From a virus (lineage: Duplodnaviria > Caudoviricetes), in the IMG/VR virus record IMGVR_UViG_3300046318_000318: 64,000 nucleotides of DNA, one strand, 5' to 3'. Positions 1 through 64,000 of this stretch are shown one piece after another. The notes beneath the pieces were generated by a model, which saw only the letters and a program-made list of their open reading frames with translations, made no database searches and had not been told where the DNA came from. Each line of letters begins with the position of its first letter. Position 1 is the first letter of the stretch. The translations under genes and the position numbers were made by a program.

Positions 1-320
1 AGAGTAAGATCTATACTCTCATTGGTGGGTTTCTTCTTATCAACATACAGCGCATAGTTGAGGCTTTCCAACTTATCTGTAATTACCTTCTCTATTGCAG
101 AGTGAGGTATGCCATAACGGTCATTTAAGTCTTTAGTGACGTTGTGAGTTATCAGGAACGTAAGATCGTCGTTGCTTACTAAGTTATGCTGGATATCCTT
201 AGCAAAGCAGATGGTGACCATAGGTTCTGGTTTGTCTTTAAAGACCGCCAACACCCTCTGACTTACTTTATCGAAAAGAGTCGTAACTATAGATAGTTTA
301 AAATGTTTATTTCTAACCAT
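1..320 (-). CDS. Hypothetical protein, runs off the window edge (MVRNKHFKLSIVTTLFDK...)
   Basis: Manual translation: ATG at 320 and an open frame to position 1; not in the ORF track. Confidence 0.7.
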   Translation of the reverse strand, partial: MVRNKHFKLSIVTTLFDKVSQRVLAVFKDKPEPMVTICFAKDIQHNLVSNDDLTFLITHNVTKDLNDRYGIPHSAIEKVITDKLESLNYALYVDKKKPTNESIDLT

Positions 321-445
321 TTTATTCTTGTGTACAAGTTTAAACTCTAGATACTTCAGTGAGTCAGGCATTAAAAAATGCAGATCATTGTTTTTGACTT
401 TCTGAAGTCTTTTGTCAGAGGTGGTGAGTGTTGGCATGGTGCTTA

Positions 446-1822
446 TTAACGAGATTCTGTTTGACTTTGCTTAACAGCGGTTTTATGAACGTCGATAATT
501 TCTTTTAGTAAATCTCTAACGTCTGCAAGAGTTCGATTGCAATATGTAACATACAACGTAAAAACTTTACTATGATCAGCTGAAAAACTCGCTACAGCAG
601 TCATCACTTTTGTGACAATGTGTTTCACACTATCGCTTGCCTCTTTAAATGCTTCCATATTTGACAGAGCTTCCAAACTTTTCTCAACTGCTGCGTATTT
701 TATCTGCGAGGCAGTTATTTGCTGTGCTAAGCCTAAGTTAAAGATTCCTAAATCATGAATAGCCGTTTCCAAACGGTTGTAAACACTCTCGGCTTCATGC
801 AGTGTCATTGCGTGACTTACAGTATCGCTATATGAAACCTTAGCTTTATCATCGGTAACTTTAAAATTAAGTCCGGTGTATAAATAACATTCATCTATGG
901 CGGGAACTTTTCTTTTTACATAAGCTATAATTTCATTTCTTGAAAACATATTAAGAGCTTTAATAGTTTCAGGAATGAAGATGAAACTTTGACCGATATG
1001 CTCTTCTACTTTTTTATGAAAGTCTGTCTGCGATTTAAAACCATCTAACGTGCGAGCAAAGCTACTATGTCCGTCTACACTACTGAAATATTCCTGTAAT
1101 GTGGCGAATTGTACAAGCATTTCACCTTCAGGAGTTGGTATATTATCTTTTAATTTTGAGATAAAAGTTTCAAAATCCCTAGACAACTCTTTTATAAGAT
1201 TATGACCAGAATAAACATCTTCAATAATCTTAAGTAAATCAGAAATATTTATTTGTTTATTTAAGATATCAAAATGCCTGAGTTTAGAATTTTCATCGGC
1301 ATTTTTAATCTGTAAAGCACTATTGATTCTTGATATGATATCAGGATCGTAATGATTACCTGCTTGCTGCATCAAAGTTTTTAAAGCTTCGGCGTCTCGT
1401 TTTGTGACCTCTTCATTTTTCTTGATGTCGTCTTTTTTCTTAGAGAACAAACCTTTAATCCAACCCCAGATCTTGGCAAAAAAGTTTTTGATGGCTTTCC
1501 AAACTCTGGTAAAGAACCCATCTTCATTCTTCTCGTCTTTGTCTTCATCATCACTTTCAAGACTGACAGACGTAGCAGGTATATTCAATCTGGCTCTTAT
1601 AGACTCTATAGCGATATCTGCGATCTGTTGAGCTTGATCAGAAGGATTATCACCAAGGGCGTTTTGGATATCGTAATAGGTATCAGCCCCTTCAGACATA
1701 TCTTCCATTTCCATATAGTCGTCAAAGATAGCATCTAAACTATCATCGGTGTCTATAACGGGTCTGGAATCGGCTTCTGTCAATTCTACTTCTTCTAAAG
1801 CAACGGTATCAAAGAGTTTCAT
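446..1822 (-). CDS. Virion head/ejection protein, phiKZ gp93-like family paralog
   Basis: 458 aa; acidic N-terminal propeptide with AIE/SLE motifs, then an amphipathic Trp helix (FFTRVWKAIKNFFAKIWGWIKGLF) shared with the 7.9-12.3 kb paralogs. Confidence 0.75.
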   Translation of the reverse strand: MKLFDTVALEEVELTEADSRPVIDTDDSLDAIFDDYMEMEDMSEGADTYYDIQNALGDNPSDQAQQIADIAIESIRARLNIPATSVSLESDDEDKDEKNEDGFFTRVWKAIKNFFAKIWGWIKGLFSKKKDDIKKNEEVTKRDAEALKTLMQQAGNHYDPDIISRINSALQIKNADENSKLRHFDILNKQINISDLLKIIEDVYSGHNLIKELSRDFETFISKLKDNIPTPEGEMLVQFATLQEYFSSVDGHSSFARTLDGFKSQTDFHKKVEEHIGQSFIFIPETIKALNMFSRNEIIAYVKRKVPAIDECYLYTGLNFKVTDDKAKVSYSDTVSHAMTLHEAESVYNRLETAIHDLGIFNLGLAQQITASQIKYAAVEKSLEALSNMEAFKEASDSVKHIVTKVMTAVASFSADHSKVFTLYVTYCNRTLADVRDLLKEIIDVHKTAVKQSQTESR

Positions 1823-2133
1823 TTTTTCACCTTAATTTTTACGAACAGCAAATCAAAAGCTGTCTTGTCGATACAAATTATTTCACCTGTCTCTACACAA
1901 CGAAGTTCATAGATAGATTTTCCTGAACCATTTCGCTTCATACTCACCAGCTCAAAATAGATATCCATAGCTTTGGTATCTACTTCATACTTAGCGCTAT
2001 ACGAAGAAACAGGCAGAGCTTTGGCAGAAGCCAGTGTTTCACCAGATATCTTGTCTGAATTGAAACTGACAGATATACCCATATCCACAGGTTTACCTGT
2101 CAAGTGACTTTGAAGTCTTTTTATAAAATTCAT
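1819..2133 (-). CDS. Conserved hypothetical protein
   Basis: 104 aa ORF tightly coupled to both neighbours. Confidence 0.75.
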   Translation of the reverse strand: MNFIKRLQSHLTGKPVDMGISVSFNSDKISGETLASAKALPVSSYSAKYEVDTKAMDIYFELVSMKRNGSGKSIYELRCVETGEIICIDKTAFDLLFVKIKVKK

Positions 2134-2135
2134 GA

Positions 2136-3545
2136 TCAGAACTTACCTAAGGTTTCGCCAAAGACTTTTTTAGGTTTCTTTGGGTTGGGTTTCACAGCCA
2201 GAGTCAATGAAGCTGATGTGGCATGTTTGTATGAGGTTGATATGTTACCAGATAGACTTATCATCACATGCACATGTAATACCACACCTTCTAACTGAAC
2301 CAGATCGTCGCCCTCATAGTAAACATATTTACATGGCATGCCAGGATAAATCAATTCATGTTTACAGTTTTCCCACACTAGATCTAACCTAGCTGTGCTT
2401 TTATAAGCTAGCTTGGTGTATTCTAAGTATGGATTCTGAGAGATTCTTCCAGAAGTCACAGGACCATAGTTCAGATCATCATCTCTTTCTTTTATAGCTG
2501 ACTCGTGGTTAAGAGAAGCCCTCTTACCTATAGGACCCTCTTCCTGCATTTCTACAGGCTTAGTCATAAAGGCTCTGGCGTCAGCCATCCTAAATCCCAC
2601 CCCTTGGTTCATATAGTTGACTTCAGCATCATCAGAGTATTGCTTACTAGATGTAGCTATGATCTTCAACCCATCGCCTTCTTTCTTGAAGGTTCTGTTT
2701 ATACCAGGTAGTTTAAAGTTAGGTACAGAGAAGATAGTCAGATTAGGTTTACCTGATTTAAATCTACCTGTGTCGTACAGAGGATAGACAAACCAAAGTC
2801 TTTTATCATCCCACACTTGAAAATACGTACCTAAACCTTCAGGATAAACACCACCCATTTTCTCTTGTAGAAACGTAGGTAATGCTGTTATGCCAGTAAA
2901 GCTAGGTATGGTGACGTGATCACGTTTGGCTGAGTTATTGCTCTTGATGATATCTAAGCCATCCAAAGCAGGTTTACCATCTATAGTGATCTTTTTACTT
3001 TCACTTACAAGTACGGCTTCAAGCACATCGGCTGTGCTTGTTTTTTTGAACACGCCGGATGTGGTCTTGATACGGAGTACTTCTAGAGATCTGTTATAGA
3101 TCTCTAGCTTAACAGTAGTGAAATCACTGCGGTTAAGAGTATCTATAGACATTCCGTCGTACTGGGAACCTGATACCTTCATATTAGCATCAGTTAGGAA
3201 TATAGCTTTATATTTCTCTATTCTAATCTTTTCATCAGGTCTAACAGAAGCTGACTCATCTTCAAGCTGTATTCTCTTTACAGTAACTTCAAGGTTATTC
3301 CTAAAAGGGAATACTCTTTTAACGTAGTCACCAAGAGGCACTTGCATCTGGATGATAGTCCTGTCAGCTATGTTGTTGACATAGTCTCTCTCTATATCCA
3401 GAGACACAAGTTTATGTACATTGATGTCATCTACTTCTGTACTGATGATAACTCTGTATTCAAAAGATGTCTTACCTGTGCCATTACCCAATATAGCAGA
3501 CACATCTTTCCATATGGGTGTTTGTTCTATGCTTTCATAAGGCAT
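2136..3545 (-). CDS. Virion structural protein, baseplate-hub-like (phiKZ gp101-like)
   Basis: 469 aa; size and position in the phiKZ-like virion cluster; family assignment from recall. Confidence 0.6.
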   Translation of the reverse strand: MPYESIEQTPIWKDVSAILGNGTGKTSFEYRVIISTEVDDINVHKLVSLDIERDYVNNIADRTIIQMQVPLGDYVKRVFPFRNNLEVTVKRIQLEDESASVRPDEKIRIEKYKAIFLTDANMKVSGSQYDGMSIDTLNRSDFTTVKLEIYNRSLEVLRIKTTSGVFKKTSTADVLEAVLVSESKKITIDGKPALDGLDIIKSNNSAKRDHVTIPSFTGITALPTFLQEKMGGVYPEGLGTYFQVWDDKRLWFVYPLYDTGRFKSGKPNLTIFSVPNFKLPGINRTFKKEGDGLKIIATSSKQYSDDAEVNYMNQGVGFRMADARAFMTKPVEMQEEGPIGKRASLNHESAIKERDDDLNYGPVTSGRISQNPYLEYTKLAYKSTARLDLVWENCKHELIYPGMPCKYVYYEGDDLVQLEGVVLHVHVMISLSGNISTSYKHATSASLTLAVKPNPKKPKKVFGETLGKF

Positions 3546-4159
3546 CAGTATCTCCTATACCCTATCATGCGATCTTTAAAGAACTCACCCAGACTTTCTC
3601 TTTCCGGTACTTTTTCTTGTTCATTAATATTGCTGATATGAGTTACACCATTTTCATCTACTTTGACATTATCAGTACCTAGGTACTTATTCAGACTATC
3701 CTGTCTAAAGAAGTTCTGTCTGGTAACAGCTGACAAACCAGCCATATGTCTGGCTATCAAAGAGTTAGCCTGGTCTCTTGAAAATTGATGCACAGCATGC
3801 TCATAGACAGCTGTGGCAAAGGTATCCATGTCAACAAGATCATCTATAGGAGCGTTACCTATATTGATACCATACTCCAACTGTTCTTTCCAAGCAGATA
3901 GATGCTTGCTGATAAAGTCATAGATGATAGGTAGATCAGAGTAATTAACTATCTTAACCAAAGTACCTTCTCGATGGTAATCCACCATCTTAGAGATAGA
4001 TAGGTAAGTAGTCAACCACTCTTTCTTGATGTTTTCATCATCTCTTTTATTACCAGAGACTCTGACACCAGTTCTCCTCAGTTGTTCCACAGACATGGAT
4101 TCCAACAAAGGCACCCTGGCCAAAAATAAATATTCCCAGATGTTCTTTGTGGTATCCAT
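3545..4159 (-). CDS. Conserved hypothetical protein (phiKZ gp100-like by synteny)
   Basis: 204 aa; stop overlaps the next start. Confidence 0.65.
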   Translation of the reverse strand: MDTTKNIWEYLFLARVPLLESMSVEQLRRTGVRVSGNKRDDENIKKEWLTTYLSISKMVDYHREGTLVKIVNYSDLPIIYDFISKHLSAWKEQLEYGINIGNAPIDDLVDMDTFATAVYEHAVHQFSRDQANSLIARHMAGLSAVTRQNFFRQDSLNKYLGTDNVKVDENGVTHISNINEQEKVPERESLGEFFKDRMIGYRRY

Positions 4160-4167
4160 GATTGATC

Positions 4168-5541
4168 TTAGCTGTAAAGTGAAATGGAAGCTTCTTTCAG
4201 AAGTGTTAACAGGATAGGTCCGTAATAGAACTGCTCCAAACGAGACCAGCTTCTGTACTTGTCTATCAGTTTCTGTAACATATCCATATCCAAAGCGTTT
4301 CCCTGTAGATAATCTTTAGTGAGTATCTCAAGTACAGACTTTGAAGCTGTGTTGTTATAGAACGCAGCAGACAGCACATAGTAGTCATCTATCAATACAG
4401 GATGGATGACAGGTATAGAAGCTGTAGCTGTTACGTAGCTATCTGTGATCAGACTAGCTAAAGATCCCTGACGACTCTTGGTTTCTTTGATCAGAAGAGT
4501 TGCATCTACAGTCTTAGGTAAGACATCGTAGGTTCCAAAAGTAGTTTCATCTGGTTGAACAGGGTAAACTAACTGCTGAATGCTGCTCAAAGCAAAACCG
4601 TGTAGATAACTGTTTCTGGTCAGTATTTTCTTACTTATCAGACCCATACGGGCATTACCATAAGAGAGTAGGTCAAAGTCTCTCTCAACCATGGCTTTCC
4701 AGAACTGATTTTGAGACATGTAGTATTCACGCTCATTAGGTAATTCTCTCAGTTCTTTAAGCTCAGGTGCGTCTTGACTGTCTACTATCTGTGTCAGATA
4801 GCCTACTATAAAAGTATCGTAGATAGATACCTCTTGACCAGGTAATACCAGAGTACCATGTTTAATGCTAAAGAACTGTTTGAAGTAGTCTCTTACAATA
4901 GTTACGTAAGCATCAGATACATTCAGCAGTTTTTGATTTTCTTCAGCTTTCAATAGAGGCTGGAGTCCATCTATCAGTCTGTCTTTTCTGAAAAAGAATT
5001 CTCTGGTAACTTTATTACCAAGAGAAGTAACCAGATCAGCTATGGTAGTAGAGTCTGTATATCCTACCATCACGTAATCCATGTAAAACACAGAGTCTCT
5101 GTTAAAAGACTTTCTCTCTGTGTTAGTTACACGGAACAGACCCATCTTCTTATCGCCAGCGTCTGATGTGAAGTAGTCATTCACATTAGGTAGCACAGAT
5201 CCATACACGTTACCGCTGCCAGTCACTGACATAAAACCAGTGGTGGTATCGTTAGATTCTGTCAGAGGTGTAGTTACCCTGATTTCAAAATTATGGATCT
5301 TGGTGTATTGTTGGTAGATATCTGGTTCAGCAGCATCTACCTCTCTAAGGTCATTGTGCTCAGCTACCACTTGACTGAAGTAATCCACAGTCCATGGGGC
5401 ACCTTCTACATAAGCTATCAGTGATTTAACAGCCGTTACTTTATCATCTGTGACAAGACCTTGATAGCTTGTAGGTTCTATCTTAGGTATATTAATCTTG
5501 ACACTGGGGGATGATGCAGGGTTGTGTTTAGCGATACCCAT
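4168..5541 (-). CDS. Virion structural protein (phiKZ gp99-like)
   Basis: 457 aa; YVEGAPWTVDYFSQ and PNVNDYF motifs recalled from phiKZ-like virion proteins; AAAGGA RBS upstream. Confidence 0.65.
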   Translation of the reverse strand: MGIAKHNPASSPSVKINIPKIEPTSYQGLVTDDKVTAVKSLIAYVEGAPWTVDYFSQVVAEHNDLREVDAAEPDIYQQYTKIHNFEIRVTTPLTESNDTTTGFMSVTGSGNVYGSVLPNVNDYFTSDAGDKKMGLFRVTNTERKSFNRDSVFYMDYVMVGYTDSTTIADLVTSLGNKVTREFFFRKDRLIDGLQPLLKAEENQKLLNVSDAYVTIVRDYFKQFFSIKHGTLVLPGQEVSIYDTFIVGYLTQIVDSQDAPELKELRELPNEREYYMSQNQFWKAMVERDFDLLSYGNARMGLISKKILTRNSYLHGFALSSIQQLVYPVQPDETTFGTYDVLPKTVDATLLIKETKSRQGSLASLITDSYVTATASIPVIHPVLIDDYYVLSAAFYNNTASKSVLEILTKDYLQGNALDMDMLQKLIDKYRSWSRLEQFYYGPILLTLLKEASISLYS

Positions 5542-5590
5542 ATCTCGTCCTTTAAAAATACGTCATAACATTGCTGGACTCAATAAAGAA

Positions 5591-5634
5591 ATTAAAGACA
5601 CACCCGGCCTCTATGGCTCGGGTGTGTCTTTAAT
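5591..5634. terminator. Intrinsic terminator hairpin
   Basis: attaaagacacacccggcc-tctat-ggctcgggtgtgtctttaat inverted repeat directly after the 5634 stop. Confidence 0.75.
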
Positions 5635-7313
5635 CAGTCGTTGAGATGATTATCTCTAATAGTGATAATGCCGTTTACTTGAACAGTGTTAAAACCTATT
5701 CGATTACGTCTGTAGTTTTCCACCATAAGTGGATCCAGTCCGTCAAATATAGAATTAAACTGAGTGCTCGGGAAATAGTTACCCTGCAATCCAGTTCCGT
5801 GATAGTTAGCACCAGGGTTAATCTGATAATTATTATTACCAGGTCTATATCCTGTCAGTATGCGATAGGTCTCACTAAAGTGGAAATCAGAGATTCTATT
5901 TAAATCACCAAGATTATTAAAATCAGGATGGTTTTTCAGAAGTTCATTCAGAGCACCTATGATCTTAACAAAGACTTTGGGATTGTTCCTTAGCCTTCGT
6001 ATGGCATCACTATCTAAGTAACTGATGTCAGTCACTAAAGACAGCCTGATGCGATGTTGGTTTCTGAGATTAAGGTCAGTAAGTGATTTTATATTTAAAC
6101 TGCTATCACATGTCAGAATAGGTGACGTGGTTAAAGTATCATTTCTATACAGATTCACTTGAACTATAGACCTAAACCTCTGGCATATGTACTGATACTC
6201 ACCAGCTATTAACCAATCTAAAAGATCCTGATCTAAGACTATTGGATCTAGTTCTTTTAAATTCAGTAAAGTTTTTCTATCATTCTCTACTTGAGTAAGA
6301 GCCATTAGGACAGTACCTGTACCAGGCATAGCCTGAGGTATGACATAATCATCAAACTCAGGTAGCTTAATATAAGCTTGTGGATCTACTATGGCATTCA
6401 TAGTGGTATCGTATTCGAAGGCTCTCATGGCGTAGAGACTGCCTTGGAAACTCAAAACCATCTTATTCAAATCCACACTTGTGTCTGTAAAGGCTGTATA
6501 GGCAAAGGGTAGTAACTGGTTATGCACCATGACTGGATATCTTACATGACAAGCATAAGGTTTGTCATACGTAAGCTTATAGTTCAAAGTAACAGTCCAG
6601 ATACCTTTGTCATTATCTTTCTCTGGTTTGTCAGGTAAAGGTTCAAAATCGTAATAACCAAAGACCCTGGTTTGAGTTTCAGCTATGCCTAATCTGGCAT
6701 CTTTACCTACCAGATCACCTATCAGGGTAAGTCTATCTGTGGATTTACTCTTAAAGTATTCCACAAAACCTTCGTTATAGGGTTCTATGGCTTCTCTCTG
6801 AGTGTAGATATCTTTAAGCAATATCAGTATTTCAGCAGGTAATAGATAGTGATACTTGATCACATGTGTATTGACATCCCTCATCTGAGATATCCTTAAC
6901 CGCATGTCATCTCTCCACCTCATAGCCTCAGTCCTGCTATGAGTCCTGTACCGCATGGTGATCTTAAGCTCTACCTTGGTATATAGAGGTACCACAGCCA
7001 CGCCTAGGGCTTTGTCTAAGAAAACAGGCTGAGCGCCATAACCATGCACAGACGAAGTAGCTACGTTATCTATGTCGTGATCTTCTTCTACTTCAATAAA
7101 GATAGCTTTAGTAGTATCGAAAGAAGCAAATCTATCAGCAGATGAGTTTAACTCACTACCTGCTGTCCTCATACGCTCAGTTTCACCAGGATAAAACACA
7201 GGTGTATCGGTGGGTATCTTGGTGACAGCTTTAACTTGATTAACGATATCTATAACCACAGGTCTGGATATAGCCTGAGATGTCTCAGGTAAAGTCATGC
7301 TGATCTTAGGCAT
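5634..7313 (-). CDS. Virion structural protein (phiKZ gp98-like)
   Basis: 559 aa; SRPVVIDIVNQV N-terminus, size and synteny. Confidence 0.65.
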   Translation of the reverse strand: MPKISMTLPETSQAISRPVVIDIVNQVKAVTKIPTDTPVFYPGETERMRTAGSELNSSADRFASFDTTKAIFIEVEEDHDIDNVATSSVHGYGAQPVFLDKALGVAVVPLYTKVELKITMRYRTHSRTEAMRWRDDMRLRISQMRDVNTHVIKYHYLLPAEILILLKDIYTQREAIEPYNEGFVEYFKSKSTDRLTLIGDLVGKDARLGIAETQTRVFGYYDFEPLPDKPEKDNDKGIWTVTLNYKLTYDKPYACHVRYPVMVHNQLLPFAYTAFTDTSVDLNKMVLSFQGSLYAMRAFEYDTTMNAIVDPQAYIKLPEFDDYVIPQAMPGTGTVLMALTQVENDRKTLLNLKELDPIVLDQDLLDWLIAGEYQYICQRFRSIVQVNLYRNDTLTTSPILTCDSSLNIKSLTDLNLRNQHRIRLSLVTDISYLDSDAIRRLRNNPKVFVKIIGALNELLKNHPDFNNLGDLNRISDFHFSETYRILTGYRPGNNNYQINPGANYHGTGLQGNYFPSTQFNSIFDGLDPLMVENYRRNRIGFNTVQVNGIITIRDNHLND

Positions 7314-7314
7314 A

Positions 7315-7830
7315 TCACCAACTTTCTAAGGCTGTTTGTGTTTTCTGTACAAACGGAGAAGACTTGGTCACACCGTAGTTTTCCCTGTCTTTGATATTTA
7401 CTTCACAGAGATTCAACTTCTTAAAGACTTTTTTGAAAAAAGAAATGTCGTAGATCTCTGGAAAATCGAATTGACCTGAAGTCAAATCATAGATGGTCGT
7501 ATTGATTAAAACCACTACGTGACCTGATCTAGGGTTAAGCCTACCAAACTTAAGAGCGTCGTTCTTAACTCTAACCAATCTTTTATTCTCATCGTCATCT
7601 GGTATCTCAGTGATGAGTTTAAAAGCATAGTCGTGAGCTGCTTCACCTTCAATTGTTTTATTAAAAGAAGATCCGCCTAATATGTCACAGGGTATGTCTT
7701 TAGTGACTAACTTTCTTCTGAGATATTCGGATGCATAAGAGCAGTAACCGGTACCTCTGTGATCTGCTATATAAGGATGTTCTTCCCTGACTTCTTTCAT
7801 AGAAGCAAGGACTTCTTCGTGTTGTATCAT
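7315..7830 (-). CDS. Putative papain/transglutaminase-like Cys-His-Asp protein
   Basis: 171 aa; GYC30SYAS, GH104VVV and IYD115LTSGQF; ends in TALESW. Confidence 0.5.
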   Translation of the reverse strand: MIQHEEVLASMKEVREEHPYIADHRGTGYCSYASEYLRRKLVTKDIPCDILGGSSFNKTIEGEAAHDYAFKLITEIPDDDENKRLVRVKNDALKFGRLNPRSGHVVVLINTTIYDLTSGQFDFPEIYDISFFKKVFKKLNLCEVNIKDRENYGVTKSSPFVQKTQTALESW

Positions 7831-7856
7831 GTCTATCCAAGCCTATTAGATTTGTT

Positions 7857-7866
7857 CATAGGATAG
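7857..7866 (-). promoter_or_regulatory. Putative late (nvRNAP) promoter CTATCCTATG
   Basis: TATG about 25 nt upstream of the 7830 start; phiKZ late promoters use TATG; similar 10-mers at 26365 and 29105. Confidence 0.35.
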
Positions 7867-7878
7867 CTTAGAAATAAA

Positions 7879-7916
7879 TGACTGTAAAGAGACGGATATC
7901 CGTCTCTTTACAGTCA
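7879..7916. terminator. 38-bp perfect palindrome, probable terminator
   Basis: tgactgtaaagagacggat|atccgtctctttacagtca; overlaps the stop codon of 7914..9299. Confidence 0.7.
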
Positions 7917-9299
7917 GTGTTTAGCAAGTGCTAGCTCTATTTCGTGTCTGTCTTCTAATAAATGAACTAAAGGTCCAAGTATACTTGACATCATAAGATT
8001 CTGTTCTTGTATAATAGCCACTATGTGAAGTATGGAAACCAGTATGTTCAGATTTTGTCTGACTCTAGCGGCTATATACTGACCTGTAAATGTTTCATCT
8101 ATCTTTGCCTTATCAGACATTTTTTCTAATTCTTTTTGACAGTCTTTTAACAAAGGCAGAGTATATTTGGTCGCATCATTTATTTCATTTTGATTTTCTT
8201 GTATAGTCCTGATTCGATCTATAATGGTTAGTCTCATGGGGCTGATTCCATTACCATTATGCAAATCAGGTAAATGTTTATAAATAACCTCACCTATTTT
8301 ATAAATGTCATCGTTTTTAGGATCAGCTCTGAGTTTTTTAAACTCCAATCTAGAGACAGGATTTTTATTTTCATTGATGCATGTCAGTTGACACCATCCA
8401 AATACATCTGGTAAATAAAATACAATTTTTTTACCATTTGTTACATTTTCCAATTTGCTGTCTTTTATTCTGCTTAAGGCTTCGAACACAACAGCCGCCA
8501 CTTGCAGGTTCTTGCTATATGCAAACTCTCCACCTCTGAAACTCTCTAATTTACCGTGTTGTGTATATATGTCAGATTCTTTTAAATAATTTTCATAGTT
8601 AAAAGGAATAGTTTTCACCAGACTCAGAAGCGGTTTAATTTCCTTAACCAAAGCTTCTAATCTGTTAATAGAAAGATTAAAACTTTTATGGGGATCATTA
8701 TCATGTTCTCTTAGGTAATCTCTGAATCTAGAAAGACCTCTGATAGTTATATCTTTTTCTTTGAGAAGATCTTCCTTGCTTCTTTCAGCGCGTGGTTTCC
8801 AGTCAGAATCTGAATTTTTACCAGCTGATGGTTTGGCGTGTGAGGTATTTTTAGAACTGCTTTTTTCAGTTTTCCTAACAACTTCCTCAGCTTTTTTTAA
8901 ATTTTTATCAACCTTTTCAGACGGAGATCCACCACCGCCCCCGCCACCAGACGATCCACCACCGAATAAATTAGCAAACCAATCTATAATTTTAGATATA
9001 ATTGAGACTATTGTGTCCCAAACACCTTTTAGAAAAGTACCTATACCTTCTTCAGCATAGCTTAAATCAGTATTGAGTCCGTATTTACCACCGATCTCTT
9101 TCAGCTGATTACATTCCGATTCTAAAGATAAATTATTTTTAGCATCTGTTTTAAACTCACAAAGTCTATTCAGATCGGATATAGACTCCATCATTAAGTT
9201 ATAATTAGTTGTAATTTCTTCAGAGGTGTCAACATAGTTTTCTAATGATGTATTAATCTGAGAAATTTCTTCTTGAAACATAGTTGTAAACTTTAACAT
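7914..9299 (-). CDS. Virion head/ejection protein, gp93-like family paralog
   Basis: 461 aa; SLE and AEE|GIG cleavage-type motifs, then FLKGVWDTIVSIISKIIDWFANLF and a poly-Gly linker. Confidence 0.75.
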   Translation of the reverse strand: MLKFTTMFQEEISQINTSLENYVDTSEEITTNYNLMMESISDLNRLCEFKTDAKNNLSLESECNQLKEIGGKYGLNTDLSYAEEGIGTFLKGVWDTIVSIISKIIDWFANLFGGGSSGGGGGGGSPSEKVDKNLKKAEEVVRKTEKSSSKNTSHAKPSAGKNSDSDWKPRAERSKEDLLKEKDITIRGLSRFRDYLREHDNDPHKSFNLSINRLEALVKEIKPLLSLVKTIPFNYENYLKESDIYTQHGKLESFRGGEFAYSKNLQVAAVVFEALSRIKDSKLENVTNGKKIVFYLPDVFGWCQLTCINENKNPVSRLEFKKLRADPKNDDIYKIGEVIYKHLPDLHNGNGISPMRLTIIDRIRTIQENQNEINDATKYTLPLLKDCQKELEKMSDKAKIDETFTGQYIAARVRQNLNILVSILHIVAIIQEQNLMMSSILGPLVHLLEDRHEIELALAKH

Positions 9300-9347
9300 G
9301 TCGAGTTCTTTCTTTGAAATTGAGAGAGGATCATAAAATACAGATAG

Positions 9348-9389
9348 GTAAAATAAACATCTGGATATTTATCCAGATGTTTATTTTAC
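9348..9389. terminator. Terminator hairpin (20-bp stem)
   Basis: gtaaaataaacatctggata-tt-tatccagatgtttattttac downstream of the 9403 stop. Confidence 0.7.
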
Positions 9390-9402
9390 AAGTAAATAGT
9401 TT

Positions 9403-10794
9403 TCACTTAACTAAATTAACGTAACATTTTGCCAGACCATTTAATATTTCTATTATCTTTCTCAGTTCACTGACAAGTAGTGTATTCATTTTTATCCCTA
9501 TAGTTAACCCAGATAATCTTTCATGCAAAGCTTCTTTCAGCGCTGTTGTTTCCCCGTTGTTATCTTGGAAACGATCTTCTTTTAGCAATGATTCTATTTC
9601 CTTTTGCTGTCTTTTAAGTCCTGTTGAGAATTTCACACCATCTATTTTTAAACCCTTACTAAATTCTCTTAAATGACTTACTGCATCTTTAAACGAGTTG
9701 CTATTAGAGTCAACTGAAAAATGTTGAAAATCGCTAAAATTGACACTTAGTTTAGATATGTTAGCAAGACCGATTGGAGTTATTTCTAATGTTGTCTGTG
9801 CGGTGTTGTTATCTTTTTCAGTAATGTTAAAGTTACAATTATGAAATACTGAGCTGAAGCTGGCGCCTGTTTCAGTACGATGAAAATCCGGTAGTTTACT
9901 TAGTTCGTCAGTAATACCTATATTAATATCTCGTTCACTGTCAACCGATATATCTTGAATCTTGAAGCTGTCGTACACAACACAAATAGTACCCACAGCT
10001 GTCTGAAGTTTCGCGTATTTTTCTAAAGCGGTCGTTACAGAATCTTTCACATTGTATGTTATTCCTAATTTTTTCATTAGGTTGGTATAGACAGCATATT
10101 GTTTCGATATAACACCAGTGTCATTTCCGTTAACATCATGTCCTTCTTTAGGACCACCGTTAACCAAATCTACAGTAGTCAGCGGTCCGGCTTCGGCTCG
10201 CTTTTTATTCATAGCTTCAGTTTGTCTTTTCATCTCAGGGGCTTCAAGCTCCATTTGCTGACGACAGCGGTCTACAGCTTCTTGATCTATTTCTTTTATC
10301 TCCTGAGTGGTATTTTCCACCTCTTCTATTTTTCTCTCTATTACAGCTATAGAAGAACCACCACCGCCACCACCGGACGACCCACCACCGAATAAATTAC
10401 TCATCCAGTCTATCATTCGTTTTATGGCTGAGATAATAGCGTCCCAGATGGATTTTAGAAAACTACCGATACCTTCAACCGCATAATTAATACCCCCATT
10501 TATGTTTTCAAGTGCAAAATAACTAGGTTTATAATCCATACCCTGGCGTTGACAAATACTCCCAACTGTTATTCCAATTTGCTCTAAACCAAATTTGTCG
10601 ATATTTTGCTTTTCAACTAAATGAGATAACCTCATAAGCGTATTTGCGTCTTCTACCGCGACATCCACCATGGTAGACAGAGTTTGAATATTCTGAATAT
10701 CGCTATTTACATTCTCTTCTTCAATTAACTGTTCTATAGCTAGTTGGAAATCAGATTTATTATGGACAAACAAAGTGTTAAATGACTTATTCAT
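9403..10794 (-). CDS. Virion head/ejection protein, gp93-like family paralog
   Basis: 463 aa; ALE and AVE|GIG motifs, FLKSIWDAIISAIKRMIDWMSNLF and poly-Gly, closely matching the 7914 gene. Confidence 0.75.
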   Translation of the reverse strand: MNKSFNTLFVHNKSDFQLAIEQLIEEENVNSDIQNIQTLSTMVDVAVEDANTLMRLSHLVEKQNIDKFGLEQIGITVGSICQRQGMDYKPSYFALENINGGINYAVEGIGSFLKSIWDAIISAIKRMIDWMSNLFGGGSSGGGGGGSSIAVIERKIEEVENTTQEIKEIDQEAVDRCRQQMELEAPEMKRQTEAMNKKRAEAGPLTTVDLVNGGPKEGHDVNGNDTGVISKQYAVYTNLMKKLGITYNVKDSVTTALEKYAKLQTAVGTICVVYDSFKIQDISVDSERDINIGITDELSKLPDFHRTETGASFSSVFHNCNFNITEKDNNTAQTTLEITPIGLANISKLSVNFSDFQHFSVDSNSNSFKDAVSHLREFSKGLKIDGVKFSTGLKRQQKEIESLLKEDRFQDNNGETTALKEALHERLSGLTIGIKMNTLLVSELRKIIEILNGLAKCYVNLVK

Positions 10795-10819
10795 GATTTT
10801 GTATAAAAAAGTTTAGGAA

Positions 10820-10853
10820 ATAAAGAGTTAGACCCAAGGGTCTAACTCTTTAT
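10820..10853. terminator. Terminator hairpin
   Basis: ataaagagttagaccc-aa-gggtctaactctttat downstream of the 10868 stop. Confidence 0.7.
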
Positions 10854-10867
10854 ATTTTTATAAAGAC

Positions 10868-12250
10868 TTAAGCGTCTTTATACTGAGCCATAGATTGAGC
10901 GCAATAGCTCAAAGCCTCTTTACCGGCCTTAACGTTCCATGCAGGCGTTTGTGTATAAACACGAGTCAGGGTAGCGTTCAGTCCGTTGAACAAGTCACGA
11001 ATGTCACCAGTAGCTTTTTTAGCATCGTAATGCTCTTTGGTAGCCGTGGCATCAGCATCACTCTTAAGTTGGTTGACAACATCGGCTCTGCTAATTGCTA
11101 CGTCAACAGTTTTACTCAGTTGTGTGGAAAGTTTTTCAATATCGGCTTTCTTTTTACCAAAACTGATAGTCTCGTCCATCAACTTAATGACGCTATCACA
11201 AATATTGAAAATACCACTGCTGTCTAAAGTCTTGACAGTTTTCTCACCCTGAGATTCAACAGGTCGGGTAGCAAACTCAACAGTAAAAGACGCCACGTCA
11301 ACATTATTGTTTTTGGTGGTAGATTTGATAAAGTTAAGTGTGGCACCACCCACGTAACCACCCACGGAAGACACTTCCACAAGTTTCTTATCGTTAGATG
11401 CTTTATTGTCTTTTGTGTAAGCGACAGTGTGTTCACCAGCTTTCATGATGCCGCCTACGTACGCTTCAGCAGCTTTAGACGCGTTCTCAACCTTGTCACC
11501 GGTCGCACTGCCTTGTGCTGTGATGGCGACTTCGAGAGTACTGATGTTTTTATACGCATCAGCGCTACTATCGCTAACAGATTTCGTCAGCTTAAAATGA
11601 TTTTCAAGAACTGTTGTCACGCTATTGTCTGCTATTTTACCACCTTGTGCAAAGGCAGCGAAAACAGACTTTGAGGTAAAAGTGTCTTTTTCTTTACGCT
11701 TACTACCCATTTTGGAAGCTTTTTCCTTCATAGCTTCAGCAGCTTTTTTAACTTTCTCAGCATTCACGAAAAAGCGAGAGAAGAAGTCTTTGATTTTCGT
11801 CCAGGTATTCTTGACGAATTTCTTGATGGCTTCCCAGATACGCTTGATGGTGTCGGTGAAACCGTTTTCCAGAGCGACTTTGGTGGCAGCCAGACGGGTG
11901 TTGCTGGAACCGAAAGATTCGGTAGCAGGCATCAGACGATGTGCGTGTGGGATACCCAGGCGGTTGCAGATCGACTCAACGACCACTTGAGCCACTTGAG
12001 CGGTGGTCTCGTCCATACCTTGACCAGACTGAACAGTCTGAGCCACCACGTCCTGAACTTTTTCCAGGGTTTCAGCATCAGCAGCAGCAGCGACGGTGTC
12101 GTCAGCAGCTTGTGCGATTTCTTGTGCTTCGGTAGCCACTTCTTGAGCAGCGTCCGTTGCCTCAGCCATGGCTTGTGCGACGCCTTCGTCGGTACCAACC
12201 ACTTGAGACACTTCATCGTTTTCCATTGCGAAAACTAAACCTTTAGCCAT
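10868..12250 (-). CDS. Major inner-head/ejection protein (phiKZ gp93 / SPN3US gp53-54 family)
   Basis: Start moved to ATG 12250 (GGAG RBS; MAKGLVFAMEND); Ala/Glu propeptide, ATESFG...VALE|NG motif, then amphipathic IKRIWEAIKKF helix. Confidence 0.85.
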   Translation of the reverse strand: MAKGLVFAMENDEVSQVVGTDEGVAQAMAEATDAAQEVATEAQEIAQAADDTVAAAADAETLEKVQDVVAQTVQSGQGMDETTAQVAQVVVESICNRLGIPHAHRLMPATESFGSSNTRLAATKVALENGFTDTIKRIWEAIKKFVKNTWTKIKDFFSRFFVNAEKVKKAAEAMKEKASKMGSKRKEKDTFTSKSVFAAFAQGGKIADNSVTTVLENHFKLTKSVSDSSADAYKNISTLEVAITAQGSATGDKVENASKAAEAYVGGIMKAGEHTVAYTKDNKASNDKKLVEVSSVGGYVGGATLNFIKSTTKNNNVDVASFTVEFATRPVESQGEKTVKTLDSSGIFNICDSVIKLMDETISFGKKKADIEKLSTQLSKTVDVAISRADVVNQLKSDADATATKEHYDAKKATGDIRDLFNGLNATLTRVYTQTPAWNVKAGKEALSYCAQSMAQYKDA

Positions 12251-12355
12251 TTTGAGCACTCCAAAATTAAAATTTAACAAACGTTTGTCGGCTAACTTAA
12301 CAAATAAAGCATAGATCTTTATCTGCTCTATCACCAGCCATGTAATAGATAAAAA

Positions 12356-13852
12356 TCACTGAAGGTGCGTCAGATTGTCTTGAGCGAACTTAATATTTGC
12401 TTTCAAAACTCTAACAGCAAAATCATGGATATCCATACTGCCCTTGATATAAACCTTTTCAGCGAAGATGGTCTTAACGTAAATTAGCTCTATGAGACTT
12501 GTCTTTACGTCCAACTTATTAGAAGAGTGGAAGATTTGATTTAGATAAGCTTTGAAGCTATACCTTAATTTCATCTTGCTGCTCATAAGCTGTTCAAACA
12601 ACTTCTTATGTTCTATACAAGCCAGCATCAGTTTATTCAATTCTTCTAAGTAAGCTTTTAACTCACTCTTAGAAAGATAAGCTATGCTATTAACATGCTT
12701 ATAACTGCTGGTGTCTGCAACCAAAGCTGCATAACTATGCTGGTATGCTTTTACATAAGCATCTTCATCTGCTATACCGTTAACAGGCACCACGAGCATT
12801 AACTTGACATCGCCAGGTAGAATTGCATCGCTTATTAAGCTATGTGTGTTCTCTGGTATGTCTGTATAACCCTCTAGGTTACCTGGCTTCACTATAGATC
12901 CAAGTTCATTCAGCTTCAATATATTAGAAGGTTTTGCATTTACAGTACCAAGATCTTGTTGTACAAAGTTCATGGTCTGTGTGAAATCATCTAAAGAAGA
13001 CTTCACCAAAACACTCATTGTGTTGTTCATGAAAGAAGAAAAAGCTTTGTTGTTTGCTTTTAAATCTACTGAACTTCCTATCTTAAGCTGATCTATGACT
13101 TTGGCTGAGGTGTAACTTCCTTCGGCTTTGTCTTTTTTAACGCTATCCAGGCTTTTATGCAAAGCCACAAGTTGGTGTTGTAGATCTTCATAGCTATCAA
13201 ACCTTCTGCTAATATAGTCTTTAAGATCACCCATGCTGTTAAACAGAAACTTTACCAAATGCACCGCAGTGAATAACACGGCTGACCCCACATTCTTAAG
13301 CACGACCAAGCCGTACTTAAGTCCTAACATACCGAACCATTTCATGAAGTCAAGCGTCTTACTGCCTAACTCCTGATCGTCCATGTATTCTTTAGCGATC
13401 TGAGCTTTAGGTAAGACATAGGCTTCAGAAGCCACTTGAGCTTTCTGAGGCGTGCTAACAGGCTCTTCTGTGTCCTGAGCTTTGTCTTTATCTTTACCGT
13501 CTTCAGACTTATCCTTTTCACCATCCTGAGTTTTCTGAGTCTTCTCAGGTTCTTGAGCTTTCTGACTTTCGTCACCAGCGTCTTGGCCAGCTGGCTCCTG
13601 TGCAGACTGACCAGTCTGAGCAGAACCATCTTGACTACCAGCATCCTGAGCATTAGCGTCTTGTGATCCTGTATCCTGCGTTGGTTGTGCAGTCTGTCCT
13701 GCATCAGGCTCTTCAGCAGCCTGTTGAGCTTTAGAGGATTCTTCTATGTCGAAAGCCAGCAAATGAGAAGAACTGGTCTTGCGGGCCAGTTCTTCTTGTT
13801 TTTCTAGTTCGTCGACAGCAAGTTCCTCTATGACGTATTTGAATTGTGTCAT
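12356..13852 (-). CDS. Virion head protein (phiKZ gp92-like) with low-complexity acidic propeptide
   Basis: 498 aa; QDAGSQD-type repeats, ASE motif, KIGSSVD motif; synteny. Confidence 0.65.
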   Translation of the reverse strand: MTQFKYVIEELAVDELEKQEELARKTSSSHLLAFDIEESSKAQQAAEEPDAGQTAQPTQDTGSQDANAQDAGSQDGSAQTGQSAQEPAGQDAGDESQKAQEPEKTQKTQDGEKDKSEDGKDKDKAQDTEEPVSTPQKAQVASEAYVLPKAQIAKEYMDDQELGSKTLDFMKWFGMLGLKYGLVVLKNVGSAVLFTAVHLVKFLFNSMGDLKDYISRRFDSYEDLQHQLVALHKSLDSVKKDKAEGSYTSAKVIDQLKIGSSVDLKANNKAFSSFMNNTMSVLVKSSLDDFTQTMNFVQQDLGTVNAKPSNILKLNELGSIVKPGNLEGYTDIPENTHSLISDAILPGDVKLMLVVPVNGIADEDAYVKAYQHSYAALVADTSSYKHVNSIAYLSKSELKAYLEELNKLMLACIEHKKLFEQLMSSKMKLRYSFKAYLNQIFHSSNKLDVKTSLIELIYVKTIFAEKVYIKGSMDIHDFAVRVLKANIKFAQDNLTHLQ

Positions 13853-13864
13853 AGAGCCTCTTTC

Positions 13865-14509
13865 TTAATAACCACGGATATTGTTAGACACATCCACGAT
13901 ATCATATCTGCTACCAAAGATAGTAAACAGAGACAACAACATATCAGCAAATCGTTCAGTATCCCCAGACCAATGCTGCACCAACTCTAAAGTAGTGATG
14001 TTTTCAAGCACTGCTTGATTATGCGTAAAAGCGTTCTTATACTTACCAGCATAAGTATTCTTAAAGTAATAATCAAAGTCAACCAACGTAGCTTTACTAG
14101 CCAAGTTGTTTTCAAGCATACGATGCCATTGAACAGCCTGTATTTTACGCGGCTGTTTGTAAATGGCAAACTCAATAGTCTCAGTTAAGAAAACTGTGTG
14201 TAGTTGAGATATGTTTCCCGATTTATACTGAATATTAATCCAGTCGTAGAAATACATCTTTGGGAATTGTCCAAAAGCAAATTTTAAAACACTCTCGATA
14301 AACTCAGTAGAATTTAACAGCTGTTTATTCTTAGATGCTCTTTTGTAAAAGTTAGTAATCTCTTCACTGTAAAAGAAATCATTTCTGTTTTTCAAATGAT
14401 CTTTATTAAGAGTGAAGTCAACAAAGGGGTCTTTTTCCATTTGGGTTTTGGTCAGACCTTTTTCCCGCATGGCTATAAACCCTGATTGAAGTATGGCGTA
14501 TCGTTCCAT
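13865..14509 (-). CDS. Conserved hypothetical protein (gp91-like by synteny)
   Basis: 214 aa; GAGG RBS; operon position. Confidence 0.7.
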   Translation of the reverse strand: MERYAILQSGFIAMREKGLTKTQMEKDPFVDFTLNKDHLKNRNDFFYSEEITNFYKRASKNKQLLNSTEFIESVLKFAFGQFPKMYFYDWINIQYKSGNISQLHTVFLTETIEFAIYKQPRKIQAVQWHRMLENNLASKATLVDFDYYFKNTYAGKYKNAFTHNQAVLENITTLELVQHWSGDTERFADMLLSLFTIFGSRYDIVDVSNNIRGY

Positions 14510-14518
14510 TTATATACC

Positions 14519-15430
14519 TCAATCTTCGTTAAGATCTTCTTCCACACGCTTCAGTTCGCGTTCGATCTTGTCGATACGACTCTGAAGATATGTGATTTCC
14601 TGTTCCAGTTTAGGGTCGCTTTTGTTCTCAGCTTTTAATTTTAGATGCAGAAGACGAAGTTCAAGGACTTTCTTTTTGTCCTTGTTAGCCTTATAACGAC
14701 CGGCTTGCCATTCAGAGATAGCCAAACGAACATGATAGATAGGGTTGTAATAGAACCCGGACATCATATACCCTGTGCTAAAAGGATCTAAAGTAGATTC
14801 CTTGTAGACGCCAGACACAGACATCTGAGTCTTTTCATTTACAACCACCTCAGGAATCTCTTTGATGACTTTTCTGAACTCATTAGGTTGAACAGCATAC
14901 TCACCCAGAACCTTAGCAAAGCGACTCATGTTGTTTTCGACGTGTTTGATCTTAACAACAGAGAGATCAAAAGCATCGCTGTCTTCAGAAACCACAGCAG
15001 TTTCCTGAACATAAGCATAGTTCAACAGATCGAGCATGTAGCCAGATAAGAAAGAAATGCTTTCAGCAGCTCTGACCATCAAGACTTTACGAGCCGTCAT
15101 GCCATCACGTATAACGTCTTGTTCCATCTCAGCTTCTATAAGAGTAGCCAGATACTTGGTGTTTTCCACCAGGTTAGGCAAACGTCTATAGATATCAGCG
15201 ATAACACTGCTTTGCTTAATAGACTTGTCGTTGATATTTCTATAGAACTCATCAGAGATATCTTTGACTTCAGAAGATTTGACTCTGTTCATCTTAAAGA
15301 ACTCTGTAGCTACAGAGTAATTAGGAACCACAGAGTTCTCGATCTCAGCCAGAGTCACACGCAGATCTTCTATGATCCTATTCTTTTCTAAGCTGGGTAG
15401 AAGACGTTTTGCAAAATCGTACAGTTTCAT
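14519..15430 (-). CDS. Inner head protein (phiKZ gp90-like)
   Basis: 303 aa; NPIYHVR motif and C-terminal coiled coil (KLEQEITYLQSRIDKIE). Confidence 0.75.
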   Translation of the reverse strand: MKLYDFAKRLLPSLEKNRIIEDLRVTLAEIENSVVPNYSVATEFFKMNRVKSSEVKDISDEFYRNINDKSIKQSSVIADIYRRLPNLVENTKYLATLIEAEMEQDVIRDGMTARKVLMVRAAESISFLSGYMLDLLNYAYVQETAVVSEDSDAFDLSVVKIKHVENNMSRFAKVLGEYAVQPNEFRKVIKEIPEVVVNEKTQMSVSGVYKESTLDPFSTGYMMSGFYYNPIYHVRLAISEWQAGRYKANKDKKKVLELRLLHLKLKAENKSDPKLEQEITYLQSRIDKIERELKRVEEDLNED

Positions 15431-15449
15431 TTTTTAACTTTCTTTTGAT

Positions 15450-16598
15450 TTAGAACACAGGAGCATGACCGGTGTTCAACGACTTCAGGATATCCATGAT
15501 GTCAGGACCTTTGTCTTTACCGACAGACTTCAGTTCTTTATAAGACAGATCAGTATAGGACTGGATACCGCGTGTGTAGAAAGTCACACGCTGCCATTCA
15601 CGGTCGATCACCACGATAACCATGGCGTAGGTGTTCTCAAATGCTTGTTCGCGGGTCTTGAAGTTAGTCAGGCGACCGCCTAACTTACCTTCTAGTTCAC
15701 GAGCGATTTCTTCAGTCACCACAAACAGATTAGAAGCAGAAACCAAAGAAGGGTTCTTGGTCAGAAGACCGTACTTCTTAGAGTTATTCACACGACGCAT
15801 GATTTCAAGCATGGTGCCTGTCTCATCACCGATCATAGCGCGTTTGTTCTCATCTATCAAATCTTGACAGAAAATCAAATCACGAATGAAAGAGATGCGG
15901 CCGGATCTCCAAGCATGGAAACGTTCTACGATAGAAGTATCGTCCTTATGCACAGCCAGCAAATGTCCAATCGTGCTATTAGGTACAGCAGAAACCATCA
16001 ATCTGAAGTTAACAGGGATTGTAACCTGACTAGCACAATCATCTTTAACACCTTCAACAGACTTGTTATAGGTGATGCTGATGTTAACCAGCTTGCCCAC
16101 AGACAAGTTAGAGATATCCATGATGACTTCACTGGGGTCTTTACCTTTAGGGCCAGAAGGACCTTTACCACCGTCTTTGTCACCTGGGGCTTCTAAAGCC
16201 AATCGAGTAGAGGTAGGCAAGCTATATTTATAAGACTCTAGAGAAAGAGTAGATAAAGACTCACGAGAGACTTTCTCTTCTAACAGAAAACCTGTCTCAT
16301 CCCGATCTGGGTTGAGCTTATCCAGAATTCTAACTACTTCTACATCGTTCACTGTGGTCAACATGTGTACAGCTTGCAGGTAGTAACCAGCAAACATATT
16401 CAACAAAACATTGTTGACATCAGACATGCATTCAATATTAAGGCAGTCTTTAGATACTATAGTCAATGGCTCCACTCTGGTCAGCCGGGTTGCATCTGAA
16501 AGCGATTTTGTCGTGTAGTAATTTGTGAAGCTGTCTTTGACTGTATTGATCGCTTTAGCGATCGAGGTCAAAGCCGTATTGATAAGACCTAGTTCCAT
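15450..16598 (-). CDS. Inner head protein (phiKZ gp89-like)
   Basis: 382 aa; TRVEPLTIVS, GYYLQA and WRSGRISFIRDLIFCQDLID motifs; SLE/ALE sites. Confidence 0.8.
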   Translation of the reverse strand: MELGLINTALTSIAKAINTVKDSFTNYYTTKSLSDATRLTRVEPLTIVSKDCLNIECMSDVNNVLLNMFAGYYLQAVHMLTTVNDVEVVRILDKLNPDRDETGFLLEEKVSRESLSTLSLESYKYSLPTSTRLALEAPGDKDGGKGPSGPKGKDPSEVIMDISNLSVGKLVNISITYNKSVEGVKDDCASQVTIPVNFRLMVSAVPNSTIGHLLAVHKDDTSIVERFHAWRSGRISFIRDLIFCQDLIDENKRAMIGDETGTMLEIMRRVNNSKKYGLLTKNPSLVSASNLFVVTEEIARELEGKLGGRLTNFKTREQAFENTYAMVIVVIDREWQRVTFYTRGIQSYTDLSYKELKSVGKDKGPDIMDILKSLNTGHAPVF

Positions 16599-16628
16599 GT
16601 TGACTCCGATTTCAGAAAGAATGAAAAA

Positions 16629-17888
16629 ATGGCAAAAACGATTGTTCCGTATACGTTAGATGATTACTTTGCATCTACGCCTATAGGATCTGTGGATAGG
16701 GCGTCTGGTAATAACCTTTTCGGTATCAATCATCAGCAAACACCTGGTGCGGTACCTGCTAATAAAGATACTTTTGGTCTGACTTTTTTCACCAGACCTC
16801 AGTTGAATCTTCAAGCTGATAACTTAAGAAATGAAAGAAGATTCTATTCTTTATTGACTAATCAACCTTTGAGCATACAACGGTATATACGCTGTATGTT
16901 GGATCCCAGAGCGCAATTAGGTCATCAACCCAAGTCTTCAAATAACGTTGAAGCTTTATATCCGCCTATACCATGTCCTTTGGTGGATTCTTCACAGGCG
17001 TTTATACCTGTGCTTACAAACAATTTACTCACATTATCAGGCTGGCCTGATGTGGTAGCTCCTGTCTTTGAATCTGAAAGTGGGATGTATAAAGAATCTT
17101 ACGCTCAGGTTGATGGGCTGTCAAGGAATTACGAGTCATTCGATTTGGACGCTTCCTTTAGAAATACCAGAGGAGATCCTATCCTCTATATGTTCTACAT
17201 ATGGTTACAGTACATGAGTGATGTCTTTGAAGGTAAACTTGTACCTTACATGGACTATCTGGTAGAAAACGTTATTGACTACAACACTAGGATCTACAGA
17301 TTGGTTTTAGATGTCAATAAACAGAAGGTCAAAAAGATAGCCGCCACAGGCGCTTCGTTTCCTGTCTCTGTACCCACAGGCAGTTTCTTTGACTTTAACT
17401 CTGAGACACCTTACTCTGACCAGAATAAGGATATCACGATTCGATTCAGATGTATGGGTGCTGACTATTTAGACGATATACTAATCAAAGAGTTTAACGA
17501 CACAGTCAAGATCTTCAATCCTTCTATGTTTAATAGATACAGAGATCAAGAGATGGTAAGAGTCAGTCAGAAGACTTTACCTTTGTTTAACAACAGAGGT
17601 TACCCAAGGATAGATGAAACCACCTATGACCTAGAGTGGTGGGTCAGTAAAGATATGTATGCTTCTGTGATAACTGGCACACATCCAGATCTTCTGTCCT
17701 TCTATCCTTCAGCATCTGTAGGTAGTGATACTGAAAGAAATGCTGATATAGATGTGCCTATGGATACAGCTGATCAGACTTATCAGGACATAGAGAAAGC
17801 TGCTGGGACAAATAGTCCAGCTATACAAGCTGCTAAAGATGCAGCTACTCAAGCAGCTAAAGATGAATATGACAACACAGGCGAATAA
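16629..17888 (+). CDS. Virion tail/baseplate protein (phiKZ gp88-like; tube-initiator-like)
   Basis: 419 aa; GLTFFTRPQLNL and FRNTRGDPI motifs; divergent from the head genes. Confidence 0.7.
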   Translation: MAKTIVPYTLDDYFASTPIGSVDRASGNNLFGINHQQTPGAVPANKDTFGLTFFTRPQLNLQADNLRNERRFYSLLTNQPLSIQRYIRCMLDPRAQLGHQPKSSNNVEALYPPIPCPLVDSSQAFIPVLTNNLLTLSGWPDVVAPVFESESGMYKESYAQVDGLSRNYESFDLDASFRNTRGDPILYMFYIWLQYMSDVFEGKLVPYMDYLVENVIDYNTRIYRLVLDVNKQKVKKIAATGASFPVSVPTGSFFDFNSETPYSDQNKDITIRFRCMGADYLDDILIKEFNDTVKIFNPSMFNRYRDQEMVRVSQKTLPLFNNRGYPRIDETTYDLEWWVSKDMYASVITGTHPDLLSFYPSASVGSDTERNADIDVPMDTADQTYQDIEKAAGTNSPAIQAAKDAATQAAKDEYDNTGE

Positions 17889-17897
17889 GGAATAAAC

Positions 17898-20822
17898 ATG
17901 CCAACTTTAACAGATCTGCAAGCAGGTGTGGAAAGATACAAATTCAGTCCTGTGGATATACAGAGAACTGTACTTGAACATCTTGACGCAGTCACAGACG
18001 GTAAAATCAATCTGGTAGATGCCACCTCACCTTTTATGTTTCTTCTGGATGCAAGCTGTGTTAATACAGCTACAGCCATACAAGAATATGAAATTAACCT
18101 CAGAAGACAATATCCTAGTTTAGCACAAACTGAATTAGATCTCTATAGCCATATGGCTGATGTAGACTATTTAGATAGATTCGCCAAACCATCTTCTGTG
18201 ACCTATACATTAGCTATCTCTGTAGCCGACATCAAATCTAAATTGGTCAGAAATGATGCTGAAGAGTGCTACCAGGCTACTATACCTAGGGATACCTATT
18301 TCACAGTAGATGAATATACCTTTACTTTGGAATACCCTATAGACATCAGAAGGTTCTCTAACGGAGCCTATCAGTTTAGTTATAACGGAGAATTAGAATC
18401 TCCTTTGGGTCCTCTGACCAACAACATCATAGACTACGTGGTCAGAAGAGACGCAGACGGTAATGATTGGGTGTTTCTGACTGTTCCTTTGAAACAGTTC
18501 AAGATAGAAACGCACTATCAGACTGTGCTCAGATCCACACCTTACGAAGAAAATATTGTATTTAACGATCAGTATTATTACTGCCGTGTGTTCTACAAGA
18601 ATGAAAACACCCCAACGTGGGTGGAGATGAAGACCACTCACAGCGACCAGATCTTTGACCCTTACCATCCAACAGCTTTACTGAGTGTTATAAACAACCA
18701 GGTTACTGTATCTGTACCTATGGTCTATATCACCACAGAACAAGTCTATGGTAATGTTCGTGTGGATGTTTATACAACCAAAGGACCTATAGCAGTTAAC
18801 ATGTCGAACTATAAGGTGAACTTCTTTGGTTATAAGCTTAAGGCTATAAACGAAGAAAGAGACCTGAATATATATACAGCGGCTATGACTGAAATAGGTC
18901 TGTTGTCGTTTAGTGATCAGATCACTTATGGCGGTAGTGACCAAATTGAATTCTTAGAGCTTAGAGATCGTGTCATACAGAACTCTATCGGTGACAGACA
19001 GCTACCTGTCACTAATGCACAAGCTACCAGCTATATAGAGAACAGAGGTTTTGAATTAGTGAAGAACGTGGATGTGGTTACTAACCGTGTCTTCTTAGCT
19101 ATTAAGAAACTACCTATACCTAATAACCTTAAGTTGCTGACATCTGCTAACATCGGTATGTCCACAACCAACATGGATTTAGGCTATATCAGAACTCTTG
19201 AAACAGCCACAGATAACTTCAACAGAATCACAGTACATAGCAACAACCTGTTCATCAACGAAAACGGTGTGGTGCGTATCGTGACTGCTTCTGAGTTGAT
19301 TAGTTTAAGAGGTATGTCTAAAACAGCTTTGGCTGTGGAAGTCAATAGTAAACAGTATATCTATAACCCTTTCTACTACGTGCTTGATAGTTCTGAATCT
19401 GAGTTTGATTCAAGAGCCTATCATCTAGATCAACCTTTTGCCAAGAACTTAAGTTTCATTTACCAGAATGAAACCATGATGTTGCCTGTCAATACCAAGA
19501 CTTTCAGTTTGACAAAGACATCTGTGGGTTATAATCTTATTATCAGTACCAAGTCTGGTAATCAATACAAAGCCGTGGCTGATAACGACATAACCGTGGT
19601 GCTAGGTTATGTACCTGTCAATGAAACCAATGCAGCTTTTATTAAAGGTATCTATCAAGGTAGAAGCGACGCAGCTTCTGGTAATGAGCGTATCTTTAAA
19701 TTTGAGATCAAGACCAACCACGATATAGATACAGATGACTATATCACTTTGACATCAGGTAAGATGTTCTCTACTTCAGAGATCAAAACCAAATGTCTGT
19801 TGAGTAAGTCGTTTAAAATCTACCACATGTCGTCTTCCATTACCGTAGGGTTTAAACCCAGCGAAGCGGATGGTGATGCTCCTATATTCCTAACAGGACC
19901 AGGCTTTAAGGTTATCACACACGAAACCTTAGATCTTACCTTTGGTTATGCTTTAAAGAACCTCTGGTCCAGATCAAGGACTCTACCAGGCGGTACTGTA
20001 TATAAAAAGCACTCTGCAGACATACCTCTTTTATACACAGAAGATGTTTACAGAACAGATCCTATCACAGGTTCTATCTTTAGTATAAATGCATCTGGTA
20101 ATGTGGTTTACGATAAACTTCATACAGCTGGAGATATAGTAAGAGATAACTCTGGTGCTGTGATATATAAATACAAAGCTGGCGATACAGTCATAGATGC
20201 TGATGGTAACCCTGTACCTGATGAGATAGCTTCTATGGATAAAGAGTTAGACATCCTCTTTGTGGATGGTCGATACTACTTTACGACAGATGCTAACTTT
20301 ATAGCATACAGAGCTGAGATAGCTGAAACTATCAGAACCTGGATCACTGAAGATCTTAAAGAAAGTCAAAAGAAACTGTTAGAGCAGACTAAGTTGTTCT
20401 TCTATCCTAAGACTACCTTAGGTAAAGTAAGAGTCTATCCAGACAGTTACACAGAAGACATCGTAGACGCTGAACAGTCTTTGACTATAGATCTCTATGT
20501 AAATAACAAAGTCTATCACGACAATGATATTAGAAACAGATTGACGTCTGGTATCGTTAAGCTGGTAGATGAGTGGATAGATGATCCTGTTGTTAATATA
20601 ACTGAGCTGCATAAACAGATCACGGTATTCTCAAGCGCCTCTGTGGTGAGTGTGAGTATCAAAGGTTTGGCTGGTGATAAGAACTATCAGATATTGACTC
20701 TGGCGCAGAACGAAAGTCGTTTATGTGTTAAGAAGAAACTGTTTGTTCAACCAGATGGTACGACTATTATTAAAGAAGACATCACAGTCAACTTCACTAA
20801 CGTAGAAAAACTGGCAGTTTAA
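17898..20822 (+). CDS. Large baseplate-wedge-like virion protein (phiKZ gp87-like)
   Basis: 974 aa; DATSPFMFLL and YPSLAQT..LY.HM motifs; size and synteny. Confidence 0.75.
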   Translation: MPTLTDLQAGVERYKFSPVDIQRTVLEHLDAVTDGKINLVDATSPFMFLLDASCVNTATAIQEYEINLRRQYPSLAQTELDLYSHMADVDYLDRFAKPSSVTYTLAISVADIKSKLVRNDAEECYQATIPRDTYFTVDEYTFTLEYPIDIRRFSNGAYQFSYNGELESPLGPLTNNIIDYVVRRDADGNDWVFLTVPLKQFKIETHYQTVLRSTPYEENIVFNDQYYYCRVFYKNENTPTWVEMKTTHSDQIFDPYHPTALLSVINNQVTVSVPMVYITTEQVYGNVRVDVYTTKGPIAVNMSNYKVNFFGYKLKAINEERDLNIYTAAMTEIGLLSFSDQITYGGSDQIEFLELRDRVIQNSIGDRQLPVTNAQATSYIENRGFELVKNVDVVTNRVFLAIKKLPIPNNLKLLTSANIGMSTTNMDLGYIRTLETATDNFNRITVHSNNLFINENGVVRIVTASELISLRGMSKTALAVEVNSKQYIYNPFYYVLDSSESEFDSRAYHLDQPFAKNLSFIYQNETMMLPVNTKTFSLTKTSVGYNLIISTKSGNQYKAVADNDITVVLGYVPVNETNAAFIKGIYQGRSDAASGNERIFKFEIKTNHDIDTDDYITLTSGKMFSTSEIKTKCLLSKSFKIYHMSSSITVGFKPSEADGDAPIFLTGPGFKVITHETLDLTFGYALKNLWSRSRTLPGGTVYKKHSADIPLLYTEDVYRTDPITGSIFSINASGNVVYDKLHTAGDIVRDNSGAVIYKYKAGDTVIDADGNPVPDEIASMDKELDILFVDGRYYFTTDANFIAYRAEIAETIRTWITEDLKESQKKLLEQTKLFFYPKTTLGKVRVYPDSYTEDIVDAEQSLTIDLYVNNKVYHDNDIRNRLTSGIVKLVDEWIDDPVVNITELHKQITVFSSASVVSVSIKGLAGDKNYQILTLAQNESRLCVKKKLFVQPDGTTIIKEDITVNFTNVEKLAV

Positions 20823-20832
20823 AAATTAAAAA

Positions 20833-20872
20833 TATCTATACACCCGGCCTATATGGCTCGGGTGTATAGATA
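20833..20872. terminator. Bidirectional terminator
   Basis: tatctatacacccggcc-tatat-ggctcgggtgtatagata between convergent genes. Confidence 0.8.
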
Positions 20873-20879
20873 AATCTTT

Positions 20880-21986
20880 TTAAGCTCTTTTAAGCTCTTC
20901 AAATAATACGTGTGTGTTAAAGTTCAATTGACCTAAGCTGTATAAAGCACTAGCAGCTGAGACAGAAGCACGTATAGTGCGCATCAACTCAGCATTGTGC
21001 GTTAACAGATAGTTATGTAATTCAGCTGGTGTGGCAGTATCTACATTAGCACTGTTCTTCATGAACTCAAGCTTACCAGCTATATCGTTCAAACAAGTAC
21101 CTATAGATTCTAACAAAGAAGCATACTTTTCACTGGTGTAGAACGTTAACAGATCTTTAAACGTCAGATCGTGTACAGTTTCACCGCGCATGTTCTCATC
21201 GCTGAATAGATTATCCATAGACTTACCGTAGATAACAGTAGCTATACACATCTTTAAAGCTCTGCATTCATAAGCTGTCTTTATATTTAAAACAGCTTTA
21301 GTGAACTCAGCTCCATCCATGGTACCACCCTTGAACATATCTGGGATAAGTTCAGACACAGGTATCTCTAAGAAAGATTTGAACTCTTCCTTGTACTGCA
21401 CTATGGTGTTTTTAGATCCCTCTAATTTAGAAGAGATATCTTTTCCATTGACATGCAGATCGTTACCTGTAGCTCTGATAGCTGGAAGATGTTCACCTGA
21501 AAGCACACTTACAGTAGCTATAGCTGCTTCAAGTGGTTCTTTTAAGAATGTCTTTGCGTCTTCAAATAACAAAGCTTGTTCAACAGCAATAGAACGTTTC
21601 ATATTAGAAACAGTCGCATCAAAGTTGACTTTGGTTTTATTGACGGAGAATTGCTCAAGTGTAAGTCTTGTACCCAGTAGAGCTGGAAACTGTTCAAGAG
21701 CATATGAAACATCTGCTCTACATACAGCACCTTCTGTACTGATCTCATCATGTACAGCTTGCATTTCTACTATTTTAACTGTCTTACCATCTAAAGCAGC
21801 AAAGTTAACTTGAGCTGTAGCTAAAGCTTGACCTGCTTGAGTAGTCGTTTGTGGATTAACAGGTTGGGAAGGAGCACCGACTATGACTGTGGACTTATCT
21901 GTGGATTGCACAGAAGATGGACCTTTGATTAAATCATGATCCACCACAGTGTTGTCGATGTCGTCCATGACGTCATCATTTAACAT
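20880..21986 (-). CDS. Virion head protein (gp86-like by synteny)
   Basis: 368 aa; acidic N-terminus; ALE and AVE motifs. Confidence 0.6.
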   Translation of the reverse strand: MLNDDVMDDIDNTVVDHDLIKGPSSVQSTDKSTVIVGAPSQPVNPQTTTQAGQALATAQVNFAALDGKTVKIVEMQAVHDEISTEGAVCRADVSYALEQFPALLGTRLTLEQFSVNKTKVNFDATVSNMKRSIAVEQALLFEDAKTFLKEPLEAAIATVSVLSGEHLPAIRATGNDLHVNGKDISSKLEGSKNTIVQYKEEFKSFLEIPVSELIPDMFKGGTMDGAEFTKAVLNIKTAYECRALKMCIATVIYGKSMDNLFSDENMRGETVHDLTFKDLLTFYTSEKYASLLESIGTCLNDIAGKLEFMKNSANVDTATPAELHNYLLTHNAELMRTIRASVSAASALYSLGQLNFNTHVLFEELKRA

Positions 21987-21987
21987 A

Positions 21988-22452
21988 TCAGACGACCTTC
22001 TTACTGAGTTGTTCCAACACCTTCTTAAAGCCGTTGTTCATCACAGAGACTTCAGTAGCATTGTCTTTCATGAAACAAAGAGTTTCTTCAGAGAAGTGTT
22101 TATACAGCTTGAAGATATCTACGATACCGTTGGCTGTACCACTTTGACTGTGGAACATGCTGTTGTCGTAGCAGCTCTGGTATCTGAACATATAGAAAGA
22201 TATAACCTCCTTCATGACAGCGTCTGTGTCTAACAAACAGACTTCCATGATGCGACCCACCAAAGTAGATACAGTCTGAAGGTGTTCAGATCTGTAGTAC
22301 ATGTGAGGATCTTCAACAGGAGCCTGTGGTAATTCAAGATCGTAAGCCAAGACACGAGCTAAACCCAAAGTCACAGACTTGGTCTTAGATTTACCTGTAG
22401 AACCAATGCCTACCAGAAAGGTATTGGATTCTTGATTGATAGAAAGCAACAT
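21988..22452 (-). CDS. Conserved hypothetical protein
   Basis: 154 aa; LARVLAYDL...PHMYY; AAGGA RBS. Confidence 0.7.
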   Translation of the reverse strand: MLLSINQESNTFLVGIGSTGKSKTKSVTLGLARVLAYDLELPQAPVEDPHMYYRSEHLQTVSTLVGRIMEVCLLDTDAVMKEVISFYMFRYQSCYDNSMFHSQSGTANGIVDIFKLYKHFSEETLCFMKDNATEVSVMNNGFKKVLEQLSKKVV

Positions 22453-22467
22453 TTTTAATTTTCCTTA

Positions 22468-23820
22468 TCAGGACTGAAGTCTTAACTCAGCAGATTTAAT
22501 AAACAAAGGATTCGCCGAAAGCTCTTCCAACAACTGTTCTTCACGGATGCTTCTACCTGCATTGCGATCAGAAGACCAGAACACATTTAAGAATCCATCT
22601 AGGATAGTGTTGTATTCCATCGTGTCTTTTATGATACCGTCCATGACGTAGATGTTATCCACGATAGGCTTCATCTCTTTAGGAGACAACTTCTGGTCTT
22701 TCAAAGACTCGATCATGTCGTTACGCAGCCTCACATACCGAAGTTTAAGCTTGTCGTATGTGTAATCTCTTCCAGATTCGCCTGAATCACCAAGCATACT
22801 TGTTACAATAAGCGCAGAGATGATAGCATAAAAGATCCAACCGCTGCCAATAGCAACAGCTAAGCAAGTAACACCCAAGCAGAACCAAAGAAGATTTAAC
22901 AGCTGGAAGAACACCCAAGCAGATCTTTGTTTCTCAGGACTCCAGCCAGCTTTGGTTAGTTTATCTAAAGCGATAGTAACTTCTCTGCCGTATCCAAATC
23001 TGCTGGAGAAAGTATCCGCCATCTGTTCAAAGCTGGTTTTAGAATAAGTGCCATTATCCATCTGTGTACCAGTGCCTGTGTCAGCAGCATCCACAATGAA
23101 CTTAAACCAGTGATAAGAAGCGATAGTTCTGTTGTCAGACATCATCTTATCGACTTCCTCACGCTTGATCTTAGGCGTTACGGTCTTCAGTTCTCTGAAG
23201 ATATAGTCAGAATCTGCTTTAGACTTCTTACCTAAGCAAACTTTAGCCGTATTAGCTAAGACTTGGTTGTTGGTGTCAAGACGATCAGAGTATTCAAATG
23301 CATAGAAAGCATGACCTAATTCATGAAGGATCACACCAGTAGTTTCAGCTGGTGTTAGTTTATAATCACGCTTAAGGCTAGTGAAATTAAGATACAGGTT
23401 TACCACCACATCAGAGAATACACCACCCACAGTAGCATCAGCTACATTAACACTACCTTTGACCTTACCCTTTTTCAGAAGATCACCTATTTGCTCTTGA
23501 ACATAGTCTTCAGCTGGTTTACCTTGCCACATCTTAGGTATAAATACATGATGAGACTGAGCATAGAAAGGCTGAACAGCTGCTAGAGCCAGAATAGTAT
23601 TTATTTTAACACCAAAGCCTAAACGGCTCTTTACCAACATTTCCAACTGTTTAGTCTCAGGCCACATAGCCAGCTCTTCAGCGTTGACAGCCACAGAAGT
23701 CTCAATCTTCTTATAGATATCAGATACGATAACTTCTATCCGACTACCGAAGTTATCTTTTTGGAAATCGATCGTTTCCATAGCGAAGCTCATTAGCTTC
23801 TTTCTCTTGTTAAAAAACAT
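22468..23820 (-). CDS. Virion protein with M48-like zinc metallopeptidase motif and hydrophobic helices
   Basis: HELGH followed by EQMAD...RFGYG; long hydrophobic stretch; start moved to ATG 23820 (AGGAG RBS); AME motif near the N-terminus. Confidence 0.7.
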   Translation of the reverse strand: MFFNKRKKLMSFAMETIDFQKDNFGSRIEVIVSDIYKKIETSVAVNAEELAMWPETKQLEMLVKSRLGFGVKINTILALAAVQPFYAQSHHVFIPKMWQGKPAEDYVQEQIGDLLKKGKVKGSVNVADATVGGVFSDVVVNLYLNFTSLKRDYKLTPAETTGVILHELGHAFYAFEYSDRLDTNNQVLANTAKVCLGKKSKADSDYIFRELKTVTPKIKREEVDKMMSDNRTIASYHWFKFIVDAADTGTGTQMDNGTYSKTSFEQMADTFSSRFGYGREVTIALDKLTKAGWSPEKQRSAWVFFQLLNLLWFCLGVTCLAVAIGSGWIFYAIISALIVTSMLGDSGESGRDYTYDKLKLRYVRLRNDMIESLKDQKLSPKEMKPIVDNIYVMDGIIKDTMEYNTILDGFLNVFWSSDRNAGRSIREEQLLEELSANPLFIKSAELRLQS

Positions 23821-23912
23821 GGGTGTAACTCCTGCGGCGTGGGTGTTTGGAAAAAAAGAAAAACCAGGTTTCGGCGAGATGTTATGTATTAACACCCAAC
23901 CTATTCTGTACC

Positions 23913-25640
23913 ATGGCTAATATCAAAGGCAAAGAATGTAAATTTGTCGTACACGTTCCGAGTAATCACCCGGATGTGGAAGACGTCCATTTGATTAAAG
24001 AAGTCACTCATTATGATGATGGTAGCACCATACCTGGTATCAGGATGATTAAAAATTACAAGAGACCTTTCTATGTAACTAAGAGATCTTACAGAAATCA
24101 CAAACAGAAAAAAGAATGTGAGCATATCTCTAAGTTGGATAGGTTTGATTGTACTGAATCAGAGCTGAGAAACCAAATAGCTAGAGTTCTTGATAAAGCT
24201 TGGTCTAAGGATCATCTTAAAGAACTGTTGGTTTCACCATACATCTACGGAGCTGATGTAACTTCTACTTCGTTTATCAAGAATGATTATAAGAACAAGT
24301 ACCCTGGTATAGCTTCTGCCAACTCTTTGGCTTTTCTTGATATTGAGACTGACATGGTGCATGGACACAAGAAAACTGTGTTGATCACTGTTGTTATGAA
24401 AGGTATCTGCTTTACAGCTGTGACAGAAGAGTTTGCCAAAGGGATAGGGGATATCCAATCTCTCTACAACCTGGGTAAAAAGAAGTATATACAAGAGTAC
24501 ATAGATAAACATCAACTTGAATGTCAGTTGGTTGTGGTCAAAGACAACATCGAAGCTATTAAAGCCGCTTTTAAATTACTCCATGAAAAGAAACCAGATC
24601 TTCTTGCTATCTGGAACATCAACTACGACGTTCCTAAGATGATAGGTGAGATAGAGGATGAAGGTTTGGACCCTGCTGATATCTTTTGTGATCCTGCTGT
24701 GCCTAAGGCTTATAGACTCTGTAAGTACAAGATGGGGAAAACCAAAAAGGTCACAGCCTCTGGTAAAGTATCGGGCATCAACATCGCTGCTCAGTGGCAT
24801 ACATTGTTTCTGACAGCTTCTTTCTATATGGTAGATGCCATGTGTATCTATAAACTACTTAGATTGGCTAAGGCTGAACAACCTCATTACTCCTTAGATT
24901 GGATACTTGGTGTTGAGCTAGGGATCAGAAAACTTAAGTTCAAAGAAGCTGATGGTTATGAAAAGGAACAATGGCACAGCTTTATGCAGTCTCAATATAA
25001 AGTAGAATACATCATCTACAACATGTTTGACTGTATATCCATGATGGAATTAGATGCCAAGACCACAGACATGGCTTTTGCGTTTACATCTTCTTGCGAT
25101 ACCACTGACTTCAGTAAGTTTAACTCACAACCTAAGAAGATCGCTGATGCTTTTTATTACTTCATTCAGGAAAAGAAAGGATTCATATTAGGTACTGTTG
25201 GATTCAGTAAAGAGTCTAACGTCAGTGATGACACAGATCCTGATGTGGTCTTGGATGATGATGACGGTGGTGATGAAGACAGTATGACTTATGACGATGG
25301 GGCTAGATGCCTATCTTTAGCAGGATGGATCGTCACACTACCTTCTTATATGTCAGTGCTGGGTTTGAACATCATTGAAGAAGACCCTACCATCAAAACT
25401 AACATCAGAGCTTTTGTATACGACTCAGATAGCAGTGCTGCTTATCCAAGTGCTACTTCAGTCTGTAATGTAAGTAAAGCTACCACACACAGAGAGATCA
25501 TTGAGATATCTGGTATAGACGAGAATGTATTCAGGGCTCAAAATCTGAATATTGTTCTAGGCTCTACCAACTCTCTAGAATACTGTGTGAATATGTTCGG
25601 TATGCCTGAACCACATAAGCTCTTAGATCTGATAGACTAA
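23913..25640 (+). CDS. Split family-B DNA polymerase, exonuclease-containing half (phiKZ gp82-like)
   Basis: ExoI LDIETD, ExoII WNINYD, ExoIII YNMFD, PolB motif A DSDSSAAYPS; start moved to ATG 23913. Confidence 0.9.
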   Translation: MANIKGKECKFVVHVPSNHPDVEDVHLIKEVTHYDDGSTIPGIRMIKNYKRPFYVTKRSYRNHKQKKECEHISKLDRFDCTESELRNQIARVLDKAWSKDHLKELLVSPYIYGADVTSTSFIKNDYKNKYPGIASANSLAFLDIETDMVHGHKKTVLITVVMKGICFTAVTEEFAKGIGDIQSLYNLGKKKYIQEYIDKHQLECQLVVVKDNIEAIKAAFKLLHEKKPDLLAIWNINYDVPKMIGEIEDEGLDPADIFCDPAVPKAYRLCKYKMGKTKKVTASGKVSGINIAAQWHTLFLTASFYMVDAMCIYKLLRLAKAEQPHYSLDWILGVELGIRKLKFKEADGYEKEQWHSFMQSQYKVEYIIYNMFDCISMMELDAKTTDMAFAFTSSCDTTDFSKFNSQPKKIADAFYYFIQEKKGFILGTVGFSKESNVSDDTDPDVVLDDDDGGDEDSMTYDDGARCLSLAGWIVTLPSYMSVLGLNIIEEDPTIKTNIRAFVYDSDSSAAYPSATSVCNVSKATTHREIIEISGIDENVFRAQNLNIVLGSTNSLEYCVNMFGMPEPHKLLDLID

Positions 25641-25641
25641 A

Positions 25642-25682
25642 AAAATAAACACCCTGGCCTTTTGGGCTGGGGTGTTTATTTT
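25642..25682. terminator. Bidirectional terminator
   Basis: aaaataaacaccctggcc-tttt-gggctggggtgtttatttt between convergent genes. Confidence 0.8.
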
Positions 25683-25683
25683 G

Positions 25684-26298
25684 TCATCGCTTACTCAGTT
25701 CAATGCGGTGGATATCGGAATCAGTAACCTCACACCAAATTGCTTCTTCCTCTTTATCAACCAAGCTGAATTGATGCCAGTATCCATTCCCTGAGTAATT
25801 ATACCCACGGTAAATCAGACGCTCTGACTGACCCTTCCAGTTACATCGATCACCTACATTAAAGCGAGTGATGTTACCGTTGCTATCAAACCCCAGTTCT
25901 TTCAGTAATTCTACTACACTCCAAACAATCTTACTATCTTTATCAAATACCTTTTCGTAGGTTTCGAAATCATCAATTAGTCCAGACGGACATTCTTCAC
26001 GAGGTGTCACCCACAGTGGAAAATAAGACGTCGACGCTACATGACTCACAGTAAAGCCGGATGATTGATTTTTACTGGTGGTTAAATCTAGTTTATAACC
26101 AAACATGTGATTGTCATTATGGAACAGCACGCGTTTTTCATTATCACCTGACTTGATGTAAAGACAATGAGTGGCCAGGCGATGCTTTTGGGTAACTAAA
26201 CTCTTTACTTTTTCTCTGGACATAACAATATCCTCTGGATGGCGTGTATGTTCGTTATGGTTAAAATACATAGCCTGCACAATACTAACTTGATTCAT
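25684..26298 (-). CDS. Hypothetical protein with a C-terminal small phage module (DRCNWKGQSERLIY...YWHQF...WCEV)
   Basis: 204 aa; AAAGGA RBS. Confidence 0.75.
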   Translation of the reverse strand: MNQVSIVQAMYFNHNEHTRHPEDIVMSREKVKSLVTQKHRLATHCLYIKSGDNEKRVLFHNDNHMFGYKLDLTTSKNQSSGFTVSHVASTSYFPLWVTPREECPSGLIDDFETYEKVFDKDSKIVWSVVELLKELGFDSNGNITRFNVGDRCNWKGQSERLIYRGYNYSGNGYWHQFSLVDKEEEAIWCEVTDSDIHRIELSKR

Positions 26299-26363
26299 GA
26301 CACATTCCTTTAAAAAGTTGTTAAGGTCAAATAAAGTTTAAATGACTCAAATGTTTTATAAAA

Positions 26364-26374
26364 CCTATACTATG
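26364..26374 (+). promoter_or_regulatory. Putative late promoter CCTATACTATG
   Basis: Same CTATACTATG 10-mer as upstream of 29161; contains TATG. Confidence 0.35.
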
Positions 26375-26527
26375 GCTGAGTGTTAATATTGGTTATCCGA
26401 TATGGTCACGATGCTCCTTGAGGTGGACTCGGTGGTCAAACGCCGTTTATGTCTCCATGATTTGTTAACTCGGGTCGTGGAGACTTTTTTCCTCGTGAAT
26501 GGTTGGAAGTTAAAAGTGCAGCATAGT

Positions 26528-26557
26528 ACCTTATCCACCTTAACGGGTGGATAAGGT
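26528..26557. terminator. Terminator hairpin
   Basis: accttatccacc-ttaacg-ggtggataaggt downstream of the 26566 stop. Confidence 0.7.
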
Positions 26558-26565
26558 TTCTATGT

Positions 26566-26904
26566 TTAGCTTTTTAAATCCTTCTCTATGTCTGCCATAG
26601 CTGAAGACTTCTTCTTGATTTGATCCAAGGCTATTTGGTTCATCATCTCGTGTACATCTCTAGGGACAGCTAAGTACTCTTCAAACGACAACCCAAAATG
26701 CTCTCGAATATTACTATCTATATAAACACGCATAGCTAACTGTAAGCCACTGCCGTCGTTGACGTCTTCGATGTTGTGAAAAGCCACCGAGGCTAATGGG
26801 CGTGTCTTGTTGGATTGACCGAAATGATTGTAGATCCCTATTTCTGTTTCATAGAGATCCCCAAGCACTATTTTTACATCTGTTCTGTCCAGCTTAGGTA
26901 GCAT
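26566..26904 (-). CDS. Conserved small protein (baseplate/tail-assembly associated); true start uncertain
   Basis: 112 aa; RPLASVAFH and FGLSFEEYLAVP; frame is open upstream into the preceding gene. Confidence 0.7.
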   Translation of the reverse strand: MLPKLDRTDVKIVLGDLYETEIGIYNHFGQSNKTRPLASVAFHNIEDVNDGSGLQLAMRVYIDSNIREHFGLSFEEYLAVPRDVHEMMNQIALDQIKKKSSAMADIEKDLKS

Positions 26905-26978
26905 GGAGAAGAGTTTGTCCCTGAACTTATCTATGCTAAAGTCAGCTCCAAACTCTGGATGTGTGATGTTGTTAATAC

Positions 26979-28493
26979 TCAGCGTTCGGTCAATCTCGTT
27001 AGACGTTGAGTATAGAGGTCGAAAAAAACTGTCATGGTATCCAACGGAATGATGTTGGTGTGACGTGGCAGCTTATGTTCGACTTCTTGTTTCTTACCGC
27101 AAGCAGGGCAGTCATAAACAGGAATGCCGATTACAGAGATGGTGCTTTCTCCGATGTATTTGATGATCTCTTTGATGAAGTCTGACAGAATCACATCTTC
27201 ACTAGAAAGAACATCTAAACATTGAGAGAGAGTCTCAGGATCAGAAATCACATTACTATCGATCTCCACACACTCCACCCAATGACGGTACTGTCGCATA
27301 GCCGATGCTTGACCGTATTTAGTCAGCAAAGACTCACGTTCCGTTTGGGAAGTCTCTGTGGTGATGGCTTTCTCCATGATCTCTACCATATCAGAGATCC
27401 AGACATGACCAGCATCCACATATTCTTTAATAGAGGGCGTTCTCAAAGTAAAGAAGATCTTGCTGCCGTTAACTGTATCGATAGATACTTTTTTGTTATT
27501 GGCTACGGCAAGTTCTTCTTTATAACGAGTTACTGATGCAAGATCTTTGCTTCTGGCTTGTCTTGAAGCCATGTGTGATTTTTGCCAATCAGTGAGCGGA
27601 GCAGTGTTGACCCACTGAAGCTTAGACAAATTAAGAGTTTCTTCAAGAACATGGTGACACTTCTCAGGATCAGCAACACAAGCTCGTTGATATTTAAACC
27701 CACGAGGATAGACAGAACACATCAAACCCCAGATCAATGTAGGGATGTCTTGTGAGACTATGATGTTCTTCAGAAGTTCTGTATTAAGATCTTCTGATTT
27801 CAGAGTCGTGTCATAAACATGACTCAGCACAAAGTCAGTAAGACGATCTGTGGTGTAGGAGCTGGTGTTGGAAAATGCCAAACTGTGAGTGAAACGACCA
27901 AAACGGATCTTGTCACTCAGCATCAGTCGATTCAACTCCAGCAGTTCAGCTTCACTTGGTGGTTTGATTGTTACCCAAATGCCTGTGTGCCACAGAGGCA
28001 CCTGAATCAAAGTACCCAGACCCAACTGAGTAATCATTCGAATGATAGCTCGTTCACCTTTGATCTGTTGATTCTCAAGAGGTTTGAACCGAGGAGCCGC
28101 CGCATTCAGGTTGATGCCTTTATACTCTACCTTTTGTGTGAAGTTAGATCCAGGTTTAGTAACTGTATCACCAAAGACATCTGAATACATGGTCCTGGTC
28201 AGACCTTCCGTCAAAGCGGTTGCCCACTTTCGAGACTCAGGGTTGTCCAGCATGTTGACGTTAGGAATATTAGAAACAATATCCCGAGTGCGTTTGGCTG
28301 TATCAGAAGGTAGAGCGATATTATCTACAGCTCCTTGAATGTTACTGGAATATTCTACTTCCAAAAGACAGTTACCATCTCCATGAATAACAGTCTCTGC
28401 CACAGGAGCTGTCTCATGTTCTGGTTCATCTACAACAGGAACACCTTGTGGATGAACCTCAGTTGTTTCAACTTTGACTTCTTCACTGTTCAT
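26979..28493 (-). CDS. Putative baseplate hub/tail assembly protein (T4 gp26-like recall)
   Basis: Start moved to ATG 28493 (AAGGA RBS); PLWHTGIWVTIKPP, C-terminal CPACG Zn motif. Confidence 0.55.
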   Translation of the reverse strand: MNSEEVKVETTEVHPQGVPVVDEPEHETAPVAETVIHGDGNCLLEVEYSSNIQGAVDNIALPSDTAKRTRDIVSNIPNVNMLDNPESRKWATALTEGLTRTMYSDVFGDTVTKPGSNFTQKVEYKGINLNAAAPRFKPLENQQIKGERAIIRMITQLGLGTLIQVPLWHTGIWVTIKPPSEAELLELNRLMLSDKIRFGRFTHSLAFSNTSSYTTDRLTDFVLSHVYDTTLKSEDLNTELLKNIIVSQDIPTLIWGLMCSVYPRGFKYQRACVADPEKCHHVLEETLNLSKLQWVNTAPLTDWQKSHMASRQARSKDLASVTRYKEELAVANNKKVSIDTVNGSKIFFTLRTPSIKEYVDAGHVWISDMVEIMEKAITTETSQTERESLLTKYGQASAMRQYRHWVECVEIDSNVISDPETLSQCLDVLSSEDVILSDFIKEIIKYIGESTISVIGIPVYDCPACGKKQEVEHKLPRHTNIIPLDTMTVFFDLYTQRLTRLTER

Positions 28494-29064
28494 TTGCGGT
28501 TCCTTCAGCAACAGGGGTTTTAACTTCAGCATCAGAAATTACAGTTGGATCTACCAAATCTTTCTGTTTCTGAGCTTCAATTGTTTCTTGATCGCGCTTT
28601 TTCAATTCATCCTGCATGGCGATCAGATGATCAGTCACCGTCAACATAGGTGAAACCAACAAAGATTGAATGCGCAAAGCCGATGTTTTGTAGTCCTCGC
28701 CGATAGTAAGGTAAGCAGAGATATCTGCATCTTCTACTTTACCTGTCTTATCAACATGTCCTTTATGGATGGTAACCAGTTCTTGAGTGAGGGTTTCAAT
28801 ATCAGAAGACAAACCTTTGATAGTCACAGACAACTCATTGTTAACTGGAACAGCATGCATTTTGAACAAAGTGATGGCGCGTTCGACAGAGATAGCCTGA
28901 TCTACCAGACCACCGGCTACTGTCTTGTAAAGTTCTTCGAGTTCTTCCCAAGTCATCGAGAAGGGTTTTTCTTCAGCAGTGATACCTGCACGATCCATCA
29001 GCTGGTTCAGCAGAGGAAAAGTCACAGGTCCTTGGGAATTTTGCTGGGGGATGTTTTGTGCCAT
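28483..29064 (-). CDS. Conserved hypothetical helical protein
   Basis: 193 aa; AAGGA RBS; coiled-coil character. Confidence 0.75.
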   Translation of the reverse strand: MAQNIPQQNSQGPVTFPLLNQLMDRAGITAEEKPFSMTWEELEELYKTVAGGLVDQAISVERAITLFKMHAVPVNNELSVTIKGLSSDIETLTQELVTIHKGHVDKTGKVEDADISAYLTIGEDYKTSALRIQSLLVSPMLTVTDHLIAMQDELKKRDQETIEAQKQKDLVDPTVISDAEVKTPVAEGTANEQ

Positions 29065-29103
29065 GTTGGTTCCTTATATATAGAAAAGTTTTTAAGCCCT
29101 GAA

Positions 29104-29114
29104 GCTATACTATG
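29104..29114 (+). promoter_or_regulatory. Putative late promoter GCTATACTATG
   Basis: TATG about 45 nt upstream of the 29161/vRNAP operon. Confidence 0.4.
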
Positions 29115-29160
29115 ATTCCACAGCTTATTTTTTAGACTAAGTAGAAAAAAGGTAACCACC

Positions 29161-30021
29161 ATGAACGAATTGGTGTCAGAATTTATAAGTCAACAGTTTG
29201 CACCAGAAGCTGTTGAAGATTTTAAAAGAGCTTTTGAACTTTTCAATGCGTTTAACAGTCTTGACGATGATGAAAAGTTAATCGATATCCTGACTGATAG
29301 CAGCTTGACATCTATAGATCAAAAGGACGCTATATATAAAGCAGTGAATGATTCGGCTGATAAGATCTTATCGGCACACACCATCCGTACTTACGATGAT
29401 GTAAGTTTAGCTGTTAAGAATGAGATACTGTCTGCTTTATTTCTTGTTCAGCATTTAGAAGATTCCAAACCTTTTCAGATAGCTTTAGAATCGCCTGAGA
29501 ACGATGATGAGATTCTGGCTTTTATCATCAGTGAACTATCTACTCTAGATAAACTGGATGTTATGTCTGCAATAGCTGACTTTAGACCATCAGTTCTGAA
29601 ACAGTTAAAAGCTTACCTACTCTCTAAAGAAACAGAAGATAGCAGCCCTGTGGTGGATAAGTATATTAAGATACTTAAAGAATTTAAAGTATTTTCCAAA
29701 AAAGACGACCTTATAGGTTTACAACTGACTGAGAGCGGTATGCTCTTGGGTCAGAGATTAGAGACGTACGCTGGATACATATCTAATATAGAGGTCAGAG
29801 ATTTAGATACTTTGAGTTATCACATACTCTCTTTGCTGTACATGACACCTGAAGGTATCAACAGCCCTATCCTGGCTTATAGAAGATCAAGCCATGTTCT
29901 GTTTGATGATCTGGCTGTGGTCAGTAACGTAGAAAATAAATTGGCTTCCTTAGTGGCCAATTTCAATGAATACCAGAAAGCCTTAAATGAAAAGATTAGA
30001 CTATCTGAAACTGGCTCTTAA
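29161..30021 (+). CDS. Conserved hypothetical protein
   Basis: 286 aa; overlaps the vRNAP gene start. Confidence 0.75.
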   Translation: MNELVSEFISQQFAPEAVEDFKRAFELFNAFNSLDDDEKLIDILTDSSLTSIDQKDAIYKAVNDSADKILSAHTIRTYDDVSLAVKNEILSALFLVQHLEDSKPFQIALESPENDDEILAFIISELSTLDKLDVMSAIADFRPSVLKQLKAYLLSKETEDSSPVVDKYIKILKEFKVFSKKDDLIGLQLTESGMLLGQRLETYAGYISNIEVRDLDTLSYHILSLLYMTPEGINSPILAYRRSSHVLFDDLAVVSNVENKLASLVANFNEYQKALNEKIRLSETGS

Positions 30022-31318
30022 GAATAGAGCTTACGCAACACAGGACTGGATCATACGTTGTTTTGCGATCATGCGTCCTAAAACAGAAGCTGAGTTAGCA
30101 GGTAATACGTATTACCTCATGCCTGTGCTCCTGCCTTTTGCTTACGGGTTCATCAATGAAGAAAATGTCTTTGTTAAGTTTGATGAGGATCTGGATGTCA
30201 AACAACCTTTGTTTTCTTTTAGTGAAAGACTCACTATAGATAACACATGGGCTGATAATGTCAAACAACCAACAGAGACTTGCATAGGCAATGTGCTGGT
30301 TAATGCAATAGGTGTGCTTGAGTGTTTTGGTTCTAAGTTTCCTTTTCAGACAGGTTCTTTGTCCATGGGGAGTTTTGAATCTCTTATAGTCGACAAGCTA
30401 AGAGACACACCAAAAACAGAAACAGAAAGATCTACTGAGTATTATTACGTTGATGAATATGTTAAGTTCATCAACGCTATGTCTTATATAAGGGACTTCT
30501 CACACTTAGTTTCCATATCAGCTACCAGAAAGAACATACGTAAGCCAGACGGCATAGAAGCTTTTAAGAAACAATTGCTTGTTAAATATGAAGGTAAGTT
30601 AACAGATCCTGTTGAGCTTTCTAAATTTGAAGGTGAGTTGAAAGCTTTTGACGATGCTTACATGGCAGATGACCCAAGTAACAATAAGTTTGTTAAAGGT
30701 AAGATTAAGAACATTGCTAGAAAGAAATTGTTTCTTACGCTAGGTCAAGGACTGTCCTTTAATGAAGGTGGTGAACAAAATCCTATTGTCGGTTCTTTAA
30801 CAGAAGGTTGGTCAACAGATCCTAAAGATATAACAGCCATGGTGAATGATACACGTATGGCCAGTTATTACCGAGGTTCCGAAACTGTTAAAGGTGGTGT
30901 GTCAGCTAAAACCTTACTCAGAGCCGCTAATAATTTCAAAATCTGGAAAGACAGAAGTGGTTCACCCACAGACTGTGGTTCTAAGCTTGGTTTGAAAAGA
31001 ATCTATACGTCTGGCAATATCTCTCAACTACCTGGTAAAACTTTACTGTTAGGATCTTCTTCTAAGTTAATAGAGAACGATCAAGAGGCAGGTGTCTATC
31101 TGGGTAAAACTTTGACTGTCAGATCTCCTATGTATTGCACACTGTCGGGTGATGTTATATGTGAGGTCTGTGCCGGTAAGAAACTTTCTACTTTACCCAC
31201 AGGTCTGTCCATCCCTCTGACAGAAATTTCAGCCATCATCATGACATCTTCTATGAAACGTATGCATGGTGTGGTATTGTCAACAGCAAAAATAACTTTA
31301 GAAGACCACTTCTCTTAA
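29987..31318 (+). CDS. rpoC: Virion RNA polymerase beta'-like C-terminal subunit (phiKZ gp80-like)
   Basis: RMASYYRGSETVKGG (bridge-helix-like), DCGS, RSPMYC...CEVCAG Zn site, MKRMHG trigger-loop-like. Confidence 0.9.
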   Translation: MKRLDYLKLALKNRAYATQDWIIRCFAIMRPKTEAELAGNTYYLMPVLLPFAYGFINEENVFVKFDEDLDVKQPLFSFSERLTIDNTWADNVKQPTETCIGNVLVNAIGVLECFGSKFPFQTGSLSMGSFESLIVDKLRDTPKTETERSTEYYYVDEYVKFINAMSYIRDFSHLVSISATRKNIRKPDGIEAFKKQLLVKYEGKLTDPVELSKFEGELKAFDDAYMADDPSNNKFVKGKIKNIARKKLFLTLGQGLSFNEGGEQNPIVGSLTEGWSTDPKDITAMVNDTRMASYYRGSETVKGGVSAKTLLRAANNFKIWKDRSGSPTDCGSKLGLKRIYTSGNISQLPGKTLLLGSSSKLIENDQEAGVYLGKTLTVRSPMYCTLSGDVICEVCAGKKLSTLPTGLSIPLTEISAIIMTSSMKRMHGVVLSTAKITLEDHFS

Positions 31319-31327
31319 GGATAAATC

Positions 31328-32164
31328 ATGAACTTCTTCGAGCAGCGTGAAAGCACACAGCAATCAAGCAATCAAAACCGTGAAATGCGTTCTGAAAATT
31401 CTGAACAATCTGGCGGTCAGTATAATCAGAATTATAATTCTGGTGAGCGACAACCCTATAACAACTCTGGTAATAATTCCGGTGGTGGTTATCAAGGCGG
31501 GCAAGGCGGCTATCAGAAGAAACCTTATACACCAGGTGGTGGCTATCAGAAACAAGGCGGTTATCAAGGTGGTCAAGGCGGTGGATTTAAAAATCGACCA
31601 CCAGCTGAGCAGGAAGATCCTTATTTGTATCTACCTTACGCAGCTACAGGTAACAAGGACATGCCTGAAAGTTTCAAACCTATGATTCAACGCATCGGAA
31701 GAAACCTTCAGGAAGCCGGACTGATTCTTCGTACTGGTGGTATGGAAGGTCTTGAGGATGTGATTGAAAAATCAGCTACCAAGCTTGAAGTCCATCTTCC
31801 TTTTAAAGACTTTGACGGAAAACAGAGTAAGTTTACTTACACTTCTGATTTCGTTAAAGGCATTGCTAAGATGTTCCATACATCTTTTGACACACTAAAA
31901 CCAGTCGTGCAAACGTTTCTTGCTAAGAACGTGCGATTGGTTTTGGGTAAAGATGGTAAGAGTCCTGCTTTGTTTTTGGTGGTTTGGACTGAAGATGGTG
32001 CAGAGACCACAGCAGAAAAAACTTTCAAAACAGGTAACTCAGGCAATGCCATCGAGATCGCCAATGCGATTAAGATCCCTGTGTTTAACTTAGCTCGTCC
32101 TGATGCTGAACAACGCATCTATGAATTTGTAGCTGCCAAAACAAACAAAGAGATTCAACGTTAA
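31328..32164 (+). CDS. SLOG/DprA-like protein with G/Q/Y/N-rich N-terminus (phiKZ gp77-like)
   Basis: LRTGGMEG...HLPFKDF and WTEDGAE...TGNSGNAIEIA; low-complexity first ~90 aa. Confidence 0.65.
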   Translation: MNFFEQRESTQQSSNQNREMRSENSEQSGGQYNQNYNSGERQPYNNSGNNSGGGYQGGQGGYQKKPYTPGGGYQKQGGYQGGQGGGFKNRPPAEQEDPYLYLPYAATGNKDMPESFKPMIQRIGRNLQEAGLILRTGGMEGLEDVIEKSATKLEVHLPFKDFDGKQSKFTYTSDFVKGIAKMFHTSFDTLKPVVQTFLAKNVRLVLGKDGKSPALFLVVWTEDGAETTAEKTFKTGNSGNAIEIANAIKIPVFNLARPDAEQRIYEFVAAKTNKEIQR

Positions 32165-32189
32165 TCTGAGAATAAAGGAATAGTGAAGA

Positions 32190-32918
32190 ATGAATGCTAA
32201 ATATCAACCTAAGAAACCTTACGTCAAACCTGTTCAAGAAAGCGCAAAACCCATGTCTGAAGAAAACACCCAAGCTCCTGCTGAAGAAGTAATTGAACCA
32301 GCTGCAGAGACACAAGAAGCAGTTGCTGAAACTCCTGTGGTGGAACAAGTTCCCACACCTGCTCCAGCACCTGCAGTCGTACCAGCGCCTGTGGTTAAAC
32401 CAGCTGTGGTTAACACAGTGGTCGCACCAGCTGCTAAACCAGCTACTGCTGCTGAATCCAGCATGGAAAATGTGTTTCAAAAAATGCGTGAGACCGGCAC
32501 TGTGTTTGAAAAGATGACTATGGCTAGTCTCGACAGCTATGTGGACAAGATGAAACCAGGTTTGCCTATTCCAGCTGACGTGGGTGCTCGGAATCAATAC
32601 GCTTTGTGGAAACTGTTTGAGTCTGTTATTGAAACAGCCCCAGAAACAGAATTCAAAAAATTGTGGTCTGTCATTCTGGCTTTTTTCAATGCGGACAAGA
32701 CAGGCGTTTTTGGAGAGCGGTATGTTTATCGCTTTGCTGATCAGTGGGTTTGGTCTATTGACGAACTGAACTCCATGCAGCGTATCATCAATCTGGTTAT
32801 CAACACCAAGACTCCAGCTACACGTCCTTTGGATATCAAACGTATCAGCATCGCTAAGACTGTTGAAGGTTTCAGTGAGAAGGCCAAAGAGCGTCTGAAT
32901 AACTATTATCAATCTTGA
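32190..32918 (+). CDS. Conserved hypothetical protein (gp79-like by synteny)
   Basis: 242 aa; Pro/Ala/Glu/Val-rich N-terminal linker and helical C-terminal domain. Confidence 0.7.
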   Translation: MNAKYQPKKPYVKPVQESAKPMSEENTQAPAEEVIEPAAETQEAVAETPVVEQVPTPAPAPAVVPAPVVKPAVVNTVVAPAAKPATAAESSMENVFQKMRETGTVFEKMTMASLDSYVDKMKPGLPIPADVGARNQYALWKLFESVIETAPETEFKKLWSVILAFFNADKTGVFGERYVYRFADQWVWSIDELNSMQRIINLVINTKTPATRPLDIKRISIAKTVEGFSEKAKERLNNYYQS

Positions 32919-32929
32919 TAAAGAATAAG

Positions 32930-32957
32930 GATACAGAGAGCCTAGGCTCTCTGTATC
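32930..32957. terminator. 28-bp perfect palindrome, terminator
   Basis: gatacagagagcct|aggctctctgtatc followed by a T-rich tract. Confidence 0.7.
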
Positions 32958-33011
32958 TTTCTTTCGGCAAATGTTTTGGTACAGGTTATTGACCTATCAA
33001 GGAACACCCAA

Positions 33012-34424
33012 ATGAGAAATATCATCAATGCAAAAGCTCCTGGCTCTCATGAAGGACTTTACACATTAGACATCGGTGGTACAAGTGCTACCACCGTAGC
33101 TGTCGCTCTGACTAATTTAAACGGCGTTGAGAAAACTTTGATCAACCAAGTAGGTGGTCCAGTAAGTCTTGACGAACACGGTAATATCCCTAAGAACTTT
33201 TTACCCAAGGGGCTGAAACAAAAACCTACAGTATCTGGTCCTGCTACGCTCCCACCAGCTACACAAGGTGTTTACACCATCACCAACTATGATAGCAAAA
33301 GAACTTACGATCTAACTCTACAGGTAATAGGTGCTGGGGCTGTTTATAGAAACGACAATCAGGTTATATTCACTACACCTGATGCTTCTATAGTAGGCAC
33401 CGGTGGTATGTACGGTTTTAAGTTAAATGGATTTAATTTTCCTGTGATGGTAAATTTGGCTAATCCAATATTGCCTACTCCGTCTATACTCACACCTTCT
33501 CAAGGTTTAGTAATAAACAACAATAAGTTTACTGTTTCCTACCTGATAGCACCAGGTAACTATGCTGGTACAGCTTTCTCTCCTTTGTTTGTAGACTATC
33601 AGTTAGCTACAGACAGTCAATTCAACAACATCTTTGATTACGGAGTAGATGTGCCTGTAACAGGCAGTAGCTTTGTAGTAGAAGATATGCCGCAGAGTAC
33701 AGATTGTTATCTGAGAATCAGACAGAGAGATAATAACTTCGGTCACAGCGAATGGTCTGCTGTGCGTAAGTTTAACTCTGGTACTTATTCAGAAGCTTTG
33801 AGATCCAGGATACCTTTGATACAGTATCCGATCTATAGCGATTTGGGTATACTACCTACAGATAGATTACAGACAAGTCCTTTTGTAGCTATTAACTTTG
33901 ATGACAAACACGTCGAAACAGAATGGCATTTGGATGGTCTGTCTTCTCTTAGCAAAACCTTTCTAACCAGTGGACAGATCTTTAGAATCTTTAACTATTT
34001 AGAATCTGGTAGAACGTTAGAGCTTAAGGCTAGACACAGAGGTAGTTTGTCTGGATGGTCTGAATGGTCACAACCTGTGATCTTCACTATGATCTATCCT
34101 TATAAAGCCGAGCCTGTGTTAAAGAGCGTAAGTCAAGCTACATTCTACGCAGGTGAATACACAGTAGCTAATAACTCTGTGGTAGAGATAGATCCTCTAG
34201 ATAGTTTATGGCCAAGTGAGATCACACTAGGTGTAGCTTGGGAAGTACAGAAAGTAGGATCTACTGCTGTAACTGTGGTGAATACTTACGGTCAGTCTAT
34301 GAACGTGATCATATCTGTACTGTTAGCTGGTCAGTCTAGTGGTGTGTATTATATCAGACCTCGCATACTGACTAACTATTCTTCTGTTAAAGTAACTGCA
34401 GCTTTTAGATTAAGAAAGCTTTAA
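33012..34424 (+). CDS. Putative virion surface/fibre protein with FN3/Ig-like modules
   Basis: Start moved to ATG 33012 (AAGGA RBS); SLDEHGNIPKNFLP motif; two R.R....SEWS/SGWSEWS FN3-type ends. Confidence 0.55.
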   Translation: MRNIINAKAPGSHEGLYTLDIGGTSATTVAVALTNLNGVEKTLINQVGGPVSLDEHGNIPKNFLPKGLKQKPTVSGPATLPPATQGVYTITNYDSKRTYDLTLQVIGAGAVYRNDNQVIFTTPDASIVGTGGMYGFKLNGFNFPVMVNLANPILPTPSILTPSQGLVINNNKFTVSYLIAPGNYAGTAFSPLFVDYQLATDSQFNNIFDYGVDVPVTGSSFVVEDMPQSTDCYLRIRQRDNNFGHSEWSAVRKFNSGTYSEALRSRIPLIQYPIYSDLGILPTDRLQTSPFVAINFDDKHVETEWHLDGLSSLSKTFLTSGQIFRIFNYLESGRTLELKARHRGSLSGWSEWSQPVIFTMIYPYKAEPVLKSVSQATFYAGEYTVANNSVVEIDPLDSLWPSEITLGVAWEVQKVGSTAVTVVNTYGQSMNVIISVLLAGQSSGVYYIRPRILTNYSSVKVTAAFRLRKL

Positions 34425-34432
34425 ACAAAAAA

Positions 34433-34471
34433 AAAAAATACTCCCGGCCTTTTGGCCTGGGAGTATTTTTT
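34433..34471. terminator. Bidirectional terminator
   Basis: A-run + atactcccggcc-tttt-ggcctgggagtat + T-run between convergent genes. Confidence 0.8.
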
Positions 34472-34475
34472 GCTG

Positions 34476-36023
34476 TCATATCATGTTTGGATAGTGTAGC
34501 TCATTGATGGAAGCTACCTTAGGCTGATACAAAAGCTTTCGATTACGGTGATAACCTACTTGCTTAGGGATCTGTAAGCAATACAGGTAGTAGAACTTAA
34601 CATCTCTGTCTTTCAACTCTCTCAGTCTACCTAACGCTTGAAGATTAGATACAGGACTGTCTACGGAGACAGACATGATCGCCACTCTTAGATTAGGTAT
34701 ATCGATAGCCGTACCACCAGACTGGATCGTAGTGACTCTTATGTCAGCTTCGATCACATTCTCATAAGGGTCGTCTTCCACATACCTTCGCACATCCAGA
34801 TCAGGAAACTCTTCTTTCAAATGTTTGGTATACTCAGTACACATATCTATACTGGCACAAAAGACAACGAGTTTATCGTTTTCCATCTTACCAGATATAT
34901 ACGTGTCCTTAACCAACCTCGTAAGCATCATGAAGTAGTTATCTCTCTTCATGGTATTCTTAGTTATACTTTTCTCAAACTCTATATGGCTGTAGTTATT
35001 ACTACCAAAAGGTGAGGTTCGTATTTTAGAGGCGTTGAAATTAGAGATCTCATAGCTGATAGGGAACAGCTTGATGTATTTCTTCATTTCGATTTTGTCG
35101 AAACGGATCTGTTTAGGGAAGATGAGACTATACATCCTCTTTAGAAACGGATCTTCAGATACCAGGGTAGCTGTTAGAAATACCAAGTTGTGGATATGCA
35201 TGTGCGTTAGCGCTCTGAATACTGCATGAAAGTGCTGGTGACCTTCATCGACAATCATCGTACCTGCCTTGATCGTTCTTGCAAAGTCACAAGGTTTGCA
35301 CTCATACCCACTCATCTCAAATTCATCTACGGATCCAGAATATGCTTCTAGGTAGTACATGAATGTAGTCAAACTACAGATGATAAACTTACTGGTAAGC
35401 TGTCCATCTGCGGCTAAGGATATCAAACCCTTTAGCTGATCACCACCTTGTACGGTCATGATCTCTTTGGGCTTAACATTAACCACAGCTACTATTTCCT
35501 CAGCCCACTTTTCTATGTACTTAGGTAGAACAAGTACAAATACTCGCTCACCCATGTTCACAGCCGTGGCTAAAGAACTTATACCTTTACCTGTACCTGT
35601 CGGTAAAGACACCAATCTGCTGTTGAAATCACCTTCGTACTTGGCAGAGCAGAATTGCACCACCTCGTTTTGATAATCTCTAAGTTCCCAACCTGGGTTG
35701 AGTTTTAGATCTACTTTAGTAGCTTCATAGGAATCCGCTACTGTAACTTCATACATGCTGTCATCAAAGTGTTCATAAGCAAGAAGCTTCAGAAACTCTG
35801 AGTATTGAGCTATGTGAAATCTAAACTCTGTGCTGGCTTTGTTCTTCCAAGCATATGTCTTCTGTACTGTGTTTTGTTTATTCCCTATTTTCACATAGTT
35901 GATTTGAACAAACTTAACACAGAACTTAAGCAACATAGCCAAAGCTCTGGGTGTAGGGAAAGTGACGCTGAATGAATGTGTGTATTTGGTTACATGGAAG
36001 TGTTTGGGTATATCGATTTGCAT
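34476..36023 (-). CDS. SF2 (RAD2/UvsW-like) DNA helicase (phiKZ gp75-like)
   Basis: LRDYQ (Q motif), PTGTGKG, VDEGH, LTAT, QALGRLR. Confidence 0.9.
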   Translation of the reverse strand: MQIDIPKHFHVTKYTHSFSVTFPTPRALAMLLKFCVKFVQINYVKIGNKQNTVQKTYAWKNKASTEFRFHIAQYSEFLKLLAYEHFDDSMYEVTVADSYEATKVDLKLNPGWELRDYQNEVVQFCSAKYEGDFNSRLVSLPTGTGKGISSLATAVNMGERVFVLVLPKYIEKWAEEIVAVVNVKPKEIMTVQGGDQLKGLISLAADGQLTSKFIICSLTTFMYYLEAYSGSVDEFEMSGYECKPCDFARTIKAGTMIVDEGHQHFHAVFRALTHMHIHNLVFLTATLVSEDPFLKRMYSLIFPKQIRFDKIEMKKYIKLFPISYEISNFNASKIRTSPFGSNNYSHIEFEKSITKNTMKRDNYFMMLTRLVKDTYISGKMENDKLVVFCASIDMCTEYTKHLKEEFPDLDVRRYVEDDPYENVIEADIRVTTIQSGGTAIDIPNLRVAIMSVSVDSPVSNLQALGRLRELKDRDVKFYYLYCLQIPKQVGYHRNRKLLYQPKVASINELHYPNMI

Positions 36024-36066
36024 AGAGAAAAAGAAAAGCCTGGTGTTAATAGGCTTTTCTTACTCC

Positions 36067-38079
36067 TTAGACAGTTAAGGTTCTTCGTTGTCGTTCAGCT
36101 TCGAGTACCTCATGAGGCATCACGAACACATCGAACGGGCTGTCGGGTCTGTCCAACTTGTAATAGCTGGCTGGATTCAGGATCACATCTTGCTGACCCT
36201 GATAAGCAAATGCCACAGAGAGACTTCGGTTCTTCATGACTCTGGCTGCGATAGACATCACAGCTTTATCAGACCCACGAGAAAGACCGAAGGTACCTGG
36301 TTCACTTACCATACTTGCGTAGATAATCACTTCAAGACAAGCTATGTTCACATTGAGTTTGGCATTCACCAACATGAACAGCTGTTGCAGTGTGTAGACA
36401 GCAGACTCTGGAGTCTGTCGATCATTCAGGTTTTCCAACTTAGACTCGATGATCTCGGCCACTTGTTTAGAGTGATCTGAGAACGAGTACTCGATGTCGG
36501 GCATCTTGAACAACGGCAGTGTATAGTTCCAGTTGGTCAACTCAAGAACAAAGTTGTTTTTGCTGTCTGTGTGCCATCCATGATCTTTAAGATAATACAG
36601 AAACTCCTGGCTCAGATTAGCTCCTCGATTACCTTGAGAAAGATCTACTGTATCAACAAGCTTGTTACCTTTGGCGTCTGTCAAACACAGATCGATCGTA
36701 GAGATGTTACTCACACGAGTCGGGTTGATCTTAGTCACATCTTGAGCAATATGCAGATCCACCAACCCAGGCAAGCAATCCCTACTGATCGTTATCGTAG
36801 GATTCATCTTCTTGAACCTTGTGTTCAGGATGTATCCAGTCTTCTCTTTAGTCAGATCAAAGAATCTTCCTGTGTTATCAGAGAGGTTGATGGTGGGTGA
36901 GACTGAACTGGCCTGATAGTGCTTGTTCGACAACACAGACTGAGAGGTCTGTTGAGTCATCGTGGCTGCACAAATATGCCCAAGGTTGGTATATGCAGAC
37001 AGGTTGTATGACAACCCACCGAAGCATACAGCACAGACACCGTGCTTGTCGTTGTGCTTACAACCCAGAACAGACCTGATTTTAAGTGTCTTCCCATACA
37101 GAGTAGAGTCGTCACCACGGATCATTTTCAGATTACCAGTTTCTTCATCCAGATAATACTTGCCAGCCATGTAAGCCAGATCACCTTGGTAGGTCGTTAC
37201 ACCAGCTTCATCTTTGGTAGGTGGAAGTATTAGCCAGTGAATGTAATCTGTAGATCCACAATCTACATAGTGAAGTCTTTCTACTGTCATGCACAACAGC
37301 TGAAGTCGCCGAGCAAAATACTCAGCATCTTCCAAAGGCGACTCTGAGAAATAGTGACTCTTAGCAGCAGAACGTGATTCAGCTGCGTAGTCGTGAAGTC
37401 TCACAAACCCTTCTGTGAAGTTGGACATGATAGGAGTAGGAAGGATCTTACCATCTACCTCTGTCAGAAACCCACGCACAGCCACACACTGGGTAACTTG
37501 GTTGGCATTCACCATCTTAGACCGAACAGCCCTAGCCAAGTTGTTGTTGGAAAACTCCTCGTTAGTCTTAAGGATGTTCAGGATCTTATTGTAACTATCC
37601 ACAATGGAATCGTTATTTGGCTGTACAGAGTCATTGATCTGTTTAACAGTCGGGTGATCCACCACTTCAATGAAGTCCAAAATGTCGATAGATGACACAT
37701 AAGCTTCTGCCTCACATGTCACCTTGTTATGAACATTGTTTGTGATTTGGTAAATCAGTTTGTTGATGTTCTCTCGATCCACTGGACTGTTGATCTTGAA
37801 GTGCCAGATCGTATCCTCAGCTATCCTTCCCAACAGCTCGATATGCGTCTCTGAACTCAAGGGTTGGTTCTTGAGCACAGTCTCAACACAATGCCTACTC
37901 GTCAAAGGCAAGCCAGCATACCTTCTGTGGAATTCCCAGAAGTGCCAACTATAGGTAGTCTTATTCCGTGTAGACGGAACGGTGTTTCCGTCGTCAAAAG
38001 TCAGAAGAAAGCTTTTGGGAAGCTCGCTCAACTGACTCTGGCTAAGGAAGCAGATTTCTCTTGCAGACAAATTGTTCAT
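36067..38079 (-). CDS. rpoC: Non-virion RNAP beta'-like C-terminal subunit (phiKZ gp74-like)
   Basis: RGFLTEVDG, ESRSAAKS, EYFARRLQL, DCGST, CAVCFG, QSVLSNKH. Confidence 0.92.
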   Translation of the reverse strand: MNNLSAREICFLSQSQLSELPKSFLLTFDDGNTVPSTRNKTTYSWHFWEFHRRYAGLPLTSRHCVETVLKNQPLSSETHIELLGRIAEDTIWHFKINSPVDRENINKLIYQITNNVHNKVTCEAEAYVSSIDILDFIEVVDHPTVKQINDSVQPNNDSIVDSYNKILNILKTNEEFSNNNLARAVRSKMVNANQVTQCVAVRGFLTEVDGKILPTPIMSNFTEGFVRLHDYAAESRSAAKSHYFSESPLEDAEYFARRLQLLCMTVERLHYVDCGSTDYIHWLILPPTKDEAGVTTYQGDLAYMAGKYYLDEETGNLKMIRGDDSTLYGKTLKIRSVLGCKHNDKHGVCAVCFGGLSYNLSAYTNLGHICAATMTQQTSQSVLSNKHYQASSVSPTINLSDNTGRFFDLTKEKTGYILNTRFKKMNPTITISRDCLPGLVDLHIAQDVTKINPTRVSNISTIDLCLTDAKGNKLVDTVDLSQGNRGANLSQEFLYYLKDHGWHTDSKNNFVLELTNWNYTLPLFKMPDIEYSFSDHSKQVAEIIESKLENLNDRQTPESAVYTLQQLFMLVNAKLNVNIACLEVIIYASMVSEPGTFGLSRGSDKAVMSIAARVMKNRSLSVAFAYQGQQDVILNPASYYKLDRPDSPFDVFVMPHEVLEAERQRRTLTV

Positions 38080-38085
38080 GATACT

Positions 38086-39012
38086 TTATTCTTCCACGTA
38101 CTTGGTTTTAAATCCGGTACAGGTGAACATGTGGTTGATGATCTGTATGGGTTTCGTGTTACCGTAAGTAACCAGATTCCTATCCACGATCTCTTTGATA
38201 TCAGAAGGTTTCTCAGCATCCAAGATGTTCCTTGCCATATGGCGCTGAACAAGAGGGTTACCAGATCTATCCAACATCTCAGCCACAGCTTCCCGACCAC
38301 AATACCCCACAAACAAACGACCCTCAGTCTCACCGATGGTCCTGACCGGTGTGTTGCGATAAGGTCTTGCATGCTTTTCACGACGGTTGACCTGAGCCAA
38401 CAATCCATGCAACTGAAGGTTGCCTGTGCTCACAGCTGTCCAGTCGTCAGCGATCTTTTCCAACAGCATCATGTACAGAGGAGCGATCCTTACATTTCTT
38501 TCCGTAGTCACCATTTCACCAGAATTACCACGATAGGTTACCTTACCGTAGACTGGTTTGTAAGGAGACGCCTCTATCCTTTTGACGATCTCTTTGGATG
38601 AGAGCTGTTTGTCAATAGGCACATAGGCATACGCATGGTTAGAGATGATACTGACCATGTGCTCAGCCTGACTCTCTGGTGTTACCATACTTGCGTAGTA
38701 CATGGCTTGTTTGTCTGAGAACAACTTATAGAAGTCCACGACATACTGATGCACGGCTTGTATCTTTTGGATATCGTGCTTAGCCAGTAACTGTTCTGCT
38801 GTCACAGCTGTGGGTGTCAATCGCTCATATCCAAATTGTTGTCTGACGTGCTGGGTGATGTCCCTCAGCGTAGCACTCATGTGCTGTTCATACAACCTAC
38901 CTAAGTTCATGCGGGAGATAGTAGATGCTGCGTCCATCACCACATCCGCACGATTGCCATTTTCGTCCACTGGCATGTTCTCAGGTTCCTCAGTTTTTAC
39001 AACTACGCCTTT
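38086..39012 (-). CDS. rpoB: Non-virion RNAP beta-like subunit, exon 2 (phiKZ gp73-like; starts KGVVVKTEEPENMPVD)
   Basis: Frame opens right after the intron terminal G at 39013; ADVVMD...SRMNLG, IAPLYMMLLEK and RTIGETEGR beta motifs. Confidence 0.9.
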   Translation of the reverse strand, partial: KGVVVKTEEPENMPVDENGNRADVVMDAASTISRMNLGRLYEQHMSATLRDITQHVRQQFGYERLTPTAVTAEQLLAKHDIQKIQAVHQYVVDFYKLFSDKQAMYYASMVTPESQAEHMVSIISNHAYAYVPIDKQLSSKEIVKRIEASPYKPVYGKVTYRGNSGEMVTTERNVRIAPLYMMLLEKIADDWTAVSTGNLQLHGLLAQVNRREKHARPYRNTPVRTIGETEGRLFVGYCGREAVAEMLDRSGNPLVQRHMARNILDAEKPSDIKEIVDRNLVTYGNTKPIQIINHMFTCTGFKTKYVEE

Positions 39013-40328
39013 CTTATTGTCCAGTAAAGTCGCTCAGCTTCACAGCTTACTCTCTTTACCCGGTGTGCTAAGACACCCGCCTGTACTTTCATACAGGAAC
39101 AGACTATATCTTCATCCTTCCTTTCGGTTAGGATGTCTCCCATTTCGAATCTTGCTAAGATCCTACGCCTTACGGCTAGTCGTTGGCCACACCCCATGTA
39201 AGTATATATGTACATACTTAGTTAGGAGCTTCGGTGCGGATTGCCCATATATCTTTATTAGTTTTACCTTACCTGTGTGATTAGCACAGCCGTTAACTCA
39301 TTTTCATGGTTAAGTTGGTCAATAAAGTTTTGGGGGTTCCCCGGCAATTAGAGAGATTTTTTGTATTTACATTACTGTAAATAGGTGGCAGGATTTTATA
39401 TTTCATTGGTAGTTACCAGACTTATTTCGATGTGTCGATCTAGCTAAGTCTAAAGATATTCTCTGGCCAGGTGGTAAATCCAGTCAGATATCTTAAAATG
39501 TAGTTCTCATATGGGATTTCATGATTATCATCCAAAAGCTCTATGACTTTATTTTGGTCTAGCTTAGTTTGATTTATAAAATCTTGAAAATTCCATACGG
39601 TTTGTTTACGCTCAGTGACATTGTAAACAATTATATCGAAAGTGTTGAACAACGTTTCCTTAAAACCTAAACCGCGAAGTAGTCTTGTTTTAAACTTCTC
39701 ACGGTCTATATTTAGTTGTCTTATCCACTCTTCAATAGGTTGTATTATATCACCGTACTTGACGTTTTGATGGTAGTATCTTACATTCACCATTTGCTCT
39801 CTTGGATTACTCCATTTACAATTAGCTTTGTAATAACCCTTATCGCCGTCTATTCTGTCGAGCGTTGTGTTGTCCGGTCTTGGACCCATATCGTCGTAAA
39901 AGTGCTTGAATGACTTAAGCCAGCTTTCACATATGGTGATCCCGCGTTCACCGTAAAGATGGTATTTTATGTTATTTTTATTAGTGCAACGCTGGATCAT
40001 ATTCTCCCAAGTAGAATATTCCCTGCTTTGCCATAAACCATGCTTTGTTTTATTAGCCTGACGGTAACACCCACAACTTTTATTTGTAGGTCTTTTCAAT
40101 AGAGGTAGACATATATTTTTAATTACGCCGCAATCACACTGGCATTTAAAAATACGCCCGCTCTTACCCATCGGAGCTTCTTCGAGAACTGTTAACATAT
40201 TGAAACGTTGTCCAATATCAATCTTGCTTCTGCTCATTTCATACTCACCTCTTTCTTTTAAATGATTTCAAATCGACACATCTGAAATCTAGGTTGTTGT
40301 TCTACCAATGAACTATAAATTTTTATTT
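39013..40328 (-). mobile_element. Group I intron in the nvRNAP beta gene, carrying an HNH endonuclease
   Basis: 5' exon ends in GGT(U) and intron ends in G; P AATTGCCGGGGAA, Q AATCCGCA, R CCAACGACTA, S AAGATATAGTCT; IGS GCCACC (39384-39389) pairs with exon GGUGGU; splicing restores HGG|KGV. Confidence 0.9.
39440..40237 (-). CDS. Intron-encoded HNH-family homing endonuclease
   Basis: CQCDCG...KSCGC, MIQRC...YGERGITIC..W, TLDRIDGDKGY...NCKW; AT-rich. Confidence 0.88.
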   Translation of the reverse strand: MSRSKIDIGQRFNMLTVLEEAPMGKSGRIFKCQCDCGVIKNICLPLLKRPTNKSCGCYRQANKTKHGLWQSREYSTWENMIQRCTNKNNIKYHLYGERGITICESWLKSFKHFYDDMGPRPDNTTLDRIDGDKGYYKANCKWSNPREQMVNVRYYHQNVKYGDIIQPIEEWIRQLNIDREKFKTRLLRGLGFKETLFNTFDIIVYNVTERKQTVWNFQDFINQTKLDQNKVIELLDDNHEIPYENYILRYLTGFTTWPENIFRLS

Positions 40329-41513
40329 ACCACCATGATTATCGGTTAACTTAAACCCTTCGCATGGCTCTATGGTGTACTCAATCACAAACTGGATTTG
40401 ATATTCGTCAACAGATGTTTTCCGTGATTGGAGTTGCAGTGGTTGTTTAAAGCTACTGCTGTTGTGATTGGTTTGCACCATGGCTTCACAGACAAGCTTG
40501 TCAAACTTAGGTGTAGTCAAGATCTCATTTGTGCCAAACTTTGTTCTGTTGTCCTTGCGAAGAGAAATTTCCAGATCGATCACTTTCTTGTAAAAAGATT
40601 GATTGGCCTCATGGTACCTGTTTAGGTAGTGAGACATCTCCACCGGCATATTCTTAACAGGTGCGTTATTGCGAATGACTTTGACATCCACCACCACTCC
40701 ACCCCCACCTCGTACGTAGACAGCTTCGTCAAACATGTGGTCGACTTCCATCAGATCGATACGGGACATCTCTACAGGCGAAAGAGATGTGTTGAAATCT
40801 CTGAACGCCATGAGAATACCATCTTCACGGATCTTGTCACCAATCTCTGGGAAAGGTTTGACCTCGTTGATGGTACCGTAAAGGTTGAGCGGGAATTGTT
40901 TACTACCGAAGTTGACCACTCGGGTGTCATAGATCTTGAACTTAAGCTTAGGCAGAAAGTCCTTAGAGACCATAATACCGTCCTCAGCCACAGACGGAAT
41001 AGACATCAAAGCGATGTTAGCGTTGATGCCAAACATGAAGTTACCGTTGTCAGAGACAGCTGGCGTGTCCGCAAAGATTGTGTCTTTTTGGATGTAAGCA
41101 CCTGGCTGAAGCTTACCGATGTTCTTCTTGTTAACTTTGTACTTAAAGCCAAAGTTCTGATGGTATTGGGCTTTGTACGGAATGACCAGATAGTCTATCT
41201 GTTTGTTATCTTCACGTTCAAAGAACACATAAGTCTCTGGATTGAAGTTCAAAGACTTGTTACCGATACCTCTTGGGTAGCGATCCATGATGGCGATGAT
41301 GCGGCCATCTTCAGGCATCTTTACGTTAAAGGTATACTTACCGAACTCTTGTTCAAGCCCAGTCTGTACCAGTTTCTCTTGAGCGCCGTCGATCACCAGA
41401 CGCTGACCGATATGTGAAGAGAACATAACTGCTCGTGAGGAGCTGTTATGTGCACAGTAGGCATTCAGACCTTGAATACCTACGAATTCCAGTTTCAGTT
41501 CATTCTTTTGCAT
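40329..41513 (-). CDS. rpoB: Non-virion RNAP beta-like subunit, exon 1 (phiKZ gp71-like)
   Basis: SSSRAVMFSSHIGQ, NANIALMSIP..AEDG, FKLTDNHGG; spliced product about 703 aa. Confidence 0.92.
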
Positions 41514-42003
41514 GATTGCTCCTTATGGTGGATATGATCCAGTGTGGTACTTTTGATGGAAGAGACCAGTGAGCAAACTTAAGTTTTTCACCGATGTAGA
41601 AGGATCTATAAGCTTGAACAAGGTCGTCTTGCTTATATTTGTCTGGCATACAAAGAGGTATGGGGGTTCTTTCTTTCTTTGTGATTTTCTCAGGTGGTAT
41701 GGATAACCTACTCTGTAATAACAGGTGAGTCAAATGTTGTTTACCGTAGCGTTCTTCGTATTCTTCTGCCATGCAGCAGAAATACTCATAGTGCCACAGA
41801 TAGTTACCTATGCTTTCTCTTGTCCAGATGGTGGATGGGTGATTAACATGGGCGGCTTTGTAAAGACCGTCTGTGTAATCTGATTCGAGTTGGTGAGCTG
41901 TGGATAACATCTGACCAGACTCAAGAACCATCTTTACGACATGTTCATTGCATAGGTATCTAGCAGAAACCTTAGGATCTAAGTCCAATAAGAATATGTT
42001 CAT
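41500..42003 (-). CDS. denV: Pyrimidine-dimer DNA glycosylase / endonuclease V-like protein
   Basis: MNIF.LD.DP...A...C..HVVKM.LES.QMLSTAH; Y.AAHVNHPSTIW.RES..NY.W family motifs. Confidence 0.8.
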   Translation of the reverse strand: MNIFLLDLDPKVSARYLCNEHVVKMVLESGQMLSTAHQLESDYTDGLYKAAHVNHPSTIWTRESIGNYLWHYEYFCCMAEEYEERYGKQHLTHLLLQSRLSIPPEKITKKERTPIPLCMPDKYKQDDLVQAYRSFYIGEKLKFAHWSLPSKVPHWIISTIRSNHAKE

Positions 42004-42032
42004 GTTTAGACTTTGATGGATGATACAGTCAA

Positions 42033-42044
42033 ATAGAATATATG
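42033..42044 (-). promoter_or_regulatory. Candidate promoter motif variant (CATATATTCTAT)
   Basis: 2 mismatches to the 12-mer at 55098 and 57172; 30 nt upstream of the denV/beta operon; strand ambiguous. Confidence 0.3.
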
Positions 42045-42078
42045 TGGTCTAGATGGTATAGACACAGGAACATAAACC

Positions 42079-42402
42079 ATGGACATCCTAAAACAAATCC
42101 CTAATCTAGAATCTTTCTTTTTTGAGAAAGACTTCATTAACACTTTGGAATCCCACCTGACTTACTTAAGAAGTAAGAACACCAAAGTAAAAACTATCAC
42201 TACTCATCTTCTAGATAAGTACAGTGGTGACTTCTATGGGTTGTTAGATGAACTCAACATACCTAAACAGTATCATTATGCTGTCATGAGGGTGAATGGG
42301 TTCGATAACAGTGATAATTATAGATCTACCATTACTGCTATTATCATACCTGATTTCAGTGAGATAGAGTCTATTAAAGATATCTATCGTACAAAAAAAT
42401 AA
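42079..42402 (+). CDS. Small conserved protein, LysM/T4 gp53-like
   Basis: 107 aa; GDFYGLLDELNIP...AVMRVNG...IIIPD pattern. Confidence 0.55.
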   Translation: MDILKQIPNLESFFFEKDFINTLESHLTYLRSKNTKVKTITTHLLDKYSGDFYGLLDELNIPKQYHYAVMRVNGFDNSDNYRSTITAIIIPDFSEIESIKDIYRTKK

Positions 42403-42420
42403 CCCATAGGCTGTTATATG

Positions 42421-42451
42421 TCCAGAGTCCCTTGTGGGGACTCTGGATTTT
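42421..42451. terminator. Terminator hairpin
   Basis: tccagagtccc-ttgtg-gggactctgga + tttt between convergent genes. Confidence 0.75.
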
Positions 42452-42463
42452 TAACCCGAGTTA

Positions 42464-43801
42464 TCAGTAGTATCCGGTTCCTGGATACCTAACGTTTCCA
42501 GCCATGGCAGGTTGCGGCCAGCCATTTTGCGGGGACGCTATCTGTTGTTGCTGCATAGGTTGTTGAAACTGCGGTGGGTAACCATGCATCTGCTGCTGCA
42601 TCGGCATCTGTTGAGGATGTCCTTGCATAGGCATTTGCATAGGTCGACCATAGCTGTCATACACAACACCCATAGGCTGCATGGGCATTTGCTGCATAGG
42701 CATGGGTTGCACAGGACGCCCATATGGATCGTAGGCCATAGGCATTTGCTGAGGTACAAATTGACCGTTACTTTGAGTAGCTTGCTCAAAGCTGACTTTA
42801 CCATTCTTATTAGCCGGAGCTTGTGGCTTTGGCTGTTGGACTGGCATTGTGCTCATCTGAGGCATCATCTGAACAGCTGTCTGTGTAGACTCTGGCTCAG
42901 TTGGTGCTTTGGGTGTCAGACTTCCGTCACTTCCATACTGCACAGGAATGCGCAATATTTCAGCTTTCAGAGAGTCAATATCCCGCATAGCGTCAAGCCA
43001 ATCAGATGCAAACATGCATTGCTCATTCTCGTCGATGTAATCTTTGTAGATCTCAACGAGGTCATTGATGCGTGCAGTTATCTTGGCTGAACCAAACATC
43101 AACACATCCAGATAAGGAATAGTGCTGTTATTGCTACCGTAGTTATAACTCTCTTGCTTCTCCAGATCAGGAAAGACAAACTCAAACATCTTCTGAAGAC
43201 ATTCTTTGTCCTTGATGCGCAGGTGATCAACAGGAAGTCCGTTAGGAGTTTCTTTCTCTTTGGTCAGTTGCTCATAGAACGGGAATGACACCACAGATAC
43301 CCGAGTACAGCGCTTGCCTTGGTAAGACGCACCGCGATTCAGATAAAGAGACACAAAGCCTTTGTCAGGCTTGTTCTTCACTGCATGTGTCATGATTTTG
43401 ACAAAGTTTGTCAAAGTCTTCATGTCAGCATCCATACCCATGTTGAACAACTCAGCTTGCTGAGGGTTCATTTGGTTATGAAGGTCTGGACTGGCCAGAA
43501 TGTTGATCAGAGTCTGAAGCAGGTAACATGTCGAGATATTGATCTTCGTCATGATCTTCTGTTTCAGCAGGCTGATCACAACAGACTCACCTTTAAAGAT
43601 GTTCTCCGCCATGGGGTGAAAGATCATCTTTTCACTGGGATTGAAGTTCCTCAACTGTTGATCATAAGGCATCACCAGTTGCTTTCCTTCAATCAGGATC
43701 GATTCATTACCTGACCCGTAGGCATTCTTAATGAACCCACTCTTGTCTACCTTCATGGTGGCGTATTCAAGAATGGCTTCGTAAACATCCAACAGTTTCA
43801 T
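42464..43801 (-). CDS. Chimalliviridae core protein (phiKZ gp70-like) with Q/P/M-rich C-terminus
   Basis: 445 aa; LVMPYDQQLR...FHPMAENIFKGES; lies between picA and the nvRNAP beta gene. Confidence 0.75.
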   Translation of the reverse strand: MKLLDVYEAILEYATMKVDKSGFIKNAYGSGNESILIEGKQLVMPYDQQLRNFNPSEKMIFHPMAENIFKGESVVISLLKQKIMTKINISTCYLLQTLINILASPDLHNQMNPQQAELFNMGMDADMKTLTNFVKIMTHAVKNKPDKGFVSLYLNRGASYQGKRCTRVSVVSFPFYEQLTKEKETPNGLPVDHLRIKDKECLQKMFEFVFPDLEKQESYNYGSNNSTIPYLDVLMFGSAKITARINDLVEIYKDYIDENEQCMFASDWLDAMRDIDSLKAEILRIPVQYGSDGSLTPKAPTEPESTQTAVQMMPQMSTMPVQQPKPQAPANKNGKVSFEQATQSNGQFVPQQMPMAYDPYGRPVQPMPMQQMPMQPMGVVYDSYGRPMQMPMQGHPQQMPMQQQMHGYPPQFQQPMQQQQIASPQNGWPQPAMAGNVRYPGTGYY

Positions 43802-43811
43802 TTTGTTACCT

Positions 43812-45266
43812 TTAAACTATGTTGTTGATGACGGACTGCTGAGATGGTGCGTAGGTTTGTTCAACCACTTTGAACATCTGCTCAAAGTTGTGAACGTTGT
43901 GGTCAAACACTTGGTTGTTAGGAGCCAATACAGGAGCCAACAACCCATCACAGAACGAAGGTGTTACATACATGATGGCAGGACCACCGTCGATACTCAC
44001 GTTGATTTTGGTTTCGCCAAAGATGTTGACGTCCATTTCAAGTGTGTACAGTTGCTGTCCACCATACGAGATATCAGAGAATACCTCAGTATCCAGACGG
44101 TTCTTAAATGTCTGGAAAGCCTGGGTCATGTCTGCTGACGTCACAGAAGAACCACCAATAAGAGTGGTGTGTACTTGTCCCATACTGCTATGGTTTGTAC
44201 TCATGAATGTTACCTTTGAGATGAAAAGTGACATCATGATAGCCGGCACTGCATTAGACAACATGGTCGCCACCACAGTTTCACGGTTGGCTGAGTTCCA
44301 GTACTCGCTTTGACCAGATTGATGAACAGCTGCTTGATGGGTGTTACCCAGTCGCAGCATGTTGGTCATAGCCACAGTGTTGCTGTCCAGTTTGATCAGA
44401 TCGCCATAGTTGAACGTCGTCGCCAAAGGCATGCCGCGAATCTGACTGATAGCCCGAATAAACGGATTCTCAGAAATCATCGTGTCCAGAGCAATCTGTG
44501 TACCCCTTGAGTAGATATCAACATCAGACTGGCCAAAGTCAGCCAGTGCGTATGCTTGACGATGAGTGTCGAACACTTTGCTGATGAACTGACCTGGTAG
44601 ATTGTTCTCACGGTTAGACCCAATAGGTTCAGTACCCAACCGCAAACGCCCATCGTTGTATCCGATTCCAGGTTCAAGATAGGAATGCGCATTTTGAATG
44701 TAACCAGATTGGATGCCTGTGAAGACTTCCTGTGGTCGCATCTTGTGTACGCCTTTGTTCACGCTGTTGGGTTCCGGGTTGATGATCTGAGAACTCTGAG
44801 TTACCAAGTCTTTACTTGTATAACCCATAGGTGTCAATTGCTCAACACGATTGACACGAATGAAACTGTTCAGGACAAAGACCATGTTAGGATCGATGTT
44901 ACCATTTGCAGTTACACCCAGGGTGTCTGTAAACCCTTGGAAGTAGTACACACACAGACTACCCGTGTTAGACACTGTGTGGATTTCCAGAATAAACCTG
45001 ATGCGTTTCTCAGTCCACCCATATGGAATATGGATCACATCGCCTGGTGTGGCACTGGGAGCCATGATGGTACTTGCGATACCACCTAACAGATTCCCAG
45101 TGATGTTACCGTTACCGACCTGTTGCAGTCGGTTACCGATAGCGTTCATTGTATCCCCACTTACGTGGGTCATGTAAGGACGCTGATGTACGGGATTGTA
45201 AGTCCCAGTCTCTTGCATGGTGAGTTTCGCAACTCTTATGGTTTGTTTCATGGCACTTTGCATCAT
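43812..45266 (-). CDS. picA: Phage-nucleus protein importer PicA/Imp1 (phiKZ gp69-like)
   Basis: 484 aa; ETGTYNPVHQRPY, I..GW...RIRFILE, TPSFCDGL.APV; directly downstream of the gp68-like gene. Confidence 0.8.
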   Translation of the reverse strand: MMQSAMKQTIRVAKLTMQETGTYNPVHQRPYMTHVSGDTMNAIGNRLQQVGNGNITGNLLGGIASTIMAPSATPGDVIHIPYGWTEKRIRFILEIHTVSNTGSLCVYYFQGFTDTLGVTANGNIDPNMVFVLNSFIRVNRVEQLTPMGYTSKDLVTQSSQIINPEPNSVNKGVHKMRPQEVFTGIQSGYIQNAHSYLEPGIGYNDGRLRLGTEPIGSNRENNLPGQFISKVFDTHRQAYALADFGQSDVDIYSRGTQIALDTMISENPFIRAISQIRGMPLATTFNYGDLIKLDSNTVAMTNMLRLGNTHQAAVHQSGQSEYWNSANRETVVATMLSNAVPAIMMSLFISKVTFMSTNHSSMGQVHTTLIGGSSVTSADMTQAFQTFKNRLDTEVFSDISYGGQQLYTLEMDVNIFGETKINVSIDGGPAIMYVTPSFCDGLLAPVLAPNNQVFDHNVHNFEQMFKVVEQTYAPSQQSVINNIV

Positions 45267-46813
45267 AACCAGTTCCTTTCGCCCAACTCAATGAGCAGTT
45301 TTGCAAGATCTGACCTTATGTCAGGTTTAATAACAAACACCCTACTCGTATTGCCAAGAGTTTCTCTCAGCCAACGATCTTCTGCTGTAGGTACCCAGCT
45401 GTGAGACACAAGGTCTGCAACAACTTGATCAACAGCTTCCAGGGCGTAGTTGGATACTTTGCCTGTAGACACACGACCGATAGGTTTGCTGAAAGGATAC
45501 AACAGCTCAATCTTATCGGAAAGTTCTTTAGGGATTCTGTCCTTAGAACTTTGTGGTGCCAATACGTATTCATCGTTGGAGTATCTTGGATAAGACGTAA
45601 CCAACAAAGATAAATACTTGTGTCCTCGTGCCCACAAGACACTTTGAAGAACACCAAGCAGTTGTATAATGATATCTCGATTCAAGTACGAGATACCTCT
45701 TGGTGAGATCACAGGTTTCATGACCCATGATAACAACAGCACTTGCACATCAGTGACCTGATGCGGTTGTAACAATTGACAAGTCCTCTGTGCTGAATTA
45801 AAAATGTCTTCTGACATCAGGGACGTTAGTCGAGTAGCTACATACGGCAGATCTTCTACCGAGTATTCCAACTCTACCACCTCACCCAACGACAAGTTGG
45901 TTTTCATTCGGTAGCGCTCAAGCACAGTTCCTTTGTTCTCACGACCGATGTCGTCCAGTTTGTTCTTCTGGATTCTATTGGCATGATCCGCATCAGGACT
46001 GCGAATACGCTGCATCAAGAACTTGTACAAATATTTGACAATATCTTGTTTGGGGTCTTTTGGATTGTTACCAGAGATATCTCCGATACAGAGCTTCTTG
46101 ACCACAGTCAAAGACAACAGCCACTGAGGATAGTCTTCAGTAGACAACACATTCATCAACTTCTCACTGTCGTCTTTTGACTGATTCATGAGGTTTGAAA
46201 TATATGTTCTCAGCTTCTGTACTGCCAGAGAGTTGTTGATCTCTGAATACTTCAGCAGCATGTATGCATGGAACTCTTTGTAGTAGTTACCATACGACCT
46301 GCGTGTTGAAGAGATATACTCACCCCAGATAGGGATCATGGACCTCAGAGCTAAGGACAAAGCCACCAGCTCCAGATAGTCTGACCTTGTGTAAGTCTTT
46401 TCTCTTGTAGAGTTGTTATCCATGTTAGGTACATACTCAGGCAAGAATGTCTGAGGTACCATCACACCAGAACTAAAAGACAACCACATCTGTACTTCAG
46501 ACAGCTTATGGTAAGACAACAGCTCAGCTACTGCCTTAGAGAGATTTTCATTCATATCACCCACGGTGTAGGATGAATTAATGATCTCCCTTACATTCTC
46601 ATACACCTGAAAGATCCCGTCTTGAACAGGATCGTCCAGTTGCGACCAATAAAAGTTCAGATAATGGAAGACGTCATTGCTGAGTCCGTCATCGTCACCT
46701 TCCTCGATCATGGCACCTTTTCCAAATACGGATACTTGGAATTCTACCACTTTACCCTTGTGCTCAATAATAGCTTTTGGCGATTGTTGAGCTATGCTTG
46801 TAGTTATCCTCAT
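45263..46813 (-). CDS. Non-virion RNAP fifth (sigma-like) subunit (phiKZ gp68-like)
   Basis: 516 aa; TYTRSDYLELVALSLALRSMIPIWGEYI and WVMKPVISPRGI; synteny. Confidence 0.85.
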   Translation of the reverse strand: MRITTSIAQQSPKAIIEHKGKVVEFQVSVFGKGAMIEEGDDDGLSNDVFHYLNFYWSQLDDPVQDGIFQVYENVREIINSSYTVGDMNENLSKAVAELLSYHKLSEVQMWLSFSSGVMVPQTFLPEYVPNMDNNSTREKTYTRSDYLELVALSLALRSMIPIWGEYISSTRRSYGNYYKEFHAYMLLKYSEINNSLAVQKLRTYISNLMNQSKDDSEKLMNVLSTEDYPQWLLSLTVVKKLCIGDISGNNPKDPKQDIVKYLYKFLMQRIRSPDADHANRIQKNKLDDIGRENKGTVLERYRMKTNLSLGEVVELEYSVEDLPYVATRLTSLMSEDIFNSAQRTCQLLQPHQVTDVQVLLLSWVMKPVISPRGISYLNRDIIIQLLGVLQSVLWARGHKYLSLLVTSYPRYSNDEYVLAPQSSKDRIPKELSDKIELLYPFSKPIGRVSTGKVSNYALEAVDQVVADLVSHSWVPTAEDRWLRETLGNTSRVFVIKPDIRSDLAKLLIELGERNWL

Positions 46814-46852
46814 GTTGACACTTTCGTTAAAAGAATTTGAACCTAAGCTCAG

Positions 46853-46864
46853 ATAAAGTAAATG
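46853..46864 (-). promoter_or_regulatory. Candidate early/middle promoter motif (CATTTACTTTAT)
   Basis: 1 mismatch to the 12-mer upstream of chmA and beta'-N; 40 nt upstream of the gp68-like gene. Confidence 0.4.
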
Positions 46865-46877
46865 TTACTTAAAACAT

Positions 46878-46910
46878 CTAGACAGGCCCTTCGAAAGAGG
46901 GCCTGTCTAG
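46878..46910. terminator. Terminator hairpin
   Basis: ctagacaggccct-tcgaaag-agggcctgtctag after the 46913 stop. Confidence 0.75.
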
Positions 46911-46912
46911 TA

Positions 46913-47584
46913 TTAGAATGTCAAATCGTCAAAGTCCATGACTGGTTTAGCTGCTGCTTTTTGTTCGAAAGGTTTCTTAGCCTGGTAAGCACCAGGTGCA
47001 TTCTTATCGTAAGGCGGTTTATACACATTCACGTTCTGTGTATAGATGTTACGCAAAGCACGAATAGTAGCTGCTGCGTGTAGGCACGAAGCCTCTGATT
47101 CTGAAAGCTGTGTACCATCTGACCGATATACCTTGTGGAAATCAGACAACCGGAACGTAAACTTCAGCCTTGGGCGAGTCTCACTCTCGACAGAGATCAC
47201 AGACAACCAAGCCATACCTTGGTCATCCTTACCAAAGAAGAGTTTGGAGTTGGTGACCTTTGGTGCGTCCGGTGTCCGATCAGCTGGATTATCCGATCTT
47301 GGATAGGATAGCATGTCGATAGACATCTTCTTGTTGTTTTCCCCTTTGACGATTTCTTCAAAGAGATCTAGGAACAAGAAGAACGTCTCAGGATTCATAG
47401 GGGCTGTGATAGCCCCGCGTCCATCTTTATCACCAGGATCATTGGTCCAAATCGTGATCCTTGGGTTGCCATCACGAATAGCCCAAACCAACCTACTCCT
47501 TCGAGTAGCGTTGTTTGGATTGGGTGTAAACATCATGAACTTTGAGAGTTCATTAATTTTTGGTGGTTCTGATACGGTTGTCAT
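46913..47584 (-). CDS. chmC: Nucleus-associated RNA-binding protein ChmC (Whirly-like fold; phiKZ gp67-like)
   Basis: 223 aa; RLVWAIRDGNPRITIWTNDP; immediately upstream of the gp68-like gene; disordered C-terminal tail. Confidence 0.7.
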   Translation of the reverse strand: MTTVSEPPKINELSKFMMFTPNPNNATRRSRLVWAIRDGNPRITIWTNDPGDKDGRGAITAPMNPETFFLFLDLFEEIVKGENNKKMSIDMLSYPRSDNPADRTPDAPKVTNSKLFFGKDDQGMAWLSVISVESETRPRLKFTFRLSDFHKVYRSDGTQLSESEASCLHAAATIRALRNIYTQNVNVYKPPYDKNAPGAYQAKKPFEQKAAAKPVMDFDDLTF

Positions 47585-47635
47585 TGTGTTCCTAGTGGGT
47601 GGAGTTCATCATACATTATATACGAAAAATAATTT

Positions 47636-48493
47636 TTAGAGTTGAGCTAACATCCTAGCTACCATGGGTTCTGGAATGTCAGTGGATAAATCCATAACTA
47701 CTTTGGCTTTGGTCGTCATGGAAGTCCAACCTCTTTTAATAGATACATCGTAGACTTGTTGACGTATCTTAATAAGAGCAGGTTGAAACAGCACGCGATC
47801 ACCAAACACCATCAGAAGTTTACTCAGGAAAGGAAGATGTTTCATATCTCTTTCCCCAAGTGGGTAATACTTAGAATTCCATTCATATCTGGGTTTGAGT
47901 TTACCAGTATGACTTTCAAGTAAATCCAATCGACTGAGTTTCTCGTGTGAGAGCAGATCCCAAGGTACGTGGGATAAAATCAAAGCCCTCGTGCTATGAG
48001 GAGCTTTGATATAATCTTTGAACTTTTGAACATCTGGGCTGTCTTTGAATTTACCAAGCGTCTTTACAAGGATAGCTTTTTCATGTTTCTGAATGTCTGT
48101 TTTATCAGCTCTCAGTTCCACGATAGCTGACTTGGCTTTGGAAACAGCCTTGTCATACTCCATGATGTAAAAGACAGGAGTGGCAGTACCACCGCCTTCT
48201 ACTTTAAATAAACTTTGGATAAGTTCGATTTCTTGCTGGATAACTTCGGCAAAATCATCAGCCGTGGCTTGTAACTTAACTTCTTTATCTACAGACCCAA
48301 GTATGTTTCTGTAGAGTGTTGAAAGATTGACAAAACAGGAGTTGTAATTACTCAGTATGACCTGATTGGGTATTTCTCTTTCAGGATCATAAGGAGTCTG
48401 TCTTCCTGCAAAGACAGACTCAAAAGCCAGAGACGTACCTATGCTTAGTGGAAAAGCACTGATGTCTCTGTTAAATAAAGGGTTCATAGTCAC
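47636..48493 (-). CDS. PIN/5'-3' nuclease-like core protein (phiKZ gp66-like)
   Basis: 285 aa; FPLSIGTSLAFES, VNLSTLYRNILGS, LLESHTG. Confidence 0.65.
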   Translation of the reverse strand: MTMNPLFNRDISAFPLSIGTSLAFESVFAGRQTPYDPEREIPNQVILSNYNSCFVNLSTLYRNILGSVDKEVKLQATADDFAEVIQQEIELIQSLFKVEGGGTATPVFYIMEYDKAVSKAKSAIVELRADKTDIQKHEKAILVKTLGKFKDSPDVQKFKDYIKAPHSTRALILSHVPWDLLSHEKLSRLDLLESHTGKLKPRYEWNSKYYPLGERDMKHLPFLSKLLMVFGDRVLFQPALIKIRQQVYDVSIKRGWTSMTTKAKVVMDLSTDIPEPMVARMLAQL

Positions 48494-49641
48494 CTCATGT
48501 TGGTAAGTGTGTTGGTCATGATTGTGTTAAATATGGTCTGTTGAGCGGTGTTAAGACTATGCTTTTTTTGGATCTCGTCAAATAACAAAGTTGTTATGTT
48601 AGATCTTTCTATTTGCACAGAGCTGTACTCCATCCCCAATAAGTCATTGATATACTCATTATGAACAGCTTCTTCTTCATCCTCTAAGCTTTTTTTACTT
48701 AGGTGATAGAGAGGATACCTGAGTTTCAATTCCTCAAAGGCTTGATAAACACCGTGATCTTTACGGGCCTTAATTCTAATATATGAGTTTATAGGAATCT
48801 TTAAGAGCTGTTTGTCTATGGATTCTAAACATCTATCCACATCAGCTAACTTAAGAGTGATTGTTTTGAAGATCTTGGCTTTTTTATTCTCTAGAAAGAA
48901 GAACTTATTACCATCATCAGGATCCAATATCATCAACATAGCACCCTTGGGTTCTTCTTCCCCGTGAGTAAGTCTATCAAAAGAACCTTGAGCTAAGATT
49001 CTTTCGTATGTCGAGTGGGTGTGGATATGTCCTATATTGATAAAGTACTTGACTAACTCAAGATAAGATAACTCATCATGTTTACTGGTGGTCTTACCCA
49101 CACCAGGTAACTGATAGTTAAACAAACCATGCATGATAGCTATATCCACAGTTTTCAACTGCATCTCAGCCATCAAAGTCTTTACCTGATCTAAAGTTTC
49201 TTGTGTTGTGGCAGCCCATTCATCAGGCACATAAAGAACGTGTATGTCATGTTTCTCCATGTACTCTATAGAAAGAATGTCTATGTATTTGAAATCACCA
49301 GGTGTCTGCGATATCTTCCAAACAGTTTCTGCTTGAGACGATTGATTCCAATCATGACTGGGCGTACCTTTCAGGATCCTCAGTGAGATGTTCTCTCTAG
49401 AGCAAAATCTAGATAGTCTATCCAACCACAGTTTGATAAGGTGCGTATTCTCATCATCCATGTCTAGTAATCTGTCAAACAAATCACCAGCTATGAAGAT
49501 GATATCTAGTTTACAATGATCGCTTTTAGGGCTATAGTCTTCAAAGAAAGTATCTAGATTTGCAATAATTTCCTCTGTTGGGTTATTCTTACTACCCAGA
49601 TGTACATCACTGAGAACTAAATACCTTAAACGTTCAGTCAT
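48490..49641 (-). CDS. sbcD: SbcD/Mre11-like metallophosphoesterase nuclease (phiKZ gp65-like)
   Basis: SDVHLG, AGDLFD, GTPSHD, MHG, GHIH motifs. Confidence 0.9.
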   Translation of the reverse strand: MTERLRYLVLSDVHLGSKNNPTEEIIANLDTFFEDYSPKSDHCKLDIIFIAGDLFDRLLDMDDENTHLIKLWLDRLSRFCSRENISLRILKGTPSHDWNQSSQAETVWKISQTPGDFKYIDILSIEYMEKHDIHVLYVPDEWAATTQETLDQVKTLMAEMQLKTVDIAIMHGLFNYQLPGVGKTTSKHDELSYLELVKYFINIGHIHTHSTYERILAQGSFDRLTHGEEEPKGAMLMILDPDDGNKFFFLENKKAKIFKTITLKLADVDRCLESIDKQLLKIPINSYIRIKARKDHGVYQAFEELKLRYPLYHLSKKSLEDEEEAVHNEYINDLLGMEYSSVQIERSNITTLLFDEIQKKHSLNTAQQTIFNTIMTNTLTNMR

Positions 49642-50161
49642 AGATCAGATCGTCTTTGTCATCATTATTAGTTACAGATCCTGAGTTTTCAGTCTTTGAA
49701 CCTAAGTTATACCTAGTAAGGATGCCTTCCCAATCTTTTTGCGCCTGGGTTAAAGGCACTTCGGTATAACCATCAGACTTATGCTCAAGAGCTTTAGCTA
49801 AAAAGTTATTGGCTACTTGAGGTAGGTTGTTGTTATACAGCTCATACTGACTGAAGATCTCCCGCATGGTTTTACCTTGCAGCATAGTCACCATGCCTGT
49901 GTCATAAAGAGCAGGCACTCTGAACAATACTTCGTTGTTATTACCGATGACATCTACAGGTGCCATGGGGTTACCAGCCACACTTACCCATTCGGCAAAG
50001 ACAGGTTGCGAAACAGTCGGAGTTTTCTCACCGGAGAAATAAGGTAGGAAGTACTGTGAGAAGATCTTCTCTGGTAGTTTAGCGACAGGGGTTTCACTAA
50101 CCAAAGTTTTATAGCTTTGATCTATGTTGTTCTGCAATTCTTGTTTAACGTCTTTATCCAT
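49634..50161 (-). CDS. Conserved hypothetical protein (gp64-like by synteny)
   Basis: 175 aa; FLPYF...WVSVAGNPMAPVDV...LFRVPAL. Confidence 0.75.
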   Translation of the reverse strand: MDKDVKQELQNNIDQSYKTLVSETPVAKLPEKIFSQYFLPYFSGEKTPTVSQPVFAEWVSVAGNPMAPVDVIGNNNEVLFRVPALYDTGMVTMLQGKTMREIFSQYELYNNNLPQVANNFLAKALEHKSDGYTEVPLTQAQKDWEGILTRYNLGSKTENSGSVTNNDDKDDLIYD

Positions 50162-50165
50162 GTTG

Positions 50166-50573
50166 TCACCCGTTATTGATAGATATGATTTTGCTGATGG
50201 TTGTGTTGGTATACTCTACCATTTTACCTAAGGTATAAGTAGTACCTACTGTGTCTGTAAAGTTAATAAATAAACTTAAACTAACAGAACTGGAACCTGT
50301 TGCTGTAAGACTGTCATCTACTTCCACAACAACATTTTCAAAAAACTTACTGAAGTATTTAGCCAAAACAGATTCTAAAGACCTGATTGTAGCGGGTATG
50401 TCACCTTGGTTGGTATGGAGTATGTAAGAAAAAGAAGTTACACCTTCTGGAAAAGTGTAAGATTGACTGTGGTCAGAAGCAAAGAAATGTGAAAACAAAT
50501 AGTCTGCTGTTTTCAAACTGCCTGTGACCCAGCCGTCTGTGCTCAGACTAGGCATAGTGGCTGAAGAACTCAT
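50166..50573 (-). CDS. Conserved small protein (gp62-like by synteny)
   Basis: 135 aa; PSLSTDGWV...SQS; GAGG RBS. Confidence 0.75.
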   Translation of the reverse strand: MSSSATMPSLSTDGWVTGSLKTADYLFSHFFASDHSQSYTFPEGVTSFSYILHTNQGDIPATIRSLESVLAKYFSKFFENVVVEVDDSLTATGSSSVSLSLFINFTDTVGTTYTLGKMVEYTNTTISKIISINNG

Positions 50574-50622
50574 ACGGGCCTCTTAAAGGTAAAAGATCAT
50601 ACCATACTACCAGCCGGTGAAA

Positions 50623-50656
50623 AAAGAAATACCCAGCTTTGGCCGGGTATTTCTTT
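50623..50656. terminator. Terminator hairpin
   Basis: aaagaaatacccagc-ttt-ggccgggtatttcttt after the 50662 stop. Confidence 0.7.
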
Positions 50657-50661
50657 ATGTA

Positions 50662-51285
50662 TCACTCACCAAAGATATCGGTAGGGTCACGACCCTCAGC
50701 CAAGATCTGTTGGATCTTATCCCATGTCAACAATATATCGTGACGTTCTTCTGTTGAAAGATCTTGATGACCTTCAAATAGTTCATCACAATACTGTTTA
50801 GCCACCCACTCATACTTACCATCCACTTCAATGTCCTGGACCACACCATCCATCACCCTGCGGTAATAGTAGTGCTGATCATTACTTTGCTTAGGATCGA
50901 TATCGATATAAGTGTCGCTGTAGCCATTGACGAGTTGTCTATGGTACATGTTTCGAAGGTCCGGCTGTGCCATGATGTAGTTTTGCATCATGGGTGTAGC
51001 GCTTCTCATACCTTCGATGTCATCTATCTGGATAATGACGTTAGGTTGATATAACCCACCGGCATGTCTGATAGCAGCTTTAGCTATCCTGATAGCTGTG
51101 TTATCATGGATTCTTGCATACAACTCTTTAGCACCTTGCATAAATCTTTGACCAGTTTCAGTCAGCGCATTACTGAACGACTGCATTTGGTTTTGGAAAT
51201 ACTGCAAAGTGCTTGGAGATTGATTTGGGAATGCAAGGTAATCAAAAGCCAAAGGTGAAGCTTCGATCACATTGATTTGATACAT
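50662..51285 (-). CDS. Conserved core protein (gp59-like by position; possibly an import factor)
   Basis: Start moved to ATG 51285, which overlaps the beta'-N exon 3 stop (TAATG); MQNYIMAQP..R..Y.....GYSDTY, DPT. Confidence 0.65.
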   Translation of the reverse strand: MYQINVIEASPLAFDYLAFPNQSPSTLQYFQNQMQSFSNALTETGQRFMQGAKELYARIHDNTAIRIAKAAIRHAGGLYQPNVIIQIDDIEGMRSATPMMQNYIMAQPDLRNMYHRQLVNGYSDTYIDIDPKQSNDQHYYYRRVMDGVVQDIEVDGKYEWVAKQYCDELFEGHQDLSTEERHDILLTWDKIQQILAEGRDPTDIFGE

Positions 51286-51452
51286 TAACTCTCCAACCAA
51301 GATGAGATTGTTGCAATATTAGGCTTTGGGATACTTACGTTACCTGAAACCTGGAACGGCTTAGTCATCTGAAATATGTTAAACTCTGGTGAGAGAGGAT
51401 ACCACATATTAGACATCTTTTCGTCAAGTGAGATAGAGACATTGAGAGCGTC
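51285..51452 (-). CDS. rpoC: nvRNAP beta'-N subunit, exon 3 (DALNVSISLD...SWLES*; phiKZ gp56.1-like)
   Basis: Manual translation, 55 aa; supplies the last Asp of NADFDGD; not in the ORF track. Confidence 0.85.
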   Translation of the reverse strand, partial: DALNVSISLDEKMSNMWYPLSPEFNIFQMTKPFQVSGNVSIPKPNIATISSWLES

Positions 51453-51797
51453 CATAACTACCTCACTCTAGCTTTAACTAAGTTCGCTAAACTTATTGAT
51501 CTTGCTTAAGGATCCTGATACTTTCATATCAGATTAGACTATATCTTCATCTTTCGATGCTCTTCGTTTCCACTCGCTTGAGTGTACTCCCATGTGGGAT
51601 AGTCGTTGACCACACTCCATGTAAGTATATATGTCTATACTTAGTTAGGAGCTTCGGTGCGGATTGCCCAATCCTTGTATCTTTTACCATACCCAGATAG
51701 TTACTCTGGCCACTGCATATATTTCTATCGCAGTTTGGTGCACAAGGCTCTAAGGAGTTTCCCGCAATTAGAAGAGTTTAAACGACGGCAACACTCT
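51453..51797 (-). ncRNA. ORF-less group I intron (345 nt), second intron of beta'-N
   Basis: Follows GGT and ends in G; IGS GCCGUC pairs with exon GACGGU; P AATTGCGGGAAA, Q AATCCGCA, R GTCAACGACTA, S AAGATATAGTCT. Confidence 0.88.
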
Positions 51798-51818
51798 ACC
51801 GTCAAAATCAGCATTTGG
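51798..51818 (-). CDS. rpoC: nvRNAP beta'-N subunit, 21-nt micro-exon 2 (PNADFDG)
   Basis: CCA AAT GCT GAT TTT GAC GGT between the terminal G of intron 1 and the start of intron 2. Confidence 0.88.
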
Positions 51819-53809
51819 CTTATTGTCCAGTAAAGTCGCTCAGCTTCACAGCTTACCCTCTTTACCCGGTGCGCTTACACACCCACCTGTACTTTCATAC
51901 AGGAACAGATCATATCTTCATCCTTATTAAAGGATGCTCTCCGCTTCTTCCCTGCTTAGGGCTTTACTCGGTCGCAACTCCGATGATCGTTGAACTTTAC
52001 GCATGGTTGATAAGAATCAACTTTAGCGTCTTAGCTGCTGATTACCCAATTCTTATATTTTTCAAACTATCACGCTCATCGTTTCCGATCACGTTGTAGT
52101 ATATAAGACTCTAAAGGACTTCCCAGCAATTCAAAGAGATAACTTAGTCAATTACTCAACTAAGTGCCTTATCTCATCATTATTAAAATACAATGTCAAT
52201 CGCCACACACCGCCTATCAATGCTTTTCTTCTAGCTATTGTAGGGATATATTGTCTAGCATACCCAAATTGCTGACTAATATCTATAGGACTTGTTATAA
52301 TCCTAGTTTCGCCAGTTTCAACGTTTTCGATAAAATATCCGTTACCCCTAAAAGATCTTTTATCGAGACATAATTGTTTAAAGTACCTCAGCTCCTTATC
52401 GGTAAGATCTTTAAACTGTCCGTTGAAACTAAATTGCCAACCTTTAATCGGAATGTTCTTTAATCTTTTATTTTTAATAGATAGTTGAACACCCCATGAA
52501 ACACCAGTTATTTTCTCACAAGCTGCCAGCGATTCAAATTTACGTTCTTTGCGTGTGAATATATTTCTAGCAGTAACTGGTATTTTTATTTGTAAATCTT
52601 CTAAGGATGGTTTTTCCTGAGGCCATGGTCTTGCATCTAATTTTCGTTTGAAACATAATCCGTCTGAATAGATTTTAATATCGGAAGATCTAAGTCTGAC
52701 GGACACGGTTAGTTCAGAATATCCAAGTTTCAGAGAGCAATCCCTAGCACTTTTATATTCAGTCACCTCATCCGTGATTATGTTTTTAACAAGTATTGCT
52801 GAACCATACCTGAATTGATCGTACTCATTTTCTAAATTTTCATAATTTTTCCATTCTTTTAATTCAGATAGCCATTGAAACTGCATGTAATTTTCCCAAA
52901 GTTTACAACCGGGTTTTGTTTTTAACCGATGGTAAAGTAAATCATTACTCAAGCCTAATGCAATTGCGCATTGCGTCGGGTTATCATAAATAGTGATTTC
53001 ATTGGTTTTAACATTTCTAGTTATGACGTCTATGGTATACTTTTTCTCATTTTCAAGAATTCTATTTACTTTTTCATCAGATCTATCACAATTCGAATAA
53101 ATGACATTTCCTCTAGGTGTCACCCATTCTAAATTATCTAAGGTGTCAAAGCCAGGTATCTCATTTTTATGATTTACGTACAGCGATTCAACGTTTCTAG
53201 GATAATCTAGCCATGCTAAGCACATAGCTCTGTGTCTGAAAAATTTGTAAGATGTATTCTCATTAAGGGAAACATCAGGAATACCTGAATAGGAATGGTA
53301 ACCATCTCTATCACAAAAAGCTTTTTTATCCACACCAGTTATCAAATTTCTAACTTTTCCTTCCTTTGTTATACCATATCTTGTAAAACCAGGAATATAA
53401 GCATGATCTTTGTGTACTGGATGTGATAAACCAACTGGAAATTTCCAAATCAAGTTGCTAGGATGAGAGTTATTAAAATCACCGTCCTCGAACATCAAGT
53501 GTAATAAATGCACTTGACTTTCATGAACGTGAACGGGCTTAAAAGCCGAAGCTATGATAAACTCTATTGGATATAGACCAGGACCTCTTATCCAATCTAA
53601 GAAAATCAAAGTGCTTCCTGTTTCAGTTGAGATACACTCAATCTGAATGTTCTCTCGCGATATGACATCACCTTCTGAGTTAACAGAATAACGACCGTCA
53701 GACCAGGGTAGCGAAAGATAGTTTTGGGTTTGTAAATATTTACTAAGCATATATCCTTTCTATATAGAAAGGTATGCTAAACGGCGATTGACAATAATGA
53801 TAAGAATTA
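51819..53809 (-). mobile_element. Group I intron (1991 nt), first intron of beta'-N, carrying an HNH endonuclease
   Basis: Starts TAA after GCT and ends ...GGACAATAAG; P AATTGCTGGGAA, Q AATCAGCAG, R GTTCAACGATCA, S AAGATATGATCT. Confidence 0.88.
52152..53750 (-). CDS. Intron-encoded homing endonuclease: two HNH-like modules plus four NUMOD1/IENR-like repeats
   Basis: FRHRAMCLAW...VNHKNE.....LDNLEW; upstream degenerate EDGDFNNSHPSNLIW; repeated N..T.E...Y.S...C...LG units; AT-rich. Confidence 0.85.
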   Translation of the reverse strand: MLSKYLQTQNYLSLPWSDGRYSVNSEGDVISRENIQIECISTETGSTLIFLDWIRGPGLYPIEFIIASAFKPVHVHESQVHLLHLMFEDGDFNNSHPSNLIWKFPVGLSHPVHKDHAYIPGFTRYGITKEGKVRNLITGVDKKAFCDRDGYHSYSGIPDVSLNENTSYKFFRHRAMCLAWLDYPRNVESLYVNHKNEIPGFDTLDNLEWVTPRGNVIYSNCDRSDEKVNRILENEKKYTIDVITRNVKTNEITIYDNPTQCAIALGLSNDLLYHRLKTKPGCKLWENYMQFQWLSELKEWKNYENLENEYDQFRYGSAILVKNIITDEVTEYKSARDCSLKLGYSELTVSVRLRSSDIKIYSDGLCFKRKLDARPWPQEKPSLEDLQIKIPVTARNIFTRKERKFESLAACEKITGVSWGVQLSIKNKRLKNIPIKGWQFSFNGQFKDLTDKELRYFKQLCLDKRSFRGNGYFIENVETGETRIITSPIDISQQFGYARQYIPTIARRKALIGGVWRLTLYFNNDEIRHLVE

Positions 53810-55051
53810 AGCGCGCACTGTTAAAATGTGCATTCCAATAGTGAGGTCATTTGGGTTCTTTTTGAACTTAGTAATCTTCACTCGTTGAGCCGACCCCTGC
53901 AAAAGGCTCGGATTTCTTTGGAGACATACATACAAACCTTTATCAGGCGCTTCGTCTATCAGCTCCTGCATAAACCTTTCTAACAAGGGGTGGTGTTTGT
54001 TAGTATGTTTGTATAGGAAACCAATAGAGTCATTCAGACCCATGCCGTAACGCCGCAGCTTATTCAACATGTGGATACGGTAAGCTGTGGTGGCCATACA
54101 CCAAGGAGCTTCTATTTCATCATACTCTTTACCCGCTGTAATAGAGATGATAACTGCTCGGAATGAGAAGTTGGTTCTGGCTCCGAACATGTGTTTCCTG
54201 AAGTGACCGTGCTTATGAGCCATCAACAACAGGGTGTCGTTGTAGAAATCACAAAGCATGATCAAGGACTTAACTGTTCGGTTTTGCTTGGTCTTACTTG
54301 TCTGATCGTAAAAGTCTCTGTCAATAGACACCATCGTGTTGACAGCATTCACAGCCTTCATAATGGAAGGATCTGTGTATGTGCCTAGCGGTTGTGTATC
54401 AAAGATCAGGACTATCTTGTTCGGCAAAGGCAGATACTCACTGAAAATTATCTTACGATAGTCTTTTAGCAAGGATTGAAGATAGTCTATCCTCTCACTC
54501 TTAAGCTCGAACTTCTGAGTCTTAGGTGCAAACTCAGTCATGGAGAAGAGAGTATCCATGATGTAATCGAAATTAGTCACAAAGTAATTGTAACCGCGCT
54601 CGATATTGCACGTCATCAGTTTGGTCAGCACTTTGTCAGGTGTTTTAGCTGCTGTCGTATAGCTTGTGTTACAAAGCCATTCGATCACAGAGAACCCTGA
54701 TTTGGTAAACCTCTTGATGAGCATCATGAAAACCACAGGAGAAATAAGCTTCTCTACCCCTACTGGTTGTTTGAGCCAGATGACTGGTTCGATATCTGAC
54801 ACAACTGAAGCTTTAACTTCAGTGTGACAGACTGGACAGATAGTACTCTTAGAATATTCACCTTTGGTATGTCCACATTGACAACTGGGAATCAGACTGA
54901 TCTGATCACTAGAGAGATGTGTGGTAAGTTTCTCTTTGACAGCCTCACGTTCTTCAAGCGTAGAACACGCCATGTGGTTGATGAGGGTGGGGGTATGACG
55001 TAATGTATAAAACATCTCGTCGTAGTTAACCAGTTCTTGGATAACAGGCAT
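53810..55051 (-). CDS. rpoC: nvRNAP beta'-N subunit, exon 1 (phiKZ gp55-like)
   Basis: CQCG...CPVC Zn finger, GHFRKHMFGARTNFSFRAVI, QRNPSL; spliced product about 476 aa. Confidence 0.92.
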
Positions 55052-55097
55052 GAGTTTCCTTTATGGTTGGTTGATGATACATTCAGACAGCGGTCAC

Positions 55098-55109
55098 ATA
55101 AAGTATATG
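55098..55109 (-). promoter_or_regulatory. Candidate early/middle promoter motif (CATATACTTTAT)
   Basis: Identical 12-mer upstream of chmA; about 47 nt upstream of the beta'-N start. Confidence 0.45.
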
Positions 55110-55139
55110 GTATTAGTAAAATTAACAAACAGGACAAAA

Positions 55140-55171
55140 AAAGATACACCAGCCGAAGCTGGTGTATCTTT
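55140..55171 (-). terminator. Terminator of chmA
   Basis: aagatacaccagc-cgaa-gctggtgtatctt (UUCG loop on the minus strand) with a U-tract. Confidence 0.85.
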
Positions 55172-55195
55172 ATGTCAGATCCGTATCTCTACAGA

Positions 55196-57064
55196 TCAGT
55201 AGCGGTAACCACCCATGTTGATGTAGTTCTGCATATGCTGAGGAGCCATGCCGAAACCCATGAACGATTGAGTAGGTGCCAGCAGACCAGCGTTGGCGAA
55301 ACTTGCAACACCGCGTTGGTTGTTGAAGTCTGCACCAGACATTGGGCTGTTGATACGCACCATCAGGTTGCAAGCCTGAATACCCTTACGCAGAGCGTCC
55401 AGGAACGTAGCGCTGAAGGTCACTCGTTGAGCATAGCCTGTAAACACAGCGGACTCATTGGACATGCTGGAGATCATACGCTTGCGATCGGAGAGACGCT
55501 CTGCCAACGAGATGTTGGTGTTCAGGTACGTTTCGGTGAACTGACGCAATGCATGCACATTGTTGGCACCAAGGATGTTGGCAGCTGCCAAGTAGTCGAT
55601 GTCACGGATGTCACGCTGAGCACCGTTGCGATCGGTGTAGTAACCCAGATGGACACGGTTACCCACATCCACGAACATCTGTGCGTTGTTCGGGAAATAG
55701 CGACCGAAGTTGCCAGCAGTCAGTTCCTGAGCAGCTTTGTACATGATGTCGTAAGCACCACCACCGCTTGCAGCAGCTGCACTGTACAGACCAGTATACC
55801 ATGCCTGAGGACCAGCTTCTGGGCAGTCAACAGCAACCATCAGACCAGGCTGAACCAGAGTGTTCAAGAACTGACCCAAGTTCTCAGTCGTAAAACTGGA
55901 AGACTTGGTGTCGAGGATGTTGCTGATACCAGTGGGTTGATTGTCAAAGTTGCCTTCGATGTTCAACGCACCTGCATCACGCAGATCCAAATCCTTAGTC
56001 ATCTGGGGTCGGAAGATCTGGTAGTAGTTGTTGTTCAACGCCAGAGCATCCATGTTCGCCACTGCCAACAGCATGTTAGCTGGAGTGTATGCGTGAGCAC
56101 TGGACAGAGTGGTGATCACAGCACGAGCTGCAAACTTCTGTGGCAAACGCTGTTGTGCAGGCATGTAGGGGTTGACCATGGGTTCACGAGGAGCCCAGAG
56201 CATTTCTACAAAGCCGCCAACTTCACTGATGCGAGTCTCACGACCGCCGCTGTTCAGACTGCGGTTCTGATTTTGGTTCTGATTGTTCTGAGCTGCAAAG
56301 CTCAGTTGGAAGTCAGAACGAATCAAGTTACCGACATCGTCAGCCACAGGTGTCGAACCAAAGGTCATGTTGATGACCAATTGTTGACCCGTAGGGATCT
56401 GCGACAGGTTCAGATCCTGGAACGTAGGAACCAGTTGAGACAACTCAGTACCGTTAGCCAAGCCAGCGTTCAGTGCCAGCTTATACACAGCAGCTTTGTC
56501 CTTCGTATTGAAAGTAGCTGGTACGACAGTGGCGTCGGTGAACCGCAGTTCGTGCTGAGGAAACGCACGACCAACAGCCGCCTTGGCTTTTGCAATCAAG
56601 ATGTCGTCGAGAGCATCGCCCGCTACCCGATACAACTCGATTTGCTTTTGGTGGTGGTACTGCACCACAGGAGTGGGTTTGTCACCAGTTGCTTCGAGGA
56701 TCAGCACATGGAATGCTACCTTGTTAGGTACATCCTTCAGACGCATCGCCACGACCAGGCAAGAGAATGCCAGAGCCGTTTCGTTCTGGTTGTCCAGATC
56801 CAGAATGCTGATCAGACTGTCAGAACTTGCGTTCTTGTAGATCTCAATAAGTGCGGTCTTGAGGTCGTTGTAAGCCTCAGACCCAATTGAGCGACCGATA
56901 GGGGCACCGAAGATGTTACCGCCGGAACCGAAGTTCCAAGAAGATTTCACAGGTGCTTGTTGGGTAGCAGTAGCTGCTTGACCAGGAGAACCGGCTTGGG
57001 TGAAAGCGGTTGCTTCAGCAGAGGTTGCAGAAGCGGAAGAGTTGTTACCAGTATTGAGAGCCAT
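55196..57064 (-). CDS. chmA: Chimallin, major phage nuclear shell protein (phiKZ gp54-like)
   Basis: 622 aa; RSLNSGG, GFVEMLW.P, RAVITTL, D.R..GALNIE, RVHLGYY.D..G..RDIRDIDYLA, GYAQRVTF; upstream of beta'-N; strong codon bias. Confidence 0.93.
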   Translation of the reverse strand: MALNTGNNSSASATSAEATAFTQAGSPGQAATATQQAPVKSSWNFGSGGNIFGAPIGRSIGSEAYNDLKTALIEIYKNASSDSLISILDLDNQNETALAFSCLVVAMRLKDVPNKVAFHVLILEATGDKPTPVVQYHHQKQIELYRVAGDALDDILIAKAKAAVGRAFPQHELRFTDATVVPATFNTKDKAAVYKLALNAGLANGTELSQLVPTFQDLNLSQIPTGQQLVINMTFGSTPVADDVGNLIRSDFQLSFAAQNNQNQNQNRSLNSGGRETRISEVGGFVEMLWAPREPMVNPYMPAQQRLPQKFAARAVITTLSSAHAYTPANMLLAVANMDALALNNNYYQIFRPQMTKDLDLRDAGALNIEGNFDNQPTGISNILDTKSSSFTTENLGQFLNTLVQPGLMVAVDCPEAGPQAWYTGLYSAAAASGGGAYDIMYKAAQELTAGNFGRYFPNNAQMFVDVGNRVHLGYYTDRNGAQRDIRDIDYLAAANILGANNVHALRQFTETYLNTNISLAERLSDRKRMISSMSNESAVFTGYAQRVTFSATFLDALRKGIQACNLMVRINSPMSGADFNNQRGVASFANAGLLAPTQSFMGFGMAPQHMQNYINMGGYRY

Positions 57065-57171
57065 GATTTTCCTTGAGTTATGGAAGGTTAAAATTGATTG
57101 TGCACAATCAGCCTTTAGAGCTAAAGACTAAGCAGAACTACTCGTTAAAACTAATTATCGACTAGGGCCAA

Positions 57172-57183
57172 ATAAAGTATATG
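57172..57183 (-). promoter_or_regulatory. Candidate promoter motif (CATATACTTTAT) upstream of chmA
   Basis: Exact repeat of 55098-55109; about 108 nt upstream of the chmA start. Confidence 0.45.
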
Positions 57184-57364
57184 AACCCTGGTTTTTTTAG
57201 AAACGGGATTTTTGCGGCCAAGAGTTTACTCAGAGGTTACCCTCTAAGTTGCACGGACGTTCAGTTCCATACTATAAGTATACTGTCTGTAAAAAATGTA
57301 CCTAACTTTTATCTTAAGTCTAATCACTATAGCAATCTTATGAATTATTTTTAAAGCCAGAACC

Positions 57365-58444
57365 ATGTACGAGCTTTTCACAAAACGTTTCGAAGAAAAT
57401 AACGATATCATACGTCCTGGTCAAATAGACCTCATCAAGAGAAACTATCAGAAACAGATCACTAAAATTGAAAACTATTACAGAGCATCTGGCTTTAGTG
57501 TAAGAAGCAAACATTTGTTCTGTAGGATCATCACGACAGCTTTATCTGGCATGTCTTTAGATATATACAGATTCAATCAGCTGAATGATCTAAGGGCCAA
57601 TAACTACGCTAGGTATTTTGAACTGACCTCAGAAGTAAGCTTTGGTAAATTCAGAAAAGACTTTCTATATAGAGGGTTGACTGGTTTGCTATCTATATCC
57701 GAATATTTCGACGTAGCTGAGGCTTATAGAGACTGGGAAAACTTAAGACCTGTGGAGGTACTTACACACAACGTAAGCAACACAAGGTTTTTACTACCTG
57801 ACAATCCAAACTACAACAGTGAAGAAGGCATCAACTACGTCAAGATAGACATACCTAAGTTATTGTTGATGTACAGAGCTTTCTATGAGAAACAGGTAAG
57901 TGCCAGAGGAGATGTTGACGGTGGTATGGTCCCCGTGGCTCAGTTTGTCATGAGGTATGTATTACCTAACATGATGAGATCTCATTTAGAGCTGGTTTTG
58001 TTTAACAGATTTAACAATTTGTTAACTGGTGAGCCTATGGGTGAGACTTATAAGAACCACCCTTTTCCTGTTCTGGATCAAGATAAGTCTTTAGATAATG
58101 TTCTCTATGAGCTGGTCAAACATGTTCAAAGAAAACCTATGCACTATTATAGTGTATTGAAGCTGATACCTTCTGTCTACTCAGAAGACTTTCAACAGTT
58201 TGGTCTGATGCCTGATTTAGCACCTACCAAACAAGTCTGGTGGTATCTGCTTATGTCTAAGAGAAGAGTTATGGAAATGTTAATGACACAGAACCCTGAG
58301 AGGGGTGAGAGGTTAAACAATTTCTATATACAGGATCTTAAAGTAGATCTGCAAAGATTGAACAGAGACAACAGTCTGAATTTCATGAAACAAGATGATT
58401 TGTTCATGGATGATATACTGTTTGCTAATGAACATTCTAAATAA
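57365..58444 (+). CDS. Conserved virion-associated protein (phiKZ gp52-like)
   Basis: 359 aa; V.S.H.F.RII, FV..YVLPNMMRSHL; divergent from chmA. Confidence 0.7.
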   Translation: MYELFTKRFEENNDIIRPGQIDLIKRNYQKQITKIENYYRASGFSVRSKHLFCRIITTALSGMSLDIYRFNQLNDLRANNYARYFELTSEVSFGKFRKDFLYRGLTGLLSISEYFDVAEAYRDWENLRPVEVLTHNVSNTRFLLPDNPNYNSEEGINYVKIDIPKLLLMYRAFYEKQVSARGDVDGGMVPVAQFVMRYVLPNMMRSHLELVLFNRFNNLLTGEPMGETYKNHPFPVLDQDKSLDNVLYELVKHVQRKPMHYYSVLKLIPSVYSEDFQQFGLMPDLAPTKQVWWYLLMSKRRVMEMLMTQNPERGERLNNFYIQDLKVDLQRLNRDNSLNFMKQDDLFMDDILFANEHSK

Positions 58445-58452
58445 GGAACCTT

Positions 58453-59262
58453 ATGTCTATACTGACTAAAGCTTTAGATGAGATAAAGTACAGGATACCT
58501 ATACAGGTACTGATGGAAGCTTTTAAACCTAATCATACCACATGGAGACCCACAGCTCCCGTGAGTATGGATTCTGAAATATTAAATAAAGTCATTAAGC
58601 CTAGAGTGGTGGTCGATACCAACATCGTAGGCGGTCAGACTGCTTTGATATCTTTAGATGGTTTAACTCCTGAGTATATAGATAGGTATAGCATGCTGTA
58701 CCATATACCACCAGAGAGATTGAACAACAGAGCTATTATGTCTGTGTTATCTGTAGGCTTAGCTCCTTATGGAGTAGGTAACAACGGATTTCCTTCTGTA
58801 GCCAGTAACTGTTCCAGTGATCTGGTGGGTGTTGGGGCCAGAGTGGGTAACTCTTTCTCATCTGTACCTATGATGTCAAATGCCACTGCTGAATTGGTAG
58901 AAAGATCTACCGTAGTGGTCAGAGACAGCGCACATCCTAATTACTATTATGTATTAAGATGTGTGGTGGCTAATGAAGCTAACATGGAAAATATAAACCC
59001 CAGATCTTGGCACGTTTTTGCTAAGCTTTGTGAATTGGCTGTAAAGTCTTATATCTACAACACCATGTTGATAAAGATGGATCAGGCTTTTCTGTCTGGC
59101 GGTCAAGAGTTAGGCGCTTTTAAGAATTACGTAGAGGGCCTGTCTGATAGTGAAGAGATGTATCAGACTCAGTTACGTGAAGTATGGCAAGCAGTTAACT
59201 TTATGAATTCTGCTTCTGATTACAGCAGGTTTATTAGATTACAGGTAAGTCCTGGGATTTAA
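58453..59262 (+). CDS. Conserved virion structural protein (gp51-like by synteny)
   Basis: 269 aa; KALDEIKYRIP, LAVKSYIYN, GQELG.FK.YVE.LSDSEEMY. Confidence 0.7.
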   Translation: MSILTKALDEIKYRIPIQVLMEAFKPNHTTWRPTAPVSMDSEILNKVIKPRVVVDTNIVGGQTALISLDGLTPEYIDRYSMLYHIPPERLNNRAIMSVLSVGLAPYGVGNNGFPSVASNCSSDLVGVGARVGNSFSSVPMMSNATAELVERSTVVVRDSAHPNYYYVLRCVVANEANMENINPRSWHVFAKLCELAVKSYIYNTMLIKMDQAFLSGGQELGAFKNYVEGLSDSEEMYQTQLREVWQAVNFMNSASDYSRFIRLQVSPGI

Positions 59263-59272
59263 AGTAAAAAAA

Positions 59273-59314
59273 AAAATAACACCCCTAGTCCTTACAGGCT
59301 GGGGGTGTTATTTT
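59273..59314. terminator. Bidirectional terminator
   Basis: aaaataacacccctagtc-cttacag-gctgggggtgttatttt. Confidence 0.75.
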
Positions 59315-59519
59315 ACCACTCAAATCCAACATGCCAATACACGTTGCATATTTTCTCACCAGCTTTCTGATCAGAAACCCCATACAAAAGTATGGGCACG
59401 CCACTCAAATTGAGGTTCTTCCCACATGAGAACCCGGACGAGAAGTCCGTTGTGGTGGAAAGGGAAATTTTTCCTTCCGTCACATGTTTGCAACTCCGGC
59501 AAGGTAGTCCGTCGCTCAT
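59313..59519 (-). CDS. Small Cys-rich hypothetical protein (68 aa)
   Basis: AAGGAG RBS 6 nt before ATG 59519; CRSC...C...C; bounded by hairpins on both sides. Confidence 0.55.
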   Translation of the reverse strand: MSDGLPCRSCKHVTEGKISLSTTTDFSSGFSCGKNLNLSGVPILLYGVSDQKAGEKICNVYWHVGFEW

Positions 59520-59618
59520 AACCATCTCCTTAGCCATCAAGTATTACAGAAGTGTAACTTAAACTGATAACGATAGTCAAGTTAAGTATATATGACTGAA
59601 TTTATTTATAAGCCGAAA

Positions 59619-59653
59619 AAGACACTACCCAGCTCTAAGCTGGGTAGTGTCTT
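59619..59653. terminator. Terminator of the DNA polymerase gene
   Basis: aagacactacccagc-tctaa-gctgggtagtgtctt. Confidence 0.8.
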
Positions 59654-59658
59654 AAATC

Positions 59659-61782
59659 TCAATACCCTTGAGCAGTCAATGTCATGTCATGTTTACCATA
59701 GAAACCTAAGCTTCCAAGTATCAGTCTATAAGCACTTGTTAAATCTAAAACGATGCGTTCTGCATCCAACACCATCAAAGCTTCTTTAGGTATACCTCTA
59801 CCCAACACATAATCCATCGGTATGTAAAGAGTAGGAAGATCTACTTTGTTTCGTTCAGCCATCCACTTTATCAGGTTGGTTTTAAACTCTACGTTGTCGA
59901 TCTTATCTAGCCAAGCTTTATAACCGGTCACGTTAGCTACTGTGGTGGGTACTTTCAACACGCTGTATGGTGGTGGTGGTACTTCTCCATAGGTAGGTTC
60001 AAAGACAGATCTCCAGAACTTATACCACTTATAGTTAGACTTATCCTCATCTTCACTATAACTCTCTTTAACTTTGATCTTACTTCTCTTATAATAGATA
60101 GGTTCGCCAGAGTTTAGAGATTTGATAATCTGTTTCTCGAAATCAGCCACATGTTTGATAAGCTCAGTCATCTTGATCTTCTTACCAGCATAGACATCAA
60201 GAAGGACTTTCTCCATCATTTCAGTAGCATCTTTGATAACCTCTACAGGAGAAGCTGAGTTTTTAAGGTGCACGCCTTTGATTTCAAAGTCTGGTTTCTT
60301 ATATACGTTACCTTCTTGGATAGTTTTAAACGTAAAATAGTGTTTAGACACAGGCGTCTGTGCAAACACAGGAAACACAAACTCTGGTTTCATAGCTATC
60401 TGAAAGAGTTTCTTCTCAGACACACCCATGTTGGCAGAAAACACAGCCAAAGTATGCGCTACACACTGAGTAGCTAAGAAAACCACAGCACCCGCTACTG
60501 CAAAAGCCTCATCATGAAAACACAAACCATTGAAGTACCAAGTTACATAATCATCCACACTAAACATAGTAGAGTCTGTGTCACTTAACACCACAGCTCT
60601 TCTAACCATGTTAGGTATAAACGCTGTACTTACAGGTACGTTATCCGTCAAGAATAGATTTTGAATAAAATCAAGATACTCACCTACAACTCTGTCTATA
60701 TTCTCACAGGTAGCCGCCAGTGTGTTTACAGACTCGGGTGAGAGTTCATGATACTTTTTACCAAAACCTTTAAGTTCTGATTGACAGATTTGATGTGCGT
60801 AGTTAACAAAGCTTTCATCAAAGCAGTGTATGGTTTTGATAGGGTCTTCAAAGGTTTTGTCTTTGATCTTTCTGGAAATCTTCTCCAGAAACTTCCAAAC
60901 AAACTGAGGATTGTGTTTTCTGATGTGATAGAGATCGCTGATATAAACAACAGCTGCTCTTTCATACCCATCCAAAGTCTTAACAAACTGTTCTATAGAG
61001 GCTTTACCCCTTCCGTCTAACCAGTAAAGATTAGACGAATAAGCAATGCATTCCATAGTCTCTTCTGCCGAAGGTATATGAAGCTGATACTTATCCAGAG
61101 TTTGTTTAAAAGACTCTGTCACACTCATGGATAAAGTAATTACGTTGTTAAGAGTGGTCTGTATGTCTTTATAATGACGACTGCCAGCCACGATCTTTTC
61201 ATTTAACGCATTACCCAATGAACTCTCTGTCCTTACAGTACTGGTTAAAGTACTGTGAGCTGTTGGGTTATAAAAAGGAGAACCTTTAGATCCAAAGGCT
61301 CCTGACATGGAGTTGTTATACCCTTTCTTGTTGTTCTGTTCGTTCTCTTTGATAGCGTAGAGAATCATGTCTCCGTTGGTCCTAGCTACAAAGGATTCTT
61401 TCTTAGCTTTAGAACGAACAACAACGTTGTCATCTACAAAGTCTACTAGCAAAGATGGTTGCTCTTTGGCAGATAGATAGGTTGTGAATGTAGGAGCTAT
61501 GATGCGCTCTGTCTTCGTAATGAAGTTGATATACTGATACAGACCTGTTTTAGTCACATACCTATCACCATTGTCACCACGCTCATAGTGTGTAACCGTC
61601 GGGTTTTTGACACCAGGTATAGATCCATCAAAAAGTTTAACCTTCAACTGTTCTCTATAATAGTCAACAGGTTTACCCTTCTGTTTATGAAGAAAGTAAG
61701 CTGTCTGATCTATGTAATGCTTGATAGGATCCAGATCTCTCTTGTATTCAGAAGCCGGACGAAGAAACGGATTGTTAGCCAT
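59659..61782 (-). CDS. Split family-B DNA polymerase, catalytic half (phiKZ gp50-like)
   Basis: Motif B QNNKKGYNNSMSGAF, motif C LSDTDSTMF, SKHY, IKGVHLKNS. Confidence 0.92.
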   Translation of the reverse strand: MANNPFLRPASEYKRDLDPIKHYIDQTAYFLHKQKGKPVDYYREQLKVKLFDGSIPGVKNPTVTHYERGDNGDRYVTKTGLYQYINFITKTERIIAPTFTTYLSAKEQPSLLVDFVDDNVVVRSKAKKESFVARTNGDMILYAIKENEQNNKKGYNNSMSGAFGSKGSPFYNPTAHSTLTSTVRTESSLGNALNEKIVAGSRHYKDIQTTLNNVITLSMSVTESFKQTLDKYQLHIPSAEETMECIAYSSNLYWLDGRGKASIEQFVKTLDGYERAAVVYISDLYHIRKHNPQFVWKFLEKISRKIKDKTFEDPIKTIHCFDESFVNYAHQICQSELKGFGKKYHELSPESVNTLAATCENIDRVVGEYLDFIQNLFLTDNVPVSTAFIPNMVRRAVVLSDTDSTMFSVDDYVTWYFNGLCFHDEAFAVAGAVVFLATQCVAHTLAVFSANMGVSEKKLFQIAMKPEFVFPVFAQTPVSKHYFTFKTIQEGNVYKKPDFEIKGVHLKNSASPVEVIKDATEMMEKVLLDVYAGKKIKMTELIKHVADFEKQIIKSLNSGEPIYYKRSKIKVKESYSEDEDKSNYKWYKFWRSVFEPTYGEVPPPPYSVLKVPTTVANVTGYKAWLDKIDNVEFKTNLIKWMAERNKVDLPTLYIPMDYVLGRGIPKEALMVLDAERIVLDLTSAYRLILGSLGFYGKHDMTLTAQGY

Positions 61783-61832
61783 GTTACATTCCTTTAACTA
61801 TATTATCCATCGGCTGAATAAAAAAGAACAAT

Positions 61833-61866
61833 CATAACACACAGCCACATTAGGCTGTGTGTTATG
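61833..61866. terminator. Terminator hairpin
   Basis: cataacacacagcc-acatta-ggctgtgtgttatg after the 61874 stop. Confidence 0.75.
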
Positions 61867-61873
61867 TGTTCAG

Positions 61874-62599
61874 TTAACGCTGAGCCATCAACAACTGCTT
61901 AACTGTAGGCATGTGTTTGAATATGTCCTTAACCACAAATGGCCAGTTGAGTTTGTAAGATTTGATTCTTGCCCAGTTGGTCATGCAGTTTGCGTTTATC
62001 AGCTTACCAATTTGCAAATTCACTGATGGTTCAGTAAGTTCTTTATCGCTAAAGAGATCACATAAAAACTGTATCTTATCTATATCTTTGTTATATAGAT
62101 ACATATGCCCTGCATCCCATAGAACCATGGCGATAACCAGATCAGAAGACTTAGGTTTGGTTTTCTTCTGGACCAAGCTCAGAAGATTCTCAATAAACAC
62201 GTCTTTGTCAAGTGATTGAGCTGTATGGGTGATGTGATCGCAGGCGGTATGTTTTTTGATAATTTCCCTGGCTTTGACTTTACCCACACTTTTAAAAAGC
62301 GCAGCAGCCACAGCTAATCTTTTCTCTTTTAAAGAAAGATTGCTATAGCAACAACCTTCAAACACATTCAGCGCATAGATTCTGTCTCTGATATATTGCG
62401 GGTGGTGGCACTCCGTCCACAAGCAATATATATCTGCGTGTGCTCTACCAAACAATTCTAAACCCAATTCTATTAAAAGACGTTCCATGAGATTGTGATC
62501 TTCAGCAGTTCTATATTGCTCCATCAAAACATCATAGTTAAATGTCTCTTTCTTTTTCGGTTCTTGTCTTGTCATGTTTCTTAGTTTTATACGAGTCAT
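61874..62599 (-). CDS. Hypothetical protein, possibly a degenerate HD-domain fold
   Basis: 241 aa; HH...AAALFKSVGK...LWDAG in HD-like spacing, lacking the HD dyad. Confidence 0.5.
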   Translation of the reverse strand: MTRIKLRNMTRQEPKKKETFNYDVLMEQYRTAEDHNLMERLLIELGLELFGRAHADIYCLWTECHHPQYIRDRIYALNVFEGCCYSNLSLKEKRLAVAAALFKSVGKVKAREIIKKHTACDHITHTAQSLDKDVFIENLLSLVQKKTKPKSSDLVIAMVLWDAGHMYLYNKDIDKIQFLCDLFSDKELTEPSVNLQIGKLINANCMTNWARIKSYKLNWPFVVKDIFKHMPTVKQLLMAQR

Positions 62600-62632
62600 T
62601 GTTGCACCATTTTATCACCCTGAATATGTTTT

Positions 62633-62884
62633 TTATTCCGGAGAAGAAAGAAAATTGATAGCTGATATAAGTCCTTTTGCCCTAAACAGTTCTGAGAACC
62701 CAACAGCTTTAGCTTTAGAGTAAAAAGAAAGTGCCAACATTGTTTCACTTATTTCAGATGCAGATTCCCATTTTAAAGTCTTAAACTCAGGGTGGTCAAT
62801 CATTTCTTTTTTAGAAGCGTAGACTTTATAAACCTTCACAGGTTCTGGAACATCTGGCATTTTCATTAAATCGTTAAGAGTCAT
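62633..62884 (-). CDS. Hypothetical protein
   Basis: 83 aa; coupled to the upstream ORF. Confidence 0.65.
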   Translation of the reverse strand: MTLNDLMKMPDVPEPVKVYKVYASKKEMIDHPEFKTLKWESASEISETMLALSFYSKAKAVGFSELFRAKGLISAINFLSSPE

Positions 62885-62885
62885 T

Positions 62886-63077
62886 TTATTCTTTAGGTTT
62901 AAATAAAGCCGGTATTCGTTCTTTTATACGAATACCTAATTTATCCATGGCTGTAGCCATCTCAACCAACTCTTTCTCTCGCCTAGCTGCTTTTAACTCA
63001 AGCTCAGCTATTCTATCATTTTGAGTTTTTATACTCTCGATTATGGTCAATATCTGAGAACTTTGTATGTTTGACAT
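62886..63077 (-). CDS. Small coiled-coil hypothetical protein
   Basis: 63 aa; heptad pattern. Confidence 0.65.
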   Translation of the reverse strand: MSNIQSSQILTIIESIKTQNDRIAELELKAARREKELVEMATAMDKLGIRIKERIPALFKPKE

Positions 63078-63140
63078 TATAGAGCCTTGGATTGCTTGTT
63101 ACCAACTGATTTCCAGAAAAGCCTGAGAATGCCGACAAAA

Positions 63141-63174
63141 AAAAAACAGAGAAGCCGAAGCCTCTCTGTTTTTT
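63141..63174. terminator. Terminator hairpin
   Basis: A-run + acagagaagc-cgaa-gcctctctgt + T-run; UUCG loop on the minus strand. Confidence 0.7.
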
Positions 63175-63358
63175 CACAACTTTGCTGCCGACTGAACTAT
63201 CAGAACGTTTAATTGAAAACTGTCGGCTAGTTATTCAATTTGAGATTAATTCAATCGACTTACAACGCACAATCTTTTTACGACCTTGGTCGGATGTGAC
63301 TTATCAAGGTATGTTCCAAGTGGGGATTGTCGTGTTGGCTTCATAAACTAAAACTCGT

Positions 63359-63682
63359 TCAGTGTTCCACAGTATTAGGCAACTGTGGTGTTATGAGAAA
63401 GTTGAAGGGATCCATGAGCTTCATCATATCTGCTTGGAAATCCAGAAGTTCGTCGATCATACGGCATTGGAAGCTTGTGGCGTCCTTAGGTGTTCTCATA
63501 CCACCGTTAATCACATCGTTAGCCATGTTAATGGTGTCTGAGATGTATTTAGATAGATCGACTGGATCTAGATTGTTTGCTATTTGATAGATTTGAAGGT
63601 TTCTCAATGTGGATCGAATAAAGATTTCTATGTACCTTTTATTCAGTTTGGTGAGACTATCTTGGTGTCTAGCTTTGGACAT
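63359..63682 (-). CDS. Hypothetical protein
   Basis: 107 aa ORF with phage-like composition. Confidence 0.7.
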   Translation of the reverse strand: MSKARHQDSLTKLNKRYIEIFIRSTLRNLQIYQIANNLDPVDLSKYISDTINMANDVINGGMRTPKDATSFQCRMIDELLDFQADMMKLMDPFNFLITPQLPNTVEH

Positions 63683-63722
63683 GTCTGTGATAGGGATTAG
63701 TTAATGTTGCTACCACTCTATG

Positions 63723-63998
63723 TCAGAAACCTTTGGTTGGGTAAAGGTTCCTTAAAATTGCATCGGCAAAAGCAGAGCCTTTTGTACTGGTCCCAGTCAT
63801 CCCCCCCGATTGCGAATCAAAATTGTTAGACAGAGAATAATCCACAATCATGCCAGCACCTACGATGGCAGATTTCATAGTCTCATACTGAGTGCGCTTA
63901 GCCAACAAAGTCGACAACGCATTGAAATTAATTACGGTAGCTTGTTCGATCTGGGGTGTAGCCTCTGTCTCAAACCAAGCATCAAGATCTTTATTCAA
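63723..63998 (-). CDS. Hypothetical protein (may start beyond the window)
   Basis: 91 aa ORF at the window edge. Confidence 0.6.
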   Translation of the reverse strand: MNKDLDAWFETEATPQIEQATVINFNALSTLLAKRTQYETMKSAIVGAGMIVDYSLSNNFDSQSGGMTGTSTKGSAFADAILRNLYPTKGF

Positions 63999-64000
63999 AC

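Follow-up and report, generated by a model that had tools for sequence, protein, structure and literature searches.

Group I introns of phage T4 in td, nrdB and sunY are said to recombine through short conserved cores, as Hall, Liu and Shub in 1989 and Bryk and Belfort in 1990 reportedly found, the latter under the title 'Spontaneous shuffling of domains between introns of phage T4'. The T4 chimeras reportedly came from laboratory crosses under selection and were mostly crossovers that deleted or rearranged the DNA between introns. The locus described here resembles T4 in that non-allelic, co-resident phage group I introns appear to have given chimeric ribozymes with halves from different introns. 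It differs from T4 in that the exchanges are natural, short, non-crossover patches with gene order intact, and in that at least 8 introns of a jumbo phage are concerned, seven of which lie in essential polymerase genes. Staphylococcus phage Twort, as reported by Landthaler and Shub in 1999, is said to contain several related group I introns, three of them in one gene. Here, too, one phage genome has many related self-splicing introns, some packed in one gene, although the host genes and the phage group differ.

Mosaic introns are described also in yeast mitochondria, for the omega (21S rRNA) group I introns and their endonuclease genes (Wu & Hao 2014, PMC4059233). As in that system, we deal with natural introns of mixed origin, with statistical support for recombination and with uncoupled histories of introns and endonucleases. 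On the other hand, omega introns became mosaic by allelic conversion at one site after interspecies transfer, whereas different sites of one genome are involved here. Similar in its setting is the HNH-bearing group I intron in gp210 of the nucleus-forming jumbo phage PhiPA3 (Birkholz et al. 2024, PMC11620839), which shares with the present case the kind of host gene, the combination of a group I ribozyme with an HNH endonuclease, and insertion in a catalytic motif. Introns of the PhiPA3 type have been described as single introns and studied for endonuclease-mediated competition, and neither a multi-intron family nor module exchange is reported in that paper (PMC11620839). Thus, the process itself is already known from phage T4 and yeast mitochondria, and the picture of intron evolution is unchanged by what follows.

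The window, that is the whole stretch of DNA analysed, makes up the final 63 kb of an IMG/VR virus contig of 164 kb (~60% complete) from a freshwater phiKZ-like jumbo phage, and its minus strand carries all genes discussed. When both gene regions were searched by megablast for close isolated-phage relatives, only 41-42-nt matches were obtained. The nearest isolate is Burkholderia phage FLC9 with ~40% protein identity, so FLC9 was used solely for fixing exon junctions. Three group I matches in the window exceed the gathering score (50) of the Rfam covariance model RF00028: intron A (39407->39080, 81.0 bits), intron B (52196->51886, 68.7 bits) and intron C (51807->51515, 83.7 bits), all on the minus strand. 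Model positions 1-253 are fully matched, in keeping with their membership as group I introns.

PHROG scans and tblastn with FLC9 place A, B and C in phiKZ-type RNA polymerase subunit genes (Table 1). A interrupts the beta gene, and B and C flank the PNADFDG motif of a beta'-like subunit. B contains an HNH ORF of 532 aa (phrog_59 match at 8.5e-15). On the whole contig there are seven Rfam-scored group I introns, each in an RNA polymerase subunit gene, where they interrupt catalytic motifs, and an eighth, H, brings the related introns to at least 8. H was missed at the Rfam gathering score because a 267-aa GIY-YIG-like ORF is inserted after its P9. Introns F and G stand in tandem in the other polymerase's beta' gene (G000:C1:19332-20087, outside the window), apparently leaving a 6-nt exon, TTCGAT, inside ADFDGD.

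Table 1 Features of the intron loci discussed in the text (positions in the window unless a genome or contig coordinate is given)
Feature	Coordinates	Strand	Details
Beta exon 1	40329..41513	-	phrog_3295 profile positions 6-404; tblastn with FLC9
Beta exon 2	38086..39012	-	phrog_3295 profile positions 416-691; Pfam RNA_pol_Rpb2_6; FLC9
Intron A	39013..40328	-	1316 nt; 5' splice site after GGTGGT, HNH ORF, ribozyme, terminal G at 39013
HNH endonuclease ORF of A	39440..40237	-	265 aa; phrog_374 E=2.7e-55; predicted homing endonuclease
Internal guide sequence of A, GCCACC	39384..39389	-	direct reading
P5 extension module of A, long type	39253..39327	-	~81% to beta-site intron of phage G002
C-like block of A	39177..39247	-	P5'/P4' 3' strands, P6-P6a hairpin, J6/7, P7 5' strand
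P7.1-P7.2, P3', P8 block of A	39113..39176	-	resembles neither B nor C
B-like block of A	39013..39119	-	P8 3' strand, J8/7-P7', P9, P9.1, P9.2, 3' end
Exact match of A to intron G, 57 nt	39048..39104	-	P7'-P9-P9.1 + P9.2 5' strand
Exact match of A to intron B, 38 nt	39013..39050	-	P9.2 hairpin to 3' splice site
Intron B (beta' intron 1)	51819..53809	-	1991 nt, HNH ORF 52152-53750, tail 51819-51925
Micro-exon	51798..51818	-	21 nt, encodes PNADFDG, between introns B and C
Intron C (beta' intron 2)	51453..51797	-	ORF-less, 345 nt; block 51600-51670 matches A
Intron D	genome ~15008->14631	-	virion polymerase gene
Intron H	G000:C1:84500-85760	-	~15 kb before window start; counterpart of G1_6778

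In the alignment with FLC9 beta, A splits a beta-like motif between HGG and KGV. Its 3' end reads ...AATAAG at 39013, and the exons joined across A read ...DNHGG/KGVVV against ...FGGKGVIC in FLC9, restoring the conserved frame. The HNH ORF, which gave zero hits in a Pfam search, occupies the P1 loop, downstream of the 5' splice site and ahead of the internal guide sequence. As judged by complementarity only, the guide sequence (39389-39384) would pair with the exon end GGUGGU (40334-40329) in 6 pairs including the splice-site U.G. The P1 of C is likewise predicted from complementarity only (GACGGU/GCCGUC), and the P1 pairings of B, D, E, F and G are short (4-5 pairs in a by-eye reading).

P9, P9.1 and P9.2 are each backed by compensatory base changes among 16 introns, which indicates that the shared modules are real RNA structure. 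We infer that the chimeric ribozyme of A still splices. The exon-exon joint across 40329/39012 was absent from RNA-library contigs of four freshwater runs, which cover the exons and the ribozyme in part. In RNA-library contigs of two runs, 39391 or 39361 was joined back to 39059, in one case with 47 intervening letters. These backward joints could represent tandem introns of a relative or circular intron RNA; in the tandem reading, a tail is followed by an A-like 5' part.

The ribozyme of A changes its closest relative along its length. Its last 107 nt (39013-39119) match B (51819-51925) at 100 of 107 ungapped positions, with mismatches at 39051, 39066, 39070, 39072, 39079, 39104 and 39105, so that the last 38 nt (39013-39050) are identical, and the identity stops right at the 3' splice site, with the final nucleotide of the intron. 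Farther upstream in the intron, 39177-39247 matches C (51600-51670) at 67 of 71 positions. The remaining pairings in the two segments are only 62-68% identical: from P5' to P7, 44/71 for A-B and 45/71 for B-C; from J8/7 to the end, 71/104 for A-C and 68/104 for B-C. Both near matches had been described in a sequence-only reading of this DNA, for the last ~107 nt with beta' intron 1 and for the Q-to-R segment with beta' intron 2, and both were recovered with ends within 1-2 nt; the 38 identical nucleotides include the 34-nt string which that reading had given as an identical 3' end.

A three-way alignment contains 52 sites at which A equals C and not B, and 61 at which A equals B and not C, and these sites are strongly segregated. 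To the left of a breakpoint near 39100-39104, there are 18 B-type and 50 C-type sites, and to the right 43 and 2. The maximum chi2 of 52 was reached in none of 20,000 permutations (p<5e-5). The switch in similarity is thus beyond chance.

The similarity is neither uniform along A nor limited to universal core nucleotides. The C-like block spans the entire P6-P6a hairpin with its loop, and the B-like block the P9 loop, P9.1, P9.2 and the 3' end. The hairpins in these blocks are peripheral elements that are divergent in other family members.

Exact-pattern searches with both modules found two related virus contigs, G001 (5 introns) and G002 (9 introns). Exon 2 of the G002 beta gene shows 78% protein identity to that of this phage, and exon DNA among these phages is only ~75% identical. 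Twenty introns from the three related phages were cut at shared core sequences into six blocks, which were typed at 80% identity; the G002 intron L028, a tRNA-gene candidate, was left out of this family analysis. In L028 (G002 contig 63576-63824), a group I match is followed by an apparent tRNA T-arm and CCA end, as for an intron in a tRNA gene. In the G002 beta' gene, four group I introns follow one another (L020, L022, L025 and L026; contig 79059-80515), and three of the four split the NADFDG codons, leaving micro-exons of 12 nt (PNAD) and 9 nt (FDG).

Block types combine freely. For types a and e of the P5 extension and types a and c of P6, all four combinations are present, a four-gamete pattern of modules. 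The modules seen comprise at least 4 types of P5 extension, 4 of P6 and 4 of tail, and several tail types coexist within one genome. The P6 of B is 44% identical to its site counterpart vs 95% to co-resident D. The domain-wise phylogenies proposed in the earlier reading are mutually incompatible: each of four block alignments rejects the maximum-likelihood (ML) trees of the others (delta lnL 34-347, AU p 4e-4 to 1e-75). These alignments run to only ~45-100 columns, and each favours the ML tree built from it, yet the size of the conflict far exceeds that bias. The block-wise discordance thus has statistical support. The 5' block (guide sequence, P2 and P3; 39345-39389 in A) alone is never shared between sites and clusters strictly by site, as expected because it must match the exon.

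The same data bear on the view that no recombination took place, and that the introns were duplicated from one ancestor and diverged under uneven constraint, with a conserved core and a free periphery. Strongly conserved core stretches, common to all family members, fit uneven constraint, and the identity of A and B at 39113-39119 is partly just the shared P8 stem. But the near-identical blocks are peripheral hairpins, with A grouping with C in one block and with B in the next, and both the full set of module-type combinations and the mutually rejecting block trees contradict it. Descent without recombination is hence scarcely credible, and we return to recombination between introns.

The parents of A are not simply B and C. 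The sequence-only reading had described A as a mosaic of the two beta' introns; the mosaicism stands, but this parentage is too narrow. The P9-P9.1 part of its tail agrees fully with G, not with B. Taken together, the exact matches to G (57 nt, 39104-39048) and B (38 nt, 39050-39013) tile the tail without mismatch over 92 nt. As candidate donors of the tail of A, B, D and G stand equally near overall, with identities of 93-94% for B and D and 88% for G; this tail type (type I) is common to four co-resident introns, and B, D and G among them share it at 88-96%, as do introns of other phages. P9 and the tail of A are 100% and 94% identical to co-resident introns. The P7.1-P8 block fits neither B nor C, which goes against a two-parent scheme; overall it is closest to intron G and G1_6778 (78-80%).

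Comparison with other phages makes C an unlikely recent donor of the P6 block. The C-like module type is found also in G2_91769, G2_80209 and L048, and the same block occurs in two beta-site introns as well as in C's counterpart. Of these, G2_91769, the beta-site intron of G002, resembles A by 81% in the P5 extension, 89% in the P6 block, 76% in P9 and 70% in the tail; its tail, in which the small P9.2 hairpin is missing, is matched at ~91% by a different intron on the same genome. L048, a beta-site intron on a metagenome contig, has a P6 block 94% identical to that of A and 98% to that of C, and a P8 identical to that of A; its P9 is of the F type, its P9.1 of the B type, and its tail is distinct. 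Because the P6 block is present in beta-site introns of two other phages, it is probably native, or old, at the beta site rather than newly acquired from C. The P5-extension/P6 domain and P8 of A together look native there by the same comparison, and the P6 type looks equally old at the C site. Separately, within-genome homogenisation of P6 between A and C was considered (A-C 91%, the G002 pair identical, 89% between counterparts) and rejected because it rests on three adjacent loop positions, which is too thin.

As for the tail, both the G000 and G002 lineages carry its type at the B, D and G sites, where it is of long standing; at the beta site only this phage has it. The ~100-nt 3' tail of A was most likely copied from co-resident introns, and A would then be the recipient of one or two recent conversion tracts, a direction that follows from parsimony over only three beta-site introns whose tails are all mutually different. 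Since the genomes compared are all metagenome assemblies that are only 43-60% complete, closer donors may have been missed. A metagenome scan for more beta-site introns gave L048 as the single further close relative. The insertion point of A lies 3 nt, or one codon, downstream of that used by the beta-site introns of G002 (L024) and L048 (HGG/KGV vs HG/GKGV), and A alone among the three bears an endonuclease ORF; strict orthology of the beta-site introns is uncertain for these two reasons. A may have been partially replaced during a separate invasion of its site.

These features also bear on another course, allelic exchange between co-infecting phages, in which A took its tail from a same-site beta intron that was already of type I, and B, C, D and G were not donors. 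Allelic diversity exists, as the beta-site introns of the three phages carry three tails and three P9 types, the endonuclease gene found only in A and the 3-nt offset are compatible with a separate invasion, and yeast mitochondrial mosaic omega introns arose by allelic exchange (PMC4059233). However, the viral and metagenome collections searched yielded no type I tail in any other beta-site intron, the tail of A shares exact runs of 57 nt with co-resident G and of 38 nt with B, and the ~75% exon DNA identity between the phages counts against allelic exchange. Moreover, a tract in intron D demonstrates exchange between different sites of one genome. Even with an allelic step, the presence of the same module types at different sites means that ectopic exchange was needed at some point regardless. 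We consider the purely allelic course improbable, and copying from co-resident introns remains our reading.

A chimera could also be made in the computer, if the assembler switched between repeated intron segments. This is a metagenome assembly, and exact intron repeats of 38-57 nt can confuse short-read assemblers, but A has correct beta exons on both sides, and its tail is unique as a whole, with 7 differences from B and 7 from D. An RNA-library contig (X1 record 3) covers 39093-39243 without difference, bridging the B-like and C-like blocks, and similar mosaics are seen in three other independent assemblies. There is very little chance, then, that A is an assembly artefact, and we treat it as a genuine mosaic intron.

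The tract in D gives one event in which donor and recipient can be told apart. D and its counterpart in G001 show 5 differences outside a 57-column patch in the P5 extension and 19 inside. In D, the P5 extension lies at genome 14847-14948. Across the patch, D is identical to co-resident H, 70 kb away, at 101 of 102 positions, and the tract in D is the only other significant match of H in the genome. The counterparts of D in G001 and G002 have a different hairpin at the patch, similar to each other, and the counterpart of H in G001 carries the tract of H. Because the tract is absent from D's counterparts and present in H's counterpart, H is the donor and D the recipient. By these comparisons, a conversion from H to D took place in this genome lineage, over a 102-nt tract whose ends fall in the conserved P4 and P4'/P6 sequences.

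Ribozyme and endonuclease histories are uncoupled. No similarity was detectable between the endonuclease of A and those of B, D and E, and the endonucleases of B, D and E are only 20-25% identical among themselves, whereas A, B and D agree at 93-94% in their ribozyme tails; G, which has no ORF, has the tail too. The independence from endonuclease ORFs claimed in the earlier reading is borne out in this way, with unrelated endonucleases in A and B beside tails that are 93% identical. Its claim of recombination or gene conversion among co-resident introns is well supported by the block trees and by the clean conversion tract.

Could a common tail have been kept by selection instead, with P9-P9.2 held alike for one common factor, either a splicing helper or an endonuclease? 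It is true that the tail forms a structure and has been conserved in many introns and in three phages, and that almost every family member has the 3' end motif CTGGACAAnAAG. Yet selection maintains structure but not exact identity over 57 nt and 38 nt including loop nucleotides, the counterparts of the tail-sharing sites in a related phage have a different tail, and the multiple tail types in one genome argue against a common factor. Common-factor selection is very improbable as the cause of the shared tail. Very probably, by the sequence comparisons above, A is explained by ectopic gene conversion between introns resident in the same genome, irrespective of their endonuclease genes.

At the DNA level, we infer the following course. 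Introns of the family would trade ~40-100-nt tracts by non-reciprocal homologous recombination (ectopic gene conversion), primed by 10-20-nt core sequences that are common to all members. Tracts would be bounded at J3/4-P4, P4', J6/7-P7, J8/7-P7', P9.1 and the 3' end. Because tracts are bounded by shared cores, they would coincide with structural modules, namely the P5 extension, P6-P6a, P8, P9 and the P9.1-P9.2 tail. Each intron would retain its site-specific 5' part (guide sequence, P2 and P3) and its own endonuclease gene, or none. A crossover between introns in the same orientation would remove the essential genes that lie between them, which should leave only patch-like conversions to survive. 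The opportunity for exchange may come from endonuclease cuts, from replication template switching or from co-infection. Exchange between co-infecting phages could take the place of exchange inside one genome.

A further, rather doubtful extension is that the introns form a recombining population within a single genome. Conversion of short patches, if frequent, would then keep the ribozymes of C, F and G, which are endonuclease-less and non-mobile, functional, with healthy modules overwriting decayed ones. If true, it would explain the persistence of many ORF-less introns in catalytic codons of essential polymerase genes, and the combinations seen would be a natural catalogue of interchangeable and mutually compatible ribozyme modules.

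The locus offers a well-resolved natural example in which ribozyme domains appear to move as units between introns of one phage genome, with one event of identifiable donor, recipient and tract (H to D, 102 nt). Its setting is the RNA polymerase genes of a jumbo phage of the nucleus-forming type, where intron endonucleases are known in phage competition. Since modules are exchanged, introns of these phages cannot count as single evolutionary units, and intron phylogenies, homing histories and 'orthology' by sequence mislead unless done block by block. The module combinations observed are also ready-made chimeras for probing the modular compatibility of group I ribozymes.

Presence of whole introns varies among these phages, too. 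Intron E (an HNH ORF with a ribozyme, ~1.8 kb; G000:C1:12103-13872) is apparently absent from the sister strain G001, whose DNA (L013:2633-2782) aligns on both sides of E, a presence/absence polymorphism.

Follow-up and report, generated by a model that had tools for sequence, protein, structure and literature searches.

Two group I introns interrupt the NADFDGD codons of a jumbo-phage RNA polymerase gene and leave a 21-nt exon between them

HNH-bearing introns at the catalytic residues of jumbo-phage RNA polymerases have published precedent (PMC11620839, PMC11512511, PMC8287921). In phiKZ, the gp55/gp56/gp56.1 locus carries a single group I intron within the stretch coding for NADFDGD, with the HNH ORF (gp56) ahead of the ribozyme core. 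In PhiPA3, the HNH enzyme gp210 is encoded in a single group I intron at the catalytic Asp residues of a chimallivirus polymerase, in this case the beta subunit of the virion RNA polymerase (RNAP), and its nicking of the homologous phiKZ polymerase gene as well as its competitive effect, a lowered phiKZ fitness, were shown experimentally (Birkholz et al. 2024, PMC11620839). Mitochondria already offer very short exons lodged between group I introns, namely a 1-bp exon in placozoan cox1 (PMC5436844) and mini-exons of under ~4 codons (PMC10352661). Among huge phages, the Jug phages carry ~18 group I introns per genome, with splicing confirmed by metatranscriptomes (PMC12880540).

The locus analyzed here lies in a window of 64,000 nt from an uncultivated freshwater jumbo phage, in which the sequence-only reading had proposed a gene consisting of exon 1, a 1991-nt intron, a 21-nt exon, a 345-nt intron, and exon 3. 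All coordinates and sequences of these exons and introns were reproduced on the minus strand, and coordinates, Rfam matches, and alignment agree with the model. Exon 1 (53810..55051, minus strand; 414 codons) encodes most of a non-virion RNAP (nvRNAP) beta'-N subunit of the phiKZ gp55 family, matching PHROG 2987 (E 1.4e-115, profile 1-413), phiKZ gp55 (30% identity, E 1e-63), and the FLC9 protein (41% identity). It ends in TVRA (GCT) at 53810 (...ACAGTGCGCGCT), and the following triplet is TAA, so that unspliced RNA would yield a truncated protein without the catalytic loop. The micro-exon (51798..51818, minus strand; 21 nt, CCAAATGCTGATTTTGACGGT) encodes PNADFDG, which in the alignment supplies exactly the residues that exons 1 and 3 leave out, and contributes two of the three Mg-binding Asp residues; its ADFDG is the sole one in the six-frame translation of the 164-kb record. 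The third Asp is supplied by exon 3 (51285..51452, minus strand; DALNVSISLDEK...WLES plus stop codon), which starts with GAC at 51452 (DALN...) and matches PHROG 2987 at profile positions 422-475. The spliced product of 476 aa exhibits full-length homology to the phiKZ gp55 family including the NADFDGD Mg-binding loop and can be aligned across ...APNADFDGDALN... without gaps to its FLC9, RP12, and Moabite homologues, which are uninterrupted, all three exons being intact and in frame. Exons 1 and 3 had no match in Pfam, the identification coming from the PHROG profiles.

The genomic context is equally typical of the family. The nuclear-shell (chimallin) gene (PHROG 4795, 55196-57064) is immediately upstream of exon 1, and the RNAP gene is followed by a PHROG 3254 gene (50662-51300) and then by an SbcD-like nuclease, an order that is the same in FLC9, RP12, Moabite, and phiKZ. 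A megablast search of the 4-kb region against phage records returned only a 41-nt match, to an intron core, with no sequenced isolate close. Two group I introns interrupt the codons of the Mg-binding loop, and both must be removed to rebuild TVRA-PNADFDG-DALN, as had been claimed and as both the gap-free alignment and the joined RNA described below confirm.

The phiKZ gene is of the same family, in the same place beside chimallin, with a comparable HNH-bearing intron in the same coding stretch and a similar intron 3' end (CUGAACAAUACG against CUGGACAAUAAG). The earlier comparison with phiKZ was correct, and the intron near this position there is a single one at PN|AD (KAPN|ADFDGD), two codons away, whereas the window phage has two, at RA|PN and DFDG|D, with the 21-nt exon between them, and the intron cores of the two phages are only ~50% identical. 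Work by Landthaler and Shub in 1999 is said to have described three group I introns in orf142 of the Staphylococcus phage Twort (cited in PMC11878797 and PMC11620839), a gene comparable in combining several such introns with a precedent for exon skipping and different in not encoding a polymerase catalytic motif. PhiPA3 shares the HNH-bearing intron at catalytic Asp codons, and one of its introns is 78% identical to window intron 2 over 133 nt; its interrupted gene is the virion beta subunit, and its enzyme has been assayed. The mitochondrial cases resemble this locus in the very short exon, the two independent group I introns, and the conserved essential codons, and are also explained by successive intron insertion. 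They concern eukaryote organelle genes rather than a phage polymerase active site in two paralogues, and the phage clade reaches up to three introns inside seven codons. The Jug phages likewise combine many group I introns in essential huge-phage genes with joints validated by metatranscriptome reads, yet belong to another clade and involve other genes (terL, nrdD, polymerase), the accessible part of their report describing no micro-exon in a catalytic motif (PMC12880540). The earlier statement that no bracket this tight had been described may hold for phages, for which a literature search found none, but not for group I introns generally (PMC5436844, PMC10352661).

Intron 1 (51819..53809, minus strand; 1991 nt) was recognized by its core (52196-51886), which matches Rfam RF00028 over model positions 1-253 with 68.7 bits against a cut-off of 50 bits, and by the RNA joint. 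The rules of a U before the 5' splice site and a terminal G are true of both introns, and intron 1 ends in ...GGACAAUAAG. L009, a close relative like L007, has an ORF-less intron in this position, to which the core is 95% identical. A putative internal guide, GGCAC (52164..52168, minus strand), can be read at a position homologous to that in L007 and L009, ~1.65 kb from the 5' splice site and behind the endonuclease ORF. Its pairing with the end of exon 1 (G-CGCU) would be poor, comprising U.G, C-G, G-C, a C.A mismatch, and G-C, that is, 3 bp, the mismatch, and 1 bp, the U being present within a weak P1. The homologous position reads GGCAU in L007, where it forms 5 bp with the exon sequence GUGCU, and GGUAC in L009; no convincing P10 pairing for intron 1 was found in the window phage, L007, or L009. 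A P1 of only ~3 bp (GAU/GUC) was also noted for intron c of L007.

An ORF of 532 aa (52152..53750, minus strand) with its own Shine-Dalgarno-like AAAGGA occupies the P1 loop of intron 1, its last eight codons overlapping the guide and P2, as read against the ORF-less introns of L007 and L009. It matches two HNH endonuclease families, PHROG 59 (E 8.5e-15) and PHROG 959 (E 4e-12), and is 27% identical to phiKZ gp56 over the HNH core (...VNHK...NLEW..., E 1e-7). The Pfam HNH models, HNH_3 included, gave no significant match, and a weak NUMOD1 match fell under the cut-off. The product may be an active homing endonuclease, and a block of 93-99% identity around the introns, shared with L009, would be indirect evidence that it cuts or nicks the intron-less allele near the insertion site.

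Intron 2 (51453..51797, minus strand; 345 nt, ORF-less) matches the full RF00028 model (83.7 bits, model positions 1-253, cut-off 50), ends in ...GUAGUUAUG, and is likewise bounded by an RNA joint. Its guide, GUUGCCGUC (51784..51792, minus strand), pairs with the end of the micro-exon to form P1 and with the start of exon 3 to form P10. In P1, GACGGU at the very end of the micro-exon forms 6 bp with GCCGUC, with U.G at the splice site, and P10 joins guide GUU to exon 3 GAC. The counterparts in L007, GAUGGU/GCCAUC and GAU/AUU, exhibit compensatory changes in both helices, and L009 also has GAUGGU/GCCAUC, which bears out the claim that P1 of intron 2 uses micro-exon bases. The intron folds with a z-score of -2.9, P1 being recovered in the fold, and is 96% identical to intron d of L009 and 81-82% identical to intron d of L007.

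Both joints proposed for cDNA inspection, 51818 to 53810 and 51452 to 51798, are present in one contig of RNA run X20, a freshwater metatranscriptome; this transcript evidence, one assembled contig from one environmental RNA run, skips exactly 1991 nt and 345 nt and retains the 21-nt piece between them. Over the micro-exon this contig agrees with the window, both junction U residues included, and over 175 nt of exon 1 it departs from it by a single base. Both joints are absent from the two DNA runs compared, X1 and X7, and an X1 DNA contig has the micro-exon contiguous with both introns. A twintron was ruled out, since the 21 nt are kept in the RNA contig. Other joints within intron 2, skipping 194 and 134 nt, have short sides, look like cross-mapping from related intron cores elsewhere, and were not counted. 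No partial-splicing joints are listed in the RNA contigs. A further RNA run, X24, holds a contig of a 97.6%-identical strain reading TVRAPNADFDGDA, with GCG and GGC at the junctions, so that the U is missing before both 5' splice sites; this is probably a transcript of an intron-less allele, present nearby. The window introns would be expected to self-splice without helper proteins.

Intron content varies among the relatives. L007 and L009 each have four ORF-less introns in the same gene, three of them within the motif, which is cut as VRA|PNAD|FDG|DAL, leaving 12-nt and 9-nt exons. Near relatives thus range from the likely intron-less allele to two introns in the window phage and four in L007 and L009. 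Where L007 and L009 share an insertion site, the identity between their introns is only 53-62%, so these are of different lineages; with the L009 introns, the two window introns share 95-96% identity. Nucleotide identity between the window and L009 rises from 72% to 93-99% at the codon site QRN|PSL, stays there through both introns to ~300 nt past exon 3, and drops beyond to 60-75%, the other genes of L009 being ~72% identical to those of the window phage; this block looks like a co-conversion tract. Among cultured phages, many tblastn matches of the FLC9 protein end at residues 415-423, where a motif intron and a divergent C-terminus are inseparable.

The motif is likewise interrupted in the paralogous virion RNAP gene of the same record, where the split surrounds a 6-nt exon (TTCGAT) that a relative retains, and the seven RF00028 matches of the 164-kb record all fall within RNA polymerase subunit genes. 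Counting the two paralogues and phiKZ, at least five distinct insertion positions lie within ~9 codons. An intact second NADFDGD beta' gene was also searched for, using a degenerate DNA pattern and six-frame translation, and neither a contiguous DFDGD nor a second copy of the motif occurs in the 164-kb record, which is ~60% complete and past whose end the window itself extends. As a refutation test this was a poor choice, given that phages of this kind have a virion polymerase in addition. In this phage, that paralogue is itself interrupted at the motif.

We consider it highly probable that the arrangement results from repeated selfish intron invasion of a conserved homing hotspot, the tight bracket being a by-product and not a regulatory switch. 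The two insertion sites lie 21 nt apart within the DNA for the universally conserved Mg-binding loop, and homing elements would last best in such sequence, which the host cannot change; for this reason several intron lineages may have piled up at adjacent motif positions in both paralogues, a presumed history of successive invasions. The gene would be transcribed as a single pre-mRNA from which each ribozyme excises itself, intron 2 aligning the exons on its guide, where the six closing bases of the micro-exon form P1 and the three opening bases of exon 3 form P10, and intron 1 presumably relying on the weak GGCAC behind its own HNH gene. Exon ligation would then produce the mRNA for a normal 476-aa subunit. 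The varying intron content and the different lineages at the same sites are the pattern expected of mobile selfish elements, not of a conserved device for control.

Selection could act besides selfish spread, and might account for ORF-less introns having been kept at identical sites in three phages. Nucleus-forming phages may be competing over the DNA that codes for the DFDGD loop in both polymerases, a battleground in which introns, ORF-less ones included, are kept as armour because each disrupts the target of a competing phage's homing endonuclease, the stacking and the 6- to 21-nt exons being scars of this arms race. We advance this only tentatively, as a possibility compatible with a selfish origin of the introns. 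With the protein motif fixed and few synonymous options available, splitting the site would be the available route to immunity, and the presumed intron-less allele does differ by synonymous changes at the junction bases. The fitness cost that the PhiPA3 enzyme imposes on phiKZ (PMC11620839), the clustering of five insertion positions, the splitting of both paralogues, and the retained 6-nt exon all point in the same direction, but the pattern is also explained by defunct introns being retained neutrally, since within a catalytic motif they are difficult to delete precisely. If the battleground exists, an intron at the exact position attacked would confer immunity to the competitor's endonuclease, and transcription in the phage nucleus, apart from translation in the cytoplasm, would let many ribozymes fold undisturbed, despite an ORF overlapping P1 and P2.

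Very unlikely, in our judgment, is the regulatory role that the sequence-only reading had inferred, in which a fixed splicing order and skipping of the 21-nt exon to an in-frame dead subunit form a post-transcriptional gate on nvRNAP activation. Activity does require the removal of both introns, skipping would stay in frame (TVRA-DALN), and group I intron exon skipping was reportedly found by Landthaler and Shub in 1999 in Twort orf142. The skipped joint (51452 to 53810) is nevertheless absent from the RNA contigs, an assembled form in which rare products would be lost, and exon 1 is unable to pair with the intron 2 guide. The 21-nt arrangement imposes no splicing order, since the final 6 nt of the micro-exon suffice for intron 2 and no P10 was found for intron 1; the structural needs of the two introns do not overlap on the exon. 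The relatives, moreover, function with 0, 1, 2, or 4 introns, of unrelated lineages at the same sites. Finally, that the introns no longer splice, the gene is dead in this phage, and the joined contig stems from a co-occurring intron-less strain is extremely improbable, for although an intron-less-looking variant is present in X24 and P1 of intron 1 is weak, the X20 contig has the junction U residues that this variant lacks and differs from window exon 1 by that single base, the exons are intact, the ribozyme cores are full-length and 95-96% conserved, and the 164-kb record holds no second gene copy.

The locus represents a clean natural case, with transcript evidence, of phage active-site codons distributed among two or three exons that are 6 to 21 nt long and flanked by ribozymes, occurring in both polymerase paralogues of one clade and extending the hotspot known from phiKZ gp55 and PhiPA3 gp210 to at least five positions. 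The allele set with 0, 2, and 4 introns is suited to study intron homing, turnover, and co-conversion, the choice of splice sites by ribozymes when the neighbouring exon falls short of the usual combined length of P1 and P10, and perhaps introns as immunity in phage-phage competition. Gene callers will give such polymerase genes as truncated and without the catalytic motif, so that such enzymes can be wrongly taken as inactive in surveys of jumbo-phage polymerases. As a minor observation, the upstream intron of the virion RNAP paralogue has a P1 of only ~3 bp (GAU/GUC).

The gene for the beta'-N subunit of the non-virion RNA polymerase (nvRNAP; phiKZ gp55 family) is laid out on the minus strand as exon 1 (55051-53810), which ends in ...TVRA (GCT) and is immediately followed by TAA, intron 1 (53809-51819, 1991 nt), a micro-exon of 21 nt, CCAAATGCTGATTTTGACGGT, encoding PNADFDG (51818-51798), intron 2 (51797-51453, 345 nt) and exon 3 (51452-51285), whose first codon is GAC. 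Both introns produced whole-model matches to the Rfam group I intron model RF00028, with 68.7 bits for intron 1 and 83.7 bits for intron 2 against a cut-off of 50 bits. The 476-aa joined product, whose peptide across the splice joints spans APNADFDGDALNVSISLDEK, aligned without gaps to the uninterrupted proteins of FLC9, RP12 and Moabite across ...VRAPNADFDGDALN..., and in the PHROG profile exon 1 occupies positions 1-413 and exon 3 positions 422-475, the uncovered gap being the size of the micro-exon. The coordinates, the two RF00028 matches and the gap-free alignment with homologs bear out the exon/intron layout proposed in the sequence-only reading.

Joining of the three exons was observed in the metatranscriptome run X20, where one 336-nt contig (depth 19.8) carries both joints, 51818 to 53810 (skipping 1991 nt) and 51452 to 51798 (skipping 345 nt), with exactly 21 letters between them. 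This joined RNA is a single assembled contig, and the DNA runs compared with it, X1 and X7, come from other samples; neither joint was present in X1 or X7, in whose contigs the micro-exon is contiguous with both introns (e.g., an X1 contig covering 51643-51848 with zero mismatches). As to whether cDNA carries the joined junctions, the occurrence of both joints in X20 RNA and of neither in X1/X7 DNA therefore favors the gene model. The micro-exon is thus a real feature, now supported by RNA.

Intron 2 lacks an ORF, and its guide, GUUGCCGUC (51792-51784), forms a P1 between GCCGUC and the final six micro-exon bases, GACGGU, which places a U.G pair at the splice site; this P1 was also recovered by free folding. 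Through GUU the guide also pairs with GAC, the opening triplet of exon 3. The related environmental phage L007 has GAUGGU and GAU in its exons opposite the guide AUUGCCAUC, a compensatory change in both helices, and a second relative, L009, exhibits a compensatory change in P1. Intron 1 harbors an HNH-type ORF (53750-52152, minus strand; 532 aa) with its own ribosome-binding site, matching PHROG 59 and PHROG 959 and, in the HNH core, 27% identical to phiKZ gp56. By comparison with the ORF-less introns of L007 and L009 at the same site, about 1.65 kb including this ORF sits in the P1 loop, and the guide (GGCAC, 52168-52164, minus strand) and P2 therefore come after the ORF, overlapping its last codons. 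The pairing of this guide with exon 1 is weak, with 3 bp, a C.A mismatch and 1 bp, and a search for a P10 pairing in intron 1 found none. Ordered splicing, as had been suggested for this gene, found no support, since with a 21-nt exon neither intron has to splice before the other. In the versions with a 6-nt exon (L004) or with 12- and 9-nt exons (L007, L009), some bases have to serve both the P10 of one intron and the P1 of the following one.

The insertion site is a known hotspot. In the phiKZ gp55 gene, a single group I intron with an HNH ORF (RF00028, 75.6 bits) interrupts the coding sequence at KAPN|ADFDGD, confirming the earlier comparison with phiKZ, and the mature phiKZ protein reads 417-DFDGD-421 (PMC8287921). 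L007 (from IMG/VR) and L009 (from a metagenome) each carry four ORF-less introns in the nvRNAP beta'-N gene (L007 7144-8664; L009 7144-8647), with cuts at QRN|PSL...VRA|PNAD|FDG|DAL that leave exons of 12 nt (PNAD) and 9 nt (FDG); the full-length protein was reconstructed for both, and of the four introns, the first and third are absent from the window phage. Counting phiKZ, five insertion positions (A|PN, N|AD, AD|FD, FD|GD and DG|D) cluster at the motif in a span of about nine codons. Introns of L007 and L009 at the same site are 62% identical at NAD|FD and 53% at QRN|PSL and, judged by these values, are of different lineages. The window introns, on the other hand, share 95-96% identity with their L009 counterparts, compared with a nucleotide identity of 72% upstream; identity is 93-99% over a tract that begins at the QRN|PSL site, takes in both introns and ends about 300 nt past exon 3, and then drops to 60-75%. 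This jump looks like the pattern that homing with co-conversion would leave. Over 48419-49619 and 51100-53911, the window is a mosaic relative to L009, in which blocks of 90-100% identity, comprising the intron region and an SbcD-like nuclease gene, alternate with blocks of 55-75%; such mosaic relatedness suggests that co-occurring phages recombine frequently.

A contig from a second RNA run, X24, belonging to another strain (97.6% identical in exon 1), reads uninterrupted through TVRAPNADFDGDA, with its loose end at window position 53814. It differs synonymously at GCG, TTC, GAT and GGC, and because the junction codons GCG and GGC place no U at either 5' splice-site position, this variant is probably a natural, transcribed intron-less allele.

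The sequence-only reading had further envisaged a post-transcriptional gate on nvRNAP activation, with exon skipping. The hotspot location, the variable intron content, the mixed lineages, the co-conversion pattern and the probable intron-less allele all speak against it, and no exon-skipped joint was seen among the RNA contigs, from which rare forms would escape. The gate and exon skipping are therefore unsupported speculation, and the two introns are independent mobile elements that splice by the ordinary group I mechanism.

All seven RF00028 matches of the IMG/VR record (163,977 bp, about 60% complete; statements of absence cover this 164-kb record) fall within genes for subunits of RNA polymerases. 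The gene for beta'-N of the virion polymerase (PHROG 2986) lies about 80 kb upstream of the window and is split on the minus strand (L004 9833-10588, or G000:C1 19332-20087, both denoting sequence of this record) as LGAD|FD|GDT: the ORF ends in ...LGAD, a 6-nt exon, TTCGAT (FD), is enclosed by a 411-nt and a 339-nt group I intron, neither with an ORF, and the downstream exon starts with GGTGATACG (GDT...). Homologs of this gene read L(N/G)ADFDGDT, and the 6-nt exon is kept in the relative G001 (L010, ~3508-3513). In the window, a third group I intron (39013-40322, minus strand; RF00028, 81 bits at 39080-39407) with an HNH ORF (39440-40237, minus strand) divides another polymerase subunit gene (PHROG 3295) into exons 41513-40323 and 39012-38086, similarly to phiKZ gp71/72/73; this third intron shares an identical 3' end with intron 1, and metagenome contigs cross-map as a result. 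The large virion polymerase beta-like gene (PHROG 3148; L004 2650-6500, or G000:C1 ~12150-16000, minus strand) contains two HNH-bearing group I introns.

Jumbo-phage polymerases are established hosts of homing introns at their catalytic residues (PMC11620839, PMC11512511), huge phages with heavy, metatranscriptome-confirmed intron loads have been described (PMC12880540), and in mitochondria very short exons, with a minimum of 1 bp, lie between two group I introns (PMC5436844, PMC10352661). Our literature search found no phage gene in which two or three group I introns break an active-site motif up into 6- to 21-nt exons. Since homing introns and short exons are both known and such a split of a phage motif was not found, we regard the present case as a variation on a known phenomenon. 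Stacked introns could shield an unchangeable target from the endonucleases of competitors, and the phage nucleus, by keeping ribosomes off nascent RNA, may render the intron load tolerable.

The source is an uncultivated freshwater phage; Burkholderia phage FLC9, with 41% protein identity, is the nearest isolate. Window positions 63146-64000 are real sequence past the end of the IMG/VR record, and the source genome is therefore longer than the record searched. The stretch was found in about 20 freshwater DNA metagenome runs and two metatranscriptome runs.
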